NCBI GenBank assembly: GCA_007376385.1
Contig: VMGC01000001.1
Location: 1-64,000, forward strand
From: Parcubacteria group bacterium Gr01-1014_8
GTDB lineage: Bacteria > Patescibacteriota > Minisyncoccia > Phycocordibacterales > UBA2100
Direction of reading: 5' to 3'
Length of the DNA stretch: 64,000 nt
In this document: piece by piece, positions 1 through 64,000 of the stretch
How the letters are laid out: every line of letters starts with the position of its first letter
Numbering within the stretch: position 1 is the first letter of the stretch
The notes under the pieces: model-generated
The model's input: only the letters and a program-made list of their open reading frames with translations
Databases searched by the model: none
Told to the model about the DNA's origin: nothing
Made by a program: the position numbers and the translations under genes

Positions 1-119
1 CTCGTACAGCCACAACCATCCTTTCGTGCCTCTGAATATGTTGAATTGCCTCATTCTCCCCTAGTTAGAGGAGTGCCAAATGTATCTGAACTTATTCAGA
101 TATCAGGCTCAAATGGAAA

Positions 120-536
120 TTAATTCACGACCACGCTCTTTGGCATCCGCGCGGCGAAGCACCCGGCGATAAACGCGAGCAACCACGCTATATAGAAGAG
201 GGCGGTGATAGCCGGCAAGGCCAAGGTCTCTGCAGGTTGCCCGACAACTGCCGATAATGTCATAAGGCTTTTGAACGCAAACCATACAAGGATGATAGTG
301 AACAGAATAATGCCTATGGTTCGGCCTGTTTTGAATGTCGGCTCGATGTGACGAGACTTCAGAAACTTTGACGCGACGAAATACGTTGCAGCAACGCTTA
401 CACCGAGCATGAGAAGCACACTCGCGTAAACTTTTCCTAATCCAAACGTGGAAAGTGCGGAAATAAGCCCTGCCGCTGTAAATAGGATTCCTATACTTAC
501 GATGCCTTTCCTGATGTAGCGCGTGTTTGTCGGCAT
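120..536 (-). CDS. hypothetical integral membrane protein (about 4 TM helices)
   Basis: 138-aa ORF with several long hydrophobic stretches (IGILFTAAGLISAL, VLLMLGVSVAATYFV, IGIILFTIILVWFAF, AITALFYIAWLLAFIAG). No recognisable catalytic motif. Confidence 0.45.
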   Translation of the reverse strand: MPTNTRYIRKGIVSIGILFTAAGLISALSTFGLGKVYASVLLMLGVSVAATYFVASKFLKSRHIEPTFKTGRTIGIILFTIILVWFAFKSLMTLSAVVGQPAETLALPAITALFYIAWLLAFIAGCFAARMPKSVVVN

Positions 537-688
537 AACGGTCAGTATAACTGGCGCGCGTGAGCGTCTGTACAGTTGTGTGGACAGATTCTTCTCATGT
601 TTCGAGCCATCGTTCTGTCATTTCCACCCATCCACACAAAAAGCGCCCTCCTTCCCCGCTCTATAGCCTACAATAGAAGAAATCTTGC

Positions 689-2155
689 ATGCAGCCCCTC
701 CCCGACGAATCGTTCGACAAGCCAGCCCTGATGTTCACGGCCAAATTCGTTTTGGGCGTCGCACTTTTAGTGAGCGTCGCGCACTGGGGTACCGCGTTCG
801 GAGCGGAAGCAGTCATTGCCGTCGCGTTTCGGGAAGTGCCGGATATCGAGCAGCAAATAGAGGAGGTGAAAGTATTGCGTGAGCTTCGTTCGTACGGCGA
901 AGTGCGCCTCTTGGAGAAAATGGAGGAATACAAGAGCACGCTTGCCTCCCGCGTCATCGGCAGCACATCCATTGATTCGCTGGTATCGGATGGCAAGTTT
1001 ATCGGTGCGGACCTCTCTGCAATGAAATTGTATTTATTCGAGGACGGACACGCGATAGCAGAGTACGACATCCAGTCAAAAGGAAAACGTGGAAGCCGTT
1101 GGGAAACGCCGACCGGCCTCTATGAAATTCAGACAAAAGAAGAAGACCATTTTTCATCTATCGGCGAAGTACATATGCCAAAAGCGATGCAGTTCTTCGG
1201 AAATTTTTTCATCCACGGCTGGCCATTCTATCCTGACGGCACTCCTGTCTCGGAAGGATATTCAGGGGGCTGCATCCGACTTTTGACTGACGACGCTACA
1301 GAGGTATTTGAATTCGCTGAGTACAGAACGCCGATTTTCGTGTGGGAAGATGATTCATCCGTAAACGCAGAGGGGAGCGCATCATCAACTGCTATTTCAC
1401 TCGGCGAAAAGGCTCTACCGAAAGTTTCCGCGAATGCATTCCTCGTTGCAGATATTAAAACCGGCGAAGTATACGCAGAACACAACGCGGACACAGTTCT
1501 GCCGATTGCATCCATATCAAAATTGATGACGGCGCTCGTTGCGAATGAAACAATTCATTACGACAGAAAATTGGCCGTGACAGCAGACGATAGAAAACAA
1601 ACGGAGGGGACGCCCGGCTCCATCCTATCCGGCGATGAATTCACCGTCGGCGATCTGATTTACGCGCTTCTCATGGAATCGAACAACTCTGTCGCCTACG
1701 CGCTTGCGAGATATAATGGTGCGAACAATTTCTTAGATTTGATGAATGAAAAAGCGCGCGCGATAGGAATGACGCAAACGAATTTCGACGACCCGTCCGG
1801 CATCTCCACAAATAATCGCGCAACAGTCAACGACTTGTTCGTCCTCACCAGATACATCTTCAACAGCCAATCTTTCATTCTGAATGTCAGCAAGGAGAAA
1901 GGAAAAACAATTCTCGCCGAAAGTGGACGAAAATATTCGCTTGGTAATTTCAATGTGTTCGCAGATAATCCTAAATTTCTAGGCGGAAAGACCGGCTACA
2001 CCGATGCGGCCCGCGAAACAATGACAACGGTGTGGGATGTATCCGTGGATGGCCAACCAGCGACCGTCGCCATCATCGTCCTTGGTTCGAGCGATAGAAA
2101 AAAAGATGTGGAAAAATTGCTCGCGTGGTTTAAAGCATCCGCAACAACCGAGTGA
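689..2155 (+). CDS. fusion protein: N-terminal L,D-transpeptidase (YkuD-like) + C-terminal serine-type D-Ala-D-Ala carboxypeptidase (PBP5/S11-like)
   Basis: N-terminal half: HGWPFYPDGTPVSEGYSGGCIRL, the YkuD His ... (S/T)xGC(I/V)R catalytic signature. C-terminal half: SISK (SxxK), SNN (SxN) and KTGYT (KTG) penicillin-binding motifs in canonical order. Hydrophobic N-terminal anchor. True start may be the internal Met near 731. Confidence 0.8.
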   Translation: MQPLPDESFDKPALMFTAKFVLGVALLVSVAHWGTAFGAEAVIAVAFREVPDIEQQIEEVKVLRELRSYGEVRLLEKMEEYKSTLASRVIGSTSIDSLVSDGKFIGADLSAMKLYLFEDGHAIAEYDIQSKGKRGSRWETPTGLYEIQTKEEDHFSSIGEVHMPKAMQFFGNFFIHGWPFYPDGTPVSEGYSGGCIRLLTDDATEVFEFAEYRTPIFVWEDDSSVNAEGSASSTAISLGEKALPKVSANAFLVADIKTGEVYAEHNADTVLPIASISKLMTALVANETIHYDRKLAVTADDRKQTEGTPGSILSGDEFTVGDLIYALLMESNNSVAYALARYNGANNFLDLMNEKARAIGMTQTNFDDPSGISTNNRATVNDLFVLTRYIFNSQSFILNVSKEKGKTILAESGRKYSLGNFNVFADNPKFLGGKTGYTDAARETMTTVWDVSVDGQPATVAIIVLGSSDRKKDVEKLLAWFKASATTE

Positions 2156-2159
2156 AAAA

Positions 2160-2861
2160 TCACTGCGCGGAGACGTCAATCGTTATGTCGTACGGAACGG
2201 ATGTTTGCCCGACTGTGACAGGACACGCAAAGCCCGCGCTAAAGAGATTGCAGTATTTTACTCCGCCATCATCCACGATAACGCTATAAGAACCCGCGGG
2301 GACCGTAATGGAATATGCCCCGTCGGAGCCCGAAACCGTACTCGCAATCGGAGACGAGTACTGATTCGCCTGATACTGTCCAAACGTCACCGGCGAATAA
2401 ATATAAACCGTACGCACAACAGGCGTCATCATGCAATTTCCTCCCGCCCCCGGCATGCAATTCCCGGTGCGCTTCGTGACTGTGCCATACAATTTCGGAT
2501 TCGAGCTGGTGGGACCCATGGCCGTTATCGTCACGGTGCCGACGACAGTAGGCTCGATCCATACCGGCGGAGGAGGCGGGCAATTGCCGTCCTCGGGACA
2601 AGCATATGCGTACCTCAATAGTTTCGCCGTGTAGATTCCGGCAGTCTAATATGAATGGAGTGTATACATCAAGGCGGCCTTTCCTCCTGTGCAATTGTAG
2701 TCCTCCGGTATGCATGAGTATCCGTCGCGAGTCATCTTCTCGGTCGTCCCATCGCCGAAATCAACATAATAGGCGTTCACCGACTCCGAAAACGAGAGAG
2801 GCGAGCGGAATATCACGCTAAGTGGCACGGCGCCTGAGAGCGGGCTCGCGCTCAGATTCAC
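2160..2861 (-). pseudogene. PKD-motif secreted protein gene interrupted by a single in-frame TAG (two ORFs 2646..2861 and 2160..2618 in the same frame)
   Basis: Upstream part carries YYVDFGDGTT, the same PKD-type FGDG(S/T) signature as the neighbouring giant proteins. The frame continues with no other stop through 9 codons into a 152-aa ORF that only starts at a TTG. TAG is a genuine stop in this genome (rpsG ends in TAG). Confidence 0.5.
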
Positions 2862-2916
2862 GCTCCCGGTTTCAGGACGGCGCGATTACCTCAAGTACAG
2901 AGAACAGGCACGAGCG

Positions 2917-3111
2917 ATGATCGATGAACGGGTGAATTATTGGAATCAGTTCTACGATTTTCGATTCGGCCGGATTGCAATAAAGCATACGCGACGCACC
3001 TGGGGAAGCTGCTCTCGGAAGGGGAATTTGAACTTTTCATACTCTTTGCTCTTTTTACCCAAGCCTCTTGCGGATTACATTGTCGTGCATGATATTGTGT
3101 CATTTAATTGA
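2917..3111 (+). pseudogene. remnant of a DUF45/YgjP-like (WLM-type) metal-dependent hydrolase gene
   Basis: 64-aa ORF ...IKHTRRTWGSCSRKGNLNFSYSLLFLPKPLADYIVVHDIVSFN* matches the conserved R-WGSCS-x-G-I-x-N ... DYV(I/V)VHELCHL core of YgjP/DUF45. It lacks the ~120 aa that normally precede the core and terminates inside the HExxH motif. Confidence 0.5.
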
Positions 3112-3224
3112 GCAAAATCACAAGGCAAGCTTTTGGGAACTTGTCGCCAAAACGCTGCCAAATCATCAAGAGTTGAGACGCGAATTACGCAGGTATCTCC
3201 CGAGCAATTAGTTTTCTACTTCCG

Positions 3225-5162
3225 TTATATTCCCAAGAGCTTACTGAACGTTACGATAACCGCTGCGAGGAAACTAATTGGATTAAGACTTGATTGCGGC
3301 GGAGGCGGTGGAGGGTTTTCAGGAGGCGGTGGAGGAGGAGATTCACCTTGTGGTGGTGGAGGAGCAGACCCATCTCCCGGAGGCATTCCCTCGCCGGGCA
3401 TGCCGCTTGGAGGCGGACCTTGGAATTGGCCTTCATACATACCTGGAGGAGGCATCATATGTTCACCCGGCACTCCTTGTCCTCCCATATATTCACCTGG
3501 CGGCATTTCTGGATTGCCTTGCATGTACTTTTCCTGCATCTCGTTATATTTCTGCATGTTCATTTCGTATACACGACGCTCTTCTTCGCTCGCTCCGGGT
3601 CCCGGTGGTTGCGGCATCATCCTCTGGCCTTCTGGCCCACCTGGCCCCGTGCCCCAGAATCCTTGCTCTACGTGCATTCCGCATGATTCCGGATTCTCGC
3701 GGCATTCTTCCTGCATTTTTTTGCACTCTTCATCGGAGGAGCACAGGCGCTGTCCCGGAGGTATTTCAAATCCCCGCCGCTCTATTGCTCTATCCTGGCC
3801 AAAATCGCGGCACAAATCGGGATGTTCTTTACACACAGCCTCGCATTCCTCTCGCGATCTGCATCCGCCGGGGCCGCCCTGGCCGGGCACGCCCATCCCA
3901 GCTCGACCCTCAAAACCACCCGGCGGAAACGGTCCACCTTCCGGCCCACGCATCATCCCGTGCTCTTTTGCGAACTCCATGCACGTTTCCCGATTATCGG
4001 GATTCTCGCAGAACGTTCGACATTCTTCCCCCTTGCATCCGCCTGGACCCCCCATGTTCATAAATCCGCGGCTTCTTTCCGCATCTTCTTTGGACATAAA
4101 TCCATTTTCGACGGCGAACGCCACGCATTCCTCGTGGTGAGACTCATCTTCGCAGTACGTTCTACATTCTTCGCCCTTACATCCTCCGGGACCTGATTTT
4201 CCCATAAAGTTCTTGGCGCGCTCCGCTTCCTCGGCAGTCATAAACCCGTTCTCGACGGCAAATGCTATACACTCCTCTTGATGCGTCGGCTCTTCGCAGT
4301 ATGTTCTGCATGCCTCGCCAATGCATCCTCCCGGCCCGGGCTTTCCGGCAAATTTCTTCGCATGCTCGAATTCCTCATCTGACATCATGCCGTTTTCGTG
4401 AGCGAATGCGATGCACTCTTCCATGTGGCCCGGTTTATCGCAGTATGTTTTACATGCCTGACCCACACAACCTCCGGGGCCAGATTTGCCCGCGAATTTC
4501 TTCGCGCGTTCGGCTTCATCAGCACTCATGAATCCGTTTTCGACCGCGAATTGTATGCACTCTTCGGCATGAGCGGGATCCTCGCAGTAGCGTTTGCACT
4601 CCTCTCCGCGGCATCCGCCCGGTCCGGGCTTATTGCCCATTTTTCGCGCTCGCTCCGCGTCTTCTTTTGATATGAATCCGTTCTCTTCGGCAAACGTGAT
4701 GCACTCTTCGGCATGAGCGGGATCCTCGCAATACGTTTTACATTCGATACCGCGACATCCTCCCGGTCCCGGCTTGCCCGCAAGTTTGATGGCTCGCTCG
4801 GCGTCCTCTTCGTCTATGAGTCCGTTTTCTCTCGCGAAGGCTATGCATTCCTCTACGTGTTCCTCCGCTTCGCAATAGGTTTTGCACTCGCTTGGCCCGA
4901 TGCACCCTCCAGGCCCAGGCTTATCTCCGAGCTTACGCGCGATTTCGATATCCTCTTCGCTCATCAATCCGTGCTCTTCCGCGAAAAGAAAACACGCCTC
5001 GCGATTTTCAGGAACCTCGCAGAACGCTTGGCATGCACTCTTTGATTCGCAATTACCTAATTCTTCGATGGGGAAGGTTATAGTATCTTCCTGCGCGAAT
5101 GTTACCGCCGCAATCCCAAGAATTATCAACGGGAGGGCGACAAAGAGAATTTTCTTCGACAT
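3225..5162 (-). CDS. secreted cysteine-rich tandem-repeat protein (about 10 C-x5-C-x3-C-x8-C + His modules) with Met/Pro/Gly-rich low-complexity region and C-terminal hydrophobic segment
   Basis: 645-aa ORF with N-terminal signal peptide MSKKILFVALPLIILGIAAVTFAQE. Repeats of about 45 aa: GKPGPGGC-G-EC(K/R)TYCE-P-H-EECIAFA-ENGFMS-EDAERAKKFA. The rest is rich in MxxM / PPG motifs and ends PPPPPP-QSSLNPISFLAAVIVTFSKLLGI*. Confidence 0.8.
   Translation of the reverse strand: MSKKILFVALPLIILGIAAVTFAQEDTITFPIEELGNCESKSACQAFCEVPENREACFLFAEEHGLMSEEDIEIARKLGDKPGPGGCIGPSECKTYCEAEEHVEECIAFARENGLIDEEDAERAIKLAGKPGPGGCRGIECKTYCEDPAHAEECITFAEENGFISKEDAERARKMGNKPGPGGCRGEECKRYCEDPAHAEECIQFAVENGFMSADEAERAKKFAGKSGPGGCVGQACKTYCDKPGHMEECIAFAHENGMMSDEEFEHAKKFAGKPGPGGCIGEACRTYCEEPTHQEECIAFAVENGFMTAEEAERAKNFMGKSGPGGCKGEECRTYCEDESHHEECVAFAVENGFMSKEDAERSRGFMNMGGPGGCKGEECRTFCENPDNRETCMEFAKEHGMMRGPEGGPFPPGGFEGRAGMGVPGQGGPGGCRSREECEAVCKEHPDLCRDFGQDRAIERRGFEIPPGQRLCSSDEECKKMQEECRENPESCGMHVEQGFWGTGPGGPEGQRMMPQPPGPGASEEERRVYEMNMQKYNEMQEKYMQGNPEMPPGEYMGGQGVPGEHMMPPPGMYEGQFQGPPPSGMPGEGMPPGDGSAPPPPQGESPPPPPPENPPPPPPQSSLNPISFLAAVIVTFSKLLGI
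3917..4997. repeat. in-gene tandem repeat array, about 135-bp period, about 8 copies (encodes the Cys4 modules)
   Basis: Protein-level periodicity of about 45 aa with near-identical blocks. The antisense strand consequently carries long spurious ORFs (3133..4140, 3290..4063). Confidence 0.7.
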
Positions 5163-5163
5163 A

Positions 5164-5400
5164 TCAGTCGAAAGGATTCAGCTTCACATCCTCGTACGGA
5201 TTTGTTTTAACGTTTTCAAGCGGATTCGTTTCCACTTCGGCGTATGGATTCACCGCCGCTTGCGCCTCTTCCGTGTCATGAGCTTTCAGAGCGCCTTCCC
5301 ATCCGACATCGTAGCCGAAGTAGTATCCTGCTGCGCCTCCGAGGAGCGCTCCGACGACGAGTCCGGCGAGCGGGGCGACAAAGTTTGCGTGTAGTTGCAT
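5164..5400 (-). CDS. small membrane protein with glycine-zipper TM helix and NP(Y/L/F)xxV(E/K)T tandem motifs; co-operonic with the Cys-rich repeat protein
   Basis: 78 aa: PLAGLVVGALLGGAAGYYFG (TM, GxxxG), then NPYAEVETNPLENVKTNPYEDVKLNPFD. Its stop lies 2 nt from the start codon of the downstream gene on the same strand. Confidence 0.55.
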   Translation of the reverse strand: MQLHANFVAPLAGLVVGALLGGAAGYYFGYDVGWEGALKAHDTEEAQAAVNPYAEVETNPLENVKTNPYEDVKLNPFD

Positions 5401-5547
5401 AAAAAATATTGTAGCTTGTAAGTTGCCGTTAAGTATATACGTATTTCAATGGTTTTTTACGGACCCTGTGCATGGTGCAGGGCGTATCCCCTTGAGGCAT
5501 GATGTCGCGATACAATAAGGACATGAATGGCCGGGCGTTTGGCATCA

Positions 5548-5640
5548 GGGGTAAGCGGGTAAACGTAAGCGGTGTCAGGTAAACGGTAAACGAGTAAACG
5601 GGGTAAACGAACGGTGAGCGAACGGTGTCAGGTACCGTTT
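5548..5640. repeat. cluster of short direct repeats (GTAAACG x5, GTAAGCG x2, CGGTGTCAGGTA x2) in an intergenic region
   Basis: Read directly: ggtaagcgggtaaacgtaagcggtgtcaggtaaacggtaaacgagtaaacggggtaaacgaacggtgagcgaacggtgtcaggtaccg. It lies between the stop of gene 5672..7495 and the start of gene 5164..5400 (both minus strand). Confidence 0.6.
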
Positions 5641-5671
5641 TCCTGGATGTGTATGGGACACAGCTGTTACC

Positions 5672-7495
5672 CTACTGCCCCAGCAATTGGAGGATCGCTT
5701 TGAGTGCGGATTCGAGTGCGGTGAGGGCGGAGGCGAGTTGGGAATTCTTCGTGGCGGAGGCGGTGCCGCTGGTGACCGTGAACAGAAGCTCGGCGCTCGC
5801 AATTTCGGTATAGCTTGAGTTCAAGAGCCGCACCCAGAGTTTGTGGTTCCCCGGTGGGAGCGATGTGGGAAGCGTATAGGTATATGCTCCCGATGTCGCA
5901 AGGCCGGTCGCAAATGCATGCGATCCGCCGCTCTCCCAACGTATCCAGAGTGCGACTACGGCGCCGCTTGGAGCGTTTGCGCTTGTCCATGCGATGTTCA
6001 GCGTACCTCCGACTGCAACGCTCGTGCCTGTCTGCGGAGAGGTGATGGTGACGGTGGGCCCTGCAGTCGTACCGCTCGTGACCGTGATCGTTGCGGTGGC
6101 GCGGGTGGTTCCGTCAAGGACAAATTTTGCGGTATATGTTCCAGCGGTTGAGTAGATATGGTACTTTCCACCTCGACAATCGGTCAAATTAGAGCAATTC
6201 CCACTATCAACCTTTGTAGTTGAGCCATCACCAAAATCAAGAGTGCCGTTGAAGATGGAAGCTGGGCCAAACACGTAGACTAGCGCGTTTAGTGGTGCTA
6301 TGCCCGATGAGGGAGTTGCAGTGACAGTATAATTTTCCGTGCCAGTGCTCGTCGTACAGTTCGCATACTGATAGTTCGCGTCTCCTGAGAAAGTACCGTT
6401 AGTGCACGTTCGAGATTGCGATATTGATGAGCAGTTGGCATGCGTGCGAGATGAGTAGAAGGGGTGCGACAGGCCGTGTGGTTTCGTGATGCCGTCGAGT
6501 GTGCAGGAAGCTGCGCCTGGAGCACTTGGTACCCATGTACCGTTTTGACAGATGCCGGGGATGCAGTATGCGGTTCCTGTCGGCATTGGAATACAGGAAT
6601 GATGAGATCCATGGGGGTAGGTTTGACCGTTTGCGATGCATGAGTTGTTCGTATCGGTGGTACTTGCAGCTTGCACGATGCAACGTTCGTATTGGTAGCT
6701 TCCGGATAGAGTGCCGTTCGTGCACATGCGGCTTTCCGAGAGACACTGCTGGCCGCTTGATGCTGTTGCGGATTGGTAGGCGGTGATGGACTCGCCGTCT
6801 TTGACTTCTTTGTTGTTGAACCAGCAGGAGGCATTGGTGGTTGTTTGCGGAGTGACTGTGACAGTCGTATTGCACGTTGCGGCGCCTCCTTGTCCCCAGA
6901 AGGCGCCAGTATAAGTGGTGGTCTGCAGCGGAGAGATTGTTCGCGATCCGGAAGTATCCACCGACCCAATCGAGATAATAAGTCCCTGTGTCGCATTTGT
7001 GCTTGACCAGGTGAGCGTCGATGATTGACCGAGGGTGATCGACGAGGGGTTGGCGTTCAGGGTGCACGTGGGAGCTGGGGGAGGATTTGTGGGGGGCGGA
7101 GGTGGCGTAGTCGCGCCGCATGCCTGTTTGATCGCGGCTCTCGTCAAGGGGCCGACTCTGCCGGTTGTGGGGACGTCGTAGTCGCTTTGGAACTGCGTGA
7201 CGTAGTTCTTGGTTTTGTTCCCGAAGAAGCCGGACATCCAGAGGCCGAGCGGGTTATGGAAGTAGTCCATGAGGAAGTGCTGGAGCTGTGAGACCTGGTC
7301 GCCTGTTACGTGGCGGGCGCAGTCGCTATCCGCAATGTTCTCATCGCAGCTGCCATACCACATGTCTTGCGTGAGGGTGGGGCAAAATGGTGTGCCTCCC
7401 GTCTGCGCCGAGGCTACGGTTGGGAGGGAGGCGAGGGTGGGGACTAGGAGAGCGACGAGACCTAAGGAGATAAATAGCTTGCGCATGGGAGCCAT
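5672..7495 (-). CDS. large secreted cell-wall-binding protein: signal peptide, PG_binding_1-like domain, 4-Cys modules, PKD-type module, conserved C-terminal tail ...LTALESALKAILQLLGQ
   Basis: Signal peptide MRKLFISLGLVALLVPTLASLPTVASA. VSQLQHFL ... GFFGNKTKNYVTQFQ ... GRVGPLTRAAI matches the peptidoglycan-binding domain. LDFGDGSTTKVD ... GKYHIYSTAGTYTAKF is PKD-like. Repeated C ... HG ... C ... RxC(T/N)NGT(L/F)SG ... YQYxxC modules. Confidence 0.85.
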   Translation of the reverse strand: MAPMRKLFISLGLVALLVPTLASLPTVASAQTGGTPFCPTLTQDMWYGSCDENIADSDCARHVTGDQVSQLQHFLMDYFHNPLGLWMSGFFGNKTKNYVTQFQSDYDVPTTGRVGPLTRAAIKQACGATTPPPPPTNPPPAPTCTLNANPSSITLGQSSTLTWSSTNATQGLIISIGSVDTSGSRTISPLQTTTYTGAFWGQGGAATCNTTVTVTPQTTTNASCWFNNKEVKDGESITAYQSATASSGQQCLSESRMCTNGTLSGSYQYERCIVQAASTTDTNNSCIANGQTYPHGSHHSCIPMPTGTAYCIPGICQNGTWVPSAPGAASCTLDGITKPHGLSHPFYSSRTHANCSSISQSRTCTNGTFSGDANYQYANCTTSTGTENYTVTATPSSGIAPLNALVYVFGPASIFNGTLDFGDGSTTKVDSGNCSNLTDCRGGKYHIYSTAGTYTAKFVLDGTTRATATITVTSGTTAGPTVTITSPQTGTSVAVGGTLNIAWTSANAPSGAVVALWIRWESGGSHAFATGLATSGAYTYTLPTSLPPGNHKLWVRLLNSSYTEIASAELLFTVTSGTASATKNSQLASALTALESALKAILQLLGQ

Positions 7496-7583
7496 GTTAG
7501 CGGATGCATGTACATGATGACATGCGGTCGCTCTGCCAGTTGACGGATGAGGCCGTGGTGTGGATAGATATTCTCGGCATTAT

Positions 7584-7838
7584 CTACCGATATGCATCTT
7601 TCCTATCTCTAATATGTCGTACCAAAACAACATCATTTTTATGATCAAAAAGAATTCGATAGTCACCGACACGTTTTCGATATCCTTGAAACGGTGGTTT
7701 CAATTTCTTAATGCCTCTCTTTTGCAGCGGAAATTCCAAGAGTTCGCGCAAGCCTTCAGAAATACGATTGCGCATCGCTTGTGACAAGCGTAAGAAATCA
7801 TCCTGGGCTCGCTTATACAATATGACTTTAGAAGCCAT
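7584..7838 (-). CDS. type II toxin, RelE/ParE family
   Basis: 84 aa; C-terminal GDYRILFDHKNDVVLVRHIRDRKDAYR is typical of the RelE/ParE fold. Overlaps the upstream antitoxin gene by 11 nt. Confidence 0.8.
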   Translation of the reverse strand: MASKVILYKRAQDDFLRLSQAMRNRISEGLRELLEFPLQKRGIKKLKPPFQGYRKRVGDYRILFDHKNDVVLVRHIRDRKDAYR

Positions 7839-8067
7839 GTCGCTTTAGGAATTTCTCGAGTTCTACACCACGCTCACCTTTCTGCTTCTCGCGCAATTGC
7901 ATCAGTTCAAGTGCATCTTCTAGATCCTCGAGATCTTCTCTATTAATGATGGTCGCGACCGGAATGCCGCCCTTTTCTAGCGTGATTCGCTCCCCCTTAA
8001 GTACACGCCGGATGACGGAGCCGAGATTCACGCGAGCCTGTGTGATGGGCATAGTTGAAGTGGCCAT
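7828..8067 (-). CDS. type II antitoxin, Phd/YefM-like
   Basis: 79 aa; N-terminal ITQARVNLGSVIRRV is typical of the Phd/YefM antitoxin N-terminus. Acidic C-terminus. Translationally coupled to the RelE-like gene. Confidence 0.7.
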   Translation of the reverse strand: MATSTMPITQARVNLGSVIRRVLKGERITLEKGGIPVATIINREDLEDLEDALELMQLREKQKGERGVELEKFLKRHGF

Positions 8068-8074
8068 AGATTGA

Positions 8075-8115
8075 TCATGATTGATTAATACTCATCAATC
8101 ATATGTGATTGCAAC
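8075..8115. promoter_or_regulatory. putative TA-operon operator: inverted repeat TGATTGAT-N9-ATCAATCA with flanking GATTGAT direct repeats
   Basis: Read directly upstream (minus-strand sense) of the antitoxin start at 8067: gattgatcatgattgattaatactcatcaatcatatgtgattg. Confidence 0.45.
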
Positions 8116-8127
8116 ATAGTGTCAAGC

Positions 8128-8150
8128 ACACTGCTGCAAAAAGTTTTGCA
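8128..8150. promoter_or_regulatory. perfect palindrome TGCTGCAAAAA-G-TTTTTGCAGCA
   Basis: Read directly. Lies immediately 3' of the orphan tail stop at 8157 (minus strand). Shares the GCTGCA-A(n) core with the palindrome at 19112..19139. Confidence 0.5.
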
Positions 8151-8156
8151 GCAAAC

Positions 8157-8437
8157 CTACTGCCCCAACAATTGGAGGATGGATTGCAGGGTGGATTCGA
8201 GTGAGACCGGGGTGGGGCCCGTCGCAAGGCCAGAGCTGTCGAGGCGAGGAGGGTGAGAAGCGAATACGTGGAGCTTCGCAAGACCTTGAGAGGTTTTATT
8301 TGTGCGTACTCGCGAAAATAAAATCCTCAAGGTGTACTGATCCTGTAAGGATCGCGCAAAATCGTAGCAACGATTTATGCGTGACCGGTGAGGGCGCTGG
8401 CGAGTTGTGAACTGTTCGGAGTAAACGCACCAGTACC
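8157..8437 (-). pseudogene. displaced 3' remnant of gene 8438..9988: about 190-nt structured insertion followed by an orphan copy of the conserved tail (...SLESTLQSILQLLGQ*)
   Basis: 8157..8212 is nearly identical at DNA level to the 3' ends of 5672..7495 and 12169..14901. After the TAG at 8438 the same frame reads GTGAFTPNSSQLASALTGHA*, homologous to ...NSQLASALTALES... of the paralogues. The segment 8211..8398 in between has three hairpins. Confidence 0.55.
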
Positions 8438-9925
8438 CTACCCACCTACGCCGGTGACGGTGACAAGTACATACGTGTTCGTTGTGTCCGGAGATACTGG
8501 CGATGGTGCGAGGCTTGCATAGAGCTTGAAAGACTTGAGAGGCATGTCGGTCGGGACCGTGTAATTGAATGAACCTGACGTGGGGGCGGTTGCGGTCAGG
8601 ACATATTGATTGAGGCCGTCTGTCGACACCATGCTCAATCGGACGATTGACCCAGCCGGCGCGTTCTGCCCCTGCCACGAAATACCGATGACACTCCCGC
8701 GAGCGATGCTCGCGCCCGATTGCGGAGACGTGATGGTGATGGCTGGCGCGCTCTCAACGTCAGTGGCAGTGCAGCTCGCGTACTGGTACGAAGTTGCACC
8801 CGAGAGAACGCCGTTATTACACGTACGGTCGATGGAAAAGGTCTGGCACATCGACCAACTCGAGGCCACGCGCTGCTGGTAGAATTTGCGCGTTTGGCCG
8901 TGTGGCACAGTGACTCCATCAAGCGGGCATGAAGCATTTGCGGTCGGGCAGATTAGCTGATCTTGCGCACACGTCGCGCCCGGCTGCCAGTAGCAACCGA
9001 CAGGAGGATTAGCGTGCTCGCAGATCTGCCTCGGTGCGGTGACGGTGATTGTCGCAACGCCGAGATTGTCAACCTGAGAAGAAACTGTTCGTTTCAGTTT
9101 CGCGATGTAGGTTCCGACGGCTGCATACGTGTGCGAGACGGTGTAGACCTGCGGGCACGAGACGCCCTCCGGCGCGCCGCAGCTCAGGAGATGGAGCGGG
9201 CCGGTCGATCCGTCGCCGAAATCCACGTAAAAGGTCGAAGGCGCGGCGTCTCCGGGATTGACGGTAAATGTGACGGCAAGAGGTGCCTCACCGGATGTTG
9301 GAGAAGCACTGAACGAGGGGTTCGAACTGGTTGTAAGAGATGCAACCATAATCGTCGCGCTGCACGTCGCAACTGCTTGATGCCCCCAGAAGGTGCCGGT
9401 GTAGGTCGCGGTCTGTGTCGGATAGATCGTTTGAGAGCCATGAGGTGCGACCGTGCCAATGCCGCTGATCGTGCCATAGTTCGCGTTCGTGCTTGACCAG
9501 GTGAGGAGGGATGATAGGCCGAGGGTGATGGAGGCCGGCGAGACACTCATGGAGCACTGGGAGTTCGTCGGCGATGGGATTGGTACTGGGTACGAAGTTG
9601 CGGTGCTGCTGCAGACTCTCTGGATGGCTTCTCTGGTTTTGGGGCCCACTCTGCCATAGCCATTAGCGGCTTCGCTTCCCGAACAGATGCCCATCTCCCG
9701 GCACTGGAAGGATCGGACGGCTGCGCGGGTGAGATTGCCAAAGTAGCCGGTCGTGTTGCCTGTTGCGAGATCCCTCGTTTCGATGAGGAAGACTTGGAGT
9801 TCCCGGACATCAGAGCCGGACATGCCGATGGAGAGGTTGCGGTAGAGGTTGGGGCAGGTGGCGGCGGAGGTGAGAGCTGGCAGGAGGAGTGCCACGAGAC
9901 CGAGGGAGAGGAGGAGTTTCTGCAT
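8438..9925 (-). CDS. large secreted cell-wall-binding protein (signal peptide, PG_binding_1-like, PKD-type and 4-Cys modules); C-terminal tail truncated by TAG
   Basis: MQKLLLSLGLVALLLPALTSAAT signal peptide. GSDVRELQVFLIE ... GYFGNLTRAAVRSFQ is PG-binding-like. FYVDFGDGSTG ... HTYAAVGTYIAKL is PKD-like. SCPLDGVTVPHGQTRKFY ... CQTFSIDRTCNNGVLSGATSYQYASC is the recurring 4-Cys module. Start probably the Met at 9925 rather than 9988. Confidence 0.8.
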   Translation of the reverse strand: MQKLLLSLGLVALLLPALTSAATCPNLYRNLSIGMSGSDVRELQVFLIETRDLATGNTTGYFGNLTRAAVRSFQCREMGICSGSEAANGYGRVGPKTREAIQRVCSSTATSYPVPIPSPTNSQCSMSVSPASITLGLSSLLTWSSTNANYGTISGIGTVAPHGSQTIYPTQTATYTGTFWGHQAVATCSATIMVASLTTSSNPSFSASPTSGEAPLAVTFTVNPGDAAPSTFYVDFGDGSTGPLHLLSCGAPEGVSCPQVYTVSHTYAAVGTYIAKLKRTVSSQVDNLGVATITVTAPRQICEHANPPVGCYWQPGATCAQDQLICPTANASCPLDGVTVPHGQTRKFYQQRVASSWSMCQTFSIDRTCNNGVLSGATSYQYASCTATDVESAPAITITSPQSGASIARGSVIGISWQGQNAPAGSIVRLSMVSTDGLNQYVLTATAPTSGSFNYTVPTDMPLKSFKLYASLAPSPVSPDTTNTYVLVTVTGVGG

Positions 9926-9988
9926 GTATGGAATGATACGGGAAAAGTGCGGCGGGGTGGTGCGGGGAGTGGGGATAATGACACGCAA

Positions 9989-11110
9989 CTATTGCAAGAG
10001 AAGTGTTGGTGCTGATTTCCGCGTTACGATCGTCGGCAGTGTTCCAGGAAATTCCGAGAGCCATGCGCGTGAATATGGCGCTTCCCCGGCCCACTTGCAC
10101 TCAAACGCGCGCAACGTCCCCTGCGCGTCTTCGACAAGATCTATTTCCGCGCCCGTTTTCGTCCGCCAGTAATACAGTGTGGCGCGATTGTCTTGACGAT
10201 CCAGTTGCTTCACCCGCTCCGCGATGAAGAAATTCTCAAAAAGGTGGCCTTTGTCCGCGCGGTATTCGAGCGGTTTGAAGTCGTCAATGAGCGCGTTCCT
10301 GATGCCCGTGTCATAAAAATATATTTTGTCGAAGCGCGTGACTTCTTTGCGTTTGTTCTTTCCCAAGGGCGGCAGACGAAAAATGACGAACGCCTGCTCC
10401 AAGAGCCGCACATAACCCATCACAGTCTGCCGGCTCACTTCGAGCTGCTGTGCAAGTTCATTGTAGGAGACTTGCTGCCCAACCTGGAGCGCGAGAAGTT
10501 TCACTAGTTTTTCGACCACCATCGGCTTACGGATCGTCTCGATGCGCAGGACATCCCTAAGGAGATAGTCGCGCGCGAGCGAACGCGCCTCGTTCTCCGG
10601 CAGTGGTGCGGCAATGACCGCCGGATATGACCCAAAACGGATGCGCTCTTCCAGGAGTCGCGATGCCTCGATCGTGCCGATCGACGCCGCATATTCCGAG
10701 AATGAGATCGGATGGAGCGTAAACGATTCGTTCCGCCCGGTCAAAGGCTCGCTCACCGAATTTGATAATTCAAACGACGATAATCCAGTGGCAATGATGG
10801 TGAGATCCGGATAGGTGTCGTGCAGGAGTTTCAGCGAAAGGCCGATGTCTGGCACGCGTTGCGCCTCATCCAATACTACAAGCTGCCCGTCCCCGATGAA
10901 CGATTTCATTTCCGTCGAGGTCTTTCTCGTAAGCGCTTCCCGGATATCGGGTTCGTCGCAGTTCAGATACCTGCTTTTGCCCGTGTATCCTGCTAGAATC
11001 TCCTTAACGAGCGTTGTCTTCCCCACTTGTCGGGCACCATACAGGATGATAATTTTGGATTTGCCAAGGACTGACTCAATCTTCGGTTTTAGATACCTAT
11101 TTATATGCAT
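9989..11110 (-). CDS. AAA-family ATPase, DUF4143-type (Walker A GARQVGKTT)
   Basis: 373 aa. N-terminal P-loop LYGARQVGKTTL and a Walker B-like VVLDEAQ. Overall architecture resembles the widespread 'ATPase AAA + DUF4143' family that is often found in mobile or defence neighbourhoods. Confidence 0.7.
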   Translation of the reverse strand: MHINRYLKPKIESVLGKSKIIILYGARQVGKTTLVKEILAGYTGKSRYLNCDEPDIREALTRKTSTEMKSFIGDGQLVVLDEAQRVPDIGLSLKLLHDTYPDLTIIATGLSSFELSNSVSEPLTGRNESFTLHPISFSEYAASIGTIEASRLLEERIRFGSYPAVIAAPLPENEARSLARDYLLRDVLRIETIRKPMVVEKLVKLLALQVGQQVSYNELAQQLEVSRQTVMGYVRLLEQAFVIFRLPPLGKNKRKEVTRFDKIYFYDTGIRNALIDDFKPLEYRADKGHLFENFFIAERVKQLDRQDNRATLYYWRTKTGAEIDLVEDAQGTLRAFECKWAGEAPYSRAWLSEFPGTLPTIVTRKSAPTLLLQ

Positions 11111-11162
11111 ACTTGCTTTTATGACGCTATATTAGCAAGTATACTGGCGATTGTCAATACTT

Positions 11163-11459
11163 CTACTGCCCCAGCAATTTCAGGATGGATTGCAATGCCG
11201 ATTCGAGTGCGGTGAGGGAGTTGGCGAAAGGCTTCTGCCTCATTGTTCCTGACACTTTATTGGCGTGCAATACCCCGTGGAGTCGGTACTCCGACCCTCG
11301 GGGATGCACACCAAACCCGAATGGGCGGTGGCCCATTCCTATTCCAACACAAAATTCGCGGGAAACCACCGTGGCGTTTTTGCTCGAAGATGAGCGCCCA
11401 CCGGGCGCACTCATTTGAAAGGGCGGCGATTCATCCCCGCTAGCCTGGCTGCGGGGCAT
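11163..11459 (-). pseudogene. orphan copy of the conserved C-terminal tail (...FANSLTALESALQSILKLLGQ*) with unrelated upstream sequence
   Basis: Last 22 codons and about 70 nt match the 3' ends of 5672..7495 and 12169..14901. Upstream residues have no similarity to those genes. Sits between the AAA ATPase and the HepT/MntA pair. Confidence 0.5.
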
Positions 11460-11494
11460 TCTCGCCGTCCAACGAGTAAACGGGCAGCTCGTCT

Positions 11495-11845
11495 TTACTT
11501 TGAGACAGCGAGATACGCCGAAATCTTGTCTTGAACCATGGGCACGTCATCTTTGATGACCCGCCACACTTCTTTGAGTTTGAGACCGAAATATTGATGG
11601 ATGGCCACGTCGCGCAACCCAGCGATTTGTTTCCATGGCACATCGATCGCGGAGCGTGCAACCTGCGATACATTCTTCGCCAACTCGCCGATAACAATGA
11701 GTTGCATGATTATCGCACTCTGCGTCTTCGCATCTGCGTAGAATTCCTCCTCGGAGATGGCGCCTAAGAATTCGGTTACCTTTCCGCAGGCCTGCCGGGT
11801 CAGCTCAAGTGTAATCGAATCATCCTTCATAAATCGTCCGAGCAT
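11495..11845 (-). CDS. hepT: HepT-like toxin (DUF86/HEPN) of a HepT/MntA pair
   Basis: R-x4-H-x-Y motif in RDVAIHQYFGL. Pairs with the upstream minimal nucleotidyltransferase gene. The ORF extends to 11899, but the start probably lies at an internal Met so that overlap with mntA is small. Confidence 0.7.
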   Translation of the reverse strand: MLGRFMKDDSITLELTRQACGKVTEFLGAISEEEFYADAKTQSAIIMQLIVIGELAKNVSQVARSAIDVPWKQIAGLRDVAIHQYFGLKLKEVWRVIKDDVPMVQDKISAYLAVSK

Positions 11846-12113
11846 CTGAATAAATCGCCTCTCGCAGAAGCGGATGTACGGCATCCTCCGTAACGACATC
11901 GACGGGAAGCTGCAGTTCTTCGCTCAAATCCTGCTGCAGGCCGACATGGTCGAGAAGCGAAAACGGCGCGTCTCCATAATCGATGAGAACATCAACGTCG
12001 CTTCCTTCGCGATAATCGCCGCGAGCCCGCGAACCATACAGCTGGGCGCGTTTGATGTTCCATTTTTTGAAGATAGGCTTGGTTTTCTCTGCGAGCGCGC
12101 GTAGGTCATCCAT
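11820..12113 (-). CDS. mntA: minimal nucleotidyltransferase antitoxin (MntA-like)
   Basis: 97 aa; LYGSRARGDYREGSDVDVLID is the GS-x(9-10)-DxD nucleotidyltransferase signature. Confidence 0.75.
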   Translation of the reverse strand: MDDLRALAEKTKPIFKKWNIKRAQLYGSRARGDYREGSDVDVLIDYGDAPFSLLDHVGLQQDLSEELQLPVDVVTEDAVHPLLREAIYSDARTIYEG

Positions 12114-12168
12114 GCTGAAATCCTACCACAAGTGGCCGCTTGAGTGCACGCGCATTTTCTACTCCTTC

Positions 12169-14877
12169 CTACCGTCCCAAGAGTTGCAGGATCGCTTTGA
12201 GCGCAGATTCGAGTGCGGTGAGGGAGTTGGCGAGCTGTGTGTGGTTTTGTGCCGCTGCGGTCGGGGCAGTCACGGTGACCGTGATCGTCTCGTGAGGATC
12301 GTAGGTAAAGCCACCAAAAGTATGAACTGTATATGTGCCAGGGCTTGTGTAGATGTGATCCACCAGATAATACGGGTAGCTAGAATCTGTCCCAGGGTAC
12401 GGCGGAGAATATGGCGGCGTGCCATCACCGAAATCGATTGAGGGAAAGACACCCCCGCTATTTGGCGAGTGCGGAACAAGTAGATGTACTGTGAGGGGCG
12501 CGGATCCAGATGAAGGTACAGCGTTGAGACTATTCAGAACATCGCTGCAGTACGCATACCTATAAGCTGCATTGCCCGAGAGCGTGCCGTTTGTACAGGT
12601 TCGCGACAACGACGAACCAGTAGTGGAACAATTTCCCCAACGATTCGAGTAGAAGATGCGACTCTGACCATTTTGAATAGTAACTCCATCGAGGGTGCAC
12701 GAACTGCCATCGGGTGGTGGGGGCGGATACACTTTCACAATGTAATTCTGCACGCTCCAGCCGTCGATCGTGCTGTTGTCCCAGTCGATCTTCCACCACG
12801 TGAAGCCGTTCGCGCTCTGCGGGCCGTCAATGATGGTTCCCTCTGCCCCTGTCGGCTGTGCGTCGAGGATGGCGCCGCTTGTGGAGGGTGTCGCACGGAC
12901 GTTCACGGCGTCGGTCGCCCGCACCCGATCGCCGATTGCGAATGGGGGTGGGGTGGTGCCGCCAGTTACGTTGACTGCCGCAGTCGCCGTCTCATACCCG
13001 CCGTTCGCTAGGAGTTTGGCGGTGTAGCTTCCGGGAGTGGTATACGTGTGCACGATAGTGCCCGAACAGGGGCCGGTACCGGTACACGATTTCTCCGCTG
13101 CGGTGATCTGATGAATGGGCGTACCGTCACCAAAATTGATACGGAACGCTAAGAGCGTCTGGGTAACGGTAAATGCAAGATTGGTAGCGAGAGGCGCGGG
13201 ACCGGAACTGGGAGTTGCGGTGAGGGTGTTTTGGTTGGTGTGAGGGGCGGTGATGGCTACCGTTGCGCGGACGACGCCGCCAATGAGGAGACGAACAGTG
13301 TATGTTCCGGAGGCGGTATATGCATGACCCCCCGTCGCATACCCGGCGCACATCCCATTGTTGTTGCAGTTTTGGGGCGTGACGGTTCCGTACGGCGATC
13401 CGTCGCCCCAGTCGACCTGGCCCTGGAAAATATCGTTTGGTCCTTTCACGCCAAGCCCGAAGCTGTAAGGCAGTCCGGCAGCGGGAGTGGGGATGAGGGA
13501 ATATGTGTTCGTATTCGACACTTTCGCGATGTAATTCTGCACGCTCCAGCCGTCGATCGGGCTGTTGTCCCAATTTATCTTCCACCAGGTGTAGCTGTTC
13601 GCGCTTTGCGGGCCGTCAATGATGGTTCCCTCCGCTCCTGTCGGTTGTGCGCCGAGGATGGTGCCGCTCGTCGAGGGTGTCGCACGGACGTTGACGGCAT
13701 CGGTCGCCCGCACCCTGTCGCCGACTGCGAATGGGGGTGGAGTGCCGGCGGCGGTGATCGTAAAAGGGATGTTCGTTTGGGCAAGCACTTGATAATTAGG
13801 CATCCGCAACGTGGCATAAATGCCTCCATTGCCTGCTAATAAATACAACTCCGTAGGAGTCCAAACATATGAGCCACTCAGCGGCTGAATTCCCCCGATA
13901 CCATACATCGGGGCACCGTAGGGACCCCACGAAAGGATGACCTGGGCGTTTGCGGGTGCATTCTGCGATTGCCAGGAAATGGTGACGGGATTATTTACTT
14001 GGACCGATGATCCCGACGGTGGCGCGGTGATGGTGATGGAGGGAGAAGTGTTCCCCTCTGGCCATGTGCAGGCTGCGTATTGGTACGAGGTCGCGCCCGA
14101 GAGGACGCCATTATTACACGTGCGGTCGATGGAATTCGTCTGGCATTGGGAGGAAGAAACTTCGTCGCGGTGCAGATAGAATTTACGCGTAGCTCCGTGC
14201 GCCACCGTGACCCCATCGAGCGTACAGGAGGTGCCTGACGTAAGCGGCGAAGTGACAGATATTGAGACTGAAGCCACAGTGGCACCAGCTGTCGTCCGCA
14301 GCGAGGCCGTGTAGGTCCCTGCCGACGCGTAGGTGTGGGGAAATTCGCACCCTCCTCCCGTGTAGCACTCGGGATGCAAATCTTGGGACGCGCCGTCGCC
14401 AAAATAGACTCGATACGTGTTGCCGGTTCCGGAGAACGTGAACGTCACCGCGAGGGGGACAACGCCGGATGTCGGCGAGGCAGAAAACGTCGGAGTCTGT
14501 AACGTTTGCGTATGACACGTAAACCGCGGGCCGATGGTGTAGGGGCCGAGCGGGTTTGAGGCGTTGTTGCTGTGCACCCACCAGGCATACTCCTGGTTCG
14601 GCGAAATGGGGAGGGTGATCGTTGTTTCTCCGCGAGTACTGACGGCATGGACAAAATCCGCGTTCCCCGGAATATTAACGCGAACGCTGTAGTAGGTGGC
14701 GTTCGCGGCCGGCGACCACGAGAGCGTCACCTCATCGCCCGCAGCGTTGCAAATGGCCTGAAGATTTTGCGGCGCGGCGAGTGCATCTGGCCCCCAGGGG
14801 GTTGATGACAGCTGCGCGGACGCGAGCGCGGGAGCGAGAACGAGTGCGAAGCCGAATGCCGCGAATAGTTTCTTCAT
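12169..14877 (-). CDS. large secreted protein: FN3-like, several PKD-type modules, two SH3b domains, 4-Cys modules, conserved C-terminal tail ...LTALESALKAILQLLGR
   Basis: Signal peptide MKKLFAAFGFALVLAPALASA. Near-identical internal duplicates GDRVRATDAVNVRATPSTSG(T/A)IL(G/D)AQPTGAEGTIIDGPQSAN ... WWKI(N/D)WDNS are SH3b-like. YRVYFGDGASQ ... HTYASAGTYTASL, VDWGDGSPYG, INFGDGTPI ... HTYTTPGSYTAKL and SIDFGDGTPP are PKD signatures. Confidence 0.85.
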   Translation of the reverse strand: MKKLFAAFGFALVLAPALASAQLSSTPWGPDALAAPQNLQAICNAAGDEVTLSWSPAANATYYSVRVNIPGNADFVHAVSTRGETTITLPISPNQEYAWWVHSNNASNPLGPYTIGPRFTCHTQTLQTPTFSASPTSGVVPLAVTFTFSGTGNTYRVYFGDGASQDLHPECYTGGGCEFPHTYASAGTYTASLRTTAGATVASVSISVTSPLTSGTSCTLDGVTVAHGATRKFYLHRDEVSSSQCQTNSIDRTCNNGVLSGATSYQYAACTWPEGNTSPSITITAPPSGSSVQVNNPVTISWQSQNAPANAQVILSWGPYGAPMYGIGGIQPLSGSYVWTPTELYLLAGNGGIYATLRMPNYQVLAQTNIPFTITAAGTPPPFAVGDRVRATDAVNVRATPSTSGTILGAQPTGAEGTIIDGPQSANSYTWWKINWDNSPIDGWSVQNYIAKVSNTNTYSLIPTPAAGLPYSFGLGVKGPNDIFQGQVDWGDGSPYGTVTPQNCNNNGMCAGYATGGHAYTASGTYTVRLLIGGVVRATVAITAPHTNQNTLTATPSSGPAPLATNLAFTVTQTLLAFRINFGDGTPIHQITAAEKSCTGTGPCSGTIVHTYTTPGSYTAKLLANGGYETATAAVNVTGGTTPPPFAIGDRVRATDAVNVRATPSTSGAILDAQPTGAEGTIIDGPQSANGFTWWKIDWDNSTIDGWSVQNYIVKVYPPPPPDGSSCTLDGVTIQNGQSRIFYSNRWGNCSTTGSSLSRTCTNGTLSGNAAYRYAYCSDVLNSLNAVPSSGSAPLTVHLLVPHSPNSGGVFPSIDFGDGTPPYSPPYPGTDSSYPYYLVDHIYTSPGTYTVHTFGGFTYDPHETITVTVTAPTAAAQNHTQLANSLTALESALKAILQLLGR

Positions 14878-14969
14878 GCGCGAGATGTTACGAATATGCA
14901 TACATCATGCCATGCGGCCGGCGCTTCGCGCCGGCCGCTTTGCACACCCATGTGGATAGCGAAATTGCG

Positions 14970-15362
14970 TCACGAATGCATCCGATCTGCTACCGAATGC
15001 AACACAAGGGCGTATTCTTCACGAACGCGAACCAGAAGTTTGCTCGCATATTCTTCCCCATAATCGTGTACCATCCTGTTCCGGTCATCGATGATCGCAA
15101 GCAGCACTTCCCCCTCATCCTCGCTCACGAGAGATGCAGCAGACGCCGAGCGTACGACGTCTTTGGGTAACGCCACGTCAGCACCGCGTTCCGCCAAGAT
15201 GCGCTGCAATACTTTCGGCATCAACTCGGCCGCGAGTTCAAATCGCAAAAGGACTGCGTCGCGCTCGGCGTTTTCGGGCAAAGGTTTAAGCGCAAGCGCT
15301 TTTTCCAAAGCCTCTACCGCTTTTCCGAAGCGATGTGTTGTCCTCTTCGCTATGGTATCCAT
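14970..15362 (-). CDS. HEPN-domain protein (nucleotidyltransferase substrate-binding, HI0074-like) - toxin of a HEPN/MNT pair
   Basis: 130 aa, all-helical. R-x4-H motif in DDRNRMVHDY. Overlaps the upstream MNT gene by 13 nt. Confidence 0.65.
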   Translation of the reverse strand: MDTIAKRTTHRFGKAVEALEKALALKPLPENAERDAVLLRFELAAELMPKVLQRILAERGADVALPKDVVRSASAASLVSEDEGEVLLAIIDDRNRMVHDYGEEYASKLLVRVREEYALVLHSVADRMHS

Positions 15363-15679
15363 ACGACGGATTCGTTCTGCAAGACAAAATCACGGAAATC
15401 GGCGTCTGCGGCATCGAGATCGACAACGTCCACTTTGTACGGGATGGGTGAATCATAGAAACGGTCACGCAATTCCGAGAGTTTTTTTTGCGACCTCCCG
15501 TTCCCCACGACGCCGAGATCAATGTCATGAAATTTTTCTTTCCGAACCGAAGAGCCGAAGAGGAAATAACGGTTTGAACCTTGCGGGTCAAACTTCTTAA
15601 CGATGTCTCTCACTTGATTTTCATACCGCAGCTTCGTCATGTGGAAATCATAGCACAACGCGCAGGGCTTCAGGATCAA
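15350..15679 (-). CDS. minimal nucleotidyltransferase (HI0073-like) - antitoxin of a HEPN/MNT pair
   Basis: 109 aa; YFLFGSSVRKEKFHDIDLGVV carries the G(S/G) ... DxD nucleotidyltransferase motif. Confidence 0.7.
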   Translation of the reverse strand: MILKPCALCYDFHMTKLRYENQVRDIVKKFDPQGSNRYFLFGSSVRKEKFHDIDLGVVGNGRSQKKLSELRDRFYDSPIPYKVDVVDLDAADADFRDFVLQNESVVWIP

Positions 15680-15747
15680 GGTGGATTGCCCTCACTCTCG
15701 CTGATTGTGGAGAGTGGCAATGGTGCAAGCTGGTACGTGCAACGGGT

Positions 15748-18700
15748 TCACCCGCCGCACTTGAAAGCTGTGCCGGAGGTATAGGGCCCAAGCACAGCAG
15801 GATCAAAGTTGGCGTGCACCCACCAATTGTACGTCTTCCCCGCGACGACATTCGTCGAGTACGTGGCGACGAGGATGCCGTTGTCTTCGCGATAGAACAC
15901 CGATGAACCCGGCTCGATGAGGCGGACGTGGTAGTGGATGGCGCCGGGCATCGCATCCCACGTGAGCGTCACGTGCGTGCTGTCGGTGCAGGTCGCTTGC
16001 AAATTGGTCGGCGCCACCGCCGGTGCGACGCAGGTAAACGCGGTGCCCATCGTGTAGTCGCCGAGCGTTCCTACTGCCGGATTCGCGTGCACCCACCACG
16101 AGTAGTTCGTCCCCGGCACGACGGATGCGGTGAAGGTCGTCCCCTGGAACCACTCCTCGATCTTGTGGAATATTTGCGATCCCACTTGGATGATGCGGAT
16201 CCCGTAATTCGCGGCACCCGGAGACGCATTCCAGGAGAGCGTGACTTCATCCCCTGCGGGCTTGCACGACGCTTGGAGGCCCGTCGGCGCGGGGACGCTG
16301 ATAACCGCGCAGTCTTTGTATTGGTACTGGTTGTCTCCGCTCCAGATGCCCTTGGAGCACGTCCGCACCTGCGAAACAGCCGTGCAGGTATTCGGCGCTT
16401 GCACGGTTTTTGCGGAATAGAAGGTGTACGATTCGCCGTTCTGCTTCGTGACACCGTCAAGCGTGCATGACTGGTCCACCGGCGCAGAAAGTTGTTTCGA
16501 CATGCGACGTATCTCTTTGTACTGGAAATCGTATGGCGTGCCTCCCTTCTGGCATCCGGTCGTCACATAGATGGTGCCGTCATAATAGTACGCTTCGGGC
16601 ACGTGGTTTGCGGCGCAGCCGGACTCGGCGTCAACGTATCCTTGCGTCGTCCAGTGGATGCCATCCGGCGAGGTCGCCTCGGTTATCTTGCGCGCCTGCC
16701 ACGGATCCTGGGTCGCCTGGTCATACTGCTGTGGAGGGTCGCCGTAGGCGTAGTAGGTGCTGTTTACCTTGATGACATCAGGGTTCGGGAATGCGTACAT
16801 CTGCGGGTTGTCGCCGACGTTCACGCCCGTGAAGGTGCCGGCAAGGAACGCCGATTGGGTCGGGCTTGCAAGCGGCAGCTCCGCGTATCCCATCACGAGG
16901 CCTCCCGTTGTGTTCCAATAGTCGAACCACATCCTGAATTTCCCATTCTCGTACATCAAGGATGGACGGTGATACATGTTGCCGTTCAGGTTGTCCTGTT
17001 TCCCCGCTTCGGTCGGCGACACGAAGTACGGCTTCGTCGCCTTCTGCCAGTGGATGCCGTCGGTCGAGACCGCTGCCATGATCCCCTGGAAATCCTGGTC
17101 GGTGTCTCCCGCCTGGCCGGATGCTTTCCCATCGAGGTCGTTTCCGGTTGCGCTGTAGACCATGTAGTAATCGGCGCCGATTTTCACGACCGACGGGTCG
17201 CCGTTGTGTACCCCATCGTAGTACGTGCTTCCAGCGGTGATGACGGGCTTCCAGAGCGATGCCGTCATCGTCGTATCGTATTGCGGCGTGCCGCCTGAAT
17301 CCCCCTTATACACCTGCCACGAGAGGCCGTTTGCGGAACGCGCATAGAATATCGCATCGCACGGCGTGCCGGGCGTGAAGCCGCCGGGGTTATTGCACGT
17401 GTACGCCGCCCATCCCATAAACCACATCTTGTACGGGTAGCTGGCGTCGGAAACGTCACGGATGATGTGCCCATTGTACAGGTTGAGGAAATTACTCAAG
17501 AGGGTCGTCCCCCGATTCCACTGTGAGGTGACGTTGTTGAGCGTGATGCCGGATGGTATTGACGCCGATTGCACCGAGACTATCGCCGAGCACTGCGCCG
17601 TCCCTCCCGCACCCGTCACGCTTGCCGTGTATGTCTTCGTCGCCGTGATGTTGGTGATCTGCTTTGTTCCATTCACGGGTACCGCGCCGATGCCTTGGTC
17701 GATCGTTGCGCTCGTCGCATTTTGGGATGAGAGGGTGAGTACGGACGAGCCGCCCGGTTGCACGGATTCCGGATTTGCCTTAAGCGTGCACGTCGGCGCT
17801 TGCGTCTGTACTTGCTCACACGATGCGTACTGGTATAGCGAAGAGCCGCTAAGAGTCCCATCCGTACACGTGCGCGATTGCGATACGACACTGCACGTAT
17901 TCGGCGCTTGCACGGTTTTTGCAGAATAGAAGGTGCGCGACTGGCCATGGAGGACGGTAACGCCGTCGAGCGTGCACGAGTCGGTGCCGCTCGTTATCTT
18001 CTGGAGATAGTTTTCAGCAGACCAGCCTGTCACTCCCGGCAAGAAGCCACTCCCATCCCACTTCACCTGCCACCAAGTGTAGCCGTCGGCGCTCTGCGGG
18101 CCGTTCGTAACGACACCCGTTGTGCCTCTCAGTGCCTTGCCGACGATTGACGCTCCGAGGGAGGGCGCCTCGCGGACGTTGAGCGTGTCGGTTGCCTTGA
18201 CCTTGTCACCAATAGAGAATTTTCCCGCGCTCTGCACGCTGCAGCTCGGGTATTGGTAGCTGCCGGAGAGCGTGCCGTTGTTGCAGGTGCGCGTTTGCGA
18301 AACGCATTGTCCTCCGGCGGGAACTGATGATGATTGATATGCGGTGACGGTTCCTCCGTGCAAAATAGTTTGGCCGTTGAACGTGCATGACTGATTCCCC
18401 GGCGTCTGCACCGCAACCGTCGCAGAGCACGCCGCGCTCCCTCCCGCGCCCGTCACTGTCGCTGTGTATGTTTTGGTCGTTGTGATGTTGGTGACGTTCG
18501 TCGTGCCGTTCACCGCGACGGCGCCGACGCCTTGGTCTATGGTTGCGCTCGTCGCGTTTTGCGAGGTGAGCGTCAAGATCGAACTGCCGCCAGGTTGTAC
18601 AGACTCCGGATTTGCCTTCAGTGTACACGAAGGAGCCGTACCGGTTGAGATTTTCTGGAGATAGTCCTCCACGGACCAGCCGGTCGCTCCTGGCAAGAAA

Positions 18701-19068
18701 CCGGAACCGTCCCACTTCACTTGCCACCAGGTGTAACCGTCGGCACTTTGTGGACCAGAGGCAACGGCGCCCATCATGCCTTTCAATGCGACGCCGACGA
18801 TATCCCCTTCGAGGGAAGGCATCGAACGGACGTTGAGGTTGTCCGTTGCTTTGACGCGATCTCCCACTACGAATTTCGACGCTCCAGACGCGGCAGCCAC
18901 CATGCTGTCCGCACCTTGCGAAGCGATGATCTGCGATATTTGCTGATAGAGCGCCTGGACGCGGGAGAGGAGCTGGGCTATTTCTGATTCTTGGTTTGTG
19001 CCAAGGGCGAGAGTAGAGAACGGAAAAGCGAGAACAATGAAGCCGATTATGAGGGATTTTTTAAGCAT
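15748..19068 (-). CDS. giant (1106 aa) secreted multidomain protein: two SH3b domains, 4-Cys modules, Ig-like repeats, GH43/GH32-like beta-propeller region, FN3-like C-terminal repeats
   Basis: Signal peptide MLKKSLIIGFIVLAFPFSTLALG. GD(R/K)VKATD(N/T)LNVR ... GPQSADGYTWWQVKWDGSGFLPG is SH3b, twice. GDPSVVKIGADYYMVYSATGND ... DGIHW resembles the five-bladed propeller glycosidases. PAPTGLQASCKPAGDEVTLSWNASPGAANY and APTNLQATCTDSTHVTLTWDAMPGAIHY are FN3-like. Confidence 0.85.
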   Translation of the reverse strand: MLKKSLIIGFIVLAFPFSTLALGTNQESEIAQLLSRVQALYQQISQIIASQGADSMVAAASGASKFVVGDRVKATDNLNVRSMPSLEGDIVGVALKGMMGAVASGPQSADGYTWWQVKWDGSGFLPGATGWSVEDYLQKISTGTAPSCTLKANPESVQPGGSSILTLTSQNATSATIDQGVGAVAVNGTTNVTNITTTKTYTATVTGAGGSAACSATVAVQTPGNQSCTFNGQTILHGGTVTAYQSSSVPAGGQCVSQTRTCNNGTLSGSYQYPSCSVQSAGKFSIGDKVKATDTLNVREAPSLGASIVGKALRGTTGVVTNGPQSADGYTWWQVKWDGSGFLPGVTGWSAENYLQKITSGTDSCTLDGVTVLHGQSRTFYSAKTVQAPNTCSVVSQSRTCTDGTLSGSSLYQYASCEQVQTQAPTCTLKANPESVQPGGSSVLTLSSQNATSATIDQGIGAVPVNGTKQITNITATKTYTASVTGAGGTAQCSAIVSVQSASIPSGITLNNVTSQWNRGTTLLSNFLNLYNGHIIRDVSDASYPYKMWFMGWAAYTCNNPGGFTPGTPCDAIFYARSANGLSWQVYKGDSGGTPQYDTTMTASLWKPVITAGSTYYDGVHNGDPSVVKIGADYYMVYSATGNDLDGKASGQAGDTDQDFQGIMAAVSTDGIHWQKATKPYFVSPTEAGKQDNLNGNMYHRPSLMYENGKFRMWFDYWNTTGGLVMGYAELPLASPTQSAFLAGTFTGVNVGDNPQMYAFPNPDVIKVNSTYYAYGDPPQQYDQATQDPWQARKITEATSPDGIHWTTQGYVDAESGCAANHVPEAYYYDGTIYVTTGCQKGGTPYDFQYKEIRRMSKQLSAPVDQSCTLDGVTKQNGESYTFYSAKTVQAPNTCTAVSQVRTCSKGIWSGDNQYQYKDCAVISVPAPTGLQASCKPAGDEVTLSWNASPGAANYGIRIIQVGSQIFHKIEEWFQGTTFTASVVPGTNYSWWVHANPAVGTLGDYTMGTAFTCVAPAVAPTNLQATCTDSTHVTLTWDAMPGAIHYHVRLIEPGSSVFYREDNGILVATYSTNVVAGKTYNWWVHANFDPAVLGPYTSGTAFKCGG

Positions 19069-19111
19069 GCGGGGGAGTGAATCAATAATGCAATAAGTAT
19101 GCCATCCAGCC

Positions 19112-19139
19112 CCAGTTTTGCTGCAGCAAAACTGGGGCT
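19112..19139. promoter_or_regulatory. perfect 14-bp-arm palindrome CCCCAGTTTTGCTG-CAGCAAAACTGGGG in the divergent intergenic region
   Basis: Read directly. Located 45 nt upstream of the start of the 1106-aa gene (minus strand) and about 75 nt upstream of the ORF 19215 (+). Confidence 0.55.
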
Positions 19140-19214
19140 GGGTGTGGACAGTTTTTTCGGACGATACTTCCTCGCCGCGACCACCTCACCCGCAACGTTG
19201 CGCGGAACGACAAC

Positions 19215-19580
19215 ATGGTGAGAAAACTCAAGATCCCTCTGCGGGGCGCCTTTTTCACCCATGCTACCATACGTCGCATGTCAGAAGAGCTGAAACAGCC
19301 AAAAGGGAAATTGAGCCGCCGCGCGCTCATCCTGGGAAGTGCGTCATCACTCATACCCAGCGCTGAAGCACAAGATCTGGATCCGAACGAGCCAGTGGAT
19401 GTCACGGATTTTTTTGGAATCTACGGAACACAGCGTGAGCGCGAGCAAGCCGTCGTAGAAGCCTGGAACCGCGTAAGGTCAATGGGGGAAGGTGCTACCG
19501 TGTATTATCTCCCCAAAGACCAGCAAAAACATATGGATTTTGTGAATCAGGAACTACGGCGCTCGACCGAACACCGGTAG
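19215..19580 (+). CDS. hypothetical small exported protein (possible twin-arginine-like signal: SRRALILGSASSL)
   Basis: 121-aa ORF in an otherwise gene-free gap. No recognisable domain. Confidence 0.35.
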   Translation: MVRKLKIPLRGAFFTHATIRRMSEELKQPKGKLSRRALILGSASSLIPSAEAQDLDPNEPVDVTDFFGIYGTQREREQAVVEAWNRVRSMGEGATVYYLPKDQQKHMDFVNQELRRSTEHR

Positions 19581-19591
19581 TCCGTAAGACC

Positions 19592-19990
19592 GTGTGGCGG
19601 CGAGATGGACGAACGGGAGTGCATTTTAATGGCCGCTTCCCGCTTGGTCCTTTGCATCGTGCCGTTATCCATCTCGAGGAAATTCGCGAAGATCTCACGC
19701 TTCTTCGGACATCCGTATACAAAAATCAGGAACGCACTGCGCGCCTTATTCTTGAATGGTCGCGTGGCAACCGGTTCCACCCATCATTTGGCGACCCTGA
19801 CCATGTATGGGGAGTAAGCCTCGCAGGCAGCGGCAGAGGAGAAAATGTCGCGATGGTACAGCTCCCTGATGGCAGCGTGGCAGACATCGCCTTCGGGTAT
19901 CTTATGGGTCCGGCGCCAACGCAGGGGCGAGTCGAGATTGCCGGCGGGATATGGCGCCAGATCATGGTTATCATCGCGACGGGCGGATAG
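19592..19990 (+). CDS. hypothetical protein
   Basis: 132-aa ORF following 19215..19580. No recognisable motif. Coding status uncertain. Confidence 0.25.
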   Translation: MWRRDGRTGVHFNGRFPLGPLHRAVIHLEEIREDLTLLRTSVYKNQERTARLILEWSRGNRFHPSFGDPDHVWGVSLAGSGRGENVAMVQLPDGSVADIAFGYLMGPAPTQGRVEIAGGIWRQIMVIIATGG

Positions 19991-20168
19991 CGTAACAGCG
20001 CACCGGATATCCAGCATCGACACACTCCCCAAACGAGGTAGCGAGAGGCGCGTCCGGCGGCGTAAATCCGAATACCGAAGCAATCGCTTGCCACAGCCCG
20101 ACGAAAAATCCTAAAAAGGAAGGCATATTGCACGCTTGGGCGAATTACGCACGACGCCCTAAGGCACC

Positions 20169-23156
20169 TCAAAGATACGAGACGTTTATCGTTGCAGTAT
20201 ACGGGGTTCCGCTTCCGGGCGGGAAGATCTTCGCGGTGTACGTGCCGGGTAGATTGTATGTATGCGGCCATGAGAGCGAAAACATATAACAATCCGTGGT
20301 CTTATGCGGGATTGGTGCAAGGTCATTGAAGCTCGCAGACGTGCCATCTCCATAGTCGATGCTGTACGGCCGGTAGTCGCACACGTTCATCGAGGAACCG
20401 AACGTAACCGTGAGGGGCGCAGAACCACTTGCAGGCTGGGCGCTTAGGATCTTCGGCGAGTCAAAGTAGATAAGTGCGAAAGTAACAGGCGCGCTGCCGC
20501 ATTGATTGCTGAGGTTGCTACATACTTCTACTGTATAGGTTCCGGCAGGCATTCCTTCGGGTATGCCAAGCGATAGAGAAAGTCTGGTACCTCCGTCACT
20601 CGACGGCACGTTGCTTCCAACGTTCCAGCCTGCATTTCCGCTAACCAGGTTTACGATGTTGGATGTGCCGAAGCCCGTGCCGGTGATCACAACTGGCGTT
20701 GCAATGCTGCCACTCGAAGGCGTGATCGAGAATATGGCCGGCCGTGCCACATTCTGCGCACTGATGGTGAATTGCGGAGACCAATTGTTGACCAGCACAC
20801 ACGATCCCGATGTGCAGCCCGCCTGCGACCCAGCGGCGAGAAGGTACGCATGGATGTTGTGTGTCCCGGGCGTCCAGCTGGGTGGTATGGGCCAGCTGTA
20901 GCTACCTGTTGTTGGGAAGAGCGACGTACCGGGCGTAGGGTTGAGGAGGGCGAAGTCCTGCGCTCCGTTGGGGCCGGGCACCGTGAGCCATAGCGAGACG
21001 CCCGAGCCGGTCGGTGCATTATCGCTCGACCATGAGACGGGAAGTGTGCTGCCGACAGTGTAGCTGCCGCCCGTAGGAGAACTCACCCGAATGTTGGGGA
21101 TGCCAGTGGACGATGTCACGAAGGTGAAGGGCGTGTCACTGAAATCTCTTGCGTACGAACCATCGGCTCCCTGCCACTCGGCGAGAAGATACCACTGCCC
21201 CGGTGCATACCATTTATTTATCTGTGTGTTACCGCTGTCGACGATCGGATCCTGAACCGCCGGGTCGAAGCCGTTCCCCGTCCTCAGCCAGCGGTATTCC
21301 CCTTGTTTCCACAAGTCATCGTTACGCCTCGTAAGGGTGAGTATGATATCGCCCTTGCTCTTTGCGTTGTTGACCACTACCTTGAGCGGCATGAAGTCCC
21401 CGGTGTCATCGGTCGTTCCTATGACGTATGTCTCGCCACCGCTCGGGGCGCTCACGCGGATATCCAGCTTTGACTGATTCACGAAAGAAAACGGCATGTC
21501 GCTCTTGTCGTCTAGATACCCTGACCCGTCGGCTTTTTGACCGGTAATATAAATCTTGAAGATGGCGCCTTGGTCAATGTCCGTTGCAAAGTCTTTAGGC
21601 ATCCATGTATACGAACCAGAAGCGACGATATCCGGTCCCACGTCTTTGTTGATCCACGCTTTCCACATGTCGTTTTTATACAGAGCGATACTCATGTGGT
21701 TAAGACCGACCTGACTCCAATAAATAGTGTGTTTCTGGTCGAGTGGAATAACCTCCCCGCCATTAGGCGTAGTAATCCTCAAGCTCGCGGGCTGATTGGC
21801 ATACATTAGGGTCACGTAATCGCTCACCGTCGAGGTGTCTGAGCGTCTGCAGGTTATGTTCACGTAGTTCGCCGAAACATAATACATGCCGCTCCCTGAC
21901 GGATCTACATTGATATTGCCTACCGTGTCTCCCGGCCTCGCAGTGACACCGTACAGTACGCAACTTGTAACATTTCTGCCAATCCACGAAACGGTGATGG
22001 CGGTATTCACGGCTACTTGAACCGGGCCATCAGAGCCATTTACTTTTAGATCGATTGCGGGTGCGAGTAGCGTGAAGGCTGCGTCAGAACGATCCCATGC
22101 GCCTGTATTGTTGTTGACGACGCGTACATAGTACTGGCCGGGGGGCGGATACTTGCCGACGCTGTTTGCATCAAACACGCGCATATAGGTGTGGATCGAA
22201 GCCTTACCTTCTTCGCGAAGCTGGCCGACTACTGTAAACAGTTCGCTTCCACCATCTCGTCGTTCGAGATACGCAGAGACCTCATGTGCTGGATTTACCA
22301 CCGGGTCGTAACCGTATGGTTTCCAAGTAATGGTGTTCATGACTCCCTCCTCCCACACCTCGCCGCCATTGGGAGACACAACAGTAATCGGATTAGACGT
22401 GTTCCCGCCTGTAACAGTTATCCAGACCAGCCCCACAAGCGTGCGGATACAGCCCGCCGGGCAATCCTGAAGTTCATAGAGCACGGCTTTATACGTGCCC
22501 GATGATGTATATGTGTGTGAGACGCCATCTTTACCCTCTGCCCTCGTGCCGTACTCTGGAGTGCCATCGCCAAAATTGAGCACGTATCCGTCGCCGACCG
22601 CTTTTAAGTGTTCCATGACAAACCAGACAGAAAGTGGAGCAGCACCAATAGTCGGCGTTGCAGAGAGAAAATTTTCTGATAAGTCCGCATTCGCCGCCGC
22701 CTGTGCCCTTCCACACACTTCAGCGATCTTTGCTCGCGTCATACTACCGACAATGCCATATGCGGGAAGACCGTGTTCCTTTTGGAATTGGATGACGTAT
22801 TTCTCGGTCAATTTTCCGAAGTAACCGGTCACGATGTCTTCTTCGTTGAGACCGTAGTATTCTGCAAGAAATATCTGGAGTTCCGTTACCTGCCCCGGGG
22901 GGTTCGTCTGACTATCGCGGAAGGGGCGCTTCATTGTGGTCGAAAGCTGGGGGCAATAAACGCCGGGAGTGGAATCACCACTCGGGTAGTCATCGGTCGT
23001 CGCGGCGCCAAGCACCATGCCGTTTGTCGAGAGACCCCGTAGCTGTGCGAGCACGGACTCAAGTTGTAGGCGGATTTCGTCGAGTGTTTTGGCGGAAGTT
23101 GTCAAAGGCAGGGCAAAGACGACGAGGCAAGCACCCAAAGAAATGTATTTTTTCAT
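20169..23156 (-). CDS. giant secreted cell-wall-binding protein: PG_binding_1-like, PKD-type modules, IPT/TIG-like module
   Basis: Signal peptide MKKYISLGACLVVFALPLTTSA. TELQIFLAEYYGL ... GYFGKLTEKYVIQFQKEHGLPAYGIVG is PG-binding. LNFGDGTPEYG ... HTYTSSGTYKAVL and SIDYGDGTSASF ... HTYNLPGTYTAKI are PKD. IFSITPSSGSIATPVVITGTGFG is IPT-like. Confidence 0.8.
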   Translation of the reverse strand: MKKYISLGACLVVFALPLTTSAKTLDEIRLQLESVLAQLRGLSTNGMVLGAATTDDYPSGDSTPGVYCPQLSTTMKRPFRDSQTNPPGQVTELQIFLAEYYGLNEEDIVTGYFGKLTEKYVIQFQKEHGLPAYGIVGSMTRAKIAEVCGRAQAAANADLSENFLSATPTIGAAPLSVWFVMEHLKAVGDGYVLNFGDGTPEYGTRAEGKDGVSHTYTSSGTYKAVLYELQDCPAGCIRTLVGLVWITVTGGNTSNPITVVSPNGGEVWEEGVMNTITWKPYGYDPVVNPAHEVSAYLERRDGGSELFTVVGQLREEGKASIHTYMRVFDANSVGKYPPPGQYYVRVVNNNTGAWDRSDAAFTLLAPAIDLKVNGSDGPVQVAVNTAITVSWIGRNVTSCVLYGVTARPGDTVGNINVDPSGSGMYYVSANYVNITCRRSDTSTVSDYVTLMYANQPASLRITTPNGGEVIPLDQKHTIYWSQVGLNHMSIALYKNDMWKAWINKDVGPDIVASGSYTWMPKDFATDIDQGAIFKIYITGQKADGSGYLDDKSDMPFSFVNQSKLDIRVSAPSGGETYVIGTTDDTGDFMPLKVVVNNAKSKGDIILTLTRRNDDLWKQGEYRWLRTGNGFDPAVQDPIVDSGNTQINKWYAPGQWYLLAEWQGADGSYARDFSDTPFTFVTSSTGIPNIRVSSPTGGSYTVGSTLPVSWSSDNAPTGSGVSLWLTVPGPNGAQDFALLNPTPGTSLFPTTGSYSWPIPPSWTPGTHNIHAYLLAAGSQAGCTSGSCVLVNNWSPQFTISAQNVARPAIFSITPSSGSIATPVVITGTGFGTSNIVNLVSGNAGWNVGSNVPSSDGGTRLSLSLGIPEGMPAGTYTVEVCSNLSNQCGSAPVTFALIYFDSPKILSAQPASGSAPLTVTFGSSMNVCDYRPYSIDYGDGTSASFNDLAPIPHKTTDCYMFSLSWPHTYNLPGTYTAKIFPPGSGTPYTATINVSYL

Positions 23157-23202
23157 GTTACGAAAGACTACAATGATGCACACAGTATAGCGCACATTAT
23201 TC

Positions 23203-25344
23203 TCACTTCCTCGCCGCAATCACCTCATCCGCCACATTCCTGGGGACAACAGCGTAGTGTGAGAACTCGAGATTCGGGACCGCGCGGCCTTCGGTGAGAG
23301 AGCGCAGCTGTGTCGTGAATCCGAACATTTCTGAAAGCGGGACTTTGGCGGTCACAACACGCGCTTGGCCACGCTCGCCCATCGCTTCCACCGTGCCGCG
23401 TTTCGAATTTATCATGCCGGTCACATCACCCATGAATTTCTCCGGCGTCACGACTTCCAATTTCATTATCGGTTCAAGAAGAACCGGCTTCGCCGCCTTC
23501 ATCGCGTCCTGCATCGCATTGATAGCCGCGAGCTTGAAGGCAATTTCAGATGAATCAACATCGTGGTACGAACCATCGTAGAGATCTACCGATACGTCAA
23601 CAACTTGGAAGCCGGCGAGAACTCCCCTGTCCATCGCTTCTTTCAGGCCTTTCTTGATAGGCGTAATGTATTCCGCCGGAATAACACCGCCCTTGATGTT
23701 ATTGATGAACTCGAAATGGTCTTCGCGTTCGACGTTCGCTTTCACTTTCTTTCCTTCGACGACTGGTTCGAGCGGCTTCACGCGAATTTTCACGTGGCCG
23801 TATTGACCCCGACCGCCCGTCTGCTTGATGTGCTTGTATTCGACATCTGCATTGCCCTGAATTGTTTCGCGATATGCAACTTGCGGCTTGCCGGTCGTCG
23901 CTTCAACAGCGAACTCGCGCTTCATTCGGTCAACAATAATTTCCAAATGCAGTTCGCCCATGCCTGAAATGATGGTTTCTCCCGTCTCAACATCCGACTT
24001 AATACGGAACGTCGGGTCCTCATCAGAAAGTCTTGAGAGTGCGATGCCCATTTTTTCCTGGTCTGCTTTTGTCTTAGGTTCGATACGCATCGAAACAACC
24101 GGCTCGGGAAAAATTATTTTTTCAAGCGCGATGGGGTGGTCCGGGTCGCAGAGCGTGTTGCCTATCTTCACTTCCTTCATACCGACGGCAGCGGCAATTT
24201 CTCCGGCGTACACAACCTTGACGTCTTCTCGCTTATCTGCCTGAAGTCTAACAATGCGTCCAAGCCTCTCCTTCTTATTGTTCGCAGAGTTGTACACTGT
24301 GTCTCCTGCTGCAATACTTCCCGAATAGACACGGAAGAATGACAAAGCTCCCACGAATGGGTCTACCTGCAGTTTGAATACGAGCGCAGAGAACGGCGCT
24401 TCATCAGATGCCGGCCGCGTTTCTTCAGCTCCTGTATCGGTGTTGATGCCTTTCGCTTGAGGGACCTCGAGCGGGCTTGGAAGATAGTCAACAACTGCGT
24501 CGAGTACGAGCTGTACTCCTTTATTTTTGAGAGAAGAGCCCGTGAGAACTGGAAAAATACGGTTCTCAATGACCGCCTGACGCAATGTCTTTCGCAGAAC
24601 ATCGACGGGAATTTCTTTTCCTTCCAAGTAGTCGGTCATCATCGTGTCGTCGTTCTCGACGATGCGTTCGACAAGTTCTTTGCGATACATTTCCGCGTCT
24701 GCTTTGAATTTTTCTGGAATATCGTACGCGATGACTTGTTTACCCATCTCGCCTTCAAATTTGTACGCCTTCATCGACATCAAGTCGATAATGCCCTCGA
24801 AATCTCCTTCGAGCCCGATTGGAATTTGCAGACGAACTGCTTTTGTAGAAAGCCTGTCCAAAATGCTCGCGTATGATTTTTCAAATGACGCGCCCGTTCG
24901 GTCGAGCTTGTTGATGTAACAGATGCGCGGCACTTCCGCCTCCTCCGCATAGCGCCAGTTCGTTTCTGATTGCGGTTCAACGCCGGCAACACCGTCGAAA
25001 ACAACAACTGCGCCATCGAGGACGCGCATGGAGCGCTTCACTTCGGATGTGAAGTCGATGTGTCCGGGAGTGTCAATGATGTTGAATCGCACTTTTTGCG
25101 AGATGTCCGCACCCATGTACGTCGGGTTCCAGAAACAGGTGATGGCAGCAGCGGTGATGGTGATGCCGCGTTCACGCTCCTGTTCCATCCAGTCGGTTAC
25201 CGTATTGCCTTCATGCACTTCCCCAATTTTGTGAGACTCACCAGTGTAGTAGAGAATTCGTTCAGACGTGGTCGTTTTCCCCGCATCTACATGGGCTACT
25301 ATCCCAAAGTTTCTGACTTTCTCGAGTGGATAATCGCGACTCAT
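23203..25344 (-). CDS. fusA: translation elongation factor G
   Basis: MSRDYPLEKVRNFGIVAHVDAGKTTTSERILYYTG (G1 P-loop), DTPGHIDF (G3), INKLDR (G4), and the full five-domain length. The ORF as given extends a further 54 codons upstream, but the canonical start is the Met at 25344. Confidence 0.95.
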   Translation of the reverse strand: MSRDYPLEKVRNFGIVAHVDAGKTTTSERILYYTGESHKIGEVHEGNTVTDWMEQERERGITITAAAITCFWNPTYMGADISQKVRFNIIDTPGHIDFTSEVKRSMRVLDGAVVVFDGVAGVEPQSETNWRYAEEAEVPRICYINKLDRTGASFEKSYASILDRLSTKAVRLQIPIGLEGDFEGIIDLMSMKAYKFEGEMGKQVIAYDIPEKFKADAEMYRKELVERIVENDDTMMTDYLEGKEIPVDVLRKTLRQAVIENRIFPVLTGSSLKNKGVQLVLDAVVDYLPSPLEVPQAKGINTDTGAEETRPASDEAPFSALVFKLQVDPFVGALSFFRVYSGSIAAGDTVYNSANNKKERLGRIVRLQADKREDVKVVYAGEIAAAVGMKEVKIGNTLCDPDHPIALEKIIFPEPVVSMRIEPKTKADQEKMGIALSRLSDEDPTFRIKSDVETGETIISGMGELHLEIIVDRMKREFAVEATTGKPQVAYRETIQGNADVEYKHIKQTGGRGQYGHVKIRVKPLEPVVEGKKVKANVEREDHFEFINNIKGGVIPAEYITPIKKGLKEAMDRGVLAGFQVVDVSVDLYDGSYHDVDSSEIAFKLAAINAMQDAMKAAKPVLLEPIMKLEVVTPEKFMGDVTGMINSKRGTVEAMGERGQARVVTAKVPLSEMFGFTTQLRSLTEGRAVPNLEFSHYAVVPRNVADEVIAARK

Positions 25345-25346
25345 AA

Positions 25347-25625
25347 TTAATTTAGCTTGGTTAACGTTAATCCCACGTTGGTCGAAAGGGGAGGGATTGA
25401 AAAGTGGTTTAAGGAGCTTTTCAAAAGTTTTCCCGTGGAGGAAAGCAGCGAGTTCTTCTGGTCGAGCGTTGAAAACCGTGGGCGACCAAGAAAATAACGA
25501 GTGCACAACGAGTATATTTTCTGAAGTACTCTTGTGGTGTTTTCAAGGAGCGACGTACTCGTCGCGACGACGGGTGCGACAATGCCGAAGTTGCGTACCT
25601 TTTCCAATGGATAGTCTCTAGTCAT
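25347..25625 (-). other. upstream ORF (92 aa) whose first 17 residues (MTRDYPLEKVRNFGIVA) duplicate the EF-G N-terminus; remnant fusA 5' copy or leader ORF
   Basis: Its stop (TAA) lies 2 nt before the fusA ATG. The 5' 51 nt encode the same peptide as fusA but with many synonymous differences. After residue 17 there is no EF-G similarity. Confidence 0.4.
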
Positions 25626-25642
25626 ATATTTACAAAAGAAAA

Positions 25643-25662
25643 ACGCCCAAGGCGTTCCAGTA
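25643..25662 (-). terminator. candidate intrinsic terminator/attenuator between rpsG and the fusA leader ORF
   Basis: Minus-strand sense: AACGCC-TTG-GGCGTT followed by TTTTCTTTTG. Weak (6-bp stem). Confidence 0.3.
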
Positions 25663-25683
25663 ATGTAGCGGAAATCAGCGGAA

Positions 25684-26160
25684 ATGCAACACTACATGCT
25701 AGTATGTCTGGTATTAGACGTTATTGCATCTACCTCTATGTCTATCTCTGTTGAGGGAGCAGGATTTACTCAAAAACAAGAACCGGGGCAGAAGACCCTC
25801 GCTGATTATCAAAAGAAAGCTGAAGCGCTTCTCGTGGCCCCTGACACTGCCGACGACCAGCCGGTGGCAGACCTCGCTGAGGAAATCATGACATGGGCCC
25901 ACAATGGGGATGGTAACGAAGAAGGAGGAAGACCACCGCTTCGCAAGGGCATGACGGAAGCAGAGTACGTGGCCCTCCTCTCGCCACTGGTTGAGCGTGT
26001 ATGCACGTCCCCTTTAAGACGGCCAAACGCCGTTTCGCTACGCAAACAAATTCACATACCGAGCCTACTTCCCGGGTCATTATTTAACAGGATCCAGTCC
26101 TCGCTCACCACCGCCATTGAAGCTAAAAAAGAAAAAGGACCTCAACAAGAGGCATTGTAG
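25684..26160 (+). CDS. hypothetical acidic protein, possibly spurious
   Basis: 158-aa ORF on the opposite strand inside the 840-nt rpsG-fusA spacer. No motif recognised. Confidence 0.25.
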   Translation: MQHYMLVCLVLDVIASTSMSISVEGAGFTQKQEPGQKTLADYQKKAEALLVAPDTADDQPVADLAEEIMTWAHNGDGNEEGGRPPLRKGMTEAEYVALLSPLVERVCTSPLRRPNAVSLRKQIHIPSLLPGSLFNRIQSSLTTAIEAKKEKGPQQEAL

Positions 26161-26181
26161 TCGCTGTCATGTGGTGGGGAA

Positions 26182-26643
26182 CTACCACGCAAAATGCGCG
26201 AAGGCCTTGTTGGCCTCTGCCATGCGGTGCGTTGTTTCTTTCTTCGTGACTGCTTCTCCTTCACCTCTGTGCGCCGCTTTCAGTTCTGTGAGAAGTGCGT
26301 CTGCCATTGGAATTCCTTTCTTTGATTCTGCTGCTTCAACTATCCAGCGAAGGCCAAGCGCAAGCCGGCGCTCTGGCCGGACCTCGCGAGGAACCTGGTA
26401 GTTTGCACCACCGACACGGCGAGAGCGAACCTCTACTGACGGGGATGCTTTTTCGAGCGCGTCTTCCAGTATCAACACTGGATCGCCTTCTTTTTTCAAC
26501 TCCTCCATCACTTTGTAGACTATCTTGCGCGCGGTGTCCTTCTTGCCGCGTTCCATCACATAGTTGACGAGCTTGGAAACTTTTACAGAGCCGTATATAG
26601 GGTCCGGCTGAGGCAAGTGGCGTCGTTTGATAGGTCGTCGCAT
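26182..26643 (-). CDS. rpsG: 30S ribosomal protein S7
   Basis: MRRPIKRRHLPQPDPIYGSVKVSKLVNYVMERGKK... is a canonical S7 N-terminus. 153 aa. Ends in TAG. Confidence 0.95.
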   Translation of the reverse strand: MRRPIKRRHLPQPDPIYGSVKVSKLVNYVMERGKKDTARKIVYKVMEELKKEGDPVLILEDALEKASPSVEVRSRRVGGANYQVPREVRPERRLALGLRWIVEAAESKKGIPMADALLTELKAAHRGEGEAVTKKETTHRMAEANKAFAHFAW

Positions 26644-26646
26644 ATA

Positions 26647-27063
26647 TTATTTGTCGCCCTTTGGCTTCTTTGCTCCATAGAGAGAGCGTCCGCGTCGGCG
26701 CTTATCAATGCCGGCGGTGTCGAGCTTGCCGCGAACTATTGTGTAACGAAGGCCAATGTCCTTCACGCGGCCGCCTCGAACGAGTACAACCGAGTGTTCC
26801 TGCAAGTTGTGTCCTTCCCCTGGAATATACGCCGTGATTTCCATACCGTTGGTAAGACGAACACGCGCTATCTTTCGGATGGCAGAGTTCGGTTTACGAG
26901 GAGTTTTTGTGGTAACACGTGTGCAGACACCTCGCTTGAACGGCGCCGGATAGAATGTCGGACGATTTTTGAGCGTATTGAAACCGCGCCCCAAGGCTGT
27001 CGTCTTCGTTCGACGGACCTTGTCGTGGCGTCCTCTCTTGATGAGTTGATTTATGGTTGACAT
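26647..27063 (-). CDS. rpsL: 30S ribosomal protein S12
   Basis: [12 protein letters not shown] ... PKKPNSA(I)RK ... [14 protein letters not shown]-type sequence, highly conserved. Start taken at the MSTINQ Met. Confidence 0.95.
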
Positions 27064-27074
27064 GACAAACAAAA

Positions 27075-27095
27075 AACCCCGAAGGGTCAGACGAG
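27075..27095 (-). terminator. small intrinsic terminator (ACCC-TTCG-GGGT + T6) downstream of gene 27133..27591
   Basis: Minus-strand sense: gacccttcggggttttttgtttg. Confidence 0.4.
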
Positions 27096-27132
27096 TGTAC
27101 TACGCTCGGATAGTAAATGCAACAAACGTGGC

Positions 27133-27591
27133 TCACGTACCGCTATACATCCGCGCGACAGTTCGTTTTATGAGGAAGTACAAAACAAAATACATGAGCA
27201 CCGTCTGGACTGTCCACGAAACAAGCGACGAAACGAGCAAAGCCCGAAACATTGAAGTAATGGCGTCACTTGGCGCTATCAACATTGCTGCAAGAATGAG
27301 CACGTACAAAAGTACAAAAAGACCAACAGCCCAGCCCGCAACATGAGCAGGATCGTGAGAAGCTTCAAGATACTTCTTTTTATTGATATACCACACACCA
27401 ACCCAGCCTGTAATAATCGTGCTGACAAAACCCGCAATTAGCGGATAAAGTTTGCTCGTGGCAAGAACTGCAGAAAAGGGGGTGAGCAAAATACCCACGA
27501 CAATCGAAAGAAGGATCGAGGCAATAATTACCGCACTTATCAGATGCGCTGCAACAGAAAAGTAACTTCTCTGCATCTCAACATTGTACAC
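27133..27591 (-). CDS. hypothetical membrane protein (4 TM helices)
   Basis: 152-aa hydrophobic ORF. No motif. Confidence 0.5.
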   Translation of the reverse strand: MYNVEMQRSYFSVAAHLISAVIIASILLSIVVGILLTPFSAVLATSKLYPLIAGFVSTIITGWVGVWYINKKKYLEASHDPAHVAGWAVGLFVLLYVLILAAMLIAPSDAITSMFRALLVSSLVSWTVQTVLMYFVLYFLIKRTVARMYSGT

Positions 27592-27633
27592 CGCGTCATT
27601 CTTTTGAATACATTCCTGTGTGAATAGTTCAAT

Positions 27634-28263
27634 CTACATTCCCGCAAGTAATCTAGCCACGGAATAGACTAAATTTCCGAATGCTCCCCCAAGCAAGAGG
27701 ATGACGATCAATACAAGACCCATGCCCATGAATGGGTTGTATTCGAGTCGTGCGCGGAGTTCGTCATATGTACGAGCAAGACCATATGGGAGTAACGCAG
27801 AGAGAACTTTCGAACCATCGAGTGGCGGAATCGGTATCAGATTGAAGATGCCGAGCATGATATTGATGACGACGATGAGAAATAACACGCTATCGAGCTC
27901 GGACGAGAAGAAATTCGCGCGAACAAACACAGCGGCAATAAGCGCAATTGCAAAGTTTGATGCCGGGCCCGCTCCAGCAACAATCGCTTCCCCCCATTTA
28001 GGCGACTTCGTTAGATTGTATGGGTTATATGGTACCGGCTTCGCCCAGCCAAAGAGGATCGGTGAGTGCGTGAGGGCAAGAATCACGGGAAGCATGACCG
28101 AGCCAAATGGGTCGAGATGCTTTATTGGATTAAGGGTTAGACGCCCTGCGTACCTAGCAGTTGGGTCCCCCAGTTTGTCCGCCGCAACCCCGTGCATCAC
28201 TTCGTGGATGACGGCCGAGAACATGATGATAACGATGATAAAAATGCTATCAAACAATTCCAT
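27634..28263 (-). CDS. M50-family (site-2-protease-like) zinc metalloprotease
   Basis: HEVMHG (HExxH) in the first TM helix, then LTLNPIKHLDPFGS and a multi-TM body, as in peptidase M50B. Start taken at MELFD. Confidence 0.75.
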   Translation of the reverse strand: MELFDSIFIIVIIMFSAVIHEVMHGVAADKLGDPTARYAGRLTLNPIKHLDPFGSVMLPVILALTHSPILFGWAKPVPYNPYNLTKSPKWGEAIVAGAGPASNFAIALIAAVFVRANFFSSELDSVLFLIVVINIMLGIFNLIPIPPLDGSKVLSALLPYGLARTYDELRARLEYNPFMGMGLVLIVILLLGGAFGNLVYSVARLLAGM

Positions 28264-28308
28264 AGCGAGAGTGTAACATTTTTTGCTCAAGGTTATACTA
28301 TTAGGGCA

Positions 28309-28923
28309 ATGAAAAACGAGTCCGGAATGGACAGAAGAAGGTTTACGATTGGAGCTGCGCTCGCGATGCTCGGAATTACTGGACGACCCGAAGCGGTGGA
28401 AGCGAGCGAAATTACAAAAGAAGCACTTGAATACCTAAGGTTGCGAGGTTTTACTGTAGCAGGAAAGGGCGCAACAATTTCAATTTTTGACAACGATGGA
28501 CGCGTTGTGAGTGATGGTCCTACTCCAAGAAATATATTTTCCGGAAATGTCGAGCGTTTTCACAAAATTAAACTCTTAAATATGCCGAAGACTTGCGACC
28601 CGTTCCTTGTCGGCACTTTAGGAGCAATGAGCTATATACTCGTTCCACCGAAAAAAGAAGGCCAGAAATTCGCAAAAACCGGAGGACATCACACAATAGT
28701 ATTTTTTGAAGAAGCGGGCTTGTTAGGACTTACGGGAAATGGTCGTTTAGCATTCAAATTGGATGAGAAAACCGGCACGGAAGAACAAATTACTGATCCA
28801 AGAGTTCTTGATTTTCTTCAACGAGAATACTCTGGACGTGGGACACCTGCATCTAAGATGACAGAACGGCAGAATGAGATGGAAAATCTCACTAATTGTA
28901 GTCTCGCCCCATCAATATCCTAA
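28309..28923 (+). CDS. hypothetical secreted protein with twin-arginine-like signal peptide (DRRRFTIGAALAMLGITG)
   Basis: ORF 28192..28923; likely start is the Met at 28309. Confidence 0.5.
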   Translation: MKNESGMDRRRFTIGAALAMLGITGRPEAVEASEITKEALEYLRLRGFTVAGKGATISIFDNDGRVVSDGPTPRNIFSGNVERFHKIKLLNMPKTCDPFLVGTLGAMSYILVPPKKEGQKFAKTGGHHTIVFFEEAGLLGLTGNGRLAFKLDEKTGTEEQITDPRVLDFLQREYSGRGTPASKMTERQNEMENLTNCSLAPSIS

Positions 28924-28975
28924 TATCGATTAGTTTTGCATTTTCGGCACAAATATCGTAAGATGCGCCCCACAT

Positions 28976-29221
28976 ATGGCACGAGTTTGCGACATAACAG
29001 GCAAGAAATCTCAAGTCGGTGGCGGCTACTCAAACCGCACACGTGCGACCAAGTTCAACCCGACGGGCTCTCGCCGACGCTTGGTGAACCTCCAAAAGAA
29101 GACTCTTTTCATTCCAGAACTTGGTAAGAAAATCACCGTAACGGTTTCAGCGAAAGCACTCAAGACAATGCAGAAGCGAGGTGCCTACAAAATTCTCAAA
29201 GAGGCAGGGCTAGTAAAGTAG
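28976..29221 (+). CDS. rpmB: 50S ribosomal protein L28
   Basis: MARVCDITGKK ... GGYSNRTRATKFNPTGSRRRLVNLQKK is a canonical L28. Confidence 0.9.
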   Translation: MARVCDITGKKSQVGGGYSNRTRATKFNPTGSRRRLVNLQKKTLFIPELGKKITVTVSAKALKTMQKRGAYKILKEAGLVK

Positions 29222-29290
29222 GTTGGGATACGTTGCTTCGTCGCAACGGTGATACCGAAGTCCCGTACTAATTTTGGCATTTTTTTGTTT
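29222..29290 (+). terminator. candidate terminator after rpmB (GC-rich imperfect hairpin followed by TTTTGGCATTTTTTTGTTTTT)
   Basis: Read directly: gggatacgttgcttcgtcgcaacggtgataccgaagtccc ... ttttggcatttttttgtttttcc. Confidence 0.4.
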
Positions 29291-29301
29291 TTCCCCGAAT
29301 G

Positions 29302-29327
29302 TGCCGATATATCGGTATATCGGCAGA
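29302..29327. promoter_or_regulatory. AT-rich palindrome GCCGATATATCGG-TATATCGGC (contains perfect CCGATATATCGG)
   Basis: Read directly between rpmB and ORF 29474. Confidence 0.4.
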
Positions 29328-29473
29328 ACATAACTATAGATTTCTCTCAGAAACTGTTTTGCAAAACCATGCCAAAGTTTAGTGCCGGGGCGAGGTGCAT
29401 TTCTGGATCTCAAGAAAGCAGGTTTGATATAAACACTCCCGCTCTAACTGTATCTCGTAGATGATACAGTTAT

Positions 29474-29704
29474 GTGATGCCAAAATTGACTGCGAAATTA
29501 CTATTTGCGCTTTCTGCCGCAAGCTTTGTGATTCCGAGCGTGTTGATTCAAATGTATGAATCTATCGAGCCAATGCCGTACAATCCGGGCACCTTTGTCG
29601 CTAATGACACGATGCAAATACTTCTAAGCACCGGTGACCTGCTCAGTGACCTCGGCATACTGCTATTCGTAGTGGGAATTATTTTGTGGTATCGCGAATC
29701 GTGA
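29474..29704 (+). CDS. small hypothetical membrane protein (2 TM)
   Basis: 76 aa with two hydrophobic helices. Confidence 0.35.
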   Translation: MMPKLTAKLLFALSAASFVIPSVLIQMYESIEPMPYNPGTFVANDTMQILLSTGDLLSDLGILLFVVGIILWYRES

Positions 29705-29708
29705 CAAA

Positions 29709-30578
29709 CTACTTTTTCAAAGTAACCGTGTTCCCATCAGACATGAACGTAACCCTTCTGTTGGTGCACGTATCAAATGTTTGGATCTCGAATCGTTTGA
29801 ATAATTCCACAACCTCTTCGTGCGGATGTCCGTATGTGTTGTCACAGCCGCGCGAAAATACAACATATTCTGGGTCCACAAAACCAACAAAGAGAGGCGA
29901 CGACGATGTCCGCGAACCGTGATGCCCTGCTTTCAGGACGGTAGATCGCAATTTCGAACCGTCAAGACGCACTAAATATTCCTCGATGCTTTCCGGCGAA
30001 TCGCCAGTCAGCATAAAAGCCGTATCGCCATATACGAGCCTCGTTACAATAGAGCCGGTGTTCGTCTCAACCAATGGAACATCACGGTCTGGAAACAAAA
30101 TCTGAATATACGCGTCGCCGCCGATATCGATAATTTGCCCGCGCGCGGCAACTACTTCATTCGCGCCAGCATTTTTTTCTGTTTCGATAGCTTTATTGAA
30201 TGCCGCAAAATCCGTTCCCTCTTCGTCGTGTACACTCGAACGCATGACGGTTGATACTCGATACCGCGTCAGCACATCTGGCAAGCCGCCGATGTGATCC
30301 AAGTCCGGATGTGTGCCGATAACAACATCAAGCGTGCGGTCGAACCATGGCGTCATTTTGGAAAGTTCCCGGAGTACTGCCCGATTTTTCCCTCCATCAA
30401 TAAGCACCTGCTGACCCGTCGGAGATTCGATATAAATAGCATCTCCCTGGCCAATGTTGAGAAACGAAACCGTCAACACCCCAGTATGTGAGGCTTGAGA
30501 AGCTGCGTACCAAATGACAACATTGAGACAAAGTAAGAACAGAACAACAGCGAGCAACATCTTCGCGCTCTTTTGCAT
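29709..30578 (-). CDS. MBL-fold metallo-hydrolase, ComEC C-terminal-domain-like (stand-alone)
   Basis: Signal/TM then LNIGQGDAIYIE ... VLIDGG ... GTHPDLDHIGG ... AGHHGSR, the ComEC beta-lactamase-domain motif set. Confidence 0.8.
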   Translation of the reverse strand: MQKSAKMLLAVVLFLLCLNVVIWYAASQASHTGVLTVSFLNIGQGDAIYIESPTGQQVLIDGGKNRAVLRELSKMTPWFDRTLDVVIGTHPDLDHIGGLPDVLTRYRVSTVMRSSVHDEEGTDFAAFNKAIETEKNAGANEVVAARGQIIDIGGDAYIQILFPDRDVPLVETNTGSIVTRLVYGDTAFMLTGDSPESIEEYLVRLDGSKLRSTVLKAGHHGSRTSSSPLFVGFVDPEYVVFSRGCDNTYGHPHEEVVELFKRFEIQTFDTCTNRRVTFMSDGNTVTLKK

Positions 30579-30673
30579 TCAGAAAGTATACTGCCACGAG
30601 CCGGATCCGGACGTTCCTTCGTATTTCATACTGAATACCGTATACTGGATACGATAATATATAATCTTTTTAT

Positions 30674-31261
30674 ATGGAATACACGGCAAAAACATTCAAC
30701 CTTCCTGAACTTGAGGGAATCTCGAAAAGATCGGTCGAGGAACACCTCGGACTGTACGCGGGGTATGTAAAGAATTTCAATGCAATATCCAGCAAACTCG
30801 TCGAATACGCAAAGGAAGGCTCGGAAAAAAATGCACACGCGCTTTCCGAGTTGATACGCCGCCGCTCATTCGAATTTGGCGGTATGCGTCTGCATGAGTT
30901 GTACTTTTCGCAATTTGAAGGCAGTGCGACTCCGCTAAACGCTGACAACACGCTCGCTAAACAGCTGGAAAAGGAGTATCACGGATATATTCAGGAGTAT
31001 TTCAAAGCGGTAGGCAATATGCGTGGACCTGGATGGGCCCTTCTTTATTGGGACCCTGTCAGCAAACAATTCCTCGCGGGATTTTCTGGCGAGCAACACC
31101 ATGGACATTTTGTGACGCTGCCTATTATCTTGGCGCTTGATGTCTGGGAACATGCATTTATTCTCGACTACGGCGCGCAAGGCAAAGGCAAATATATAGA
31201 TGCATTCTTCAAGAATTTGAATTGGGGTGTTATTGAGAAGCGATTTGAACAGGTAGTGTAA
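30674..31261 (+). CDS. Fe/Mn superoxide dismutase
   Basis: 195 aa; C-terminal LALDVWEHAFILDY matches the D-x-WEHAYY metal-ligand motif of Fe/Mn SODs. HH-containing N-terminal helices. Confidence 0.85.
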   Translation: MEYTAKTFNLPELEGISKRSVEEHLGLYAGYVKNFNAISSKLVEYAKEGSEKNAHALSELIRRRSFEFGGMRLHELYFSQFEGSATPLNADNTLAKQLEKEYHGYIQEYFKAVGNMRGPGWALLYWDPVSKQFLAGFSGEQHHGHFVTLPIILALDVWEHAFILDYGAQGKGKYIDAFFKNLNWGVIEKRFEQVV

Positions 31262-31540
31262 TTTTAAATCGGGGAAGGAGCAGCGTGGCCGCTAGGTCGC
31301 GCTGCTCGGTTTCCTACATCCAAGCCCGAGCTCTATCGCCGCAAGGGCAGAAGAGCAAGCCGCAATCTCTCAACAATGACACCTTCCATGCTGCGTCCGC
31401 TTTCTCGAGCGATCTGCTCGAGCAAGCGATGCAAAACAGTTGGCATTGTCAAATTATTGATAGGTACGGTGACGTTCGGTTCTTTAGACATGAACACCTC
31501 TTCCTTCCCGAAGATTCCTTAGTATCACGTAATCTTCGGA

Positions 31541-33058
31541 TCACCAATTGTTACCATTCGTTTTTTTCCACCAGAGAACGGCGCCGAGCACGATGTAAAG
31601 CAGTGCAAGTAACCAAACATTAAACGAACCGACTGTAATTGTCGCAAACGGTATTTTAGCCGCCCATTCGGCAATGAAAAGAATGTAGGATAGTAAAAGA
31701 TACGCCGGAAAGCCGATGACTGGCGCAAGCGGGCCGGCGACGATACCGAAAACACCGGCGATAAATGACGCGAGCATCGCCCACGGAACTACAATGAGCG
31801 CGAGTAAGTTCGCGGGTAGCGAAACGAGCGAAAATGTCCCGTTTTGATACAAAAGAAGCGGAAGCACGGCAATCTGTGTACCGATAGTTGATGCTGCGAC
31901 CTCGCGAAATCCGAATTTCTCGGTCAGAAACCCTAGCCAGGTTGCCACGATCGGCGAGAAAAAGATGAGTCCTAACGTCGCGATGACGGAGAGCTGAAAT
32001 CCTGGGTCATAAACGAGAATATATGGATTCCACAGGACCATGCCGAACGCCACAACAGCAAGCGCACGCGATGCTAGATACACGCGGCCAGTCGCCTTTC
32101 CAACAGTCGCAATAACCGCCATCGACGCCGCACGCACCGAGGATGACGCAAGACCGGTGATGAGCGCGAAAAATACAGCGACTCCGACACCAAGCGAAAA
32201 GCGAACGTAGCGGTGCGTACGGCGAAACAACCACTCAACAAAACCGATGACAACCATGATGTTGTACCCGGAGAGAACCACGATGTGAATCAAGCCGACT
32301 GTGCGAAATATATCTGTCATCTCACCGCCAAGCGCGCGTTTATCACCTGCAGTAATGCCGCCGGCCAAACCCGCATGCGGTTCTGGAAGCGCCATTCCTA
32401 AACCATATAGATATTGTTGTTTTATCCATATTGCACCTGTCTTGAACGGATTTTTTTGTGCTTCTCCGATTTTCTCAACCTGCGCAAACGCAAGCTCATA
32501 GAGCATGCCGTCTTTTGCAAGATACATCGGATAATTAAATTCTCTCCCCTCGCCCAATTCGCCTGCCTGCGCCGTGCCCCGCGCGGCAGGCAGGAAACTT
32601 CTCGGCAGCCGCAACGTGCCTTCCGCTCTTACGTGGTCACCATATTGAATGTCGGTGAGAAGCGGCGCGACCACAAGCACGCCTGCGGAGATAGTACTGG
32701 TTGCATCCTTGAATATGATGCGCTCTGCATGCATTGAAAGTCTGATGTTACTTTCTCTGTTATCAGGCTCTTCAAATATGTAGCCTTCAAGTACGACCTT
32801 TTCCTGTACCTCTGTATCAACTATGGGTTCAGTCACGAGTACTGCCTCGTGCATTCGTATCAGACCCCCAACTGCCGCAAGAAATGCAACCGATAGTACC
32901 GCGACTTTTTGAGCGCGAGTCACCCATGAATATGCTGCAAGGGAAAGAGCGAGTACAAGGACGAAGGAAATTTCATACCAATCTACGGATACGAGAGAAT
33001 GAACGAAAACTCCGAGAAGAAATCCGCAGACGATAGCCCACAGATGCCAATGGCTCAT
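31541..33058 (-). CDS. comEC: ComEC/Rec2 competence membrane channel domain protein (no MBL domain)
   Basis: 505 aa polytopic; DUF4131-like N-terminus and Competence-domain core (GLIHIVVLSGYNIMVV). Confidence 0.8.
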   Translation of the reverse strand: MSHWHLWAIVCGFLLGVFVHSLVSVDWYEISFVLVLALSLAAYSWVTRAQKVAVLSVAFLAAVGGLIRMHEAVLVTEPIVDTEVQEKVVLEGYIFEEPDNRESNIRLSMHAERIIFKDATSTISAGVLVVAPLLTDIQYGDHVRAEGTLRLPRSFLPAARGTAQAGELGEGREFNYPMYLAKDGMLYELAFAQVEKIGEAQKNPFKTGAIWIKQQYLYGLGMALPEPHAGLAGGITAGDKRALGGEMTDIFRTVGLIHIVVLSGYNIMVVIGFVEWLFRRTHRYVRFSLGVGVAVFFALITGLASSSVRAASMAVIATVGKATGRVYLASRALAVVAFGMVLWNPYILVYDPGFQLSVIATLGLIFFSPIVATWLGFLTEKFGFREVAASTIGTQIAVLPLLLYQNGTFSLVSLPANLLALIVVPWAMLASFIAGVFGIVAGPLAPVIGFPAYLLLSYILFIAEWAAKIPFATITVGSFNVWLLALLYIVLGAVLWWKKTNGNNW

Positions 33059-33375
33059 TCCTCTTTTGGTTTATCCAACTTATCTAGGCGGAGCAGCCTG
33101 AAGACGAAGTAAATGAGCGCAAGAAGGACGAGGAAATCTATCGAGACGGAGACAAAATCTCCTATAGCAAAGGGGCCAACGGTGAATTTCGAAAAACTTT
33201 CCGCACGTCCTAGAAAAATGTTGATGAACGGGTTCACGATGTCGTTCACAAAAGCGGTTACGACTTTTTGTACGGACGTACCGAGAACAAAACCTATTGC
33301 GAGTCCCATCACACCTCGCTCGCGAACAAAATTTACAAAATTAGAGAAGCCGCCTCTGAGCTGTTCTTTCATAAC
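33055..33375 (-). CDS. mscL: large-conductance mechanosensitive channel
   Basis: MKEQLRGGFSNFVNFVRERGVMGLAIGFVLGTSVQKVVTAFVNDIVNPFI is a canonical MscL N-terminal amphipathic helix + TM1. Confidence 0.85.
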   Translation of the reverse strand, partial: VMKEQLRGGFSNFVNFVRERGVMGLAIGFVLGTSVQKVVTAFVNDIVNPFINIFLGRAESFSKFTVGPFAIGDFVSVSIDFLVLLALIYFVFRLLRLDKLDKPKEE

Positions 33376-33376
33376 G

Positions 33377-33820
33377 CTACATCCACACCTCAATAATTAT
33401 TCCCATCACAATAAGCGAGACGAGATAGTATCCGCTCTGAATGAACCAGAGTTTCCACGGCTTTCCATCCCAGAGGACAACGCCGACCGTAACCGGTGCA
33501 ACGAAACCAAGCCACATCCAAAATCCGCTGGTGAGACCCGCCATCAGGCCGCTTGTCTGCATGTAGGAGGTCGCGAACACAAGAACGTGCGAAAGTACAT
33601 ATGCCATTACAAGCGCCCCGATTGCCTGAATGAGATACGTTTTCCACCCTTCCTTTTTCATTTTTTCTCTGCCTGCGGAGATTTCTGCCTCTGTCCATCC
33701 CATTGAAGCGATCCATTGCTTACCCAAGATAGGGCCGAACCACAAAAAACCTAACACCATCGATGAAACTGCCGCGACAATAACTGAAAGATAATTTACG
33801 GATACTTCCATACATCTCAT
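33377..33820 (-). CDS. DUF1761-like membrane protein
   Basis: 147 aa, 4 TM; resembles DUF1761. Confidence 0.5.
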   Translation of the reverse strand: MRCMEVSVNYLSVIVAAVSSMVLGFLWFGPILGKQWIASMGWTEAEISAGREKMKKEGWKTYLIQAIGALVMAYVLSHVLVFATSYMQTSGLMAGLTSGFWMWLGFVAPVTVGVVLWDGKPWKLWFIQSGYYLVSLIVMGIIIEVWM

Positions 33821-33868
33821 TATGCGATTGGCTAATGCAAAAAGTGTAGCACCGGCCCTATATCGGTG

Positions 33869-34276
33869 CTACGCCTGGCTGTCGATTGCTTCATTCACCA
33901 GCTTGTCTGCTTTTTTGTTCTTTTCTCGAGGCACATACGCGAATGTAACTACGCCAAAATCCTTTAAAAGATCCCGAACTTTCGCAACTTGCGGCTTCAA
34001 CGTCGGCTCTTTTATTTTCCAATTACCCATTAGCTGTTCTACAACAAGTTTCGAGTCAAGGTAGAACCGTATGTCGCTTCCGGTAAGTCCGAGTTCGAGC
34101 ATTTTTCCAAGCGCAACAACAACTGCCTCATATTCCGCCCAATTATTCGTTTGATGTGCGCCCAAAAATTGCGCTACTTCAGCGATAACCCTTCCATCCT
34201 TGCGGATAATGACGCCTGCACCAGCAGGTCCTGGATTTCCACGCGCACCTCCGTCGGTATAGATAACCACCGACAT
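33869..34276 (-). CDS. rnhA: ribonuclease HI
   Basis: VVIYTDGGARGNPGPAGAGVII ... NNWAEYEAVVVAL ... D-S-L: the DEDD RNase H catalytic layout. Confidence 0.85.
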   Translation of the reverse strand: MSVVIYTDGGARGNPGPAGAGVIIRKDGRVIAEVAQFLGAHQTNNWAEYEAVVVALGKMLELGLTGSDIRFYLDSKLVVEQLMGNWKIKEPTLKPQVAKVRDLLKDFGVVTFAYVPREKNKKADKLVNEAIDSQA

Positions 34277-34285
34277 ACACTTTTT

Positions 34286-34936
34286 TTACGCGGCAACGTT
34301 TGAGGTAACAGGTACAACTTCACTTGATCTGTGTTCCAGGGTCCGATAGACGTGAGCCATTGCAAGAATGGTGATAGGAATTGTCACCAAAAGACCAACG
34401 AATAGAGCCAGCGCGCCCACAATATTGAGGCCCGCAATCGCAAGAATGAACAAGAGCAACTGCAATCGATGTCCCTTTGTGATGCGTGCGCTTTCTTTCA
34501 TCGCCTCGATGGGACCGAGGCCTTTATCTATGACCAGATAATTCGAGAACATGAGTATCAGCAGCGCGATGATACCAGGAACAATCAGAAGAATGAGACC
34601 AACAATGACAATAGTGCCGTTTAGGATTTTTACGCCAAGGTAGGACCAAAACGGTAATTTATTCCATCCATCAGAGAATTTTACGGTTTCAGCTGCATCG
34701 TGAGATCTTAGAGCAATGTTGACGAGCATCATGTCGACGAAAATCCCGATAACTCCCGCCGCGATCGACACCAAGAATTGCATACCGCCGATATTGCTCT
34801 TCTCTGGATCTGTAACGGTAGAAAGAATGCCATACACAATGAAGAGGCAGACAATAACACCTATGAAAAACCACGGTCGTTTTGTAAATGTATTCCACCC
34901 GAACTTGATAGAATCGCCTATTGAAAATGTATTCAT
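34286..34936 (-). CDS. hypothetical polytopic membrane protein
   Basis: 216 aa, about 5 TM. Confidence 0.5.
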   Translation of the reverse strand: MNTFSIGDSIKFGWNTFTKRPWFFIGVIVCLFIVYGILSTVTDPEKSNIGGMQFLVSIAAGVIGIFVDMMLVNIALRSHDAAETVKFSDGWNKLPFWSYLGVKILNGTIVIVGLILLIVPGIIALLILMFSNYLVIDKGLGPIEAMKESARITKGHRLQLLLFILAIAGLNIVGALALFVGLLVTIPITILAMAHVYRTLEHRSSEVVPVTSNVAA

Positions 34937-35104
34937 ACCCCGTTAGAAAATGTGCCTTTGCGGCAGAAGCCTACCGGCTGCCGCGGCGTAATCGATTAAA
35001 AGCTCGACTGTGTTGATTTGTTTAGTTTGGTGATTTGTTTTCATGCGTTGTACAAGCCTAAGGCACATTTCGTTACGGGGCATAGACGGCACTATATCAT
35101 GGAC

Positions 35105-36781
35105 TTATGTGACTCTCGTTATATCCACAAGGCGGAGCGCAAGGGAGTTTTGCCCCCTAAATGTATCGTGTACAAGAGTGGCGAGAACATCCGATTCCTG
35201 GCCGGGCTGCGGCGCAAAAGCAAAATCGCTGGGCAATCTGAAAAAATCGAAAGCGCGGGCCGTCACGCCAGTCGCAAAACAGGATAATGTGACCTCTACA
35301 TGATTCTTTTCCTTGCCAAAACTTCGCACTGAACCTATCGAGGCTCGTGGGATGCGAAATATGGGCTTCAGATTCCCCAGTCCAAACGGCGCTAAGCGCG
35401 ATACATCTCTAAAAAGAGGAAATGAGATCTCCGAGAGAGCCACAGTGGCGTCGTACTCGTCGCGTTTTTGGATCGTGGCAGCCTCTATTTGAGCAGCCGC
35501 ATTTTTGAGCACATCGTGCAGAGTGTGTACTGCTTCATGTGAGACAGAAAATCCGCCAGAGCCATGGTGTCCGCCATATTCTTCAAATGAAAGGGCGGCG
35601 CGCGAAAAAAGCTCGACCACCGAAATGCTTCCGTCGGAGCGGCATGAGCCTTTCAACTCCCCTTTCCCATTTCTCCCCCACATGCACACAAGTCCACCAC
35701 GTTCGCCTACTATGGAATTTGCAACAAGCCCGAGAAGCGCTGGTTTCCATTCCACATCTCCGAGAACAATGACTTGATCGGCGGATGAAAACCGCATTGA
35801 GACACGTTTTTTTGCTTCTCTCACTATGGAACCGACTGCGCCTTTTCGACGTGCATTTAATTCTTCAAGGTGCGCGACTAATTTTTCCGCATCCCGCGAG
35901 TTTTTTGCGACGAGAAGTTGAAATGCTGTTTCCGGATCACCCATTCGCGAAGCCGCATTAATGCGCGGCGCAAACGAAAAAGATATATCATCTTCAGTGA
36001 GTTCACTTTGCCGCAGGCGAAGTTGTGCGCATAGCGCACGAATCCCCGGCCTCTGCGTTTTTCGAAGAACCGTAAGCCCAAAATACGCAAGGGTTCGATT
36101 TTCACCTACTAAGGGCACCATATCCGCTATGGTCGCAATGGCGACAAGGTCCAGAAGCCACTTCTCCCAGCCTTCGGGAATTGCCGTAAACGCAGCAAGA
36201 TTGCGTTTACGGCCTTCGGTAAGAAGCGCAGACGCTAATTTCCAGGCAACAGCCGCGCCACAGAGGTCTCGGAATGGATAATTTCCCAGTTTAGGATTTA
36301 TGATCGCAAACGCATCCGGCAATGTTTCTTTTACTTCGTGGTGATCTGTCACAATGACGTCAATACCTCTCTGTTTCGCATGACTCGCTCCCTCATACGC
36401 AACGGTACCTACATCTATCGTAATGATGAGCGATACTCCTTTCTTGGCTAATTTCTCTATCGCATCTGTATGAAAGCCATACCCTTCCATATCCCTGTGC
36501 GGAATATAGACTTCGATGTTCTCGTAGCCGATTTTCGCGAACGTGTCATACAAAACGGCTGCCCCGGGGATCCCATCGCAGTCGAAATCGGCGTATAGAG
36601 TGATCTTTTCTTTATGTTGCATCGCAGATAGGATGCGCCCGATCGCCCTATCCATTTCTTGCAGTGCCATAGGATCATGCGTGTCGCGCACGAAGTCTGG
36701 CTGCAAGAACTTTGCAATGGTCTCTTCATCCGTTATTCCCCGTTTTGTGAGAAGCGTACGCACTAACTCAGAAACTTCCAT
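35105..36781 (-). CDS. recJ: single-stranded-DNA-specific exonuclease RecJ
   Basis: DHH-family motifs (ADFDCDGI, HHE) followed by a DHHA1 domain and OB fold. 558 aa. Confidence 0.85.
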   Translation of the reverse strand: MEVSELVRTLLTKRGITDEETIAKFLQPDFVRDTHDPMALQEMDRAIGRILSAMQHKEKITLYADFDCDGIPGAAVLYDTFAKIGYENIEVYIPHRDMEGYGFHTDAIEKLAKKGVSLIITIDVGTVAYEGASHAKQRGIDVIVTDHHEVKETLPDAFAIINPKLGNYPFRDLCGAAVAWKLASALLTEGRKRNLAAFTAIPEGWEKWLLDLVAIATIADMVPLVGENRTLAYFGLTVLRKTQRPGIRALCAQLRLRQSELTEDDISFSFAPRINAASRMGDPETAFQLLVAKNSRDAEKLVAHLEELNARRKGAVGSIVREAKKRVSMRFSSADQVIVLGDVEWKPALLGLVANSIVGERGGLVCMWGRNGKGELKGSCRSDGSISVVELFSRAALSFEEYGGHHGSGGFSVSHEAVHTLHDVLKNAAAQIEAATIQKRDEYDATVALSEISFPLFRDVSRLAPFGLGNLKPIFRIPRASIGSVRSFGKEKNHVEVTLSCFATGVTARAFDFFRLPSDFAFAPQPGQESDVLATLVHDTFRGQNSLALRLVDITRVT

Positions 36782-36811
36782 TCTCCCTATTGTATCTTAT
36801 ACTCAACAGGT

Positions 36812-37219
36812 ATGCCCCAATGTCTTTTTTGCAAAATAATTCGCGGCGAAATACCGACAAACAAGGTCTATGAAGATGAGAAAACATTTGCATTTCTTGA
36901 TATCAATCCAGTGAACCCGGGACACACGCTTGTTGTCCCAAAAAAACACGCAGTGGATATCTTTGAGATGGAGGAGGAAGAGTGGAATGCTGTTATGAAC
37001 AGCGTGCACAAAATTTCGCATGCACTCGAGAAATCAATCGGCCCGACTGGCATCAACCTCGCCATGAACAACCGCTCTGGCGCAGGACAGCTCGTATTTC
37101 ATGCGCATGTGCACATTATGCCGCGCTTCCCGAACGACGGCCACGAATTATGGAAAGGGAAACCGTATAGAAAAGGAGAGGCCGCGAGAGTTGCAGAAAA
37201 GATACGCACGAACCTCTAG
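36812..37219 (+). CDS. HIT-family (histidine triad) nucleotide hydrolase
   Basis: HAHVHIMPR (HxHxHxx) and NPGHTLVVPKKH. Confidence 0.85.
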   Translation: MPQCLFCKIIRGEIPTNKVYEDEKTFAFLDINPVNPGHTLVVPKKHAVDIFEMEEEEWNAVMNSVHKISHALEKSIGPTGINLAMNNRSGAGQLVFHAHVHIMPRFPNDGHELWKGKPYRKGEAARVAEKIRTNL

Positions 37220-37221
37220 CG

Positions 37222-37920
37222 CTAGAAGTATTGATTACACTGCGGTGTCGGGAGCGGAAGACTTTGGACGCACATCCCTGTGTACCATGTTGCTGGTCCA
37301 CCTGGATATGAACGCTGGTATCCGCTGCATCCATGCGTCTGCCAGATCTTACAGTTATACGGCATGTTAGAAGGGTCCGAAGATGACGTTTGCGTCGGTG
37401 CTCCCGCCGGGCAATATGAAGTACACAACCACTGACCTCCCTTGCATTGAAATACAGGCAAAACCGCTGTCCTGTTTGGGCAAATCCCCGATGGAAGACA
37501 CAAACTCACGCCAGTCGAGGCTGTCCAGCCACCTTCTGACGTCATCCCTTCAGCGTATATCTGACCATTATATGTACAGGATGCGCCGGTTGTTGTTTGC
37601 GTTGTTGTCGTTGACGGCTTGCAGGCATAACCAGTCACACAGTTGTACGAGTCGTACGAGACTGTGAGCGCTGTTGAACACGATGGTGGCATGACCAGAG
37701 TGCACCTGTGCGTCTGTGCAACTTGCTTTTGCAGGTTAGCTATCTGCGTTTGCAATTTTGTTATCTCCTGTGTCAATTTCAAGACGAGATCTTTTTGCAA
37801 TTGTATTATCTGCTGGAATAGCGCGATTATCTGCGATTGCAGGTCGGTACTCTCGGCAGCTGACACCATGGGAGCAATGAGAAGGAAGCAAATGCCGATC
37901 GCCGTTAGAAGCTTCGCCAT
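37222..37920 (-). CDS. secreted protein with long heptad/coiled-coil segment and Cys-rich C-terminal half
   Basis: Signal peptide MAKLLTAIGICFLLIAPMVSA. LQSQIIALFQQIIQLQKDLVLKLTQEITKLQTQIANLQKQ, then 12 cysteines. Confidence 0.6.
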   Translation of the reverse strand: MAKLLTAIGICFLLIAPMVSAAESTDLQSQIIALFQQIIQLQKDLVLKLTQEITKLQTQIANLQKQVAQTHRCTLVMPPSCSTALTVSYDSYNCVTGYACKPSTTTTQTTTGASCTYNGQIYAEGMTSEGGWTASTGVSLCLPSGICPNRTAVLPVFQCKGGQWLCTSYCPAGAPTQTSSSDPSNMPYNCKIWQTHGCSGYQRSYPGGPATWYTGMCVQSLPLPTPQCNQYF

Positions 37921-37927
37921 AATTCTG

Positions 37928-39466
37928 CTACGGCGTAATGTTGATATCTTGAGGCGGATAGTAAACACCCGTCACGGTTGGCGGCGTAGCAAGGAGAACA
38001 ATAACATTTCCATATATGTCTGTGGTGAACCACCTGCCCTCGCGGCACATGTACAAATGCTCTGTTTGGAATTGATTTGCGCCCGAGTATGCCCTCTGCC
38101 CATTCGTGAAGACGATCCCATTGGCGCTCACGCAGAGCGAGCCCGTGCCGTACGGAACGTATCCATACTGACTGTCCGAACTCCACATGCCATTTTGACA
38201 GGTGAGTGTCACCGATGATGATCCTGTCAAAAGAGCGCATATATTTTCGTTTGGGAAGTCCCGACATGTCTTACCGTTCCCCCCGGAGGGATACGCAGAG
38301 TCGAACAGATTTGGACCCGGCGGAAGCGTGTACGATTGCCCATTGCCGTACACAGTGCCGTTTATCACACACGAATTTACGTCTCCCGTAAGATACCCTG
38401 AACCGATCGAGGGAATGGCGACCCACGTTCCGCCCATGCACTGCAAGAATGGATAACTTGTGCATGAAGAGCTTGATGATGCAGCGCACGCTGGACTTGC
38501 GGTCACTTCCCCATCAGGGTACGTCTTGCTGTTCAGTTTGCATGAACTCCCTCCGATCCCGATATTCGTAAGGTCCGGATCATTCACCTGAACAGAAAGT
38601 GTCGCGGTCGTATCTGCACCACTCGCGTCTTTGGCAAAAACCACGATCGTGAATTTTCCGGTTGAACTATACGCGTGCGAATAGGAGACGGCTGAGCTGT
38701 ATGGTGTGCCCTCGCGAGAGATGTTCAATAACTGGGAAAGAGAAGAACCCTCATCTCCCCACACAACGCTAAAATTAACCACGTTTCCTTCAGGATCGCT
38801 CCCGCTGACCCTCCATGTATTGCTTTTGTTGATGTCAACGGTTGTGGGACCGACAACGGAAGAAATAATAGGAGGCTTGTTGATGGGCGTTACTGTCGTG
38901 TCGACTGCCGACACACAGGTCCATCCTACATGGCAACCCTTCGGGTCATTGTTCTTTTCCCATGTACCTGTACACGTCAACACTGGCTGCGGTGGCGGTG
39001 TGAGGCACTGATTGCTCGGAGGGGGAGGACGCGTACAGTATGTGCTTATCACATACTGGAACGTTCGAGCTCCAAACACGCCGCCATCCGCCGCCTGTGA
39101 AATAATCCCCACTTTCAGCTGAAATTGAATAAGTCCATTCTCTGTTATTGGCCCGAAAAACCCCGTGATGTCTACACTGAAATATCCCTGACTTTTCAGA
39201 AATAGCTGCAACGCTTCAACATCGCCACCGCTATCGCCGCGTTTCAATGGAAATCGTGATATCGAACAAATAACATTCCCGCCAGCGGGCGGTGCAACCT
39301 CTGTGCTTCCCCCTGCTGCGGCAATTTTTGCTTGCAGCTGTGCGATTTGGGCAAGAAGCACTTCTATCTGCGCTTTTACCTCATCAGCAGTGAGTGCGCT
39401 TGAGATAACTGGAACCAAGATAAGCCCCGCGAGAGATGCGCACAAAGCGCGCTTGAAAGTGCTCAT
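37928..39466 (-). CDS. secreted cell-wall-binding protein (signal peptide, alanine-zipper, PG_binding_1-like, PKD-type module, Cys-rich modules)
   Basis: MSTFKRALCASLAGLILVPVISSA. QIEVLLAQIAQLQAKIAAAGG. GDSGGDVEALQLFLKSQGYF ... GFFGPITENGLIQFQ. VVWGDEGSS ... HAYSSTGKFTIVV. Confidence 0.8.
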   Translation of the reverse strand: MSTFKRALCASLAGLILVPVISSALTADEVKAQIEVLLAQIAQLQAKIAAAGGSTEVAPPAGGNVICSISRFPLKRGDSGGDVEALQLFLKSQGYFSVDITGFFGPITENGLIQFQLKVGIISQAADGGVFGARTFQYVISTYCTRPPPPSNQCLTPPPQPVLTCTGTWEKNNDPKGCHVGWTCVSAVDTTVTPINKPPIISSVVGPTTVDINKSNTWRVSGSDPEGNVVNFSVVWGDEGSSLSQLLNISREGTPYSSAVSYSHAYSSTGKFTIVVFAKDASGADTTATLSVQVNDPDLTNIGIGGSSCKLNSKTYPDGEVTASPACAASSSSSCTSYPFLQCMGGTWVAIPSIGSGYLTGDVNSCVINGTVYGNGQSYTLPPGPNLFDSAYPSGGNGKTCRDFPNENICALLTGSSSVTLTCQNGMWSSDSQYGYVPYGTGSLCVSANGIVFTNGQRAYSGANQFQTEHLYMCREGRWFTTDIYGNVIVLLATPPTVTGVYYPPQDINITP

Positions 39467-39587
39467 TCCATCAATCGTAACGCATAAAACTCATATCTTG
39501 TCCGCATAGTGTGGATTGCAAGCTTACCCCAGCGGTATCTCGTGCGAGAATAGGGTTATTATCCGAATTACTCGTCATTCTTTTTTC

Positions 39588-42449
39588 ATGAAAAAGAAAC
39601 TTATTGTTGGCGTCTTACTTTTTGCGCTTATGCCTATCGCGGTGCTTGCGCAAACGAATGAAGAAAGGATCGCGAGTCTTCTTGCGCAAATAAATGCGCT
39701 CACTGCTCTCCTAGCCCAGATGCAGGGAAACACGCAAACTGCCCCGGCTGCCGGAACGTATGGAATTCTTCGCGGAATTCCATCGCTCGTGCTCACCCGA
39801 AATCTAGGGCCCGGCGATACGGGACCTGACGTATCGCGATTGCAAGCGCACCTCGCACTTGACCCAAATATTTATCCGGAAGGATTAGTGACGGGCGGAT
39901 ATCGCAACCTCACGACTGCTGCCGTCAGACGTTTCCAAATAGCGTGCAATATCATTTCATATGGTGACCCAAACACGACAGGATTTGGACGTGTCGGGCC
40001 GGTGACCAGACGCGCACTTCAGTACGGATGCGCTGGCACTCCAACCCCTATCCTGTATCCAACACCGACTCCTCCGCAATCTTCAATAGCCCCAACGTCG
40101 GGACAACCTCCACTGAACGTCGCGATCACTGCTTCGTTTCCCACCATTTCATGCGACGTCGCGGGCGGAGTGAACCAGATCTACCGGCTACAGCTTGGTG
40201 ATGGCACCTTCCAAGAGCTCTATGTATTCACACAAGGAAGAGTGAGCGGAGAGTGCGGGAGAGTCGTAACGAAAACGGTATACCACTTATATACAAAAAC
40301 CGGGACGCACACCGTCATGTTAGAAGAAATGGGTCCGACAGGGGAAGGAGGGTTCGCCGTTCTTTCATCAAAACAGATAGGAACGGTGCACGTGGGCGGT
40401 ACTGCCACACCAACGCCGCCGCCCGGCACATCATACGGCATCCAAGTGCGCCTCCAGAACGGAACGAGCGCGGTTGCTCGCGGCAACGCACTCCTCATCA
40501 ATTGGGACCCGACTGTCATTATTCCTCCATCAAACGCTGCGGTGCGACTCGAATTGAGGCGCGCATCCGACAACACGCTTGTCGGCGAAGGCGGTATCGT
40601 CAACGACCTTGCGATGAACGGCTCGTATGTGTGGAACGTCCCAGTATTCTCCTCTTCGTGCTCGCTTGGCAATGGCCAGCTGTGTTCCAACCAAATAATC
40701 GACAACCAAGACTACCATATACGCGCTGTGCTGTACCAGCCGCGCGGTTCTTGCTTCGGAACTGCATGCAACAATTCTCCAACAATTCTCGCTACAGGCA
40801 GAACTGATTCATTCACCATCCTGCCCACCGGAAGCGCGACTGGAGGAGCACTGCGCGCTAATCCGTCGTCCGGCTCATCGCCTCTCATGGTTTCGTTCAA
40901 TGCCGATGTAAACGCTACGGGTTCGTGTTCTGCGAGCACCAATTCAATTAACTTTGGAGACGGAAGTCTGTGGGAGAATCTGCAAGTCGCCGCAAATACA
41001 TGCAGGCCGCAGACGTTCGTTGTCAACCACACCTATACAGGAAACGCGACGTACACCGCGAAACTCTACAACGTCGCAAGCTCTTCCGTAACGAACAGCA
41101 CCAATCCGATCCACTCGACCACAATCACCGTTTCTGACGGCAGCGGCGCGGGTGGAATGGGCTCGCTTCTCGTGCACGCAGACGGCAGTGACGGCGCAAC
41201 GTCATTCCCGGATAGTTCATCGACAAACAACACGATCACGCGCAATGGGAACGCCCAAATAGATACTGCTCAATCAAAATTCGGCGGTGCGAGCGCGCTC
41301 TTCGACGGGAGCGGCGATTACCTGTCGGTTCCAGATAGCAGCAACTGGTATTTCGGTACCGGCGACTTCACGGTGGACTTTTGGCTTAGACTTAACGGTT
41401 TAGCGGCAACGAACGGTATATTTGGGCAAGGAAGCGGCAGTAATGCGTACCGAATGTATATCGCGTCAGACGGCAGCGTTGTCTTCCAAGTATGGAACGG
41501 CGGCGTAAACACGATCGTACTCTCCGCAGGAGCAGGCACGTTCTCAACCGGTTCGTGGTATCACCTAGCGCTTGTCCGCAATGGAAATTCATTCGCGCTG
41601 TACAAGAACGGTTCATCGATAGCGAGCGTATCCGACTCGGATGCAATGCCTGATTTCGCAGCGCCATTCACCATCGGCGCGTCGGACGGAACAAGCTTTG
41701 TATTGAACGGATGGATAGATGAATTCCGCGTCGTCAAAGGAAGCGCTGCATGGACATCAAGCTTCTCCGTGCCGACAGCTCCATACGGCAGCAATCCGGT
41801 GGTTGAAGGAAATTCCATCAGCTACAACAGTCCGGGTACATTCACATTCACGACTCCTTCTTCCTACAGTTCCATTACTGTGACGCTCTGGGGTGGAGGA
41901 GGAGGTGGAGGAGGAGGCAACGGTACAGTAGAAGGAAGTGGAGGAAATGGCGCAAACGGCGGTTCATCCACGTTCCAAAGTTTAGCGGCGGCAGGTGGAA
42001 GCGGCGGGAGTGGTGTTGTCGGTGGAGCAGGCGGTACAGCTTCCGGAGGCGATGCAAACACATCAGGAAACTCAGGCGGCAGTGCAAACGGCGTAACGAG
42101 CGGCGCAGGAGGAAGCGCGCCAAATGGCGGCGGAGGGGGGAGCGCGGTTACAAGCGGTAATGGCAATGCAGGCACCGCGCCCGGTGGTGGAGGAGGAGGT
42201 GGAGCATATGCAGGCGGCGGAGGTTCAGGCGGGTATGTACGCAAAACGTACTCATCGGGATCGCTGTCAACTAACTCCTCTGTCTCTCTCGCAGTGGGAA
42301 GTGGTGGTAGTGGAGGAGTAGGGGGTATATGTCATTATGGTGATTTACTCAAAGTCTGCGATCGAAGCGGCGACTGGCCTCCAAGCGGTGGAGATATGGT
42401 CTCTGGTGGCAGCGGCGCATCTGGACGAGTAACGATTACGTGGCAGTAA
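39588..42449 (+). CDS. large secreted protein: PG_binding_1-like, PKD-type modules, LamG/concanavalin-like domain, long glycine-rich C-terminal region
   Basis: MKKKLIVGVLLFALMPIAVLA. IASLLAQINALTALLAQMQ. GDTGPDVSRLQAHL ... GYRNLTTAAVRRFQ. INFGDGSLWENL ... HTYTGNATYTAKL. LFDGSGDYLSVPDSSNWYFGTGDFTVDFWLRL ... YHLALVRNGNSFALYKNG is LamG-like. About 250 aa of GGxG repeats. Confidence 0.85.
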   Translation: MKKKLIVGVLLFALMPIAVLAQTNEERIASLLAQINALTALLAQMQGNTQTAPAAGTYGILRGIPSLVLTRNLGPGDTGPDVSRLQAHLALDPNIYPEGLVTGGYRNLTTAAVRRFQIACNIISYGDPNTTGFGRVGPVTRRALQYGCAGTPTPILYPTPTPPQSSIAPTSGQPPLNVAITASFPTISCDVAGGVNQIYRLQLGDGTFQELYVFTQGRVSGECGRVVTKTVYHLYTKTGTHTVMLEEMGPTGEGGFAVLSSKQIGTVHVGGTATPTPPPGTSYGIQVRLQNGTSAVARGNALLINWDPTVIIPPSNAAVRLELRRASDNTLVGEGGIVNDLAMNGSYVWNVPVFSSSCSLGNGQLCSNQIIDNQDYHIRAVLYQPRGSCFGTACNNSPTILATGRTDSFTILPTGSATGGALRANPSSGSSPLMVSFNADVNATGSCSASTNSINFGDGSLWENLQVAANTCRPQTFVVNHTYTGNATYTAKLYNVASSSVTNSTNPIHSTTITVSDGSGAGGMGSLLVHADGSDGATSFPDSSSTNNTITRNGNAQIDTAQSKFGGASALFDGSGDYLSVPDSSNWYFGTGDFTVDFWLRLNGLAATNGIFGQGSGSNAYRMYIASDGSVVFQVWNGGVNTIVLSAGAGTFSTGSWYHLALVRNGNSFALYKNGSSIASVSDSDAMPDFAAPFTIGASDGTSFVLNGWIDEFRVVKGSAAWTSSFSVPTAPYGSNPVVEGNSISYNSPGTFTFTTPSSYSSITVTLWGGGGGGGGGNGTVEGSGGNGANGGSSTFQSLAAAGGSGGSGVVGGAGGTASGGDANTSGNSGGSANGVTSGAGGSAPNGGGGGSAVTSGNGNAGTAPGGGGGGGAYAGGGGSGGYVRKTYSSGSLSTNSSVSLAVGSGGSGGVGGICHYGDLLKVCDRSGDWPPSGGDMVSGGSGASGRVTITWQ

Positions 42450-42513
42450 GAAAGGAATGCCAAAAACAAAAACCCGCATGTTCTGCGGGTCTTTGTTTTG
42501 CGAGTTACTAATA

Positions 42514-44190
42514 TTACGGACACACGAACTGACAGTTCGGTCCAGTGCGTCCTACCCATGTGCCGTTCGGACATTGCATGGCCTCCTGTGTGCAAGCGGT
42601 ATATATTTCACACTGACCTACGTAGAGAAATGCCGCGCCAGCTGCGTTCATGAAGCAACGATTACTGTATGTCGTCGGACCCGGTGTCGCTAACATGCAT
42701 GCAGGAATGGAATGACGACAGGCCGGCTCCGGCGGTTGACCGCATACCGGCGCATATTCACCGGTGCACGCCATACCGCCAGTCACATTAACCGTTGTTG
42801 AGGTCCTCGCTTCCTGCCCGGAAGCATTTCGCACAACGATCGTCACTGTATACACCCTCGCGAATGAATATGCGTGCGTGAATGTCGTCATTTGTACGAA
42901 CGGGCGTTCTGCCATGGATGCATTTGCAGGGATAGGATACGAGTTCTCGTCGCCCCACCGCACGCTATAGCTTAGCCGCTCATTTTCCGGATCCCATGCA
43001 TTCACATTCCACGTGCCGGTCGTATTCACGACGAGTGTCGTCGGGCCGGAGAAACCGGAAATAACGGGCGGTTTGTTGTTGGGAAATTCATCAAACCATG
43101 CCGTGCAGTACGGTGCTCTGTCGGGAGGAACAGTTCCCGGCGCCGGCGCGCACATCATCGCTACACAAATCGGCTCGCCTCCGGGAAACTCACGGTGGCA
43201 AGAGGTCCCGCATACTTTTCCATCGGTCCAGCGTTTGCACTGCGGATCGTTGGCAGGATCCTGCCAGCCTGCGCGGCACTCGCCTGCGTGCATGAATGAC
43301 GCGCCATCGGCTTCCATCATGCATCTGTTGCTGTATGTCTGTTGGATCGGATTGCACGGTGTCGTTATACAGACAATCGGTTTGGAACCGCACACAGGTT
43401 TATATTCTTTCGTGCACGCGACATCTCCGACATATACCTGGACTTTTCCTATAACTTCCCTGCTTATTGGCGCCATGCAACCTTGGGTTACTCCGCACGG
43501 GTTGCTTGTATGAACCAAGAGCGCCATGTAGGTACCATTGGATGTATACGTATGTGTGTTCGTCCCCGGTCTCTGACACCGATCTGTAGGCGCATAGCAA
43601 TTCGCTGCTGACTCGGTCGAACCATCACCGTACTCGATAATGTAATTATCTGCTGCTGAATGGAATCCGCTGATATTCGTGTAGAAGGTAACAGAAAGAG
43701 GAGCAGCGCCCCGTTGCGGAATAACTCTAAAATTCTCATTGCCCCCGCCGCCGCACCATATTCTGAGACGCTCACGCGACATGGGGCCGAATGCGCCGAT
43801 TGCCTGCACGCCTTCTGCTGCTTGCCACTTTGCCACCGCCTGGGTGGTCATGTGCCCAAAGTAGCCTGTCGCGTTCGCGGACAAATATCCCTGCTCATTC
43901 AAAAACTCCTGCAACGAACGAACGTCATCTCCATTCGTGCCTGTTGTCAAATTTCGAACGAGCACAGAACAGATACGATGCTTTGATGGCATAATCGAAC
44001 CTATAATGGGAGGAACTGGCGGCTGCCCGCGCAGTTCGTTCAGCTGTCTTGTGAGGTCCGCTATCTGGGCCATCAATCGCTGTACCTGGGACTGGAGATC
44101 ATCAACCGTGAGAGCTGAAACCGGCACAATACCGATGGAAAACACGAGCGAAGATGCGATGAGACCTCCTATGAGCGCCTTTTTAACCAT
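42514..44190 (-). CDS. secreted cell-wall-binding protein with PKD-type modules and two Kazal-like Cys-rich domains
   Basis: MVKKALIGGLIASSLVFSIGIVPVSA. LQSQVQRLMAQIADLTRQLNELRG. PG-binding-like GDDVRSLQEFLNEQGY ... GYFGHMTTQAVAKWQ. IIEYGDGSTES ... HTYTSNGTYMALL. EYKPVCGSKP ... TYSNRCMMEADGASFMHAGEC and EYAPVCGQ ... TYSNRCFMNAAGAAFLYVGQC follow the Kazal pattern. Confidence 0.8.
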   Translation of the reverse strand: MVKKALIGGLIASSLVFSIGIVPVSALTVDDLQSQVQRLMAQIADLTRQLNELRGQPPVPPIIGSIMPSKHRICSVLVRNLTTGTNGDDVRSLQEFLNEQGYLSANATGYFGHMTTQAVAKWQAAEGVQAIGAFGPMSRERLRIWCGGGGNENFRVIPQRGAAPLSVTFYTNISGFHSAADNYIIEYGDGSTESAANCYAPTDRCQRPGTNTHTYTSNGTYMALLVHTSNPCGVTQGCMAPISREVIGKVQVYVGDVACTKEYKPVCGSKPIVCITTPCNPIQQTYSNRCMMEADGASFMHAGECRAGWQDPANDPQCKRWTDGKVCGTSCHREFPGGEPICVAMMCAPAPGTVPPDRAPYCTAWFDEFPNNKPPVISGFSGPTTLVVNTTGTWNVNAWDPENERLSYSVRWGDENSYPIPANASMAERPFVQMTTFTHAYSFARVYTVTIVVRNASGQEARTSTTVNVTGGMACTGEYAPVCGQPPEPACRHSIPACMLATPGPTTYSNRCFMNAAGAAFLYVGQCEIYTACTQEAMQCPNGTWVGRTGPNCQFVCP

Positions 44191-44360
44191 ACGAGAGAAA
44201 GAGTGATAAATAATGCCGTAATCATAACAGTTCTGTATGTGTAGACGCGCGTGGGGACATTCCCTTACGGACGGCGTAGAGCGAGCAAAATACAACAAAG
44301 AACTTTTGTATGTTCGAGCCAAGGAGTCCGAACCCTGTCATGTAACGCAGGATTACAGGG

Positions 44361-45737
44361 CTAGAATGTCAGATCTTCCGCCCAATTTGTGTGCGCGCAA
44401 TGTAAATTAATCGCCGTGTCCTCTTGTGCCATCGCACAAACCCCGGGGGCGCCAGCAAAATCTTTACAGATGAGCGAACCGGCTGTTGTTTTGACGGTTT
44501 TGGTTGACATGTGAGAACCACAGGACGAACCAACGAGAGCCATGTAGGTTTGCAATCCCGCCATAGTTGGATTGCTAGCTGGCGGGTAATGTGTCACACA
44601 ATTTGCGCCGGCGGCATCGCATCGATACCATTTGCCGATTACACATTTCAATGTTGGAACTGACATCGGCACACTGCCTTTGAAATACGGATCCGGAGAA
44701 ACGGTATTGCCGCTCGGTACGAGCTTGCTCCCCCAGGGAGTGATGCAGTACGTTACTCCTTCCGGAACAAATATGAGCGAACCCTCCTCGGGAACATCGC
44801 CGTCTGGAGCGGGCGGCTCTGAAATACATCCAGCCCCGCATGCAGGGTCAGAAGCGGCCACGACTTTCACTGTCACTGTTCCCTCTGCCTCTCCTCCCGA
44901 CATATCTCGCACTTTTACCGTAATAATATACGAACCCGTTGAGTAATACGTGTGCGTGAACGAACTTACGGACGAAAATACGCCTTCTCCTGCGAGTTTT
45001 TCGAGCGCATTAAGCGTTGAATTAGCTTCGCCCCATGATACGTGGAATGTGAGGCCGTCGCCATCCGGGTCAGTCGCTTTGATGGCCCATTTTCTCTCTA
45101 TTCCCGCCGCTATTGACGATGGCCCGCTGATATCATGAAGAACCGGCGGACGATTCGGCCCCTTTTGCGGTGCCGCACATTTCCAGGACGCGTTGCAGTT
45201 TTCGTCGTGTACTAATTCCCATTTTACACCGCAGCTTGCCGTCGGCGTTGTTGTCGCTACCGCAGGACAAACTGGCGTAGGCGTTGGAAGGAAAACGGGC
45301 TTCGGTGATAATTTTGCAAGGCATCTCTCCAGGATCTTCGCCCGTGTCCTAGGTCCCACAACGCCCCATCCGTTGAGACTCGGACTACCAAGCCACACGA
45401 TCCCGACATGTGCCTGCCAGTCTTGCACGGCTCTTTCTGTCAGCATCCCAAAAAAACCTGTTATCTCGACATTGAACACGCCTTCTTTTTTTAAGAAATC
45501 TTGCAAGGTCTTGACGTCATCCCCTTGAGATCCTCTCGTCAACGTTCGTGTAAATACCGGACATTGTGTTGCCGAAGGAGGAGCAGCTGGATCTTTAAGC
45601 TGATTTTGCAACAGAGCGATCTGCCCGAGCAATGCCTCTACTTGCGCCTGCATCTCCGGCACCGTGAGCGCCGCAGACACAAACGGAGAAGTGAGACACA
45701 CTGCAGCGACCCCGACAACAAAGGACAAAACACGCAT
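44361..45737 (-). CDS. secreted cell-wall-binding protein (alanine-zipper, PG_binding_1-like, PKD-type module)
   Basis: MRVLSFVVGVAAVCLTSPFVSA. MQAQVEALLGQIALLQNQL. GDDVKTLQDFLKKEGVF ... GFFGMLTERAVQDWQ. HVSWGEANST ... HTYYSTGSYIITV. Confidence 0.8.
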   Translation of the reverse strand: MRVLSFVVGVAAVCLTSPFVSAALTVPEMQAQVEALLGQIALLQNQLKDPAAPPSATQCPVFTRTLTRGSQGDDVKTLQDFLKKEGVFNVEITGFFGMLTERAVQDWQAHVGIVWLGSPSLNGWGVVGPRTRAKILERCLAKLSPKPVFLPTPTPVCPAVATTTPTASCGVKWELVHDENCNASWKCAAPQKGPNRPPVLHDISGPSSIAAGIERKWAIKATDPDGDGLTFHVSWGEANSTLNALEKLAGEGVFSSVSSFTHTYYSTGSYIITVKVRDMSGGEAEGTVTVKVVAASDPACGAGCISEPPAPDGDVPEEGSLIFVPEGVTYCITPWGSKLVPSGNTVSPDPYFKGSVPMSVPTLKCVIGKWYRCDAAGANCVTHYPPASNPTMAGLQTYMALVGSSCGSHMSTKTVKTTAGSLICKDFAGAPGVCAMAQEDTAINLHCAHTNWAEDLTF

Positions 45738-45757
45738 GCATACAGTATGACTTCTCA

Positions 45758-46477
45758 TCAAATAGATTTTTTCCTTGCTGTGGATACGCGCGCGGCAAGC
45801 GCTAGTTCTGCGTACGGAATATCATCGGGACTCGTAATATGAAGTCGGAATGAGATCTCGACAGCAGTTAATGGAATTTTGAATGCCTTTGATGCAGCTA
45901 ACATTGTCTGCGGCAAGCCGTACTCCGTACGACCTTCTAAGAGCACTGGTTCTATTTCGAAAATGCGCGTATCAAGAACGTACAGCCCGACGCCCCCTAC
46001 ACCAGGCCCCCTCGTGTGCTTATCGGCCTCGATGATCTCCGTGATAGTGCCATTGGCATCGATATGCACGCTTGATGACATGTCTAATTCGGGCATGTGC
46101 ATTACGGCGAGAGCCCATTCTTGCTCAATACATTTTCTAACGTCTTCTTTTGTATGAATATCGTCCGCATTGGTCGCAAGAAATTTTCCTTTCAGAATTC
46201 CCTTTGCCTGCAAAAGTGCATCCATAGTTCCCCCCACGGGATTCTCTTGCTCAACGTACGTAATTTTCCTTCCGTTATAGGAATTGCCAAATTGCGCTCG
46301 TATCAATTCTTGCAAGTATCCGACGATGAGTATGACCTCGTCAACTTGATCAGGCAACGCATCAAATTTGTGCTCCAAAAGTGTCTTTCCAGATACTCGA
46401 AGGAGCGGCTTTGGGATATTTTTTGTTTTCTCCCCCATCCGAGTACCCCGACCGGCAGCGAGAATGACAGCCTGCAT
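45758..46477 (-). CDS. sugar-phosphate nucleotidyltransferase (NTP-transferase domain)
   Basis: MQAVILAAGRGTRMGEKTKNIPKPLL is the GxGxR nucleotidyltransferase P-loop. Confidence 0.8.
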   Translation of the reverse strand: MQAVILAAGRGTRMGEKTKNIPKPLLRVSGKTLLEHKFDALPDQVDEVILIVGYLQELIRAQFGNSYNGRKITYVEQENPVGGTMDALLQAKGILKGKFLATNADDIHTKEDVRKCIEQEWALAVMHMPELDMSSSVHIDANGTITEIIEADKHTRGPGVGGVGLYVLDTRIFEIEPVLLEGRTEYGLPQTMLAASKAFKIPLTAVEISFRLHITSPDDIPYAELALAARVSTARKKSI

Positions 46478-46612
46478 ACGTACAGTCTATCCGAGTGCTT
46501 CAATTGCAGGAAGCATTCCTTTCCCCGCATCGACCTTTGGCTTGGCCAAAAATCCTAAATATTTTCGATATCGTTGACAAGACATAGCTGGTTCATGGGG
46601 CAGGCATTTATC

Positions 46613-47752
46613 TCAACCAAGCGCCTCAATAGCAGGCAGAGTACCCTTGAGCAAGTATTCCAACATCGCTCCACCTCCAGTCGAAAGAAAACCCAAATTC
46701 TCTTGTTTTATGCCGGCACCCTCTATTGCTGCTATGGTATCTCCCCCACCTATCACAACTGATGCTCCATCCGCAAATCTTTTCGCCGTTAACGCCGCAA
46801 CAGCGTGTGTCCACGACGTGTAGCCGTCCTCATACAATCCCGTAGGCCCATTCCAGAGAATGAAATTAGCTTTCTCGATGTATGGAGCAATAAGCGCGAG
46901 AGAATCGGGTCCGATATCAACGATTTTGTCGCCATCCTCGACTTGTTCAGGTTTTTTTGTTTGCGCCTGACCATCTTCTCGTTCGACAACGACATCAACC
47001 GGGGCAAGAAAACCAGGATGACTCAAAACTTCTTTTTCGGGCAATTGCGCTGAAATCCGAGACCGCCCAACCGGCAAGCCTCGCGCCTTGAATACATCGT
47101 TGGCAAGCGCTCCGGTAATGAATACATGATCGTATGTCTGCAGAAGTAACTTGATGAGAGGAGCCTTCGTTTCAAATTTTGCCCCCCCGAGAATCGCAAA
47201 CGATGGTCTTGTCGGCGTGCGAGCCTTCCTCAGAACTTCCAATTCCTCTTCGACAAGAAGCCCCGCATATGAGGGCATGAATTTCGGAACGCTGACGAGC
47301 GACGCATGCACACGGTGGTCGACGGCAAACGAGTCGTTCACATATATGTCAGCAAGAGATGCAAGTTCCTTTGCAAGCGACTCGTCGTTCTTTTTTTCGC
47401 GCGGATCACGGCGAATATTCTCAAGAAGGAGCACGTCTCCTTCCTTCATCTCCGCGATCGCTTCGCGAGCCGCATTACCAACAATATCTGGAACATAAAA
47501 TAAAGAAAAATGTTTCTTCATTGCACGGGCAACCGGTGCCATCGAATCTTCAATATCATTGCCAATATGAGAAAGCAAGATGACTTTCGCACCTTTTTCC
47601 GAAAGGTATTGGATCGTCTGCCATCCGCGCTTTGCACGAAAAAGATTGGAGACCTCGCCCGCTGCATCAAGCGGAAGGTTAAGATCTGTGCGCACCAAAA
47701 CGCGCTTTCCTTTCAATTCGCCCTGAGGAATATCGTTGACGGTTTTCATCAT
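46613..47752 (-). CDS. pgk: phosphoglycerate kinase
   Basis: VLVRTDLNLP ... hinge and C-terminal GGGA(M/S)LEYL motifs. 379 aa. Confidence 0.95.
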   Translation of the reverse strand: MMKTVNDIPQGELKGKRVLVRTDLNLPLDAAGEVSNLFRAKRGWQTIQYLSEKGAKVILLSHIGNDIEDSMAPVARAMKKHFSLFYVPDIVGNAAREAIAEMKEGDVLLLENIRRDPREKKNDESLAKELASLADIYVNDSFAVDHRVHASLVSVPKFMPSYAGLLVEEELEVLRKARTPTRPSFAILGGAKFETKAPLIKLLLQTYDHVFITGALANDVFKARGLPVGRSRISAQLPEKEVLSHPGFLAPVDVVVEREDGQAQTKKPEQVEDGDKIVDIGPDSLALIAPYIEKANFILWNGPTGLYEDGYTSWTHAVAALTAKRFADGASVVIGGGDTIAAIEGAGIKQENLGFLSTGGGAMLEYLLKGTLPAIEALG

Positions 47753-48501
47753 GAATTTCCAACTGCTTGTAATAGATGCGCAAATTCTACCGCGTTGATG
47801 CTGGCGCGCCCCACAAGAAGTCCGTGAACATCACCATCTTGAAGCATCGCTCCGGCGTTCGTGGCATCAATGGAACCCCCGTAAAGAATTTTCATCTTAT
47901 GTCCCTCTTGCCCGTATGAATCCACGATGGTTTTTCTGATGAAAATCGACATTTCGTGCATGCTGCGCGGGTCCATTGTTTTATCCGTACCGATCGTCCA
48001 GAGCGGTTCGTACACAATGACCACTTTTCCCAATTTTATGGCAGGGACATCAGTGAACGCAACGCGGATCTGTTCGGCAATAAGCGGAAAATAATCGCCG
48101 CTTGCAGTTCTCTTGGTTTCCCCGACGCACAGAACCGGTATGAGACCGTTTGCAAGCGCAGCGCCGACTTTCTGTCTCGTATCGTCATTTGTTTCTCCTC
48201 GTGCCCGTCGTTCCGCATGCCCGATAAGTACGTACCCCGCTTTTGCATCACGCACTTGTTGTATCGAAATCTCTCCCGTATGTGCCCCGCCTTCCTCAAA
48301 ATGTGCGTGCTGAGCAGCAAAGAGAATACGCCGCGAGCGTGATAAACGCCTCAATTCTCGCAAAAAAAGAGACGGCGGAGCTACGACAAGGGATACATTG
48401 GCTTTTTCTGCGGATTTCTTGGTCGCTTCGAGCAGCAATTTTGCTTCGCGAAACGTCGGTGGGTTCATCTTCCAATTCGCGATCACCAGACACTTCGACA
48501 T
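47749..48501 (-). CDS. tpiA: triosephosphate isomerase
   Basis: MSKCLVIANWKMN ... IGHAERR ... GETxxTxxxG. 4-nt ATGA overlap with pgk. The ORF extends to 48612, but the canonical start is 48501. Confidence 0.9.
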   Translation of the reverse strand: MSKCLVIANWKMNPPTFREAKLLLEATKKSAEKANVSLVVAPPSLFLRELRRLSRSRRILFAAQHAHFEEGGAHTGEISIQQVRDAKAGYVLIGHAERRARGETNDDTRQKVGAALANGLIPVLCVGETKRTASGDYFPLIAEQIRVAFTDVPAIKLGKVVIVYEPLWTIGTDKTMDPRSMHEMSIFIRKTIVDSYGQEGHKMKILYGGSIDATNAGAMLQDGDVHGLLVGRASINAVEFAHLLQAVGNS

Positions 48502-48683
48502 GCGAAGGATTGTAGCATGCGACACTTCACTTACTTCGCTACGTGACATGAGTTCGAAAGGGGCCGGGAAAACTACAGTTTTCCCGTCGAGAAGAGCAGC
48601 GAGTCCGCACATGTGGCGGACGGGCGTTGAGAACCTTCGGTTCTCAATGTGAAATTCCGCAGGTAAATCCGTGGAATTTTACA

Positions 48684-49601
48684 TTATCCCCCGAAAAGTA
48701 TGGTATCCGATATTGTGCGTGTTTTTTGCTTCAAAAACTCAGCTACAGCTGTGAAGAGAATTGCCTGCACGTCCTCTGCACCTGCAGTAAGAGCGGACAA
48801 TTCTTTGTCAACGACCCCGTCTATTTCTGCTGCAAGAGAGCGCGCTGAAAAGTATTTCCGTATGAAAAAACGGTACCACGGAAGACGTACTCGAACTCTC
48901 TCCTCTGATGTCGCGGCTGCACCCACCACCTCTACCCGCACTGGGAACGAGAACGGGATAATAGCAAACAACGCGCCGCGACTGCGATATGTGATCTCAA
49001 ATCGGGATGCGGAGAGAGCGGCTTTCTCAAGCTGCGCGTCGTCGCCCGCAAGTTCTGCTGCAATGAGCGCATAGTACTGGCCAGTTGATAACTTGCCGCC
49101 ATCAATTTTTTCCTTCGCGCGGCCCCTCAATCCTTTCCAAAATTTCAAGATATCGCGTATGTCAGCATTGCCTTGTATCGCCGCCCGGACTTTTTTTCCG
49201 TCGATGGTTACGCTAAAACCGCCTATCGTTCCTCCGCCAATTTTATACTCGTCGCCTGAATCAGTGACCGTGATCGCCCCTTGCTCTACGAGCGTGTTCA
49301 CTACATCCCCTTCCGTCTCGACGATCGGGCCTGGCAGAGGAGACTCCGGGTTACTTTGTGAGTTTTCTTCAGTTTGCTCTTTCTGGTCGATCGGTGTCTC
49401 AGGCAGAGGTTCTTCGTCCGGATTTTGGTTCAGATTCTGTGTTGCACTCCCGCTTCCGGCGGGAACTTCGCTGGTAAGGTCGAGGATTTCTCCTTTTTTC
49501 AAAAAATATTGGTCATTGAACTGGTCCGCAGAAGCGACGCCTGCATTGAATATCAAAAAAAGAAGTAAAAAACAAAAAAATACCCGCATAAAATGCTGTA
49601 G
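48684..49601 (-). CDS. hypothetical secreted protein at the distal end of the pilus cluster
   Basis: Signal peptide MLQHFMRVFFCFLLLFLIFNAGVASA, acidic low-complexity linker, then a globular region. No named domain. Confidence 0.55.
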   Translation of the reverse strand, partial: LQHFMRVFFCFLLLFLIFNAGVASADQFNDQYFLKKGEILDLTSEVPAGSGSATQNLNQNPDEEPLPETPIDQKEQTEENSQSNPESPLPGPIVETEGDVVNTLVEQGAITVTDSGDEYKIGGGTIGGFSVTIDGKKVRAAIQGNADIRDILKFWKGLRGRAKEKIDGGKLSTGQYYALIAAELAGDDAQLEKAALSASRFEITYRSRGALFAIIPFSFPVRVEVVGAAATSEERVRVRLPWYRFFIRKYFSARSLAAEIDGVVDKELSALTAGAEDVQAILFTAVAEFLKQKTRTISDTILFGG

Positions 49602-49615
49602 CATGCGCGAAAATC

Positions 49616-51112
49616 CTATTGCTCTCTCCATAATACAAATTTGTAGTCGGCCGATGCAGATGGAGTAAAAGGCGGTGGTGCGAATGCGAGTATTCGATCG
49701 TAGTTGTCTATACGAAGGTTGTACCCGGAACAATACACGCCCGGGGAACCACAGAGCCATTTGGTGCCGACGCGTTTGTTGGAGATGACCGAGCCATTTG
49801 TCGTGAGTTGTGATTGCTGTACATATCCATCGTATGCCGAAGGTACTTGGTTCGAGCCCGACGTCGTGTAGTAGTTGCGGCCAAATAGCCCCCCTTGCGC
49901 GACAAAAATGCCACGGATCGTCATCTGGTCCGGCGAAACAAGCGGCACGAGAATAGAATCCTCAGCAATGACCGTGAGCCCGGTCGATCCATCTGCTGTC
50001 GCATAATTAACGTTGTTATTCAGAATAACACTCGGCGCGTACGCACCAGTATCTGCCGTAACAATTGTTATTTTTCCTGACACCGTTCCTTCTATCCATG
50101 TTTTTGCGCTGACAAAAATAACCGCGCAATCCGACGGCGGCGTAAATGTGCCGAGTGAAACTTGTGTGGAAATGATGTCGTAATTCATATACCACGTCGG
50201 CGAGTGCCCTCCGTTATACCCCCACACACCTGAAGTACCAGTAACGCGATAGATAGTGACAGTTCCGTTTGAATTGAACACAAGCCTGTATCCGCGCTGA
50301 TCAGAAGCAGCCACTGATGAATAGGTTCCTCCTTGTTGCACATTATCAACTCGCGTGGTTGTGCCGCTGAGCAGTATTCCATCGAGTTGCGCGTAGCCGC
50401 GAAGCGCGCTGAAGTTTGAGCCGATGCCTTCAAAACTTACCTGGGGAACGGGATAACTCCAGAGCGGACTTCCGGTCCCCGCGCCAAATACGCCCGCCGC
50501 ATTATTATTTGTCGGGGAACATCCGAAACTTGCACCACATATCCATGTCGAAACCGAACTTGTGACATCGGAATTATTTGTTCCGTCCATTCTCACGCCG
50601 CCGTTCGAATGATACGGACCCGTGATATTTCTGTCTGATCCCGCCCAGACATTTTGATTCACAATGTGTGAATACTCCGCGACTGAAGGTCGCATATAAC
50701 GCGCAATAAGTGTGCGTTTAAAGACCGGGTTTTGGTCAGCCCTGCCTTCCGATGCGATGTTTGCGTACTGCGGTACGCCGCAGGCAGTATTCAACGTTGT
50801 CGTAACTGCCGCTTCTCCTACCCGCCCACCCTCTGGATCTTCGACGACATACGTAACTGGCGTTTCAAGGCCGGCGCCGGATAGCATGACATTTGGCGTG
50901 TGCACAAGAAACCATCGATAATACTCAAGTCCTGCTTCTGCTATTTGAATTGCCTGTTCCCGTGCGAACAATGCGCGTCCGTACTTGGCCTGCATGAAGC
51001 TGTAGCTCGTTATTGTTCCCAAAATAAGCGCAAAAATACCCATGTATGCAACAACTAGAATGATGGTCACTCCTCGCGACGCACTCCCTTCGTGTTTCTT
51101 TTTTCTGTTCAT
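49616..51112 (-). CDS. PilX-like / large pilus-associated protein with N-terminal TM anchor
   Basis: MNRKKKHEGSASRGVTIILVVAYMGIFALILGTI resembles the PilX_N anchor. 498 aa extracellular body. Directly downstream of two prepilin-type genes. Confidence 0.6.
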   Translation of the reverse strand: MNRKKKHEGSASRGVTIILVVAYMGIFALILGTITSYSFMQAKYGRALFAREQAIQIAEAGLEYYRWFLVHTPNVMLSGAGLETPVTYVVEDPEGGRVGEAAVTTTLNTACGVPQYANIASEGRADQNPVFKRTLIARYMRPSVAEYSHIVNQNVWAGSDRNITGPYHSNGGVRMDGTNNSDVTSSVSTWICGASFGCSPTNNNAAGVFGAGTGSPLWSYPVPQVSFEGIGSNFSALRGYAQLDGILLSGTTTRVDNVQQGGTYSSVAASDQRGYRLVFNSNGTVTIYRVTGTSGVWGYNGGHSPTWYMNYDIISTQVSLGTFTPPSDCAVIFVSAKTWIEGTVSGKITIVTADTGAYAPSVILNNNVNYATADGSTGLTVIAEDSILVPLVSPDQMTIRGIFVAQGGLFGRNYYTTSGSNQVPSAYDGYVQQSQLTTNGSVISNKRVGTKWLCGSPGVYCSGYNLRIDNYDRILAFAPPPFTPSASADYKFVLWREQ

Positions 51113-51115
51113 AGT

Positions 51116-51700
51116 CTATTTCAAGTTCCTAAGCGCCGCGGTCGAGCGAAGTGTTAATTGGTTCGGCAACCGATTTGGATCAACGTTCACAATAACGTTC
51201 ATGGTAATGAAACGCACATACGCTATCTGAGCAAAATTTGTTATCTCTGCACCGTTCATATCGTAGTATTGGAATGTCGTTGTCGCTTGCTCGATGTTAC
51301 GAACTGTCTCAGAAATTACCGATGTCGTTTGGGCTGCACCGTACACAGGAGGATCACCCGTGGGGTCTGTTACGTCACGAAGCAATGAAATGCCTTGCAC
51401 ATAGTATCGCACTCTCTCAATAAGCGGATCTGAATCGATGTCAGCGTAAAACGTAACCTCCTGGGGGCCAACCGCGGCAACAGGATATGCGCCATTTGAC
51501 GCATAGGATATCTCTCGCATCGTTTTCACCATCTCTTCGATGCCGCGCTGCGCTGCATTTACAGCGCTTGCTTGTTCTATAACGTATGTATTCGTGCGAT
51601 AGAAGTAAAGTACCGATGAAACAATGGCGAGCATCGCGAACGTAAAGACAGTAATGGATACCAACACTTCAATAAATGTGATGCCGCGTGAGTAGTTCAT
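51116..51700 (-). CDS. type IV pseudopilin (prepilin-type N-terminal cleavage/methylation domain)
   Basis: MNYSRG|ITFIEVLVSITVFTFAMLAIV: a G|(F/I)T(L/F)IE class III signal with Glu at +5. Confidence 0.8.
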   Translation of the reverse strand: MNYSRGITFIEVLVSITVFTFAMLAIVSSVLYFYRTNTYVIEQASAVNAAQRGIEEMVKTMREISYASNGAYPVAAVGPQEVTFYADIDSDPLIERVRYYVQGISLLRDVTDPTGDPPVYGAAQTTSVISETVRNIEQATTTFQYYDMNGAEITNFAQIAYVRFITMNVIVNVDPNRLPNQLTLRSTAALRNLK

Positions 51701-51701
51701 A

Positions 51702-53906
51702 CTAATTTAATACGGGAGACAGCCGCGAGGTGCCTGAAACGTCGACGTCGGTTGCTGTGTACGGCTGGAATCCGGCAGCTGTTATGTCTATTGAATATGG
51801 GTTACCGCCGCCCACCGAACCACTCGAAAGTTCGATGAAAAAGGCCTGCCCGCAGGAGTCGGTGGTCATCGTGACGTTGTATCCGAGAGAGCGATATAAG
51901 CGCACTGTCGCGTTTGCTATGAGTCCGCCGTTGCCACGAACATCGACGAGCAGCGAGTTTGTCGTGTGCGGCGCAAGAATAAGTTTCGTTGTTGCATATT
52001 CATTCGGTGCAAGGCTCTCCGGCTGCGGCGCACACGAGGAAGCGATGTCATAACCCGTCGAAGCATCCACCGTTGTCGTGTACGTGTCCCATTCGAGATT
52101 GCCGATACCGACGCCTGCCGTCGGACCCGTAGAAAGGGTTGTCGTCGAATACTTATAGAATGTGCCTCCTGGGCCATTCCCTATTGATTTATTACCTTGA
52201 AGACCAAATGTAATGTTTGGAAGAGGAAGAGGTCCCACGTCATGTGTGACTTCCCACGAAAGAACTTCCGGCGTCTCGCTTTCGTTTGCCGTGCCAAGTG
52301 ACGCATGTAAAGAAACACCTGGGTACGTTGTCGTTGAAATACCCGAAATGTCTACCGGCGATAGGCTGAATCCGGAACTATTACCCGGCAGTTCGGAGTC
52401 CGGAATGAGCGAGCTGCCGTCACTGGAGTACAGACGATAGGCAATGTTTGTCTGCGCCGGTCTCGTATCGACAAAGCGGAGTTGCTTCCACCGCACCAGA
52501 TATTGCGGTGCGATGGCTATCGAGCGCGCTTCGCCCGGAGTTGAATATGGTCCGGGCGCACCGACCAATCGCAAAAGTCCTACAGCAACTTCTGTGTTCG
52601 TGGTGGTAGCAATTTGAGAAGCATCCGCAAACGTATCCGTCGTTGTTGATGTCTTTATTTGCTCGAATGTTTGTACATTTTTTATAGAAACCAGATCGAT
52701 AGAGAATGGAAACGAGGTCGTTTGGTTAAGAGCGACTGTCAGATGCCCTGGCGTCGGATTGGTAATTTCTGCCGTTGCATCGTATGTCTGCGAAGTTGAG
52801 TAACCACTTTTTGTGACCACAATCTTGTAGCCAGCGCTGGCTGGAGCTCCGATGATCGTAACAAGTCCATCATTATCGGAAAAAAGAAGCATGTTTACGA
52901 CCGGATTGGTCGTGGCATTGATGACGGTAACCTGTGCATTCGCGACTGGCGCAGATGCTGCGTCCAAGATTGAAAGAGCGAGAGTCCCGCCCGGTACTGC
53001 TTGTTCAATGCCTACCGGCGAGACTCGTGTCGTCAACGCGACTTTTCGCAACCCGCCATTGTGCGCAGACCATGAAACCTCTGTCTTAACCACTTTAAAG
53101 TCCGCTGGATTCGCATTCGTGTCGGCGGCGCCTGTACCGTCCTTCGGATCATCTCCATACAAAATTATGGTACGGCGAATATATGAGATGCCATTCAATG
53201 TTGCTGTCTCCGTCGCCACGATCGCGCCAGATGGAATTCCCCCAACCGTGCCAACAGAATCGTAGGGTAAGCTGCGAATGAATTCTTGCCGTTCGTTCGC
53301 AAGAGCTATCGCCCCCGCACGGGCCTTGTTATTCGTGACAACATCGACTGAAAGCTGAAACGCACCGGAGATACCGACAAATACGAGCATGAGAAGCGCC
53401 GTGCCAACGATGGTATCGATGAGCGTCACGCCGCGCGATTGGCGGTGTTCACGTCGTCTTGAATACATTTCTGGAATGGTTCTTGTTATCACATGTTTTA
53501 ACGAGTCAGTCGTCGGCATAAATACGCCTTTCGGAAGATATATCCGCCATTGTGAATACCCGGGAACCTCGTTCCATCCATGCATCGCAGGAATCTTTTC
53601 GGCCCCCCTGTGCTCTTCGTCCATATGTAAATATAGCAGCCCCGGTTTCTTCGGTGTGGCAGACTCCAAAAGACGATTGGTTTTTTCCATCATCAGAGGA
53701 AACATGCCCCTTCTCTGGAACTCCGGATAAACCATAGTTTGCTCGGAATAGTAATAGCCATCCAAAGAATCAAACTCGCGATATGCAACAGGTATATTGT
53801 CAGATTTTGTGCGCCAGTCGATTCGCCAACCATCTTTTGTATTGCTGATGATTTCTTTCAACTCTGGCAAAGGCTCTTTGCCCGGATGAATCGTCTCGTC
53901 GCTCAT
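51702..53906 (-). CDS. large prepilin-type protein with an about 146-aa GNAT-like N-terminal extension preceding the prepilin cleavage motif
   Basis: ...MYSRRREHRQSRG|VTLIDTIVGTALLMLVFVGI is a class III prepilin signal at residues about 147-175. Upstream VYPEFQRRGMFPLMMEKTNRLL resembles GNAT motif A (Q/R-x-x-G-x-G/A). No stop between. The ORF start lies 3 nt after the pilC stop. Confidence 0.65.
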   Translation of the reverse strand: MSDETIHPGKEPLPELKEIISNTKDGWRIDWRTKSDNIPVAYREFDSLDGYYYSEQTMVYPEFQRRGMFPLMMEKTNRLLESATPKKPGLLYLHMDEEHRGAEKIPAMHGWNEVPGYSQWRIYLPKGVFMPTTDSLKHVITRTIPEMYSRRREHRQSRGVTLIDTIVGTALLMLVFVGISGAFQLSVDVVTNNKARAGAIALANERQEFIRSLPYDSVGTVGGIPSGAIVATETATLNGISYIRRTIILYGDDPKDGTGAADTNANPADFKVVKTEVSWSAHNGGLRKVALTTRVSPVGIEQAVPGGTLALSILDAASAPVANAQVTVINATTNPVVNMLLFSDNDGLVTIIGAPASAGYKIVVTKSGYSTSQTYDATAEITNPTPGHLTVALNQTTSFPFSIDLVSIKNVQTFEQIKTSTTTDTFADASQIATTTNTEVAVGLLRLVGAPGPYSTPGEARSIAIAPQYLVRWKQLRFVDTRPAQTNIAYRLYSSDGSSLIPDSELPGNSSGFSLSPVDISGISTTTYPGVSLHASLGTANESETPEVLSWEVTHDVGPLPLPNITFGLQGNKSIGNGPGGTFYKYSTTTLSTGPTAGVGIGNLEWDTYTTTVDASTGYDIASSCAPQPESLAPNEYATTKLILAPHTTNSLLVDVRGNGGLIANATVRLYRSLGYNVTMTTDSCGQAFFIELSSGSVGGGNPYSIDITAAGFQPYTATDVDVSGTSRLSPVLN

Positions 53907-53908
53907 AT

Positions 53909-55126
53909 TTAGATGACTTCCGACAGTTGGTAGATAGGAGAGATCATCGAGACCGCGAAAAATCCGACTGCGCCGCCGATGAAAATCATCAGGAACGGCT
54001 CGATGATCGTCGACATATCTTTCGTCTTTCTATCGACCTCATCCTCATAATAGATGGCGAGACGCTTTAACATTTCCGTCAGTTGTCCTGTCTCTTCCCC
54101 GACCGACATCATCTCCCCCACAAATGCCGGATACATGTCCTCGCGCCGTGTAAATTCTGCGGAAAGGGGCTCTCCTTTTCCAACGGCCGCCTTTGCCTTC
54201 TGAACTATGTCCTTGAAGTAACCGTTCTGGATAACGTCACTCACGATATCGAGCGACGTTAAGAGGTCAACACCAGACGAGAGGAGCGATGCAAGCGTCC
54301 GCGAGGTACGTGCGGCATTCACTTCTCGAACTAATACCCCAATAAGGGGTACTTTCAAGAAAAACCAATCAGCAAAACGTTTTCCAACAACTGTATGAAC
54401 TGCAAAATAAATCGTGCCGACGAACAATACAACAAGCGCAAGCGCAAGCACCGTGTATTCCACAAGAAAATCACTGATAGCAATTATTGTCCTCGTCGAG
54501 GCCGGCAGATCTGCGCCCATTTCGGCGAATGTCGAGGCCAGCGTCGGTACGACTTTTATCATCATCAAGACGCCAATACCGACAATCGCAACAAGAACGA
54601 TCACTGGATAAATAAGCGCCCCGCGTATCTTCTTTTTGAGGTTGTACATCCTCTCCATCTGGTCGGCGATGACGGTGAGCGATTGAGGCAAGTCCCCCCC
54701 TTCTTCGCCAGCGCGAACCATCGCAATGAAAAGCTTCGAAAATATATACGGGAATTTTGCAAGCGCGGCATGCATCGCGTCCCCTCGCCGCACTTCGCTC
54801 GAGAGCTGCGAAATGACATTCGAGAGTTTTGGATTCCTCGTTTGGCGCTCCAGTACTGAAAGCGCTCGTGAGAGCGCAAGGCCTGCCGTGAGCATAGCGC
54901 CTAAATTTCTCGCAAACAGAATGCGTTCGTATTCCGTGACCGTAGAGATCTTCGCATTCCAGTAGGCGATACTGAGCCACTGATTCGCCCTGTCTTCATC
55001 CACAGAAATGATGCGCCCGCCTTCACGGCGCACGACGCTGTACAATTCGAAACGATCGCGCGCTTCTGCGACGCCCTTATAGACTTCGCCGTCCGGCTTT
55101 TCAGCAGTGTACGTAAACCGAGACAT
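53909..55126 (-). CDS. pilC: type IV pilus assembly platform protein PilC/GspF
   Basis: Two T2SSF repeats and three TM segments. 405 aa. Confidence 0.9.
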   Translation of the reverse strand: MSRFTYTAEKPDGEVYKGVAEARDRFELYSVVRREGGRIISVDEDRANQWLSIAYWNAKISTVTEYERILFARNLGAMLTAGLALSRALSVLERQTRNPKLSNVISQLSSEVRRGDAMHAALAKFPYIFSKLFIAMVRAGEEGGDLPQSLTVIADQMERMYNLKKKIRGALIYPVIVLVAIVGIGVLMMIKVVPTLASTFAEMGADLPASTRTIIAISDFLVEYTVLALALVVLFVGTIYFAVHTVVGKRFADWFFLKVPLIGVLVREVNAARTSRTLASLLSSGVDLLTSLDIVSDVIQNGYFKDIVQKAKAAVGKGEPLSAEFTRREDMYPAFVGEMMSVGEETGQLTEMLKRLAIYYEDEVDRKTKDMSTIIEPFLMIFIGGAVGFFAVSMISPIYQLSEVI

Positions 55127-55199
55127 TCATTCGATTATACCGTCTAAGCAACAGAAAGAAGCGCGTGCTGTACACAATCGCTCACTGTCACAACATGGA

Positions 55200-56939
55200 T
55201 CACTCTGAGATCACGCGCAACACTTCTTCGATGGTAGTGATTCCCTGTACTGCTTTAAAAATACCGTCTTCCGCCATGGAGAGCATGCCTTCACTCCGTG
55301 CCTGTTTTTCAATGGCATCTCCTGTTGCATTTGCCATGACAAGGTCCTTGATGGTCAACGTAACTGGCAAGACTTCATAGATACCGATGCGCCCGTTGAA
55401 TCCTTGCGGGGTTTCAGTTGATCCTTTTGGTTTATAGAACGGCACTTTGTTCCACGTTGCCTCCTTTGCAACAACTTTTTCTTCTTTCAGGGCCTTGAGA
55501 ACCGCCCCCCCGTCAACAAATTTTTCTAATTGGTTCTGTTCATCGCGAGAAAGCTCGTATGGCTCATGTTGCGCCGTCAATTTTCGGACAAGCCGCTGCC
55601 CGATCACCACGCGCAGTGTCGAGACAAGCAGGAATGGCTCCACACCCATGTCGAGGAGCCTCGCTACTGCGCCAGCAGCAGAATTCGTGTGGAGCGTTGA
55701 GAGCACCAAGTGACCCGTAAGAGCAGCGTTTATGGCAAGCGACGCTGTTTCTTTATCTCGAATTTCACCCACCATGATAATGTCCGGGTCCTGACGCACC
55801 AGCGAGCGAAGCCCGGTCGCAAACGTGAATCCTATCTCTGGTCTCACCTGTGTTTGATTCACACGCGCCATCTGATACTCGATAGGATCTTCGACAGTGG
55901 AGATATTTACATCCGGCGTGTTGATGATATCGAGGAGCGTATAGAGTGTTGTCGATTTTCCGGCACCAGTAGGACCAGTCGTGAGTATCATGCCTGTCGT
56001 TTTTCGCATCGCATCATGCATCCGTTCAAGCCCTGTACCGTGAAATCCGATACTTTCCAACGTAAAGCCTGAGATAGAATCGCGAAGAAGTCGCATAACT
56101 ATCTTTTCACCGTAGTACGTGGGGAGGACTGAGACACGAAATGATATCTTCTCTCCCCCAGCTTCTGCTCCGAAGCGCCCATCTTGCGGCAAGCGATGTT
56201 CATCAAGCCGCATATTTGCGAGAACTTTGATGCGTGCAGTGATAGCCGCTGCGGCATGTTTTGGCAATTCCATCGCGTCGTGCAAGATCCCATCGATACG
56301 ATAACGAATAAGAAGCGTATTTTCCAATGGTTCAATATGGATATCTGACGCATTCTGTGCCCCCGCATGGCGTAATAACGTATCCACAATGCGAACGGCT
56401 GAAACGCCCTCGGCCATCTGCCTTAGATCAGCCTCTCCGACATCGCCTTTCTCTTTTTCGAGCGCTACAGTCTCTCTCTTAATAACGTCGCCAAGCGTAT
56501 CCTTGAGACCCTTCTGATACTGTTTGAGCGAGGATTTGACCGAAGCTGCATCCGTAAGACGAGGCAATATTTTTAAACGCGTCTTTTTCTTAATGAAGTC
56601 GATGGCCGCGAGATCGTCAGTGTCGAGCATCGCAACTTCGAGCTCGTCGCCTTTGTGACTGAAAGAGATGATGTTGTTGCGGCGTGCAACAGGCTCAGGG
56701 ATAAGTGCAAGCGTCTCGTACGGTATATTCGTGCCGACCAGCGAGACAAACGGAATACCGAGGATATATGCATAGGTACGGCGAAGCTCATCCTCGCCAA
56801 TAGAGCCCTTCCCTACAAGAATATCGCCGATCGTTTTGCCGCTTTCTTTCGCTTCTAACTCTGCCACGTCAAAATCCTTTTGTGAGACCAGGTTTGCGTC
56901 AGCCAAAAACGATTTCAAGTGTGTATCAGAAATGTACAT
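55200..56939 (-). CDS. pilB: type IV pilus assembly ATPase PilB/GspE
   Basis: N-terminal GSPII_E_N domain. Walker A GPTGAGKSTTLY, Asp box, Walker B, His box and tetracysteine-less C-terminal domain. 579 aa. Confidence 0.9.
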   Translation of the reverse strand: MYISDTHLKSFLADANLVSQKDFDVAELEAKESGKTIGDILVGKGSIGEDELRRTYAYILGIPFVSLVGTNIPYETLALIPEPVARRNNIISFSHKGDELEVAMLDTDDLAAIDFIKKKTRLKILPRLTDAASVKSSLKQYQKGLKDTLGDVIKRETVALEKEKGDVGEADLRQMAEGVSAVRIVDTLLRHAGAQNASDIHIEPLENTLLIRYRIDGILHDAMELPKHAAAAITARIKVLANMRLDEHRLPQDGRFGAEAGGEKISFRVSVLPTYYGEKIVMRLLRDSISGFTLESIGFHGTGLERMHDAMRKTTGMILTTGPTGAGKSTTLYTLLDIINTPDVNISTVEDPIEYQMARVNQTQVRPEIGFTFATGLRSLVRQDPDIIMVGEIRDKETASLAINAALTGHLVLSTLHTNSAAGAVARLLDMGVEPFLLVSTLRVVIGQRLVRKLTAQHEPYELSRDEQNQLEKFVDGGAVLKALKEEKVVAKEATWNKVPFYKPKGSTETPQGFNGRIGIYEVLPVTLTIKDLVMANATGDAIEKQARSEGMLSMAEDGIFKAVQGITTIEEVLRVISE

Positions 56940-57077
56940 AGTTGAGAAACGTCTATTTCTTCAGAATCATGCGCACAATTAGTATATCATTGACACGGAA
57001 TATCCGTCTGATACACTCCTCGTACCTGTTCCGGCCTTGGCCGGAATTTTTATTGAAGGTTATACAACACAATCCAT

Positions 57078-58295
57078 ATGGCACTTTTTGACCTAAAAAC
57101 CTTGAATTCTGCACTCGATGAGCTGCAACAAGAGCGTGGGATTTCTCGCGAAAGCGTTATTGATGCGCTCTCAACAGCGCTCGCCGCAGCATACCGCCGC
57201 GAATACGGGAAACGAGGGCAGATAATCAGAGCATCATTCAATCCAGAGACGGGCGACGTTGAATTCCGCCAAGCAAAGATAGTCGTTGACGATTCGCTCA
57301 TCCGAAAAGAGGGCGAAGAGCCGACTGGGGACGACGACCACCGCTCGCGATTCAATCCGGAGCAACACATCATGCTCGAAGATGCCCAGCGCATACGAAA
57401 GGGCGCGATGCTTGACGAAGAGATCTCATTCCCTCTTGAGGCACGAGATGATTTCGGCCGCATCGCGGCACAAGCTGCAAAGCAGGTCATCATGCAAAAG
57501 ATCCGCGAAGCTGAGCGTGCCTCTATTATTTCTGAATATGGCGAACGCGAAGGAGAGATAGTGACCGGGCACGTGCAACGCTTTGAACGCGGTAATTTGT
57601 ACGTCGACCTCGGCCGCGCGACCGCAATTCTGCCCTACGACGAACAGATACCGGGAGAGCGGTACAGACAGGGAGAGCGCGTTCGCGCGCTTCTTCTGCG
57701 CGTAGACGAGGGAGTTCGCGGGACTTTCATCCGACTTTCCCGGTCTCACCCCCGCTTTTTGGAGAAACTATTCGAAACTGAGGTGCCGGAAATGGCAAAT
57801 AAGATCGTGGAAGCGAAAGGTATCGTCCGCGAACCGGGCAGCCGAGCCAAGATAGCCGTACACTCGAAAGATGAACACGTCGACCCGGTCGGCGCCCTTG
57901 TCGGCCAGAGAGGAGTACGAGTAGCGGTTGTCACCTCTGAACTCGGAGGTGAAAAGATCGATGTTGTCGAATGGTCAGAGAACCCAGCTGACTTCGTAAA
58001 GGAAGCGTTAAAGCCGGCACAAGTTCTTGGTATTCAACTCTTTGAGGAAGAGAGCCGTGCAGAAGTTCAAGTGTCAGAAGACCAGCAGTCACTTGCGATA
58101 GGGAGGGGCGGGCAAAATGTACGTCTCGCCGCACGTCTCACCGGTTGGAAGATAGATATTCGCTCTGCAGCGGGCGGTGAGGTCGGAAAACCGATCGAGA
58201 GCGCGGAAACGTCGATGCTTCCGGAAGGATCAAAAACTGAACCTGACGCAACAAAAGTAGATTCCACAGAAAGCGACGAGAAAAAAGCAGCATAA
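57078..58295 (+). CDS. nusA: transcription termination/antitermination factor NusA
   Basis: NusA N-terminal domain (ALSTALAAAYRRE), S1 domain and two KH domains (GxxG loops: IGRGGQNVRLA). Confidence 0.9.
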   Translation: MALFDLKTLNSALDELQQERGISRESVIDALSTALAAAYRREYGKRGQIIRASFNPETGDVEFRQAKIVVDDSLIRKEGEEPTGDDDHRSRFNPEQHIMLEDAQRIRKGAMLDEEISFPLEARDDFGRIAAQAAKQVIMQKIREAERASIISEYGEREGEIVTGHVQRFERGNLYVDLGRATAILPYDEQIPGERYRQGERVRALLLRVDEGVRGTFIRLSRSHPRFLEKLFETEVPEMANKIVEAKGIVREPGSRAKIAVHSKDEHVDPVGALVGQRGVRVAVVTSELGGEKIDVVEWSENPADFVKEALKPAQVLGIQLFEEESRAEVQVSEDQQSLAIGRGGQNVRLAARLTGWKIDIRSAAGGEVGKPIESAETSMLPEGSKTEPDATKVDSTESDEKKAA

Positions 58296-58318
58296 TCTGC
58301 TATTGTTAGCGGAAATAT

Positions 58319-58903
58319 ATGGCTACTATCGACCAAAAACCCTCGAAGTACATGCTCAACCTTCTGCATGTGCTCCCTGCGTACGCTAATGAAGAAAAAG
58401 GGATCGCAAACGGACTCGTCGAGATAAACACAAACTCCATCAACAAATACGAATTCATCACTGAGTCGGGCCAACTCAAACTTGATCGCGTCGGCTACTC
58501 ATCGCTTACATACCCTGTGGCATACGGGTTGATACCGCAAACATGGGATCAGGATAACGACATGCTCGATTTCATTATTGCAAACGTGACAGAGCCACTG
58601 GTACCAGGTTCGCTCGCAGAAGTACGCGTCATCGGCGTTATGAAATTCGAGGATGGCGGCGAACGCGACGACAAAATAATTACGGTACTTGCTGATGACA
58701 AGCGCATGGACCACATTGGCTCCTACGAGGATCTCGGCGGACACTGGCAAAAAGAAACGGAACACTATTTCGAACACTACAAAGATCTTAAGAAACCCGG
58801 CACATGCAAGGTACTCGGTTTTTTCGACATACCGGAGGCGCACAAGATAATCAAAGAGTGCACGGAGCGATACGAGAAAGAATATAAGCCCAAACTTTCG
58901 TAA
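58319..58903 (+). CDS. ppa: family I inorganic pyrophosphatase
   Basis: Metal-binding Asp cluster (DGDPLD-like DNDMLDFII) and the overall 194-aa PPase fold. Confidence 0.85.
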   Translation: MATIDQKPSKYMLNLLHVLPAYANEEKGIANGLVEINTNSINKYEFITESGQLKLDRVGYSSLTYPVAYGLIPQTWDQDNDMLDFIIANVTEPLVPGSLAEVRVIGVMKFEDGGERDDKIITVLADDKRMDHIGSYEDLGGHWQKETEHYFEHYKDLKKPGTCKVLGFFDIPEAHKIIKECTERYEKEYKPKLS

Positions 58904-59074
58904 ACCGGCATCTGTTTCTGGCTCCTCGGCTCGGCAATGAAAATGAGTACATTTTCATTCCACTCACTCTACGTCGCCAGTAAGTAATCCCCATGCCGCC
59001 GCGCCGTATCGCACAAACCGACGTTTACGTCGTGTTATTCTGATGGCAAATACAACGTTACTCTCATTCATCCT

Positions 59075-59977
59075 ATGAATATCAGATCAACTACCTTCAC
59101 TATTACACTCCTTGGAGTCCTCTGCGCAAGCAGCGCTTTTGCCCATGTTGCGTCCGCACAAGATGCAAACGTAGAAATTGATGCGGACGTCGGTATCTCT
59201 CCCGTCACATTGCCAAACAACCCGTTGAAAAAGCTTCGCGAAAAGGCACAGGGCATCAATAATGCGATACAGGTCCAAAAACAAGAATTCCGCGATGACC
59301 GCAAAGAGTTCATCCAGGAAAAAGCTGACGTAAAAGCCGGGATCAAAGAAGAGCGTAAGGAATTCTGGCAAGACACCGTGGAAGAACGCAAGGCAATGCA
59401 TGCCGAGACAAAGGCAGAGCTCGAAGCCGCAACAACGCCGCAAGAAAAAAAGTCGATCTTGAAAATAGCACAACAACATCGCGCAGAATTTCGCATGCAG
59501 GTGAAAACAGACTCCGCAGCCATGCGCGAGAGTTTCCGAGCTAAACGAAACGATCTGCGCCAAGAAGCGCGCGATCTTATCGCTGATAAATTTGTGATGA
59601 TAATGAATCGGCTTGTCAACGCACTTGAGCGTTTTGACCAGATCCTTGGACGTATCGATTCGCGGATCGAAAAGATGCGAGCGGACGGAATCGATGTCTC
59701 CACTGCCGTTTCTGCTAGTGTCTCCGCTAATCTCTCAGTTGATGCGGCATCCGTTGCAATCGCCGACGCACAGGCAGCTATCGAAGTCGCCGCTTCTTCT
59801 GATACGCCGCGAGACCATTTTGAAGAAGTTCGAACTGCCGTTCGTGCGGCAGTCGATGCAGTAAAGGCAGCACATGAAGCTATCAAGAATGCGCTTCGCG
59901 CGCTGAAAGGCCTCGCAGGGCAAGCAGAAACCTCGGCATCGCTTGAGAGGTCTGCATCAACTGACACATCCAATTAA
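59075..59977 (+). CDS. secreted all-helical coiled-coil protein (DUF5667-like)
   Basis: Signal peptide MNIRSTTFTITLLGVLCASSAFAHVASA, then K/E-rich heptads. The antisense ORF 59068..59973 is S/A/R low-complexity and is rejected. Confidence 0.6.
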   Translation: MNIRSTTFTITLLGVLCASSAFAHVASAQDANVEIDADVGISPVTLPNNPLKKLREKAQGINNAIQVQKQEFRDDRKEFIQEKADVKAGIKEERKEFWQDTVEERKAMHAETKAELEAATTPQEKKSILKIAQQHRAEFRMQVKTDSAAMRESFRAKRNDLRQEARDLIADKFVMIMNRLVNALERFDQILGRIDSRIEKMRADGIDVSTAVSASVSANLSVDAASVAIADAQAAIEVAASSDTPRDHFEEVRTAVRAAVDAVKAAHEAIKNALRALKGLAGQAETSASLERSASTDTSN

Positions 59978-59998
59978 TAACTATTAACCAGGGATACT

Positions 59999-60340
59999 AT
60001 GGAACAAAGTAGCGCTGTCTCTCCGAATATACCTCAGACGCCCCCAGGGCAGGCGCCTCTTCCGCAACGAGAAAAAAGTTCTATCGGACCTCTGATAGGA
60101 ACGCTCATCATCGTCCTCATTATTGCTGCGGGAGGTCTCTATTTTTGGGGCGCAAAGCTAAATAGCATGAATTCAAATAACCTGCCACCTTTGATCCTCG
60201 GTGATGATTCCGCTGGACTTCCACCGACGTCGTCATCTGATTCCGTGGCAGCCATCGAAATGGATGTCTCAGCAACCGATATGGATACTCTTGAAAGAGA
60301 GGTCGGAGCTGACATGCAGGCAATCGACTCATCGATGTGA
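59999..60340 (+). CDS. small single-pass membrane protein
   Basis: 113 aa; TM SIGPLIGTLIIVLIIAAGGLYFW; Pro-rich N-terminus. Confidence 0.45.
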   Translation: MEQSSAVSPNIPQTPPGQAPLPQREKSSIGPLIGTLIIVLIIAAGGLYFWGAKLNSMNSNNLPPLILGDDSAGLPPTSSSDSVAAIEMDVSATDMDTLEREVGADMQAIDSSM

Positions 60341-60407
60341 TCCCCTTCGCACTGGATCTGCGCGTTACCTATGTGCGAGAGTGTCTCTTTTCTGCTATTC
60401 TCTCGCA

Positions 60408-61475
60408 ATGCACGGAGCAAAAAACGTACAGATCTCAAGAGATGAGTCAAACTGGGAACTTGAGATCAAAGCTGAATTTCCCCCCGAAATTCTGCAACAT
60501 TACCGCAAGGAAGCTGTCAGGGATATCGGAAAAAATGCAAAGATAAGCGGCTTCCGTCCCGGCCATATTCCGGAAGCGGTTCTTGTTCGCGAATTTGGTG
60601 AAACCGCGATACTCGAGCACGCCGCAGAACATGCCATTCAGCATGAGCTCCCAGAAATTCTCGCAGCTGAAAAAGCGAATATAGTCGAAGCGCCGCGAGT
60701 TTCTATCGAGAAGCCTGTTTCTGATAAACCGCTCCGATTCACTGCACGAGCTCCCCTTGCGCCAGAAATACATCTTCCTGATTACAAAAAAATAGCCGGG
60801 GTACGGAACGCGAAACAAGAAACAGTAAGTGTCTCCGACGGCGAGCATATCGAGACACAGACACATTTGCGCAGAGAAAGAGCACGCATCGAGAAGGTCG
60901 AGGGGGGCATGGAGCCGGCCCAAGCGGCAGAAGAGGCTCAAAAAGCGAAGATAGAGGACCTTCCTCCCTTGGACGATGAATTCGTAAAAAGCCTAGGTTA
61001 CGCAAGCGCTGAAGATTTCACCCAAAAACTTCGAGAACATATTAAAAACGAGAAGGAGCTGCAGGCAAAGAGCAAGCACCGCGCCGAGCTCATCGACGAC
61101 ATTGTACGCGAATCACGTGTTTCGTACCCCTCAATACTCCGAGAGTACGAACTCGACGATATGGAAGTGCGCATGCGAGGCGACCTCGAGCGCATGGGTA
61201 AAACGTTTGAAGAATATATGTCAGAAACAAAGAAAACCCGTGATGCTATCCGCTTGGAGTGGAAAGAAGCCGCTGACAAACGAGCCAAAATACGTCTTAT
61301 TCTGAGCGAAATTGCCCGTACTGAAAGACTAGAGCCTGACGAACTTGCACTTTCCCACGAGATCCTCCATGCAAAAAAACACCGTGCCCACGCTGACCCA
61401 AATGTGCTGCGCGCGCACATCGCACACGCGATGCGCAATGAAAAAGTACTTGAACTGCTGGAAAAGCTTTCTTAG
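60408..61475 (+). CDS. tig: trigger factor (appears to lack the FKBP PPIase domain)
   Basis: N-terminal ribosome-binding domain with the GFRPGHIP signature and a C-terminal helical arm domain. Only 356 aa from the MHGAKN start. No FKBP-like segment seen. Confidence 0.8.
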   Translation: MHGAKNVQISRDESNWELEIKAEFPPEILQHYRKEAVRDIGKNAKISGFRPGHIPEAVLVREFGETAILEHAAEHAIQHELPEILAAEKANIVEAPRVSIEKPVSDKPLRFTARAPLAPEIHLPDYKKIAGVRNAKQETVSVSDGEHIETQTHLRRERARIEKVEGGMEPAQAAEEAQKAKIEDLPPLDDEFVKSLGYASAEDFTQKLREHIKNEKELQAKSKHRAELIDDIVRESRVSYPSILREYELDDMEVRMRGDLERMGKTFEEYMSETKKTRDAIRLEWKEAADKRAKIRLILSEIARTERLEPDELALSHEILHAKKHRAHADPNVLRAHIAHAMRNEKVLELLEKLS

Positions 61476-61522
61476 CCGTGTTGCAATGAGAGTGCAGAAC
61501 TCTCCCATTAGGTAAGAAAATC

Positions 61523-62053
61523 ATGGAACATACGTCAAAGGCAGCAGAGGCAGAGAAAGCGTTTTTGGCCGCATATGAAAGCCATGCGGACAGCCTATTT
61601 CGCTTCCTTGCCACAAAGGTATCTGATCGCGAGATCGCGCGGGACCTTATGCAAGAAACATTCACGCGTGCGTGGGACTACTGTGTGGAAGGCGGACGGA
61701 TCGAACAATGGAAGCCGTTCCTCTTTCGAACCGCCTACAATCTCGTCGTGGATACGTACCGCAAGAAGCGCACAGTATCATTGGATGCCATGATAGAGGA
61801 CCAAGGATTCGCTATCCCGCACGACGGTGATGTGAAAAGCATCAATCGTGCAGAAATGTCCCGCATCAGAAACGCGATAGACGACCTGGACGATATCTAT
61901 CGAGATGTGCTTATACTTCGCTTTACCGAAGATCTGCCGCCTAAAGAGATAGCGCAAGTACTTCGGCTCTCTGAAAATGTCGTTTCCGTTCGAATACACC
62001 GAGGCTTGGCAAAACTTCGAGAGAATGTGACCGGAGGCGAAAAAAAGATATGA
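61523..62053 (+). CDS. ECF-type RNA polymerase sigma factor
   Basis: Region 2 (ARDLMQETFTRAWDY, FRTAYNLVVD) and region 4 HTH (EIAQVLRLSENVVSVRIHRGLAKLRE). Confidence 0.85.
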   Translation: MEHTSKAAEAEKAFLAAYESHADSLFRFLATKVSDREIARDLMQETFTRAWDYCVEGGRIEQWKPFLFRTAYNLVVDTYRKKRTVSLDAMIEDQGFAIPHDGDVKSINRAEMSRIRNAIDDLDDIYRDVLILRFTEDLPPKEIAQVLRLSENVVSVRIHRGLAKLRENVTGGEKKI

Positions 62054-63300
62054 ATTTTATGGAACACAATATAGAAGAACAAAAACTCGGACGCTTGATC
62101 AAGGCGGCGACTAATATCGAGCTCTCTCCAGAAGCTCGCGCAGAAACGCACGCAGTTCTGAGCGAGTACCTGAAATTCAAACCGATACGAAAAAGCGCTG
62201 CGAGAACACCATTTTCCAAGGTCACAACGATCTTCACGACTGAGCTGCGAATTCATCCAATGCCGTTCATTGCTGCGATCATGGTCATTGTCGTAGGCGG
62301 AAGCACCGCGGGTGCGGCTGAACTATCATTGCCGGGAGATGTCCTCTACCCTATCAAAGTCAACGTAAATGAAGAGGTGCGCGCCGCACTCACGGTCTCG
62401 ACAAGATCCCAAGCCGAATGGGCCATCGAGAGGGCGGAACGCCGCATGGCGGAGGCCGCAACACTCGCGCTCTCCGGCGAACTTGATGAAGAAACGCGGG
62501 CTGATATCGATTCTCGCATCGAGAAACACATACGGGTTGCCGAGGCAGAGAGCGCAGAGCTTGAAGCGGAAAATGATCTTGCTGCTGCGGCAGAAGTCGA
62601 AGCAAGCCTCGGGGCCACACTTCGGGCCCACGAATATGCGCTCACTGATATTCGCGGAGAAATTCATGATGAGAAAAGTCTCGAACAATTTGACGGCGTT
62701 ATCGCAAACGTCAGTGCTCGAGCGCTTCTGATCAGCGGAATAGAAGATACATTAAACTCAAAGATCGCAGAAAAAGCGGAGGACGATGATGAGATCGAGG
62801 GGCATCGCATTGCGGCTCGTACGCGTATTGACGCATCAGTGCGGCAGCTCTCTCGCTCCTCCCGCGTCAGCATCGATACAAAAAGCCGCGCAAAGGCAGA
62901 GATAAGTGCAGCAAATGATACGTACGACGAAGGAGAATCCGCGATTAAAAGCGGCAAGAAACGTGAAGCATTTACGAGATTCAACTCGGCGCTTCGTTCT
63001 GCGATCGAAACACAGGCCTATTTGAACGCGCGAGAAAAATTCGGGGATTTTGCGGTGAAAATTGAAAGTAAGACACAAAAAAATGAGGAGTATTCTGATG
63101 ACAAGGACTCGGATGCCTCAGGTACCCTAATGACGACCATGGAAATCGGAGTGGCATTTAGCACAACAACTGCGACCTCGACAATAACTAATGACAGCGT
63201 ATCTCATCAAACAAATGGGGACAAGGACAACGGCGATGATGATGGCGATAATTCGGACTCCGGCAATGGAGGAATAAAAATCAAAATCAAGGGAGATTGA
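62050..63300 (+). CDS. DUF5667-like membrane-anchored helical protein, putative anti-sigma factor partner
   Basis: Overlaps the sigma-factor stop by 4 nt. Single TM ([18 protein letters not shown]) followed by a long E/A/R-rich helical domain and a D/G-rich tail. Confidence 0.65.
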
Positions 63301-63362
63301 CCCAACTCGGAGCTCCCCAAATATTTTGCACAGAAAAAATTCTGGTGGTAAACTCATTGGAT

Positions 63363-63956
63363 ATGAACACTCAGAAATCGCAGATGCTGGTACCGATGGT
63401 CGTCGAGAAAACGTCGTTTGGCGAACGCGCGTACGACATTTACTCGAGGCTTCTAAAAGAGAGGATAGTCTTCCTTGGCGGGCCTATCGATAGCGATGTC
63501 GCCAATCTTGTCGTCGCACAACTTCTATTTCTTGCTTCCGAAGACGCAAAAAAAGATATTTCATTTTACATCAACTCCCCTGGCGGGCATGTCTCTGCAG
63601 GACTTGCGATCCTCGACACAATGAACCATATACAACCGAATGTTTCGACCGTGTGCGTCGGCATCGCAGCATCGATGGCTGCTGTCCTTCTCTCGTCCGG
63701 AGAAAAAGGGAAGCGATTCGCACTTCCGAATGCAGAAGTGATGATTCACCAACCATCAGGGGGCGCAGAAGGCCAAGCATCTGATATCGAAATAACTGCA
63801 AAGCACATTATCGCAACCCGTGACCGGCTGAATAAGATCCTCGCAAAAAATACCGGGCAAATTCTGAAGAAGATAGAGACCGACGTGGATAGGGATTTTT
63901 TCATGAGCGCCGAAGAATCAGTAAAATATGGTATTATCGACAAAGTACTCCACTAG
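63363..63956 (+). CDS. clpP: ATP-dependent Clp protease proteolytic subunit
   Basis: [33 protein letters not shown] ... catalytic Ser in GIAASMAA, His in MIHQP, Asp downstream. Confidence 0.92.
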
Positions 63957-64000
63957 CTCCGAAACAGGATATTATCGATGTTTTAAGGTGGATATTGGGT

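What the first reader, a model, noticed from the sequence alone, without database searches (positions are those of the whole stretch)
3225..5400. Two-gene operon: small NPY-repeat membrane protein plus secreted protein with about 10 tandem Cys4(+His) modules and a Met/Pro-rich tail
Gene 3225..5162 encodes a signal-peptide protein whose central 360 aa are eight near-identical 45-aa repeats, GKPGPGGC-x-G-x-EC-(K/R)-TYC-E-x2-x-H-x-EEC-IAFA-ENGFMS-EDAERAKKFA. It has two more degenerate copies, one at the N-terminal side and two on the C-terminal side. Each has the fixed spacing C-x5-C-x3-C-x8-C with a conserved His. It then has a roughly 200-aa region full of M-x(1-3)-M, PPG and PPPPPP stretches (MMPQPPGPG ... 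MQKYNEMQEKYMQGNPEMPPGEYMGG ... HMMPPPGMYEG) and a C-terminal hydrophobic anchor. Met-rich MxxM patches are a hallmark of periplasmic Cu(I)-handling proteins. Regularly spaced Cys4/His modules suggest stoichiometric metal, possibly Zn/Cu, or disulfide-knot repeats. I do not recognise this repeat as any named domain. The upstream co-transcribed 78-aa protein has a glycine-zipper TM helix and NPYAEVETNPLENVKTNPYEDVKLNPFD repeats. The period-135-bp DNA repeat is also a likely site of copy-number variation.
Basis: partly seen in the sequence, partly recalled or inferred. Interest (0 to 1): 0.7.

Follow-up and report, generated by a model that had tools for sequence, protein, structure and literature searches.

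The report
Patescibacterial cysteine-repeat surface protein with partner
This is a real, conserved two-gene unit found only in the ultra-small Patescibacteria (CPR): a secreted acidic protein built from about ten previously undescribed four-cysteine three-helix modules, always paired with a tiny membrane protein that ends in NPF repeats; it is most likely a disulfide-braced cell-surface rod rather than a copper or zinc handling protein.

Summary
Both genes exist on the minus strand (5164..5400 and 3225..5162), separated by 1 nt. The large protein has 40 Cys in ten Cys4 units.
- The period is 48 aa / 144 bp, not 45 / 135.
- Modules are 54-75% identical (62-72% at DNA level), not near-identical, so an assembly artefact is implausible.
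- Core spacing in this protein is C-x4-C-x3-C-x8-C.

The small TM + NPF-repeat gene sits directly upstream in 14 of 14 other loci examined.

The metal reading is weakened. The "conserved His" is 68% His / 28% Asn. The Met-rich tail is lineage-specific (7.2% Met against a family median of 2.0%). Export is Sec-type. Some relatives carry Kazal or ConA-like lectin domains in the same chain. CPR are reported to be enriched in MdbA/VKOR disulfide machinery.

Best reading: a disulfide-stapled surface rod with a Pro-rich spacer, a C-terminal sorting-like helix and an NPF-tail membrane partner. Its function is untested.

The parts
5164..5400 (-). Small partner gene (78 aa plus stop): a bitopic membrane protein with an acidic C-terminal tail of NP[YLF] repeats ending in NPFD.
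   Evidence: ORF. A homologous small gene lies directly upstream of the Cys-module gene in 10/10 loci reached from the large protein and in 4/4 loci reached from the small protein. Alignment A4: G25, N67, P68, N75, P76 and F77 are invariant.
5311..5379 (-). Predicted TM helix of the partner (aa 8-30, Gly-zipper-like GxxxG pattern).
   Evidence: Weak Pfam Gly-zipper_Omp hit (E = 0.02). Best 19-aa KD window = 1.89. Charge bias favours N-in/C-out in 32 family members against 10.
5167..5250 (-). Four NP[YLF] motifs at roughly 8-aa spacing (NPYAEVETNPLENVKTNPYEDVKLNPFD). The last two are invariant in the family.
   Evidence: 51 of 52 partner homologs end in NPF plus 0-2 residues, and the mean net charge of the tail is -3.8.
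3225..5162 (-). Large gene (645 aa plus stop): a secreted, acidic (mature pI 4.6) protein made of Cys4 three-helix modules.
   Evidence: At least 1,921 homologs, all named ones from Patescibacteria. 1,905 50%-identity representatives carry the module.
5094..5162 (-). Sec-type signal peptide-like segment (aa 1-23: KK n-region, hydrophobic core, TFA|QE).
   Evidence: Read directly from the sequence. An N-terminal hydrophobic region is present in 222/240 family members. There is no twin-arginine motif.
4923..5093 (-). N-terminal cap (ITFPIEELGNC) plus module 1, which lacks GPGG (aa 24-80).
   Evidence: The cap motif is present in 192/240 members. P31, E34 and L35 are at least 90% conserved. pLDDT is about 90-96.
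3963..4922 (-). Modules 2-8 (aa 81-400): period 48 aa, consensus GPGGC-x4/5-C-x3-C-x8-C-xxFA-xxNG(F/L)(I/M)SxEEAxRAKKF. Each module is three helices.
   Evidence: AF2 pLDDT is about 88-96 with helices of about 8, 13 and 10 residues per module. The two-module fragment has pLDDT 87.
3684..3875 (-). Two degenerate Cys4 hairpin modules (aa 430-493): C-x5-C-x3-C-x6-C and C-x5-C-x5-C-x6-C.
   Evidence: These are helical with pLDDT about 73-88 in the model. The (5,3,6) spacing class recurs 83 times in the family.
3297..3683 (-). Low-complexity spacer rich in Pro, Gly and Met, with one predicted helix (aa 526-548).
   Evidence: The P/G/Q richness is family-wide. The Met richness is specific to this lineage.
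3228..3296 (-). C-terminal signal-like element (QSSLNPISFLAAVIVTFSKLLGI): a short motif followed by a hydrophobic or amphipathic helix.
   Evidence: The motif [PQ][TSQ]S[RGFLK] lies 19-26 residues from the C-terminus in 69/240 members, against 3.4% in control windows. The helix is amphipathic, and 115/240 members end in R or K.
5408..5413 (-). A -10-like TACAAT hexamer 7 nt upstream of the partner's ATG, with no Shine-Dalgarno sequence. This may indicate a leaderless transcript start for the two-gene unit.
   Evidence: Read. Similar -10-like boxes lie 6-10 nt from the start codon in L004, L013, L014 and L017. The consensus promoter scan did not call it, so this is an inference only.

Best explanation
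The pair encodes a Patescibacteria-specific cell-surface structure.

The large protein is exported through Sec and its signal peptide is removed. Each 48-aa module then folds into a small three-helix unit. Four invariant cysteines hold it together: one in the GPGG turn, two on one face of helix 1 (i, i+4), and one in helix 2. These most likely form two structural disulfides, inferred as C1-C3 and C2-C4. The eight full modules plus cap stack into a rigid acidic rod.

The variable Pro/Gly/Gln-rich segment acts as a flexible, wall-spanning spacer. In some relatives it carries Kazal or ConA-like lectin domains. The C-terminal motif plus short amphipathic helix plus basic end acts as a membrane-association or sorting element.

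The co-translated small protein sits in the membrane with its acidic NPF-repeat tail outside. It is proposed to dock onto the large protein and tether or organise it.

Shown: existence, architecture, conservation, gene pairing, lack of any known relative, and the confident helical module model. Inferred: disulfides rather than metal, outside orientation of the NPF tail, physical interaction of the two proteins, and a structural, tethering or adhesive role.
For: Secretion and extracellular context:
- An N-terminal Sec-like signal in 222/240 members.
- Fusions to extracellular domains in relatives: Kazal in 1-3 copies and Laminin_G_3.
- The window neighbourhood holds envelope proteins: YkuD/S11, and PG_binding/PKD/SH3 proteins.

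Module:
- Four Cys are 100% conserved. F29 is 94%, Y/F16 is 100% aromatic, and GPGG is 85-96% conserved. The other conserved positions are core or helix-capping residues (S-x-E-E).
- AF2 gives pLDDT of about 90 across aa 30-400 and an overall pTM of 0.54 even though about 30% of the chain is disordered, which implies fixed inter-module packing.

Disulfide competence:
- Kazal domains need disulfides and occur in the same chain.
- CPR are reported to be enriched in an MdbA-like oxidoreductase, often next to VKOR (bioRxiv 10.1101/335083).
- A membrane-anchored DsbA-like CPFC protein lies about 0.7 kb downstream in L008 and L015.
- An Fe/Mn SOD gene is present in the window.

Partner:
- It is adjacent and co-oriented in 14/14 other loci, 13 of them independent, with gaps of 1-130 nt.
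- The terminal NPY-x4-NPF is invariant.
- Charge bias favours the tail being outside.
- No other neighbour is conserved.
Against: - Disulfide bonding was not demonstrated. Model coordinates could not be read to measure S-S distances. Cys-loss patterns are uninformative because Cys are never lost.
- A Cys4 cluster could equally bind Zn or another metal.
- Many CPR live in anoxic groundwater, where extracellular thiols could stay reduced.
- The partner's topology rests on a weak charge rule: 10 of 52 proteins point the other way.
- No interaction test was possible, since no multimer prediction is available. No natural fusions exist.
- It is unresolved which end of the large protein is proximal to the membrane.
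- The C-terminal motif is detectable in only 29% of members with the pattern used.
- There are no expression or localisation data.
Confidence: 0.5

Rival explanations
1. Each module is a Cys4 metal site (Zn, Cu(I), Fe or Cd). The protein would then be an extracellular high-capacity metal buffer, scavenger or detoxifier, helped in this organism by a Met-rich tail.
For: - Four invariant, clustered Cys per module, ten per chain.
- A very acidic protein, pI 4.6-4.9.
- M-x-M and Met-Pro patches in this protein's tail.
- His is present in 68% of modules.
- CPR habitats are often reducing, which would keep thiols free.
Against: - His is replaced by Asn in 28% of modules.
- The Met-rich tail is not a family trait: median 2.0% Met.
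- There are no CxxC knuckles, and two ligands would come from i, i+4 positions on one helix.
- Export is Sec-type, so the chain is unfolded and cofactor-free when exported.
- Disulfide-dependent Kazal domains occur in the same chain in relatives.
- CPR are enriched in MdbA/VKOR.
- There is no match to any metal-binding family in Pfam or NCBIfam or in the PDB.
- No metal transporter or chaperone is a conserved neighbour.
Confidence: 0.17
2. The array is a redox-active extracellular thiol/disulfide reservoir or relay. It could act as an oxidant sink or antioxidant shield, or as a partner of the MdbA/VKOR pathway, rather than as a purely structural element.
For: - Forty absolutely conserved Cys, including a CxxxC on helix 1.
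- A DsbA-like gene close by in one lineage.
- SOD in the window.
- CPR lack most respiratory chains (general knowledge).
Against: - There is no thioredoxin fold and no CxxC active-site motif.
- The Cys sit at buried helix-helix positions of a small module, typical of structural staples.
- DsbA adjacency was seen in only one lineage out of 14 loci.
- The partner protein has no Cys or redox motif.
Confidence: 0.08
3. It is the S-layer protein, or another lattice-forming envelope protein, of these bacteria, with the small protein as its membrane anchor.
For: - An acidic secreted protein that is widespread in the lineage.
- CPR cells are reported to have an S-layer (Luef et al. 2015, as cited within).
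- Pairing with a conserved membrane anchor.
Against: - Bacterial S-layer proteins are typically Cys-poor and rich in beta structure (general knowledge).
- There is no SLH or other S-layer domain.
- About 40% of the chain is variable low-complexity sequence.
- There is no evidence of self-assembly.
Confidence: 0.1
4. The array is an assembly artefact or a recently expanded, unstable tandem repeat with no conserved function.
For: - There is a tandem 144-bp periodicity.
- Modules within the protein are more alike (59%) than modules at the same position in orthologs (49%), which suggests some homogenisation.
Against: - The units are only 62-72% identical at DNA level.
- The ORF is intact.
- The same 6-13-module architecture is found in 240 retrieved homologs from many independent assemblies.
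- All four Cys are kept in every full module.
Confidence: 0.01

Closest known systems
Staphylococcal protein A-type Gram-positive surface proteins (signal peptide, tandem three-helix-bundle domains, Pro-rich wall-spanning region, C-terminal sorting signal)
   Same: The overall layout is the same: a Sec signal, tandem small three-helix modules, a Pro-rich spacer, then a C-terminal short motif plus hydrophobic helix plus (in many relatives) a basic end. This is the closest analogue for how the protein probably works. The comparison rests on general knowledge of protein A.
   Different: - There is no sequence or fold match.
- The modules are 48 aa and each is braced by four Cys, whereas protein A domains have none.
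- There is no LPXTG motif.
- The terminal helix is short and amphipathic.
- There is a dedicated small membrane partner.
ARM/HEAT-type alpha-solenoid repeats
   Same: Repeats of 40-50 aa made of 2-3 helices that stack into a continuous rod. The only weak Foldseek hits to the full model are solenoids such as importin-alpha, PP2A-A, PPR10 and MO25. Solenoid grooves bind extended peptides, a possible analogy for docking of the NPF tail.
   Different: - Solenoids are cytoplasmic and free of disulfides.
- The cysteine signature and GPGG turn have no counterpart.
Disulfide-stapled helical hairpins (twin CX3C/CX9C CHCH domains, plant alpha-hairpinins) and Euplotes three-helix pheromones
   Same: These are small helical units in which cysteines spaced i, i+4 on a helix bridge to a neighbouring element. 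There is a weak Pfam hit of module 1 to the Euplotes pheromone family (E = 0.04, below the cut-off).
   Different: - Those families have paired CX3C or CX9C motifs on both helices. Here there is one CX3C on helix 1, a single Cys on helix 2 and one in the preceding turn.
- There is no significant sequence or fold match.
- Those proteins are single domains, not arrays.
Periplasmic Cu(I)-handling proteins with Met-rich motifs (CopC/PcoC, CusF, CueO insert)
   Same: MxM and MxxM patches occur in the tail of this particular protein.
   Different: - The Met patches are not conserved in the family.
- There is no homology to any copper family.
- No copper genes are nearby.
EH-domain / NPF-motif recognition in eukaryotic endocytosis
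   Same: The partner carries repeated NPF/NPY motifs in an acidic, probably disordered tail. Helical modules might serve as the receptor. This is an analogy from general knowledge only.
   Different: - There are no EF-hand or EH domains here.
- The system is bacterial and probably extracellular.
- The interaction is untested.

Membership tests
Any curated protein family (Pfam-A 2025, NCBIfam 20.0) | A score above the family's curated cut-off, with at least one significant domain stretch. | tested here: not met
   The best hit is HepT-like at 26.6 bits, but no single stretch passes. It sums weak matches to the helical 'FAxxNGF' segment. All other hits fall below their cut-offs.
Known solved folds (PDB) | Significant sequence or structure similarity to a solved chain. 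| tested here: not met
   [not shown]
Met-rich Cu(I)-binding proteins | Met (or His) motifs conserved across homologs as the ligand set. | tested here: not met
   Tail Met content is 7.2% here against a family median of 2.0% and a 90th percentile of 5.4%.
Met-rich Cu(I)-binding proteins | A homologous copper-binding fold (CopC, CusF or cupredoxin). | tested here: not met
   There are no Pfam or NCBIfam hits. The tail is predicted to be disordered.
Cys4 / Cys3His zinc-binding modules (zinc ribbons, treble clefs) | Two CxxC-type knuckles, or an equivalent arrangement with an invariant ligand set. | tested here: not met
   The spacing is C-x4/5-C-x3-C-x8-C, with two Cys at i, i+4 on a helix. The His column is only 68% His.
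Cys4 / Cys3His zinc-binding modules (zinc ribbons, treble clefs) | Tetrahedral ligand geometry, or measured metal content. | not testable with these tools
Twin CX3C / CX9C (CHCH) and alpha-hairpinin domains | A Cys pair with identical spacing on each of the two antiparallel helices. | tested here: not met
   Only helix 1 carries a CX3C. Helix 2 has one Cys, and the fourth lies in the GPGG turn.
ARM/HEAT alpha-solenoids | Significant structural superposition on an ARM or HEAT array. | tested here: not met
   Importin-alpha, PP2A-A and similar proteins appear only at E = 1-5 with TM at most 0.13.
Sortase substrates (LPXTG-type cell-wall sorting signal) | An LPXTG-like pentapeptide before the C-terminal hydrophobic segment. 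| tested here: not met
   There is no LPXTG. Instead a [PQ][TSQ]S[RGFLK] motif lies 19-26 residues from the end in 29% of members.
Sortase substrates (LPXTG-type cell-wall sorting signal) | A hydrophobic segment followed by a positively charged tail. | tested here: inconclusive
   The helix is short and amphipathic (mean KD about 1.0). 115/240 members end in R or K, but the window protein ends in ...KLLGI.
S-layer proteins | SLH or another S-layer anchoring or lattice domain. | tested here: not met
   No such Pfam hit was found.
Kazal-type inhibitors | A Kazal domain in this protein. | tested here: not met
   It is absent from the window protein. It is present only as an accessory domain in some relatives.

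The most novel reading that the evidence does not exclude
The two genes may encode a previously unrecognised, Patescibacteria-specific envelope apparatus. In this reading, a new disulfide-braced (or metal-braced) helical repeat fold forms a surface fibre of defined length. The fibre is held by a new kind of anchor: a small membrane protein whose C-terminal NPF peptides plug into the modules. Its variable tip region (lectin domain, Kazal domain or amphipathic helix) mediates attachment to, or protection from, the host cell on which these episymbionts live.
Probability: 0.2. Interest if true: 0.85.

Novelty: new variant of a known kind. Interest (0 to 1): 0.6.

Why it matters
Patescibacteria make up a large share of bacterial diversity. 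They live as ultra-small, mostly uncultured episymbionts, and little is known about what their surfaces are made of or how they attach to hosts.

This finding defines a lineage-restricted and widespread two-protein surface module, present in about 1,900 clusters at 50% identity. Its repeat domain has no counterpart in Pfam, NCBIfam or the PDB, and its partner is invariant.

It provides a concrete, easily expressed target of 48-aa modules for structural work. It is also a likely major substrate for the CPR-enriched MdbA/VKOR oxidative-folding pathway, and a candidate handle (antibody or tag) for visualising or enriching these cells.

If the cysteines instead bind metal, it would be an unusual extracellular multi-site metalloprotein.

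Tried and rejected
- The search for related loci failed with alignments A1 and A2 because no stretch was conserved enough. The single-protein scan gave only 7 loci.
- The single-sequence search with the 78-aa partner found only 5 relatives. The profile search found 42.
- Cys-loss analysis to deduce disulfide pairing was uninformative. 1,078 of 1,090 modules keep all four Cys, and the rest are truncated alignments.
- Positional orthology of modules is weak: 49% identity at the same position against 46% at other positions. Modules therefore cannot be numbered across species.
- Literature searches for the motif, for CPR cysteine-rich or Kazal proteins, and for CPR envelope cryo-ET found no description of this family.
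- The Pfam hits to HepT-like, Nif11, SHOCT and YrzK were rejected as sums of sub-threshold matches to a generic helix-turn-helix segment.
- A c-type haem site was considered and rejected. There is no CxxCH, and the His lies 5 residues after Cys3 and is not conserved.
- Fe-S clusters were considered and rejected. Export is by Sec rather than Tat, and the modules are too far apart for electron transfer (inference).
- The consensus promoter and terminator scan gave nothing above the shuffled expectation.
- The exact sequences of both proteins are absent from the public collection, so the source organism could not be named.
- The GTTTACY repeat cluster upstream is not conserved in other loci.
Full report
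OBSERVATION

Both ORFs are real and lie on the minus strand. The 78-aa gene is at 5164..5400 and the 645-aa gene at 3225..5162. They are separated by a single nucleotide, TGA-t-ATG.

The large protein starts with a Sec-type signal-like segment. It contains exactly 40 Cys arranged as ten Cys4 units. It ends with a 277-aa region rich in Pro, Gly and Met, followed by a hydrophobic C-terminus.

- The period is 48 aa / 144 bp, not 45 aa / 135 bp.
- The core spacing in this protein is C-x4-C-x3-C-x8-C. The x5 variant dominates in the family.
- The modules are 54-75% identical at protein level and 62-72% at DNA level, so they are not near-identical.

This last point removes the assembly-collapse worry and makes recent slippage unlikely. 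Modules within the protein are nevertheless more alike (59%) than modules at the same position in orthologs (49%). That indicates slow homogenisation or turnover over evolutionary time.

WHAT IT IS NOT

The protein has no credible hit in Pfam-A or NCBIfam. The HepT-like, Nif11 and SHOCT scores are sums of sub-threshold matches to a generic helical segment.

Comparison with solved structures also found nothing:
- Whole protein against PDB sequences: nothing.
- 70-sequence module profile against PDB sequences: nothing at E up to 10.
- Foldseek with the full AlphaFold2 model: best E = 0.85, all generic alpha-solenoids with TM at most 0.13.
- Foldseek with a two-module model (pLDDT 87): best E = 1.4.

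Full-text searches found no description of the motif or the family.

WHAT IT IS

The protein belongs to a large family restricted to Patescibacteria.
- At least 1,921 relatives were found. All those named by their sources come from CPR lineages (Sungbacteria, Kaiserbacteria, Azambacteria, Wildermuthbacteria, Kuenenbacteria, Parcubacteria), and nearly all are called hypothetical.
- An exhaustive HMMER scan of 1.84 billion representatives with the module profile found 1,905 proteins at E up to 1e-3 and 1,060 at E up to 1e-30. The 150 best hits listed all carry multi-module arrays.

In 240 retrieved members the architecture is constant:
- a hydrophobic N-terminal signal (222/240)
- a cap motif of the form (I/V)xFP(I/V)xELGxC (192/240)
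- 6-13 modules
- an acidic pI (median 4.9)
- a variable low-complexity Pro/Gly/Gln region
- a short C-terminal amphipathic helix that often ends in R or K

Across 870 full modules, the conservation is as follows:
- the four Cys are 100% conserved
- Phe29 is 94%
- the aromatic residue at position 16 is 100% (Y 87%, F 13%)
- GPGG is 85-96%
- the remaining conserved positions are core hydrophobics or helix-capping residues

AlphaFold2, run with a 121-sequence alignment, models aa 30-400 at pLDDT of about 90. Each module has three helices of roughly 8, 13 and 10 residues. The overall pTM is 0.54 even though about 30% of the chain is disordered, which implies defined packing between modules, that is, a rod.

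THE PARTNER

A small gene lies immediately upstream on the same strand in every locus examined:
- three loci reached through distant homologs
- seven loci from the species-representative genomes
- four loci reached reciprocally from partner homologs, where the next gene always encodes a protein with 6-9 Cys modules

That makes 14 of 14 other loci, 13 of them independent. No other neighbour is conserved. The only recurrences are Peptidase_M10 upstream in two loci and a YgjP-like peptidase downstream in the closest relative.

The partner has one TM helix and an acidic tail with 2-4 NP[FYL] motifs. The last two motifs (NPY-x4-NPF) are invariant. 51 of 52 homologs end in NPF plus 0-2 residues. Flanking charges favour N-in/C-out in 32 proteins against 10, and the mean tail charge is -3.8. 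The tail is therefore probably outside the cell, in the same compartment as the module protein. No natural fusions of the two proteins were found.

METAL OR DISULFIDE

- The Met enrichment is specific to this lineage: 7.2% against a family median of 2.0%.
- The His column is 68% His and 28% Asn.
- There is no CxxC, and two of the Cys lie at i, i+4 on helix 1.

Several lines of evidence point to structural disulfides instead:
- Export is Sec-type, so the chain leaves unfolded and without cofactors.
- Some relatives carry one to three Kazal domains, or a ConA-like lectin domain, in the same chain. Kazal domains need disulfides to fold.
- Meheust et al. report that CPR are enriched in an MdbA-like thiol-disulfide oxidoreductase. 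Its CxxC is conserved in 92% of 3,496 proteins, and it is often next to VKOR.
- A membrane-anchored DsbA-like CPFC protein lies just downstream in L008 and L015.
- The window also encodes an Fe/Mn superoxide dismutase.

Together these favour two structural disulfides per module. From helix geometry I infer the pairing C1-C3 and C2-C4.

This was not shown directly. Coordinates could not be inspected, and the Cys are never lost, so loss patterns give no pairing information. I put a Cys4 metal site at about 0.17.

MECHANISM (COMMITTED, WITH STATUS)

Shown:
- a secreted acidic multi-module protein
- an obligatorily co-encoded small membrane protein
- restriction of both to CPR
- a new module with a confident three-helix model

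Inferred:
- After Sec export the modules are oxidised, plausibly by MdbA/VKOR, into a rigid rod.
- The Pro-rich segment spans the wall.
- The C-terminal element associates with the membrane or acts as a sorting signal. It consists of the motif [PQ][TSQ]S[RGFLK] 19-26 residues from the end, found in 29% of members against 3.4% in control windows, followed by the amphipathic helix and a basic end.
- The partner's NPF tail docks onto the module array and tethers or organises it.

It is unresolved which end of the large protein faces the membrane. Accessory lectin and Kazal domains in relatives suggest a role in binding and protection at the cell surface, possibly at the interface with a host. Overall confidence is about 0.5. 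Individual claims are more or less secure: extracellular location about 0.9, disulfides about 0.7, partner interaction about 0.6.

COMPARISON WITH KNOWN SYSTEMS

In layout the protein most resembles Gram-positive surface proteins of the protein A type. Those have a signal peptide, tandem three-helix domains, a Pro-rich wall spacer and a C-terminal sorting signal. This protein lacks LPXTG, has Cys-braced 48-aa modules, and has a dedicated partner.

In shape it resembles ARM/HEAT solenoids, but there is no significant structural match. It is not a CHCH or alpha-hairpinin domain, a zinc ribbon, a copper protein, an S-layer protein or a Kazal inhibitor. Each of these failed a defining feature that was tested here.

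NOVELTY AND SCORE

Family members already sit in databases as hypothetical proteins. The module, the partner and their pairing appear to be undescribed and match no curated family or solved fold.

I classify this as a new variant of a known kind: a tandem-repeat, probably disulfide-stabilised bacterial surface protein with a wall spacer and C-terminal signal. It is built on a new domain and has a new partner.

Interest is 0.6. It is a well-defined, lineage-wide unknown in an important and poorly understood bacterial group, and it can be tested directly. No surprising mechanism has yet been demonstrated.

Noticed in passing
window 5672..5746(-), 12169..12243(-), about 11120..11195(-), 8157..8231(-): Four ORFs in the window end with nearly the same C-terminal helix, L(T/A)ALESAL(K/Q)(A/S)IL(Q/K)LLG(Q/R)-stop. 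Two are large secreted PG_binding/PKD/SH3 surface proteins (5672..7495 and 12169..14901). The other two look like detached 3' fragments. This may be a lineage-specific C-terminal sorting or anchoring signal, related in style to the ...KLLGI end of the Cys-module protein.
   Followed up: partly
window 8157..8678(-) versus 8438..9988(-): The ORF carrying the ...ILQLLGQ ending overlaps the 3' end of the PG_binding+PKD gene 8438..9988 in another reading frame. This suggests a frameshift (pseudogene or sequencing error) that cuts the C-terminal signal off that protein.
   Followed up: no
window 2917..3211(+): A YgjP-like (DUF45) metallopeptidase gene lies convergent to the large gene. It appears to be split between two frames: the HExxH-like 'LCHLIEQNH' motif is in ORF 3068..3211, and the preceding part is in ORF 2917..3111. 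An intact YgjP-like gene occupies the same position in the closest relative, L007.
   Followed up: partly
window 5558..5608(-): Five direct GTTTAC[CT] heptamers lie within 51 bp, about 160-210 nt upstream of the partner gene's ATG. These are 5 of only 12 matches in the whole 64-kb window. The cluster could be a regulator-binding array or a degenerate microsatellite. It is not found upstream of the homologous gene pair in 11 other loci.
   Followed up: partly
window 5408..5413(-); L004, L013, L014, L017 just upstream of the partner gene: A -10-like box (TACAAT, TATAAT or TAATAT) lies 6-10 nt upstream of the small gene's start codon with no Shine-Dalgarno sequence. This suggests leaderless transcription of the two-gene unit in several lineages.
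   Followed up: partly
window 5672..7495, 8438..9988, 20169..23219, 37928..39466, 42514..44322, 44361..45761 (all minus strand): At least six paralogous secreted proteins combine an N-terminal PG_binding_1 domain with PKD or Ig-like domains. That is an unusually dense family of wall-associated surface proteins for a 64-kb stretch.
   Followed up: no
L008 6291..7019(+) and L015 6050..6778(+): A membrane-anchored DsbA/thioredoxin-like protein with a CPFC active-site motif is encoded about 0.7 kb downstream of the Cys-module gene in this lineage.
   Followed up: partly
window 30674..31261(+): An Fe/Mn superoxide dismutase gene is present in this CPR-like genome. This implies exposure to oxygen.
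   Followed up: no
window 9989..11110(-): An AAA_14/DUF4143 ATPase gene is inserted among the surface-protein genes. It lies next to one of the detached ...ILKLLGQ C-terminal fragments, so it may have disrupted a surface-protein gene.
   Followed up: no
P0145, P0215, P0233 (family members); P0061, P0130, P0026: In relatives the variable tail region carries accessory domains: Laminin_G_3 (ConA-like lectin), or one to three Kazal domains. It also carries extra two-helix Cys4 mini-modules without the third helix.
   Followed up: partly

Follow-up and report, generated by a model that had tools for sequence, protein, structure and literature searches.

Patescibacteria of the candidate phyla radiation (CPR) live attached to other cells and, to our knowledge, the ways in which they hold, display and vary their surface proteins are little understood. 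Short C-terminal modules that close Sec-secreted multi-domain surface proteins have been described in the LPXTG/sortase, PEP-CTERM/exosortase, GlyGly-CTERM and MYXO-CTERM systems and in the CTD of T9SS. The C-terminal tail described here, from a Parcubacteria genome, resembles these modules in its position and type of carrier and, like the known sorting signals, is restricted to one lineage and to a subset of paralogues. Unlike them, the tail lacks the signature motif followed by a transmembrane segment and a basic cluster, is not a β-sandwich CTD, and is predicted to form a soluble, amphipathic, leucine-zipper-like helix.

The DNA encoding the tail invites comparison with systems of another kind. 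Integrative elements directed to gene 3′ ends, classically those of tRNA genes, leave a cassette between two direct copies of the 3′ end, with an identical core, a diverged distal part and an intact target gene, and the same arrangement is found at the tails. The tail units differ from such elements in that they contain no integrase, carry only a toxin-antitoxin (TA) pair or one ATPase gene, have no fixed boundaries, and take as their target a protein-coding tail common to paralogues. The attC cassettes of integrons and the pdif modules of Acinetobacter are likewise small modules, often of the TA type, spaced by a recurring short sequence, and the order of the tail modules differs between our sequence and loci L005, L008 and L140. 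In contrast to both systems, the DNA of the tail does not fold, no IntI/Xer-type gene adjoins it, and the recurring sequence is translated within the adjacent gene. Homology-facilitated illegitimate recombination during natural transformation combines a short anchor with an illegitimate joint. It would produce an identical proximal tract followed by foreign distal sequence, with the target duplicated and the outer boundaries variable, as observed at the tails. It is only a candidate here, the sole pointer to competence being a gene encoding ComEC (31541-33058).

Tail copies and cassettes in the window

The window, meaning the whole stretch of DNA analyzed, comprises 64 kb of a 408-kb contig from Parcubacteria bacterium Gr01-1014_8. 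All features considered below lie on the minus strand, and the coordinates of the preliminary description were confirmed. A profile hidden Markov model (HMM) of the tail, applied to the entire window translated in all six frames, detected the tails of genes p1 and p2, an orphan tail at 11163, two pieces belonging to gene p3, and no others. The TAG codons ending these tails are located at 5672 (p1), 12169 (p2), 11163 (orphan) and 8157 (distal piece of p3). The window therefore contains four tails rather than the five full or partial copies reported in the preliminary description, which had counted separately the two halves of the p3 tail (8386-8413 and 8157-8203).

Gene p1 (5672-7486; P0001) encodes a PG_binding_1/Big_7 surface protein of 604 residues with an intact tail (5672-5743), and gene p2 (12169-14877; P0027) encodes a secreted PKD/SH3 surface protein of 902 residues, the tail of which (12169-12240), also intact, reads TQLANSLTALESALKAILQLLGR followed by TAG. 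The tail was the sole similarity detected between p1 and p2 by blastn (82.6% over 69 nt), and homology between tail copies ends exactly at the stop codon. The two genes do share their 3′ end, although "almost identical" overstated an identity of 83% with seven synonymous differences over 16 identical residues. Exactly three copies of the 17-mer CTCACCGCACTCGAATC are present, in comparison to an expectation of 0.23, indicating that the similarity of the tails is not due to chance.

The orphan tail (11163-11235), which reads (F)ANSLTALESALQSILKLLGQ followed by TAG, is an intact tail variant, and its peptide is nearly identical to a functional tail in L133. This orphan is a chimera. Its alignment with the p2 tail, starting from TCGCC, shows identity at 28 of 28 proximal positions and then at 24 of 37, and the probability that all 13 mismatches would lie past position 28 by chance is 2e-4. 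The proximal part of the orphan is closest to p2 (0.91) and its distal part to p3 (0.87). Comparable patchworks were found in L133, in L140 and in a Kaiserbacteria metagenome-assembled genome (MAG). The proposal that tails are homogenized by gene conversion consequently holds for patches, as seen in these mosaic copies within a genome, but not for the tail as a whole, since p1 and p2 show many synonymous differences in their distal codons.

The orphan is separated from p2 by genes for an MntA-type nucleotidyltransferase antitoxin (11820-12113; NTP_transf_2, Polbeta) and a HepT-type toxin (11495-11899; HepT-like, 6.9e-22), and by a hairpin-rich non-coding block (11354-11464) that is 82% identical to positions 1132-1288 of L119, with compensatory changes. 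A search of this second structured block against Rfam returned nothing credible, and no database record was found for the 134-residue HepT translation. Directly after the orphan, a promoter-like sequence (TTGACA-17-TAATAT; 11129-11157) lies upstream from a gene encoding an AAA_14/DUF4143 ATPase of 373 residues (9989-11110), an arrangement conserved in L005. Similarly, the distal piece of the p3 tail is followed by a promoter-like sequence (TTGACA-16-TATGAT; 8098-8125) located upstream from a cassette (7584-8067) encoding a Phd antitoxin (7828-8067) and a ParE/RelE-type toxin (7584-7838). The domain pairs found in these cassettes, PhdYeFM_antitox with ParE_toxin and NTP_transf_2/Polbeta with HepT-like, are those of type II TA systems. 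A second MntA/HepT-like pair (14970-15679) lies between p2 and gene p4, which has no tail.

The layout of the tail region was the same in independent assemblies, ENA ERZ27284378 (L002, L004) and Logan SRR8863434 (L001, L003, L136), ruling out an assembly artifact. Database queries with p1, p2, MntA and the ATPase retrieved this same layout only. No strain variant with alternative cassettes was found, the only difference being an indel, with 129 additional nucleotides at 11354|11355 in the other assembly. About 40 divergent bases at the start of L002, considered as an alternative junction, are part of this indel.

Beyond the window, the comparison drew on about 25 tails, belonging to some 10 genomes, a small sample ascertained through the tails themselves; a DNA search with a narrower, back-translated tail alignment gave 7 genome loci only. 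Single cassettes flanked by two tails were found in three genomes, and encode MntA/HepT in the window, HicBA in L137, and an AAA_14 ATPase in L140, where MntA/HepT-like genes come after the tail-flanked ATPase. The order in ERZ27297570 is a ParE cassette, an ORF containing an orphan tail, and a HicA cassette.

A conserved helix at the extreme C-terminus

A profile built from 21 tails was searched against 1.84 billion proteins. The 69 matches all terminated within 0 to 5 residues of the C-terminus, at the last residue in 55 cases, at position -1 in 11, at -2 in one, and at -5 in two, as anticipated for a strictly C-terminal module. In a search with full-length p1, the tail closed 23 of the 120 best homologues. 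No other part of the proteins that carry it is as conserved as the tail. Its consensus, (S/T)QLAxxLxALExALxxILxLL(G)(Q/K/R), corresponds to a helix of about 22 residues preceded by a low-complexity linker. The synonymous differences between p1 and p2, together with the use of different codons for identical tail residues in other genomes, indicate that selection acts on the peptide. The tail is a real protein feature, present across the lineage, and these data strongly support its strictly C-terminal position.

One heptad register places leucine or isoleucine at all six a/d positions, and the hydrophobic moment is 0.42. AlphaFold2 predicted an Ig-like sandwich, a linker of low confidence and a helix (residues 125-148; pLDDT about 80). 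The tail is thus predicted to have the features of a coiled-coil or leucine-zipper-like segment, namely helicity and at least three heptads with hydrophobic a/d positions. It contains neither a transmembrane segment nor a basic cluster, since the longest uncharged run is 5 to 8 residues and the last six residues include none or one K/R. Neither Pfam nor NCBIfam has a model covering it, no sorting-domain model matches it, and a classical sorting signal was rejected on all these grounds. A search of the literature on sorting signals retrieved nothing relevant to the tail, and no processing enzyme was identified. The suggestion of a new sorting or anchoring signal is therefore borne out for its extreme C-terminal position, its amphipathic character without a transmembrane segment and its absence from domain collections. 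The N-termini of the tail proteins have the sequence of Sec-type signal peptides, and the best explanation of the distribution of tails is that their bearers form a small, lineage-specific set of putatively Sec-secreted, multi-domain surface proteins of Parcubacteria and Kaiserbacteria. The helix may function in oligomerization or in docking at the cell surface.

A split tail and the GTCAC structured repeat

Gene p3 (8438-9925) encodes a PG_binding_1/PKD surface protein of 495 residues that stops at a TAG codon (8438-8440) ahead of the linker and the tail. This codon is nine codons ahead of SQLASALTG, and not directly adjacent to it as previously described. Stop codons ahead of the linker and tail are also present in geneB of L008 and in P0035 of L140. 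The two pieces of the p3 tail, proximal (8386-8413; SSQLASALT-) and distal (8157-8203; (A)LESTLQSILQLLGQ followed by TAG), are exactly complementary, as the HMM aligned its positions 2-14 to 8378-8437 and 15-28 to 8160-8201. Deletion of 8204-8385 in silico rebuilds the tail SQLASALTALESTLQSILQLLGQ followed by its stop codon. The break is located between CTCACCG and CACTCGAATC. The distal part of the tail is therefore displaced, as had been noted, but the spacer, then put at about 190 nt, is an inserted structured repeat of 182 to 185 nt, the final CAC (8201-8203) being assignable either to the repeat or to the p3 tail. The insert, which we refer to as the GTCAC element (8204-8385), contains a TAA, folds with a z-score of -5.4, and comprises hairpins HP1 (8351-8385), HP2 and HP3 and a nested extra module (about 8254-8351). 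The GTCAC element also interrupts two tails of the Kaiserbacteria MAG JACRFK01, at 900-959 in L005 and 5917-5965 in L008, and the junction in L005 is the same as in the p3 tail.

Exact-pattern matches to the element, which on one strand reads ...GTCGCGCAAA..TTATGYGTGAC, numbered at least 120 among metagenome stretches, and it is abundant in groundwater metagenomes. Two or three copies were present at 15 of 119 loci. Covariation analysis identified 67 cells with double compensatory changes, a value reached by none of 500 shuffles, and 52 of 61 inner stems paired over at least 5 bp, as did 1.6% of shuffles. In its copy number, compensated hairpins and extragenic location, the element qualifies as a REP-like structured multi-copy repeat. 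Usually it lies just 3′ of a tRNA gene (47 of 100 copies, for 14 amino-acid types of tRNA), often accompanied by copies of the tRNA 3′ end, one direct and one inverted, and about a third of the copies (35%) have long direct repeats, of 10 to 40 nt, of the 3′ end of the neighboring gene. Its outer stem (RCGCATAA...) may resemble Xer/dif arms.

Rickettsia palindromic elements, REP/REPIN sequences and MITE-type repeats are also short, non-coding, multi-copy and hairpin-forming, and land in coding sequences and gene 3′ ends. The GTCAC element differs from them by its strong bias towards tRNA genes, on their 3′ side, and by the absence of terminal inverted repeats (TIRs) and of a fixed target-site duplication (TSD), none being common to the flanks of about 110 copies. 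It also differs in being absent from Rfam: no match reached the gathering score for the window or 12 loci, and canonical copies gave none at E ≤ 10. Viral contigs contained no match, and nothing relevant was found in the literature on CPR MITEs or on the GTCAC core sequence. In a comparison with integrative elements targeting tRNA genes, about a third of the copies have the direct repeat of the tRNA 3′ end, the insert is only about 100 to 200 nt, and the neighboring ORFs look, by sequence alone, like housekeeping genes. The latter observation led us to reject the view that the element marks an island boundary or serves as an attachment site.

Proposed recombination at the tails and alternative origins of the orphans

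We consider it somewhat probable that the tail DNA, while encoding a conserved C-terminal helix, provides short dispersed homology that hosts recombination and insertions. As the tail is the only stretch of DNA common to otherwise divergent paralogues, its copies behave as short dispersed repeats, which would swap patches among themselves and at which rearrangements of the array would occur. Two events are discernible in the window. A copy of the GTCAC repeat cut the p3 tail, and p3 now ends at the TAG ahead of the linker. Orphan 11163 would be what was once the 3′ end of a gene with a tail, since displaced and now separated from p2 by MntA/HepT and hairpin repeats, with the recombination joint within the 28-nt identical core. 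Orphans are also decaying, two of them bearing the lesions listed below. The mechanism would be homologous or homology-facilitated recombination, which may follow the uptake of DNA, rather than a dedicated recombinase; among the ORFs of the 64-kb window scanned with Pfam, none encodes an integrase, transposase or resolvase. Against this homology-based model, no presence/absence polymorphism of a cassette was seen, the strains differing by the 129-nt indel only, and 28 nt of identity is close to the minimum needed for RecA-dependent exchange. The idea of an insertion or recombination hotspot retains its substance, with tails split by a repeat in two genomes and tail-cassette-tail units in three, but its analogy with attC or a target site fails in the features compared.

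That analogy would require the tail DNA to be an att- or attC-like site for a recombinase whose gene lies elsewhere, and cassettes of TA or ATPase genes to be captured with a replacement distal tail, as by integrative elements that carry the 3′ end of their target. Direct tail repeats around single cassettes, in which the proximal core is identical and the distal part has diverged, are the expected attL/attR pattern; the orphans retain the tail and nothing further of the gene, three of them start at one same base (CACTCGA...), and the GTCAC repeat shows that duplication of tRNA 3′ ends is common in these organisms. The shared start of three orphans and the shared junction of two GTCAC copies hint at a degree of site specificity beyond that expected from homologous recombination alone, and a recombinase could be encoded in the part of the 408-kb contig outside the visible 64 kb. 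A dedicated site-specific system is nevertheless unlikely in view of the lack of recombinase genes in the window, the lack of hairpin potential (z = +0.61 to +0.76 for three tails versus shuffled sequences), the synonymous variation of the tail between genomes, and the differing upstream limits of the orphans: TCGCC in the window, the linker TTSAAQ in L137, IRVDGP in L140, and LEA in L008. An integron was rejected on the same folding values and on the absence of an IntI-type recombinase from the scanned ORFs of the 64 kb. Plain gene decay, in which orphans are the last traces of paralogues deleted from a fast-evolving tandem array and TA modules and ATPases, as common occupants of variable regions, shield their own flanks from deletion, accounts for several observations. 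Two orphans have lesions (L005_o952 ends in LLEL and a stop codon, and L008_o6001 has no stop codon), p3, geneB of L008 and P0035 of L140 stop ahead of the linker and tail, many arrays (such as L133 and L134) contain no orphan, and any tail, intact or orphan, necessarily precedes the next gene. We regard decay alone as rather doubtful because random deletion ends would not leave the tail, plus or minus a few codons, every time, because the abrupt drop in identity along the p2 and orphan tails, from 100% to 65%, and the chimeric nature of the orphan require recombination between tails, and because orphan 11163 is intact and nearly identical in its peptide to the functional L133 tail.

Two further explanations were considered. 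Tails that are orphaned or located after a stop codon could still be used, as free small peptides (MRQKPFANSL...LLGQ, 11163-11240) or in read-through or frameshift isoforms, as an ATG is present 26 codons ahead of the stop of the intact orphan and three genes have a stop just ahead of the linker and tail. This is most improbable given that the p3 tail is broken by 182 nt containing a TAA, that the L140 tail is in a different frame, that the canonical end is lost in two orphans, that inspection of the sequence revealed no convincing ribosome-binding site, and that the promoter-like sites follow the orphans instead of preceding them. A diversity-generating retroelement, with orphans as template repeats and gene ends as variable repeats, would fit the general picture of repeated 3′ gene ends and orphan copies in a CPR genome. 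It is barely conceivable, and was rejected for the window, where no reverse transcriptase was detected by Pfam among the ORFs of at least 150 residues, where the 13 positions at which the orphan differs from p2 span all four bases and not adenines only, and where the tail is the most conserved rather than the most variable part of the proteins.

Implications for surface-protein arrays

A more speculative reading, which we hold to be possible at best, takes the tail as a landing pad for TA and ATPase modules and, separately, the GTCAC element as a new class of mobile structured element. If so, tail-bounded TA/ATPase modules would travel from one tail-bearing surface-protein gene to another, inside a genome and, by transformation, between strains, with the C-terminal helix being swapped along. 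This would amount to a cassette system that uses a translated 3′ gene end shared by paralogues in place of attC and an integrase. The GTCAC element, for its part, would home to tRNA genes, and occasionally to protein genes, at their 3′ ends, which it would duplicate. Independently of this reading, the hairpin repeat merits a description of its own, as it is abundant, covarying, outside Rfam and tied to tRNA 3′ ends. For the organisms themselves, a coiled-coil-like C-terminal helix on PG-binding, PKD and Ig surface proteins is a testable candidate for a docking or oligomerization module, and the tail-cassette-tail pattern suggests how selfish TA and ATPase genes may colonize, and perhaps stabilize, surface-protein arrays in genomes with almost no classical mobile-element genes.

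Tail copies and gene order in the surface-protein array

All genes of the array are encoded on the minus strand and are given in the sense direction. The surface-protein gene p4 (15748-19068), which has no tail, is followed by a MntA/HepT-like pair (14970-15679), the tail-bearing gene p2 (12169-14877), MntA (11820-12113), HepT (11495-11899), about 260 nt of non-coding DNA rich in hairpins, and a tail copy detached from any gene body, the orphan (11163-11235). Next come a promoter-like site, an AAA_14/DUF4143 ATPase gene (9989-11110), p3 (8438-9925) with its split tail, a second promoter-like site, Phd/ParE (7584-8067) and the tail-bearing p1 (5672-7486). The two promoter-like sites are the top two within 5400-12400, and each lies directly after an orphan piece, one ahead of Phd and the other ahead of the ATPase. 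The latter site is kept in L005, a locus of a Kaiserbacteria MAG, whose ATPase is 84% identical to that of the window. The tail HMM and Pfam also identified tail-less PG_binding_1/PKD paralogues (20169-23219, 37928-39466, 42514-44322 and 44361-45761).

The tail copies are real: a repeat finder, a fuzzy peptide search and the tail HMM recovered the same copies in the window and none besides, and the exact 17-mer CTCACCGCACTCGAATC occurs 3 times (0.23 expected). In all copies homology extends precisely to the TAG stop and no farther, and the blastn-detectable similarity of p1 and p2 is confined to the tail (82.6% over 69 nt). The preliminary description had counted five copies; the actual number is four, since two of the pieces are complementary halves of the p3 tail, 8378-8437 covering positions 2-14 of the profile and 8160-8201 positions 15-28. 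Joining 8386-8413 to 8157-8203 yields a perfect tail, SQLASALTALESTLQSILQLLGQ*, with a 19-mer identical to that of the other copies. An assembly artefact was rejected because every junction was 100% identical in two further assemblies from this population, bar one difference. This was the only variation found in the search for strain differences, the ENA assembly having 129 additional bases at the boundary of positions 11354 and 11355.

That difference falls within a second hairpin-rich non-coding block (11354-11464, minus strand) located upstream of the orphan and also present at L004 13414-13571, in the ENA assembly, and at L119 1132-1288. The window and L119, an unrelated contig in which the block adjoins the GTCAC element described below, are 82% identical over the block, with compensatory changes. 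No match to the block was found in Rfam. The orphan itself is an intact tail variant, ANSLTALESALQSILKLLGQ*, and a near-identical peptide ends a functional gene in the array of contig L133. It is identical to the p2 tail over 28 nt (TCGCCAACTCCCTCACCGCACTCGAATC) and thereafter matches it at 24 of 37 positions (probability that 13/13 mismatches lie past position 28, 2e-4). Since its proximal part is nearest to p2 (0.91) and its distal part to p3 (0.87), the orphan is chimeric.

Other features of the region were recorded. A 238-nt direct repeat within p2 (12729-12966 and 13518-13755, minus strand; 88% identical) corresponds to two SH3_3 regions, which are much closer to each other than the paralogues are, indicating recent internal duplication or conversion. 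A secreted Cys-rich protein of 645 aa (3225-5162, minus strand) consists of tandem repeats of 48 residues (144 nt) with the pattern ..GPGGC.G.EC..YCE.P.H.EECI.FA.ENGF.S.E.AERA.. and had only spurious Pfam matches. In two genomes, an intact or orphan tail is followed by a gene encoding a small protein, about 78-79 aa long (window 5164-5400, minus strand; contig L137 1113-1352); neither protein had a family match, and that of L137 appears hydrophobic by eye.

The tail as a C-terminal helix module

We searched 1.84 billion representative proteins with a profile of 21 tails (E <= 0.001). The 69 matches all ended within 0-5 residues of the C-terminus, as the preliminary description had proposed: 55 at the last residue, 11 at position -1, one at -2 and two at -5. 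The motif is thus rare, lineage-specific and strictly C-terminal, and the finding is wider than this genome. It terminates 23 of the 120 best p1 homologues, one of the 23 being from a Kaiserbacteria genome, and is covered by no Pfam or NCBIfam model.

The proposal of an amphipathic helix without a transmembrane segment was also upheld. Read in one heptad register, the tail has L or I at all six a/d positions; its hydrophobic moment is 0.42, and AlphaFold2 modeled the last 150 residues of p1 as an Ig-like sandwich joined by a low-confidence linker to a single helix at 125-148 (pLDDT ~80). The p1 and p2 tails differ by 7 synonymous changes over 16 identical residues and codons for the same residues differ in other genomes, indicating that the peptide is under selection. 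Folding of the tail DNA was no stronger than that of shuffled sequence (z = +0.6 to +0.8). The tail is a conserved, strictly C-terminal helix module; the heptad pattern might reflect docking or oligomerisation, which is a guess. Tail-bearing proteins have Sec-type signal peptides at their N-terminus. A classical sorting signal failed direct testing, as the tail contains neither a hydrophobic run of transmembrane length nor a basic cluster and matches no model.

Among p1 homologues without the tail, another extreme C-terminal motif, ..P(V/I/M)(F/W)x E(L/I/V/F)$, recurs (P0013, P0026, P0065, P0074, P0075, P0091, P0094, P0097, P0099, P0119 and P0120). A third, ..KHRAVRH$, terminates many matches, of which the two with an organism name are from Acidobacteria. 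Both are possibly further uncharacterised C-terminal signals. Tail-bearing genes were also found on L132 (a contig of ENA ERZ1700618 that in addition encodes autotransporters and OMP beta-barrels) and on L007 (binned as Zixiibacteriota). Mis-binning, chimerism of a contig or horizontal transfer could explain this.

A structured repeat in the p3 tail

The distal half of the p3 tail is indeed displaced, as had been noted, and the cause is an inserted, mobile structured repeat. The 182-185 nt separating the halves fold strongly (z = -5.4) and correspond to the GTCAC element (8204-8385, minus strand): GTCACRCATAA, a hairpin, TTTGCGCGACCCCGCCTCG, a hairpin, and onward. In the Kaiserbacteria MAG, where the same type of element interrupts tails or adjoins them, L005 harbors it with junctions identical to those of p3 (..CTCACCG/GTCAC.. 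and ..CAC/TCGAG..), and L008 harbors it 12 nt farther upstream. The profile of the element found one copy each in the window, L005 and L008, all in tails.

The pattern fitting these three copies, GTCACRCATAA-N12-16-TTTGCGCGA, matched at least 120 stretches (L012-L131) in the metagenome collection and none of the viral contigs scanned. The element can be divided into a long hairpin whose inner stem varies, a conserved CCCC-xyz-CTC followed by a hairpin and C-rc(xyz), and a variable third part. Evidence for a conserved structure is strong. Pairing of 5 bp or more is present in 52 of 61 distinct inner stems (1.6% of shuffles), with 31 different arm sequences. The alignment of 43 copies contains 67 cells with compensatory double changes, a number reached by 0 of 500 shuffles, slid controls being far lower. 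One pair is A.C on the written strand in 20 of the 43 copies and G.U on the opposite strand, indicating that selection acts on the structure formed by the strand that reads ...GTCGCGCAAA..TTATGYGTGAC. No Rfam family matched the element; one element-carrying contig also encodes a LOOT RNA (RF03000, 68.9 bits; L047 4926-5043).

Among the matches listed, 100 copies had sufficient flanking sequence, and 47 of these have an opposite-strand tRNA gene no more than 250 nt from the side of hairpin HP2, versus ~3% by chance, at a median distance of 95 nt and for 14 amino-acid types; the element thus normally lies just 3' of tRNA genes, in the same orientation. About one third of the copies listed abut a direct copy of the tRNA 3' piece (T-loop to end, 17-33 nt) and carry the piece in inverted form at the opposite side. 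The architecture is repeated behind genes ending in ..KVELK*, which we take to be rplL, and some loci contain 2-3 copies. Judged from sequence, the ORFs beside the element look like ordinary housekeeping genes. No tails were found in 649 kb of element-carrying metagenome loci. The element is general, and tails are a lineage-specific landing place. This uncatalogued tRNA-associated hairpin repeat, which explains the displaced p3 tail, is the most unexpected item of the analysis.

The p3 gene now ends at a TAG nine codons ahead of SQLASALTG, whereas the preliminary description had the two directly adjacent. A stop codon just ahead of a recognisable linker and tail occurs in three genes of three genomes (p3, 8438-8440; L008 geneB, ~5889-5891; P0035 of contig L140, 1465-1467), the tail being in frame in two and out of frame in one. 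A nonsense mutation causing tail loss or replacement of the gene body could account for this arrangement.

Cassettes between tails and the proposed origin of orphans

In several genomes, single cassettes lie between two tails. L137 contains a tail-bearing gene, HicB, HicA, 13 nt, and an orphan linker and tail. L140 contains a PG-binding gene ending at its stop codon, an out-of-frame tail, an AAA_14 ATPase, a second linker and tail, and MntA/HepT-like genes; its two linker-tail copies (1489-1583 and 2859-2953) are 87% identical, with mismatches clustered mid-way. In ENA contig ERZ27297570, an orphan-tail ORF lies between ParE and HicA cassettes. In L008, Phd and a 99-aa ORF come after an orphan distal tail, and an ATPase after a split tail; contig L006 has a MntA homologue after a tail. 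By our own tally, a TA or AAA_14 gene directly follows ~11 of the ~25 tails examined. Tail genes of the L133 and L134 arrays are adjacent, without orphans. A ..PFD(S/T)AQGK.. segment precedes two orphan tails (L137 1030-1056; P0150 and P0153); the segment, which in L137 amounts to a 27-nt insertion when compared with the intact gene, looks like another short repeat family.

The preliminary description had read the tail either as a recombination hotspot or as a sorting signal homogenised by gene conversion, and each reading was borne out only in part. Tail DNA is repeated within genomes and its copies are mosaic in identity, as in patchy pairs of the Kaiserbacteria MAG and L140 (0.93 distal versus 0.55-0.76 proximal). 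A dedicated site-specific system acting at tails has some support from the identical core of the copies and from three orphans starting at the same base, although tail DNA is without structure, orphan boundaries vary case by case, and a Pfam scan of ORFs of at least 150 aa in the 64 kb detected no integrase, transposase, resolvase or reverse-transcriptase domain. On the same grounds, an integron (no fold, no integrase domain) and a DGR (no reverse-transcriptase domain) failed direct testing. Pure decay, in which orphans are remains of deleted paralogues, might seem compatible with the two decayed orphan ends, one reading LLEL* and the other without a stop codon, but leaves both the sole survival of the tail and the chimeric orphan unaccounted for.

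We favor the interpretation that tail copies serve as short recombination anchors, because they are the sole DNA common to the paralogues. Exchange would be homologous or involve homology-facilitated illegitimate recombination, possibly following DNA uptake, ComEC being encoded at 31541-33058. Cassettes and new gene bodies would be joined at tails, the old 3' end being left behind as an orphan.

Follow-up and report, generated by a model that had tools for sequence, protein, structure and literature searches.

Background

The closest described domains to the module analysed here are the fibronectin type I (FnI) module (PF00039, fn1; SCOP fold g.27) of fibronectin, tPA and factor XII, the Sushi/CCP/SCR module (PF00084; Sushi_2, PF09014), and the VWC/chordin-like domain (PF00093) of CCN3, collagen IIA and NELL. 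FnI modules comprise about 40–50 residues with four cysteines, adopt an all-beta fold in which an N-terminal hairpin is followed by a second sheet, and occur as head-to-tail beads within extracellular multidomain proteins. One published listing gives the FnI-like fold as specific to Metazoa (PMC9541633). The Sushi/CCP module, about 60 residues long, also has four cysteines, paired 1-3 and 2-4, and forms beads-on-a-string arrays, while VWC has ten cysteines and joins an N-terminal subdomain with FnI-like beta-hairpin architecture to a second subdomain.

The module shares with FnI its approximate size, cysteine number, bead-like arrangement and, in the predicted model, the hairpin followed by a second sheet; the first hairpin motif of FnI resembles that of the module, C-x-x-(N/D)-G-x-x-(aromatic or aliphatic)-x-x-G. 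It differs from FnI in the spacing of C2 and C3, which lie 6–8 residues apart where FnI has C-x-C (C2-x-C3, with 1-3/2-4 disulfides), in about 10 additional residues that form a loop between strand 3 and C2, and in being bacterial and archaeal. With Sushi/CCP it has in common the four cysteines at a similar overall spacing, a "C-x-x-G-x-(W/L)-S" element between C3 and C4, and the arrays. However, at about 52 residues it is shorter, it lacks the C2-C3 hairpin, the position of the invariant CCP tryptophan is Leu in 83%, Phe in 6% and Trp in 5% of copies, and structural scores for Sushi/CCP are below those for FnI. VWC is matched in the hairpin architecture predicted for the module and seen in its N-terminal subdomain, whereas the module holds only four cysteines within its 52 or so residues.

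Results and discussion

Eight full copies lie in four secreted proteins

The window is the first 64,000 nucleotides of contig VMGC01000001.1 from Parcubacteria group bacterium Gr01-1014_8. Two HMMs were used: HMM A1, built from the window copies, and HMM A2, built mostly from external copies (80 sequences). Each of the two, and a regular expression of the originally predicted pattern, recovered the same eight full copies of 49–53 amino acids, all on the minus strand and spread over four secreted multidomain proteins; the HMM matches had independent E-values between 1e-18 and 1e-31. The module was thus present where it had been predicted, and both example sequences quoted in the original prediction were exact. 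S, T, G, A and N are abundant in the four hosts, in which further internal duplications occur. This would fit a pattern that only reflected biased composition or low complexity in Ser/Thr/Gly-rich secreted proteins, or a recent duplication within this genome only. This explanation is already refuted: a strict regular expression gave six matches in the real proteins and none in 2,000 shuffles, pairwise identity among the window copies is only 37–77% yet 14 columns are invariant, thousands of homologues occur across unrelated phyla, and the AlphaFold2 model is confident.

Host protein A (5672..7495, minus strand, 607 aa) consists of a signal peptide, PG_binding_1, a 2-Cys beta-sandwich module, a full module, a shortened module, a second full module, a PKD-like region, Big_7/Kre9_KNH and a conserved C-terminal helix. 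At least three copies had been predicted for this protein, and two are full: copy A1 at 6680..6826 (aa 224–272, CWFNNKEVKDGESITAYQSATASSGQQCLSESRMCTNGTLSGSYQYERC), which matches the regular expression and both HMMs (independent E-values 4.6e-24 and 1.1e-18), and copy A2 at 6356..6505 (aa 331–380, 2.2e-26). The third is only a shortened variant at 6524..6640 on the minus strand (aa 286–324, CIANGQTYPHGSHHSCIPMPTGTAYCIPGICQNGTWVPS), with four cysteines at altered spacing, the C-terminal cysteine missing, and an HMM independent E-value of 0.56.

Host protein B (8438..9988, minus strand) has the order signal peptide, PG_binding_1, 2-Cys module, PKD, module and Big_7. Its true start is likely an internal Met at aa 22, and its 3' end is decayed, with an in-frame TAG and a split tail; the insert that splits it had no Rfam match. 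The single copy, copy B, lies at 8771..8929 (aa 354–406, 2.7e-31). Host protein C (12169..14901, minus strand, 910 aa) reads signal peptide, fn3-like domain, PKD, module, Kre9_KNH, SH3_3, two PKD domains, SH3_3, module, PKD and C-terminal helix, with copy C1 at 14068..14226 (aa 226–278, 7.8e-29) and copy C2 at 12547..12699 (aa 735–785, 1.2e-22). For both proteins the predicted numbers, one and two, agree with those from the regular expression and the HMMs.

Host protein D (15748..19068, minus strand, 1106 aa) is identical to database protein P0120 and comprises a signal peptide, SH3_3, a 2-Cys module, a module, SH3_3, a module, a 2-Cys module, a glycosidase-like region, a module and two fn3 domains. 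Four copies had been counted here, one too many. Three were found: copy D1 at 18241..18387 (aa 228–276, 2.6e-23), copy D2 at 17818..17976 (aa 365–417, 2.2e-29) and copy D3 at 16309..16467 (aa 868–920, 6e-29; 68% amino acid identity to D2). Neither the two HMMs nor the cysteine positions revealed a fourth, and the remaining cysteines belong to the 2-Cys beta-sandwich module, the glycosidase-like region and the fn3-like domains. The coordinates of all eight full copies were checked by translation.

The proposal that this is a mobile extracellular module is borne out by several observations. Signal-peptide-like N-terminal segments could be read from the sequence of all four host proteins, and the module neighbours in these hosts are PKD, SH3_3, Big_7/Kre9_KNH, fn3 and PG_binding_1. 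Copies B and C1 share 77% amino acid and 74% nucleotide identity that is confined to the module, and this between-gene DNA paralogy (8769-8925 against 14066-14222, 74%) ends at the module borders, as does a second (16358-16470 against 17867-17979, 76%). Outside the window the partners are varied: SASA esterase, sulfatase, BNR/sortilin propellers, BNR_2, GH43-like, LCCL, DUF285 and laminin-G domains.

Cysteine-rich units further along the window

Reduced forms of the module had also been proposed between 37222 and 39466, where the matches were not significant by sequence. Three heterogeneous cysteine-rich units at 38018..38542 (minus strand, ORF 37928-39466) have the common motifs C-x-x-N-G-x-x-Y-x-x-G and C-x-x-G-x-W, with independent E-values of 0.0037 to 2.5 for HMM A1 and 0.13 for HMM A2; their kinship with the module, judged by sequence, is plausible but not demonstrated. 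For a fourth unit at 37420..37578 (minus strand, ORF 37222-37968; CTYNGQIYAEG...CKGGQWLC; independent E-value 1.5) kinship is not demonstrated. The coordinates of all four units were checked. When the reduced units were compared with the module by hhalign, only the first 15 columns aligned, at a probability of 54%. The shortened copy of host protein A was also modelled (residues 283–326, pLDDT 83). For this copy only, a fold-level tie to the full module is plausible, because its structural neighbours are the same FnI modules as those of the full module.

The family is apparently unnamed

The original prediction could name no domain family for the module and took a significant Pfam match as grounds for rejecting that view. 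No such match was obtained. Searched against Pfam-A at E≤10, the eight isolated copies gave no match and 80 diverse copies gave only two sub-threshold Sushi_2 matches; the host proteins had no Pfam-A match over the module, and homologues made up of arrays alone had no precomputed Pfam family, in a newer Pfam version as well. NCBIfam 20.0 contained no family at E≤10, and a profile search of PDB sequences returned nothing relevant to the module. RefSeq labels members "hypothetical protein" (WP_015469866.1, which is UniProt M4VBH5 of Pseudobdellovibrio exovorus, and WP_221067171.1), and no description of the module was found in the literature. The family is apparently unnamed across Pfam, NCBIfam and the PDB, the resources covered, and may already carry a name in CDD, ECOD, TED or another InterPro member database. 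A match to TSP1_CCN (PF19035) in database protein P0007 was discounted, because its score adds up about 40 sub-threshold fragments and no repeat individually matched the HMM.

A large family with long arrays

The absence of a Pfam-A match contrasts with the abundance of relatives. Among 1.84 billion proteins, the profile of the window copies found 3,056 cluster representatives at E≤1e-3; tightening the cut-off to E≤1e-10 left 1,695. This size was visible only by exhaustive HMMER scan; word-indexed searches gave five matches for the alignment behind HMM A1 and none for that behind HMM A2. The module is a genuine autonomous extracytoplasmic domain family of about 50–55 residues, widespread in secreted proteins of the ultra-small CPR bacteria and of predatory bacteria.

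In the 155 top hits the module accounts for 61% of protein length at the median, and a lipobox-like N-terminus is seen in about half of the top hits. Individual proteins carry up to about 40 head-to-tail copies (at most 43 matched stretches), and of about 1,040 gaps that separate one HMM envelope from the next, 662 measure 2 residues, the commonest value. The original prediction had no view of how large the family is, of its long homotypic arrays or of its predicted FnI-like fold.

In 1,207 copies from the 155 hits, C2 and C3 were 99–100% conserved, and C1 and C4 were absent only where the local alignment was truncated. Besides the four cysteines, Gly8, Gly14, Tyr/Phe20, Arg38 (93%), Asn/Asp42, Gly43 (97%) and Gly47 are near-invariant, and Gly28 and Leu45 are also conserved. 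The conserved positions lie mostly in turns and in the core, where a scaffold would be expected to show them.

The carriers are mainly Patescibacteria (CPR) and Bdellovibrionota, with lesser representation of Micavibrio, other Proteobacteria, Myxococcales, Gemmataceae and two DPANN-type archaeal MAGs; this taxonomic picture comes from a narrower alignment of eight sequences (A3, pattern RTC[TN]NGTLS) and is biased towards CPR-type and Bdellovibrio-type copies. No relatives were found in viral contigs or GenBank phages, and the idea that the module began as a phage receptor-binding element was dropped on that ground.

Predicted fold and disulfide pairing

The single-module check proposed earlier was run on copy A1, and AlphaFold2 returned an all-beta model with a pLDDT of 94.2 from only eight sequences. 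The predicted fold is a small all-beta unit in which an N-terminal hairpin packs on a second sheet, an architecture predicted to be that of the fibronectin type I "finger" and, more loosely, of Sushi/CCP and VWC. Foldseek found nothing significant in the PDB. By analogy, two disulfides, C1-C3 and C2-C4, probably hold the module together. The loss of cysteines in pairs is uninformative on this point, since the four cysteines are essentially never lost in family copies.

The models of the full and the shortened copy, obtained independently, both had FnI modules as their best structural neighbours. Together with the four-cysteine count, the size and the head-to-tail arrays, which are as in FnI and CCP, this might be taken to mean that the module, though highly diverged, is genuinely homologous to metazoan FnI or Sushi/CCP, through common ancestry or horizontal transfer, and not an independent family with a convergent small fold. 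Weak sequence signals point the same way: FnI_RECK reached 22.7 bits on database protein P0011, summed over the N-terminal hairpins of a 12-copy array (cut-off 30), and Sushi_2 matched 2 of 80 diverse copies, at best with a sub-threshold E-value of 7e-4. Direct comparison nevertheless makes such homology very unlikely. The fn1 family gave no match at E≤10 with the eight window copies or the 80 diverse copies, and none at E≤1 with the host proteins; PF00084 gave no match, and neither the window copies nor the 80 diverse copies matched VWC in Pfam. In hhalign comparisons all probabilities were below 1%: A2 (80 copies) scored 0.1% against human fibronectin FnI modules 1–5, and 0.05–0.4% was obtained against the seven factor H modules CCP1–7, the FnI queries being 100% identical to PDB chains and the factor H sequences likewise verified against the PDB. 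The C2-C3 spacing unlike that of FnI and the predominant replacement of the CCP tryptophan by leucine also count against homology, and convergence is easy for small disulfide-rich beta folds.

A probable spacer or adhesion bead of surface proteins

The module most likely serves surface proteins as a spacer or adhesion bead stapled by disulfides, an overall explanation to which we assign a probability of roughly 0.6. Each module would be a rigid, protease-resistant bead. In CPR proteins such as those of the window, single beads alternate with PKD, SH3b, Ig-like and fn3 domains, flanked by a peptidoglycan-binding anchor at the N-terminus and the conserved helix at the C-terminus. In Bdellovibrionota lipoproteins 10–15 beads, and in one metagenomic protein up to about 40, follow one another head to tail with linkers of about 4–6 residues. 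In both settings the beads would form a stalk that holds enzymatic or binding domains off the cell surface, and they may add adhesion, for example by beta-strand addition as in FnI modules.

A less probable, indeed unlikely, alternative is that the module is chiefly ligand-binding, lectin- or CBM-like or specific for peptidoglycan or other glycans, and targets enzymes or the cell to polysaccharides of the host, the prey or its own wall, the arrays providing avidity. Many frequent partners are carbohydrate-active or wall-directed (PG_binding_1, SASA esterase, sulfatase, BNR_2, GH43-like, laminin-G and LCCL), and in the census made with the biased A3 pattern the module is enriched in lineages attached to other cells. 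The strongly conserved His13, Tyr20, Arg38, Asn42 and Tyr51/53 could equally make a ligand site, in which case binding would be the likelier function than passive spacing. The most invariant positions, however, are turn glycines and cysteines, and the positions between them vary freely among copies of one array, a pattern that suits a scaffold better than a conserved binding pocket.

The family is genuine and of a structural kind already known; it reveals no new mechanism or system. If the predicted fold is true, a small disulfide fold of the FnI-like kind listed as specific to Metazoa (PMC9541633) would be present in bacteria and archaea. It is conceivable, though quite doubtful, that the FnI-like finger is not a metazoan invention, and that it belongs to a prokaryotic family that is large, is either ancient or widely transferred, and serves as a shared surface-attachment module of CPR/DPANN episymbionts and of Bdellovibrionota, Micavibrio and myxobacterial predators, whose arrays would contact host or prey envelopes.

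At present, thousands of large proteins secreted by CPR/Patescibacteria and Bdellovibrionota have no annotation beyond "hypothetical" or "peptidoglycan-binding protein". Naming the family would improve surface-proteome annotation for cell-attached, mostly uncultured organisms, and its definition would give domain boundaries for use in structural and binding studies. The module also implies that the carrier lineages, CPR included, depend on disulfide bonds made outside the cytoplasm for major surface proteins. Among members outside the window, pilin-like N-termini were observed in database protein P0138 and at Gemmataceae locus L079.

Copies of the module in the window

Four giant minus-strand ORFs occupy 5672-19068: A (5672-7495, 607 aa), B (8438-9988, 516 aa), C (12169-14901, 910 aa) and D (15748-19068, 1106 aa), all with N-termini that read from sequence as hydrophobic and signal-peptide-like. 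A loose regular expression of the originally proposed four-cysteine pattern matched eight translation-checked copies of the module, all on the minus strand: 6680-6826 and 6356-6505 in A, 8771-8929 in B, 14068-14226 and 12547-12699 in C, and 18241-18387, 17818-17976 and 16309-16467 in D. The same eight were recovered when a profile of the window copies (HMM A1) was run against the six-frame translation of the whole window (independent E 1e-22 to 3e-31), with no other significant match, and by HMM A2, a profile of 80 mostly external copies (E 1e-18 to 5e-24). Pairwise identity among the copies was 37-77%, with 14 invariant columns. A strict regular expression matched six times in the real proteins vs 0 in 2,000 shuffles. 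An artefactual reading of the module was excluded.

The original prediction of one copy in B and two in C was recovered by regular expression and HMMs. Four copies had been proposed for D, where only three were found, and at least three for A, where two are full copies and the third is a shortened variant (6524-6640, minus strand; i-E 0.56). Reduced forms proposed in 37222-39466 fell below significance with both HMMs; against the family profile they aligned over the first hairpin only (15 columns, hhalign probability 54%). The Cys-rich units in ORFs 37222-37968 and 37928-39466 are heterogeneous, have the motifs C-x-x-N-G-x-x-Y-x-x-G ... C-x-x-G-x-W and lie closer to the FnI consensus than the main module does. 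Further PG_binding_1/PKD secreted proteins are encoded in 37222-39466, 20169-23219 and 42514-45761, all without a full module.

Comparison with known families

Pfam-A gave no match over the module in its host proteins, none for the eight isolated window copies at E<=10, and none for 80 diverse copies apart from two sub-threshold Sushi_2 matches. NCBIfam 20.0 did not match the module, profile searches of PDB sequences returned nothing relevant to it, and no description of it was found in the literature. Long arrays from other organisms were also without a Pfam family, including the homologous proteins P0007, in which TSP1_CCN summed to 39 bits yet no individual stretch passed, and P0011, in which FnI_RECK summed to 22.7 bits, under the cut-off of 30. 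Precomputed annotations from a newer Pfam version assigned no family to four array-only homologues (P0081, P0171, P0128 and P0135), and RefSeq names WP_015469866.1 (Pseudobdellovibrio exovorus JSS) and WP_221067171.1 (Methylomagnum ishizawai) 'hypothetical protein'. As far as tested (Pfam, NCBIfam, PDB and literature), the module is not a known family, as had been anticipated from its sequence; the HMM and Pfam check gave no Pfam-A match above threshold.

Family size and taxonomic spread

When 1.84 billion cluster representatives were scanned exhaustively with HMMER, the window profile matched 3,056 proteins at E<=1e-3; of these, 1,695 reached E<=1e-10 and 572 reached E<=1e-30, and a single protein contained as many as 43 matched stretches. 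The 155 best matches contained 1,207 copies, with the consensus a-S-C-(T/L)-F-N-G-q-T-v-a-H-G-q-S-v-t-A-Y-q-s-s-S-V-p-y-G-s-s-C-(0-2)-v-S-Q-t-R-t-C-(t/n)-N-G-t-L-S-G-(0-2)-s-Y-t-y-a-S-C. C2 and C3 were conserved in 99-100% of copies, and C1 and C4 were missing only at ends lost from the local alignment; Arg38, Gly43 and Gly47 (module positions) reached 93%, 97% and 93%. From one HMM envelope to the next the most frequent gap was 2 residues, equivalent to linkers of about 4-6 residues from C4 to the next C1. In these 155 proteins the module made up a median 61% of the length, and about half had a lipobox-like N-terminus. The module itself has three N-terminal flavours: C-T-L-D-G-V-T in CPR proteins, including those of the window, C-x-F-N-G-Q-T in Bdellovibrionota, and C-x-x-P-W-G-G in Alphaproteobacteria and Planctomycetes. 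The family is real, large and apparently unnamed; it would be straightforward to define as a new Pfam entry, and surface proteins of CPR and Bdellovibrionota would then be better annotated.

Scanning a single genome for each GTDB species with the peptide pattern RTC[TN]NGTLS yielded 101 confirmed relatives. The 80 best of these, grouped as labelled in their records, comprised 34 loci from Patescibacteria/CPR (Kaiser-, Sacchari-, Paceibacterota, Minisyncoccia, Gracili-, Peri-, Falkow- and Moranii-), 19 from Bdellovibrionota, seven from Alphaproteobacteria (including Micavibrio, Mesorhizobium and Hyphomonas), five from other Proteobacteria, three each from Myxococcales/'Deltaproteobacteria' and Bacteroidota MAGs, one from Gemmataceae, two from archaeal MAGs (Iainarchaeum and an uncultured archaeon) and six unclassified. 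HMM-confirmed copies were present in 79 of the 80, a 6-kb locus containing as many as 12. Copies from archaea, Micavibrio and Gemmataceae lie in ORFs with signal-peptide-like or pilin-like N-termini. Arrays also occur on two plasmids of cultured free-living Gammaproteobacteria, Allochromatium tepidum and Methylomagnum ishizawai; the phages and viral contigs searched contained no module. The loci are skewed towards episymbionts and predators, which is suggestive but counts as a lead only, because CPR and Bdellovibrio copies supplied the search pattern.

Predicted fold and function

The single-module AlphaFold2 run that had been suggested was performed on copy 6680-6826 with an alignment of the eight window copies only, and gave a confident all-beta model (mean pLDDT 94.2) with strands at residues 3-6, 9-12, 16-20 and 33-39 plus short bridges. 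We infer a probable 1-3/2-4 disulfide pairing because C1 lies in strand 1 and C3 at the end of strand 4, and by analogy with FnI/CCP. Foldseek with the model returned nothing better than E 0.7. Using hhalign, no profile-level link was detected between HMM A2 and fibronectin FnI 1-5 or factor H CCP 1-7 (probability <1%), whose sequences were identical to PDB chains except at the known Y402H position. Taken with the predicted fold, this result leads us to describe the module as FnI-like in predicted architecture and not as a member of fn1 or Sushi. Divergent but true homology to metazoan FnI/CCP has no support from sequence and is improbable. The FnI-like fold (SCOP g.27) is listed as Metazoa-specific (PMC9541633), a listing that would be contradicted should a structure confirm the fold.

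Conserved positions are mostly cysteines, turn glycines and core aromatics, and the intervening positions differ freely from copy to copy. The main rival reading, a dedicated glycan- or peptidoglycan-binding role, is rather unlikely. We favour, with a probability of roughly 0.6, a disulfide-stapled structural bead from which surface-anchored or secreted proteins would build stalks and arrays, and which might also contribute to adhesion. Such a bead is of a familiar kind, the small extracellular disulfide-rich beta module arranged as beads on a string, and a new mechanism is not indicated.

Domain context and probable shuffling

In the window the copies are single and set between other beta domains. 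Protein A reads PG_binding_1, 2-Cys sandwich, module, shortened module, module, PKD-like region, Big_7 and C-terminal helix; protein C reads fn3-like, PKD, module, Kre9_KNH, SH3_3, two PKD, SH3_3, module, PKD and C-terminal helix; and protein D reads SH3_3, 2-Cys sandwich, module, SH3_3, module, 2-Cys sandwich, glycosidase-like region, module and two fn3. DNA-level similarity between paralogous copies ends at the module borders, which fits duplication and shuffling as one unit and agrees with the proposal of a mobile module shuffled with PKD and SH3b units, its neighbours including PKD and SH3_3. Partners elsewhere include SASA esterase, sulfatase, BNR_2, sortilin/BNR propellers, GH43-like regions, LCCL, laminin-G and DUF285, and in other genomes the module also follows pilin-like N-termini (protein P0138, locus L079).

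The 2-Cys unit is a second module, with about 65 aa between two cysteines (C-T-L-x-A-N-P-x-S-(I/V)...T-Y-T-...-C) and a beta-sandwich-like look. Its sequence motif occurs on the minus strand in A (6872-7066), B (9362-9556) and twice in D (18427-18627 and 17590-17790), and in the distant homologues P0010 and P0110; Pfam gave no match at E<0.01.

The C-terminal tail and other features

A conserved amphipathic tail, QLA(S/N)xLTALESALKAILQLLG(Q/R)-stop, ends A (5675-5740, minus strand), C (12172-12237, minus strand) and many CPR homologues (P0003, P0008, P0009, P0013, P0026, P0078 and P0116). It may act at the C-terminus as a signal for sorting, anchoring or oligomerisation. In protein B the tail is broken (8157-8437, minus strand): an in-frame TAG (8438-8440) is followed by the first half, about 215 nt of unrelated sequence and, in a different frame, the second half. 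An orphan remnant, 'FANSLTALESALQSILKLLGQ' with its stop, lies at about 11163-11230 (minus strand), past the MNT/HEPN pair downstream of ORF C. The sequence coding for the tail may be a hot spot of recombination or insertion. Over stretches of 35-44 nt, pieces of the splitting sequence (8204-8400) match other CPR MAGs at 93-100% identity, at 2158-2192 of locus L003 (Minisyncoccia) and 795-838 of L006 (Kaiserbacteria); the L006 piece lies about 55 nt from the homologue of window 11209, beside the AAA_14/DUF4143 gene. The splitting sequence had no Rfam match at E<=0.01 and is perhaps a small element, mobile or structured.

MNT (nucleotidyltransferase) and HEPN toxin-antitoxin-like pairs, called as genes in locus L001, lie on the minus strand directly downstream of C (about 11240-12160) and D (about 15100-15740). 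ORF 3225-5162 (minus strand) encodes a 645-aa secreted protein in which a different Cys-rich unit (GPGGC-x-G-x-(E/A)C-x-x-YCE-x-x-x-H-x-EEC-x-x-FA-x-ENGF-(M/I)-S-x-E-(D/E)-AERA-x-K) is repeated about nine times before a Pro/Gly/Met-rich tail; its Pfam matches were only spurious, sub-threshold ones. The window also encodes ComEC, RecJ and a type IV pilus-like cluster (51116-56939, minus strand) with a PilB-like T2SSE ATPase, a PilC-like T2SSF protein, an N_methyl-motif pilin and a 734-aa CarboxypepD_reg protein. The window's EF-G and AAA_14/DUF4143 genes show 75-77% DNA identity to CPR MAGs labelled Saccharibacteria, Parcubacteria and Kaiserbacteria, and its nearest named protein relatives are Kaiserbacteria. 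A blastn self-match revealed a 42-nt near-perfect inverted repeat (95%) at 19103-19144, just upstream of the start of ORF D.
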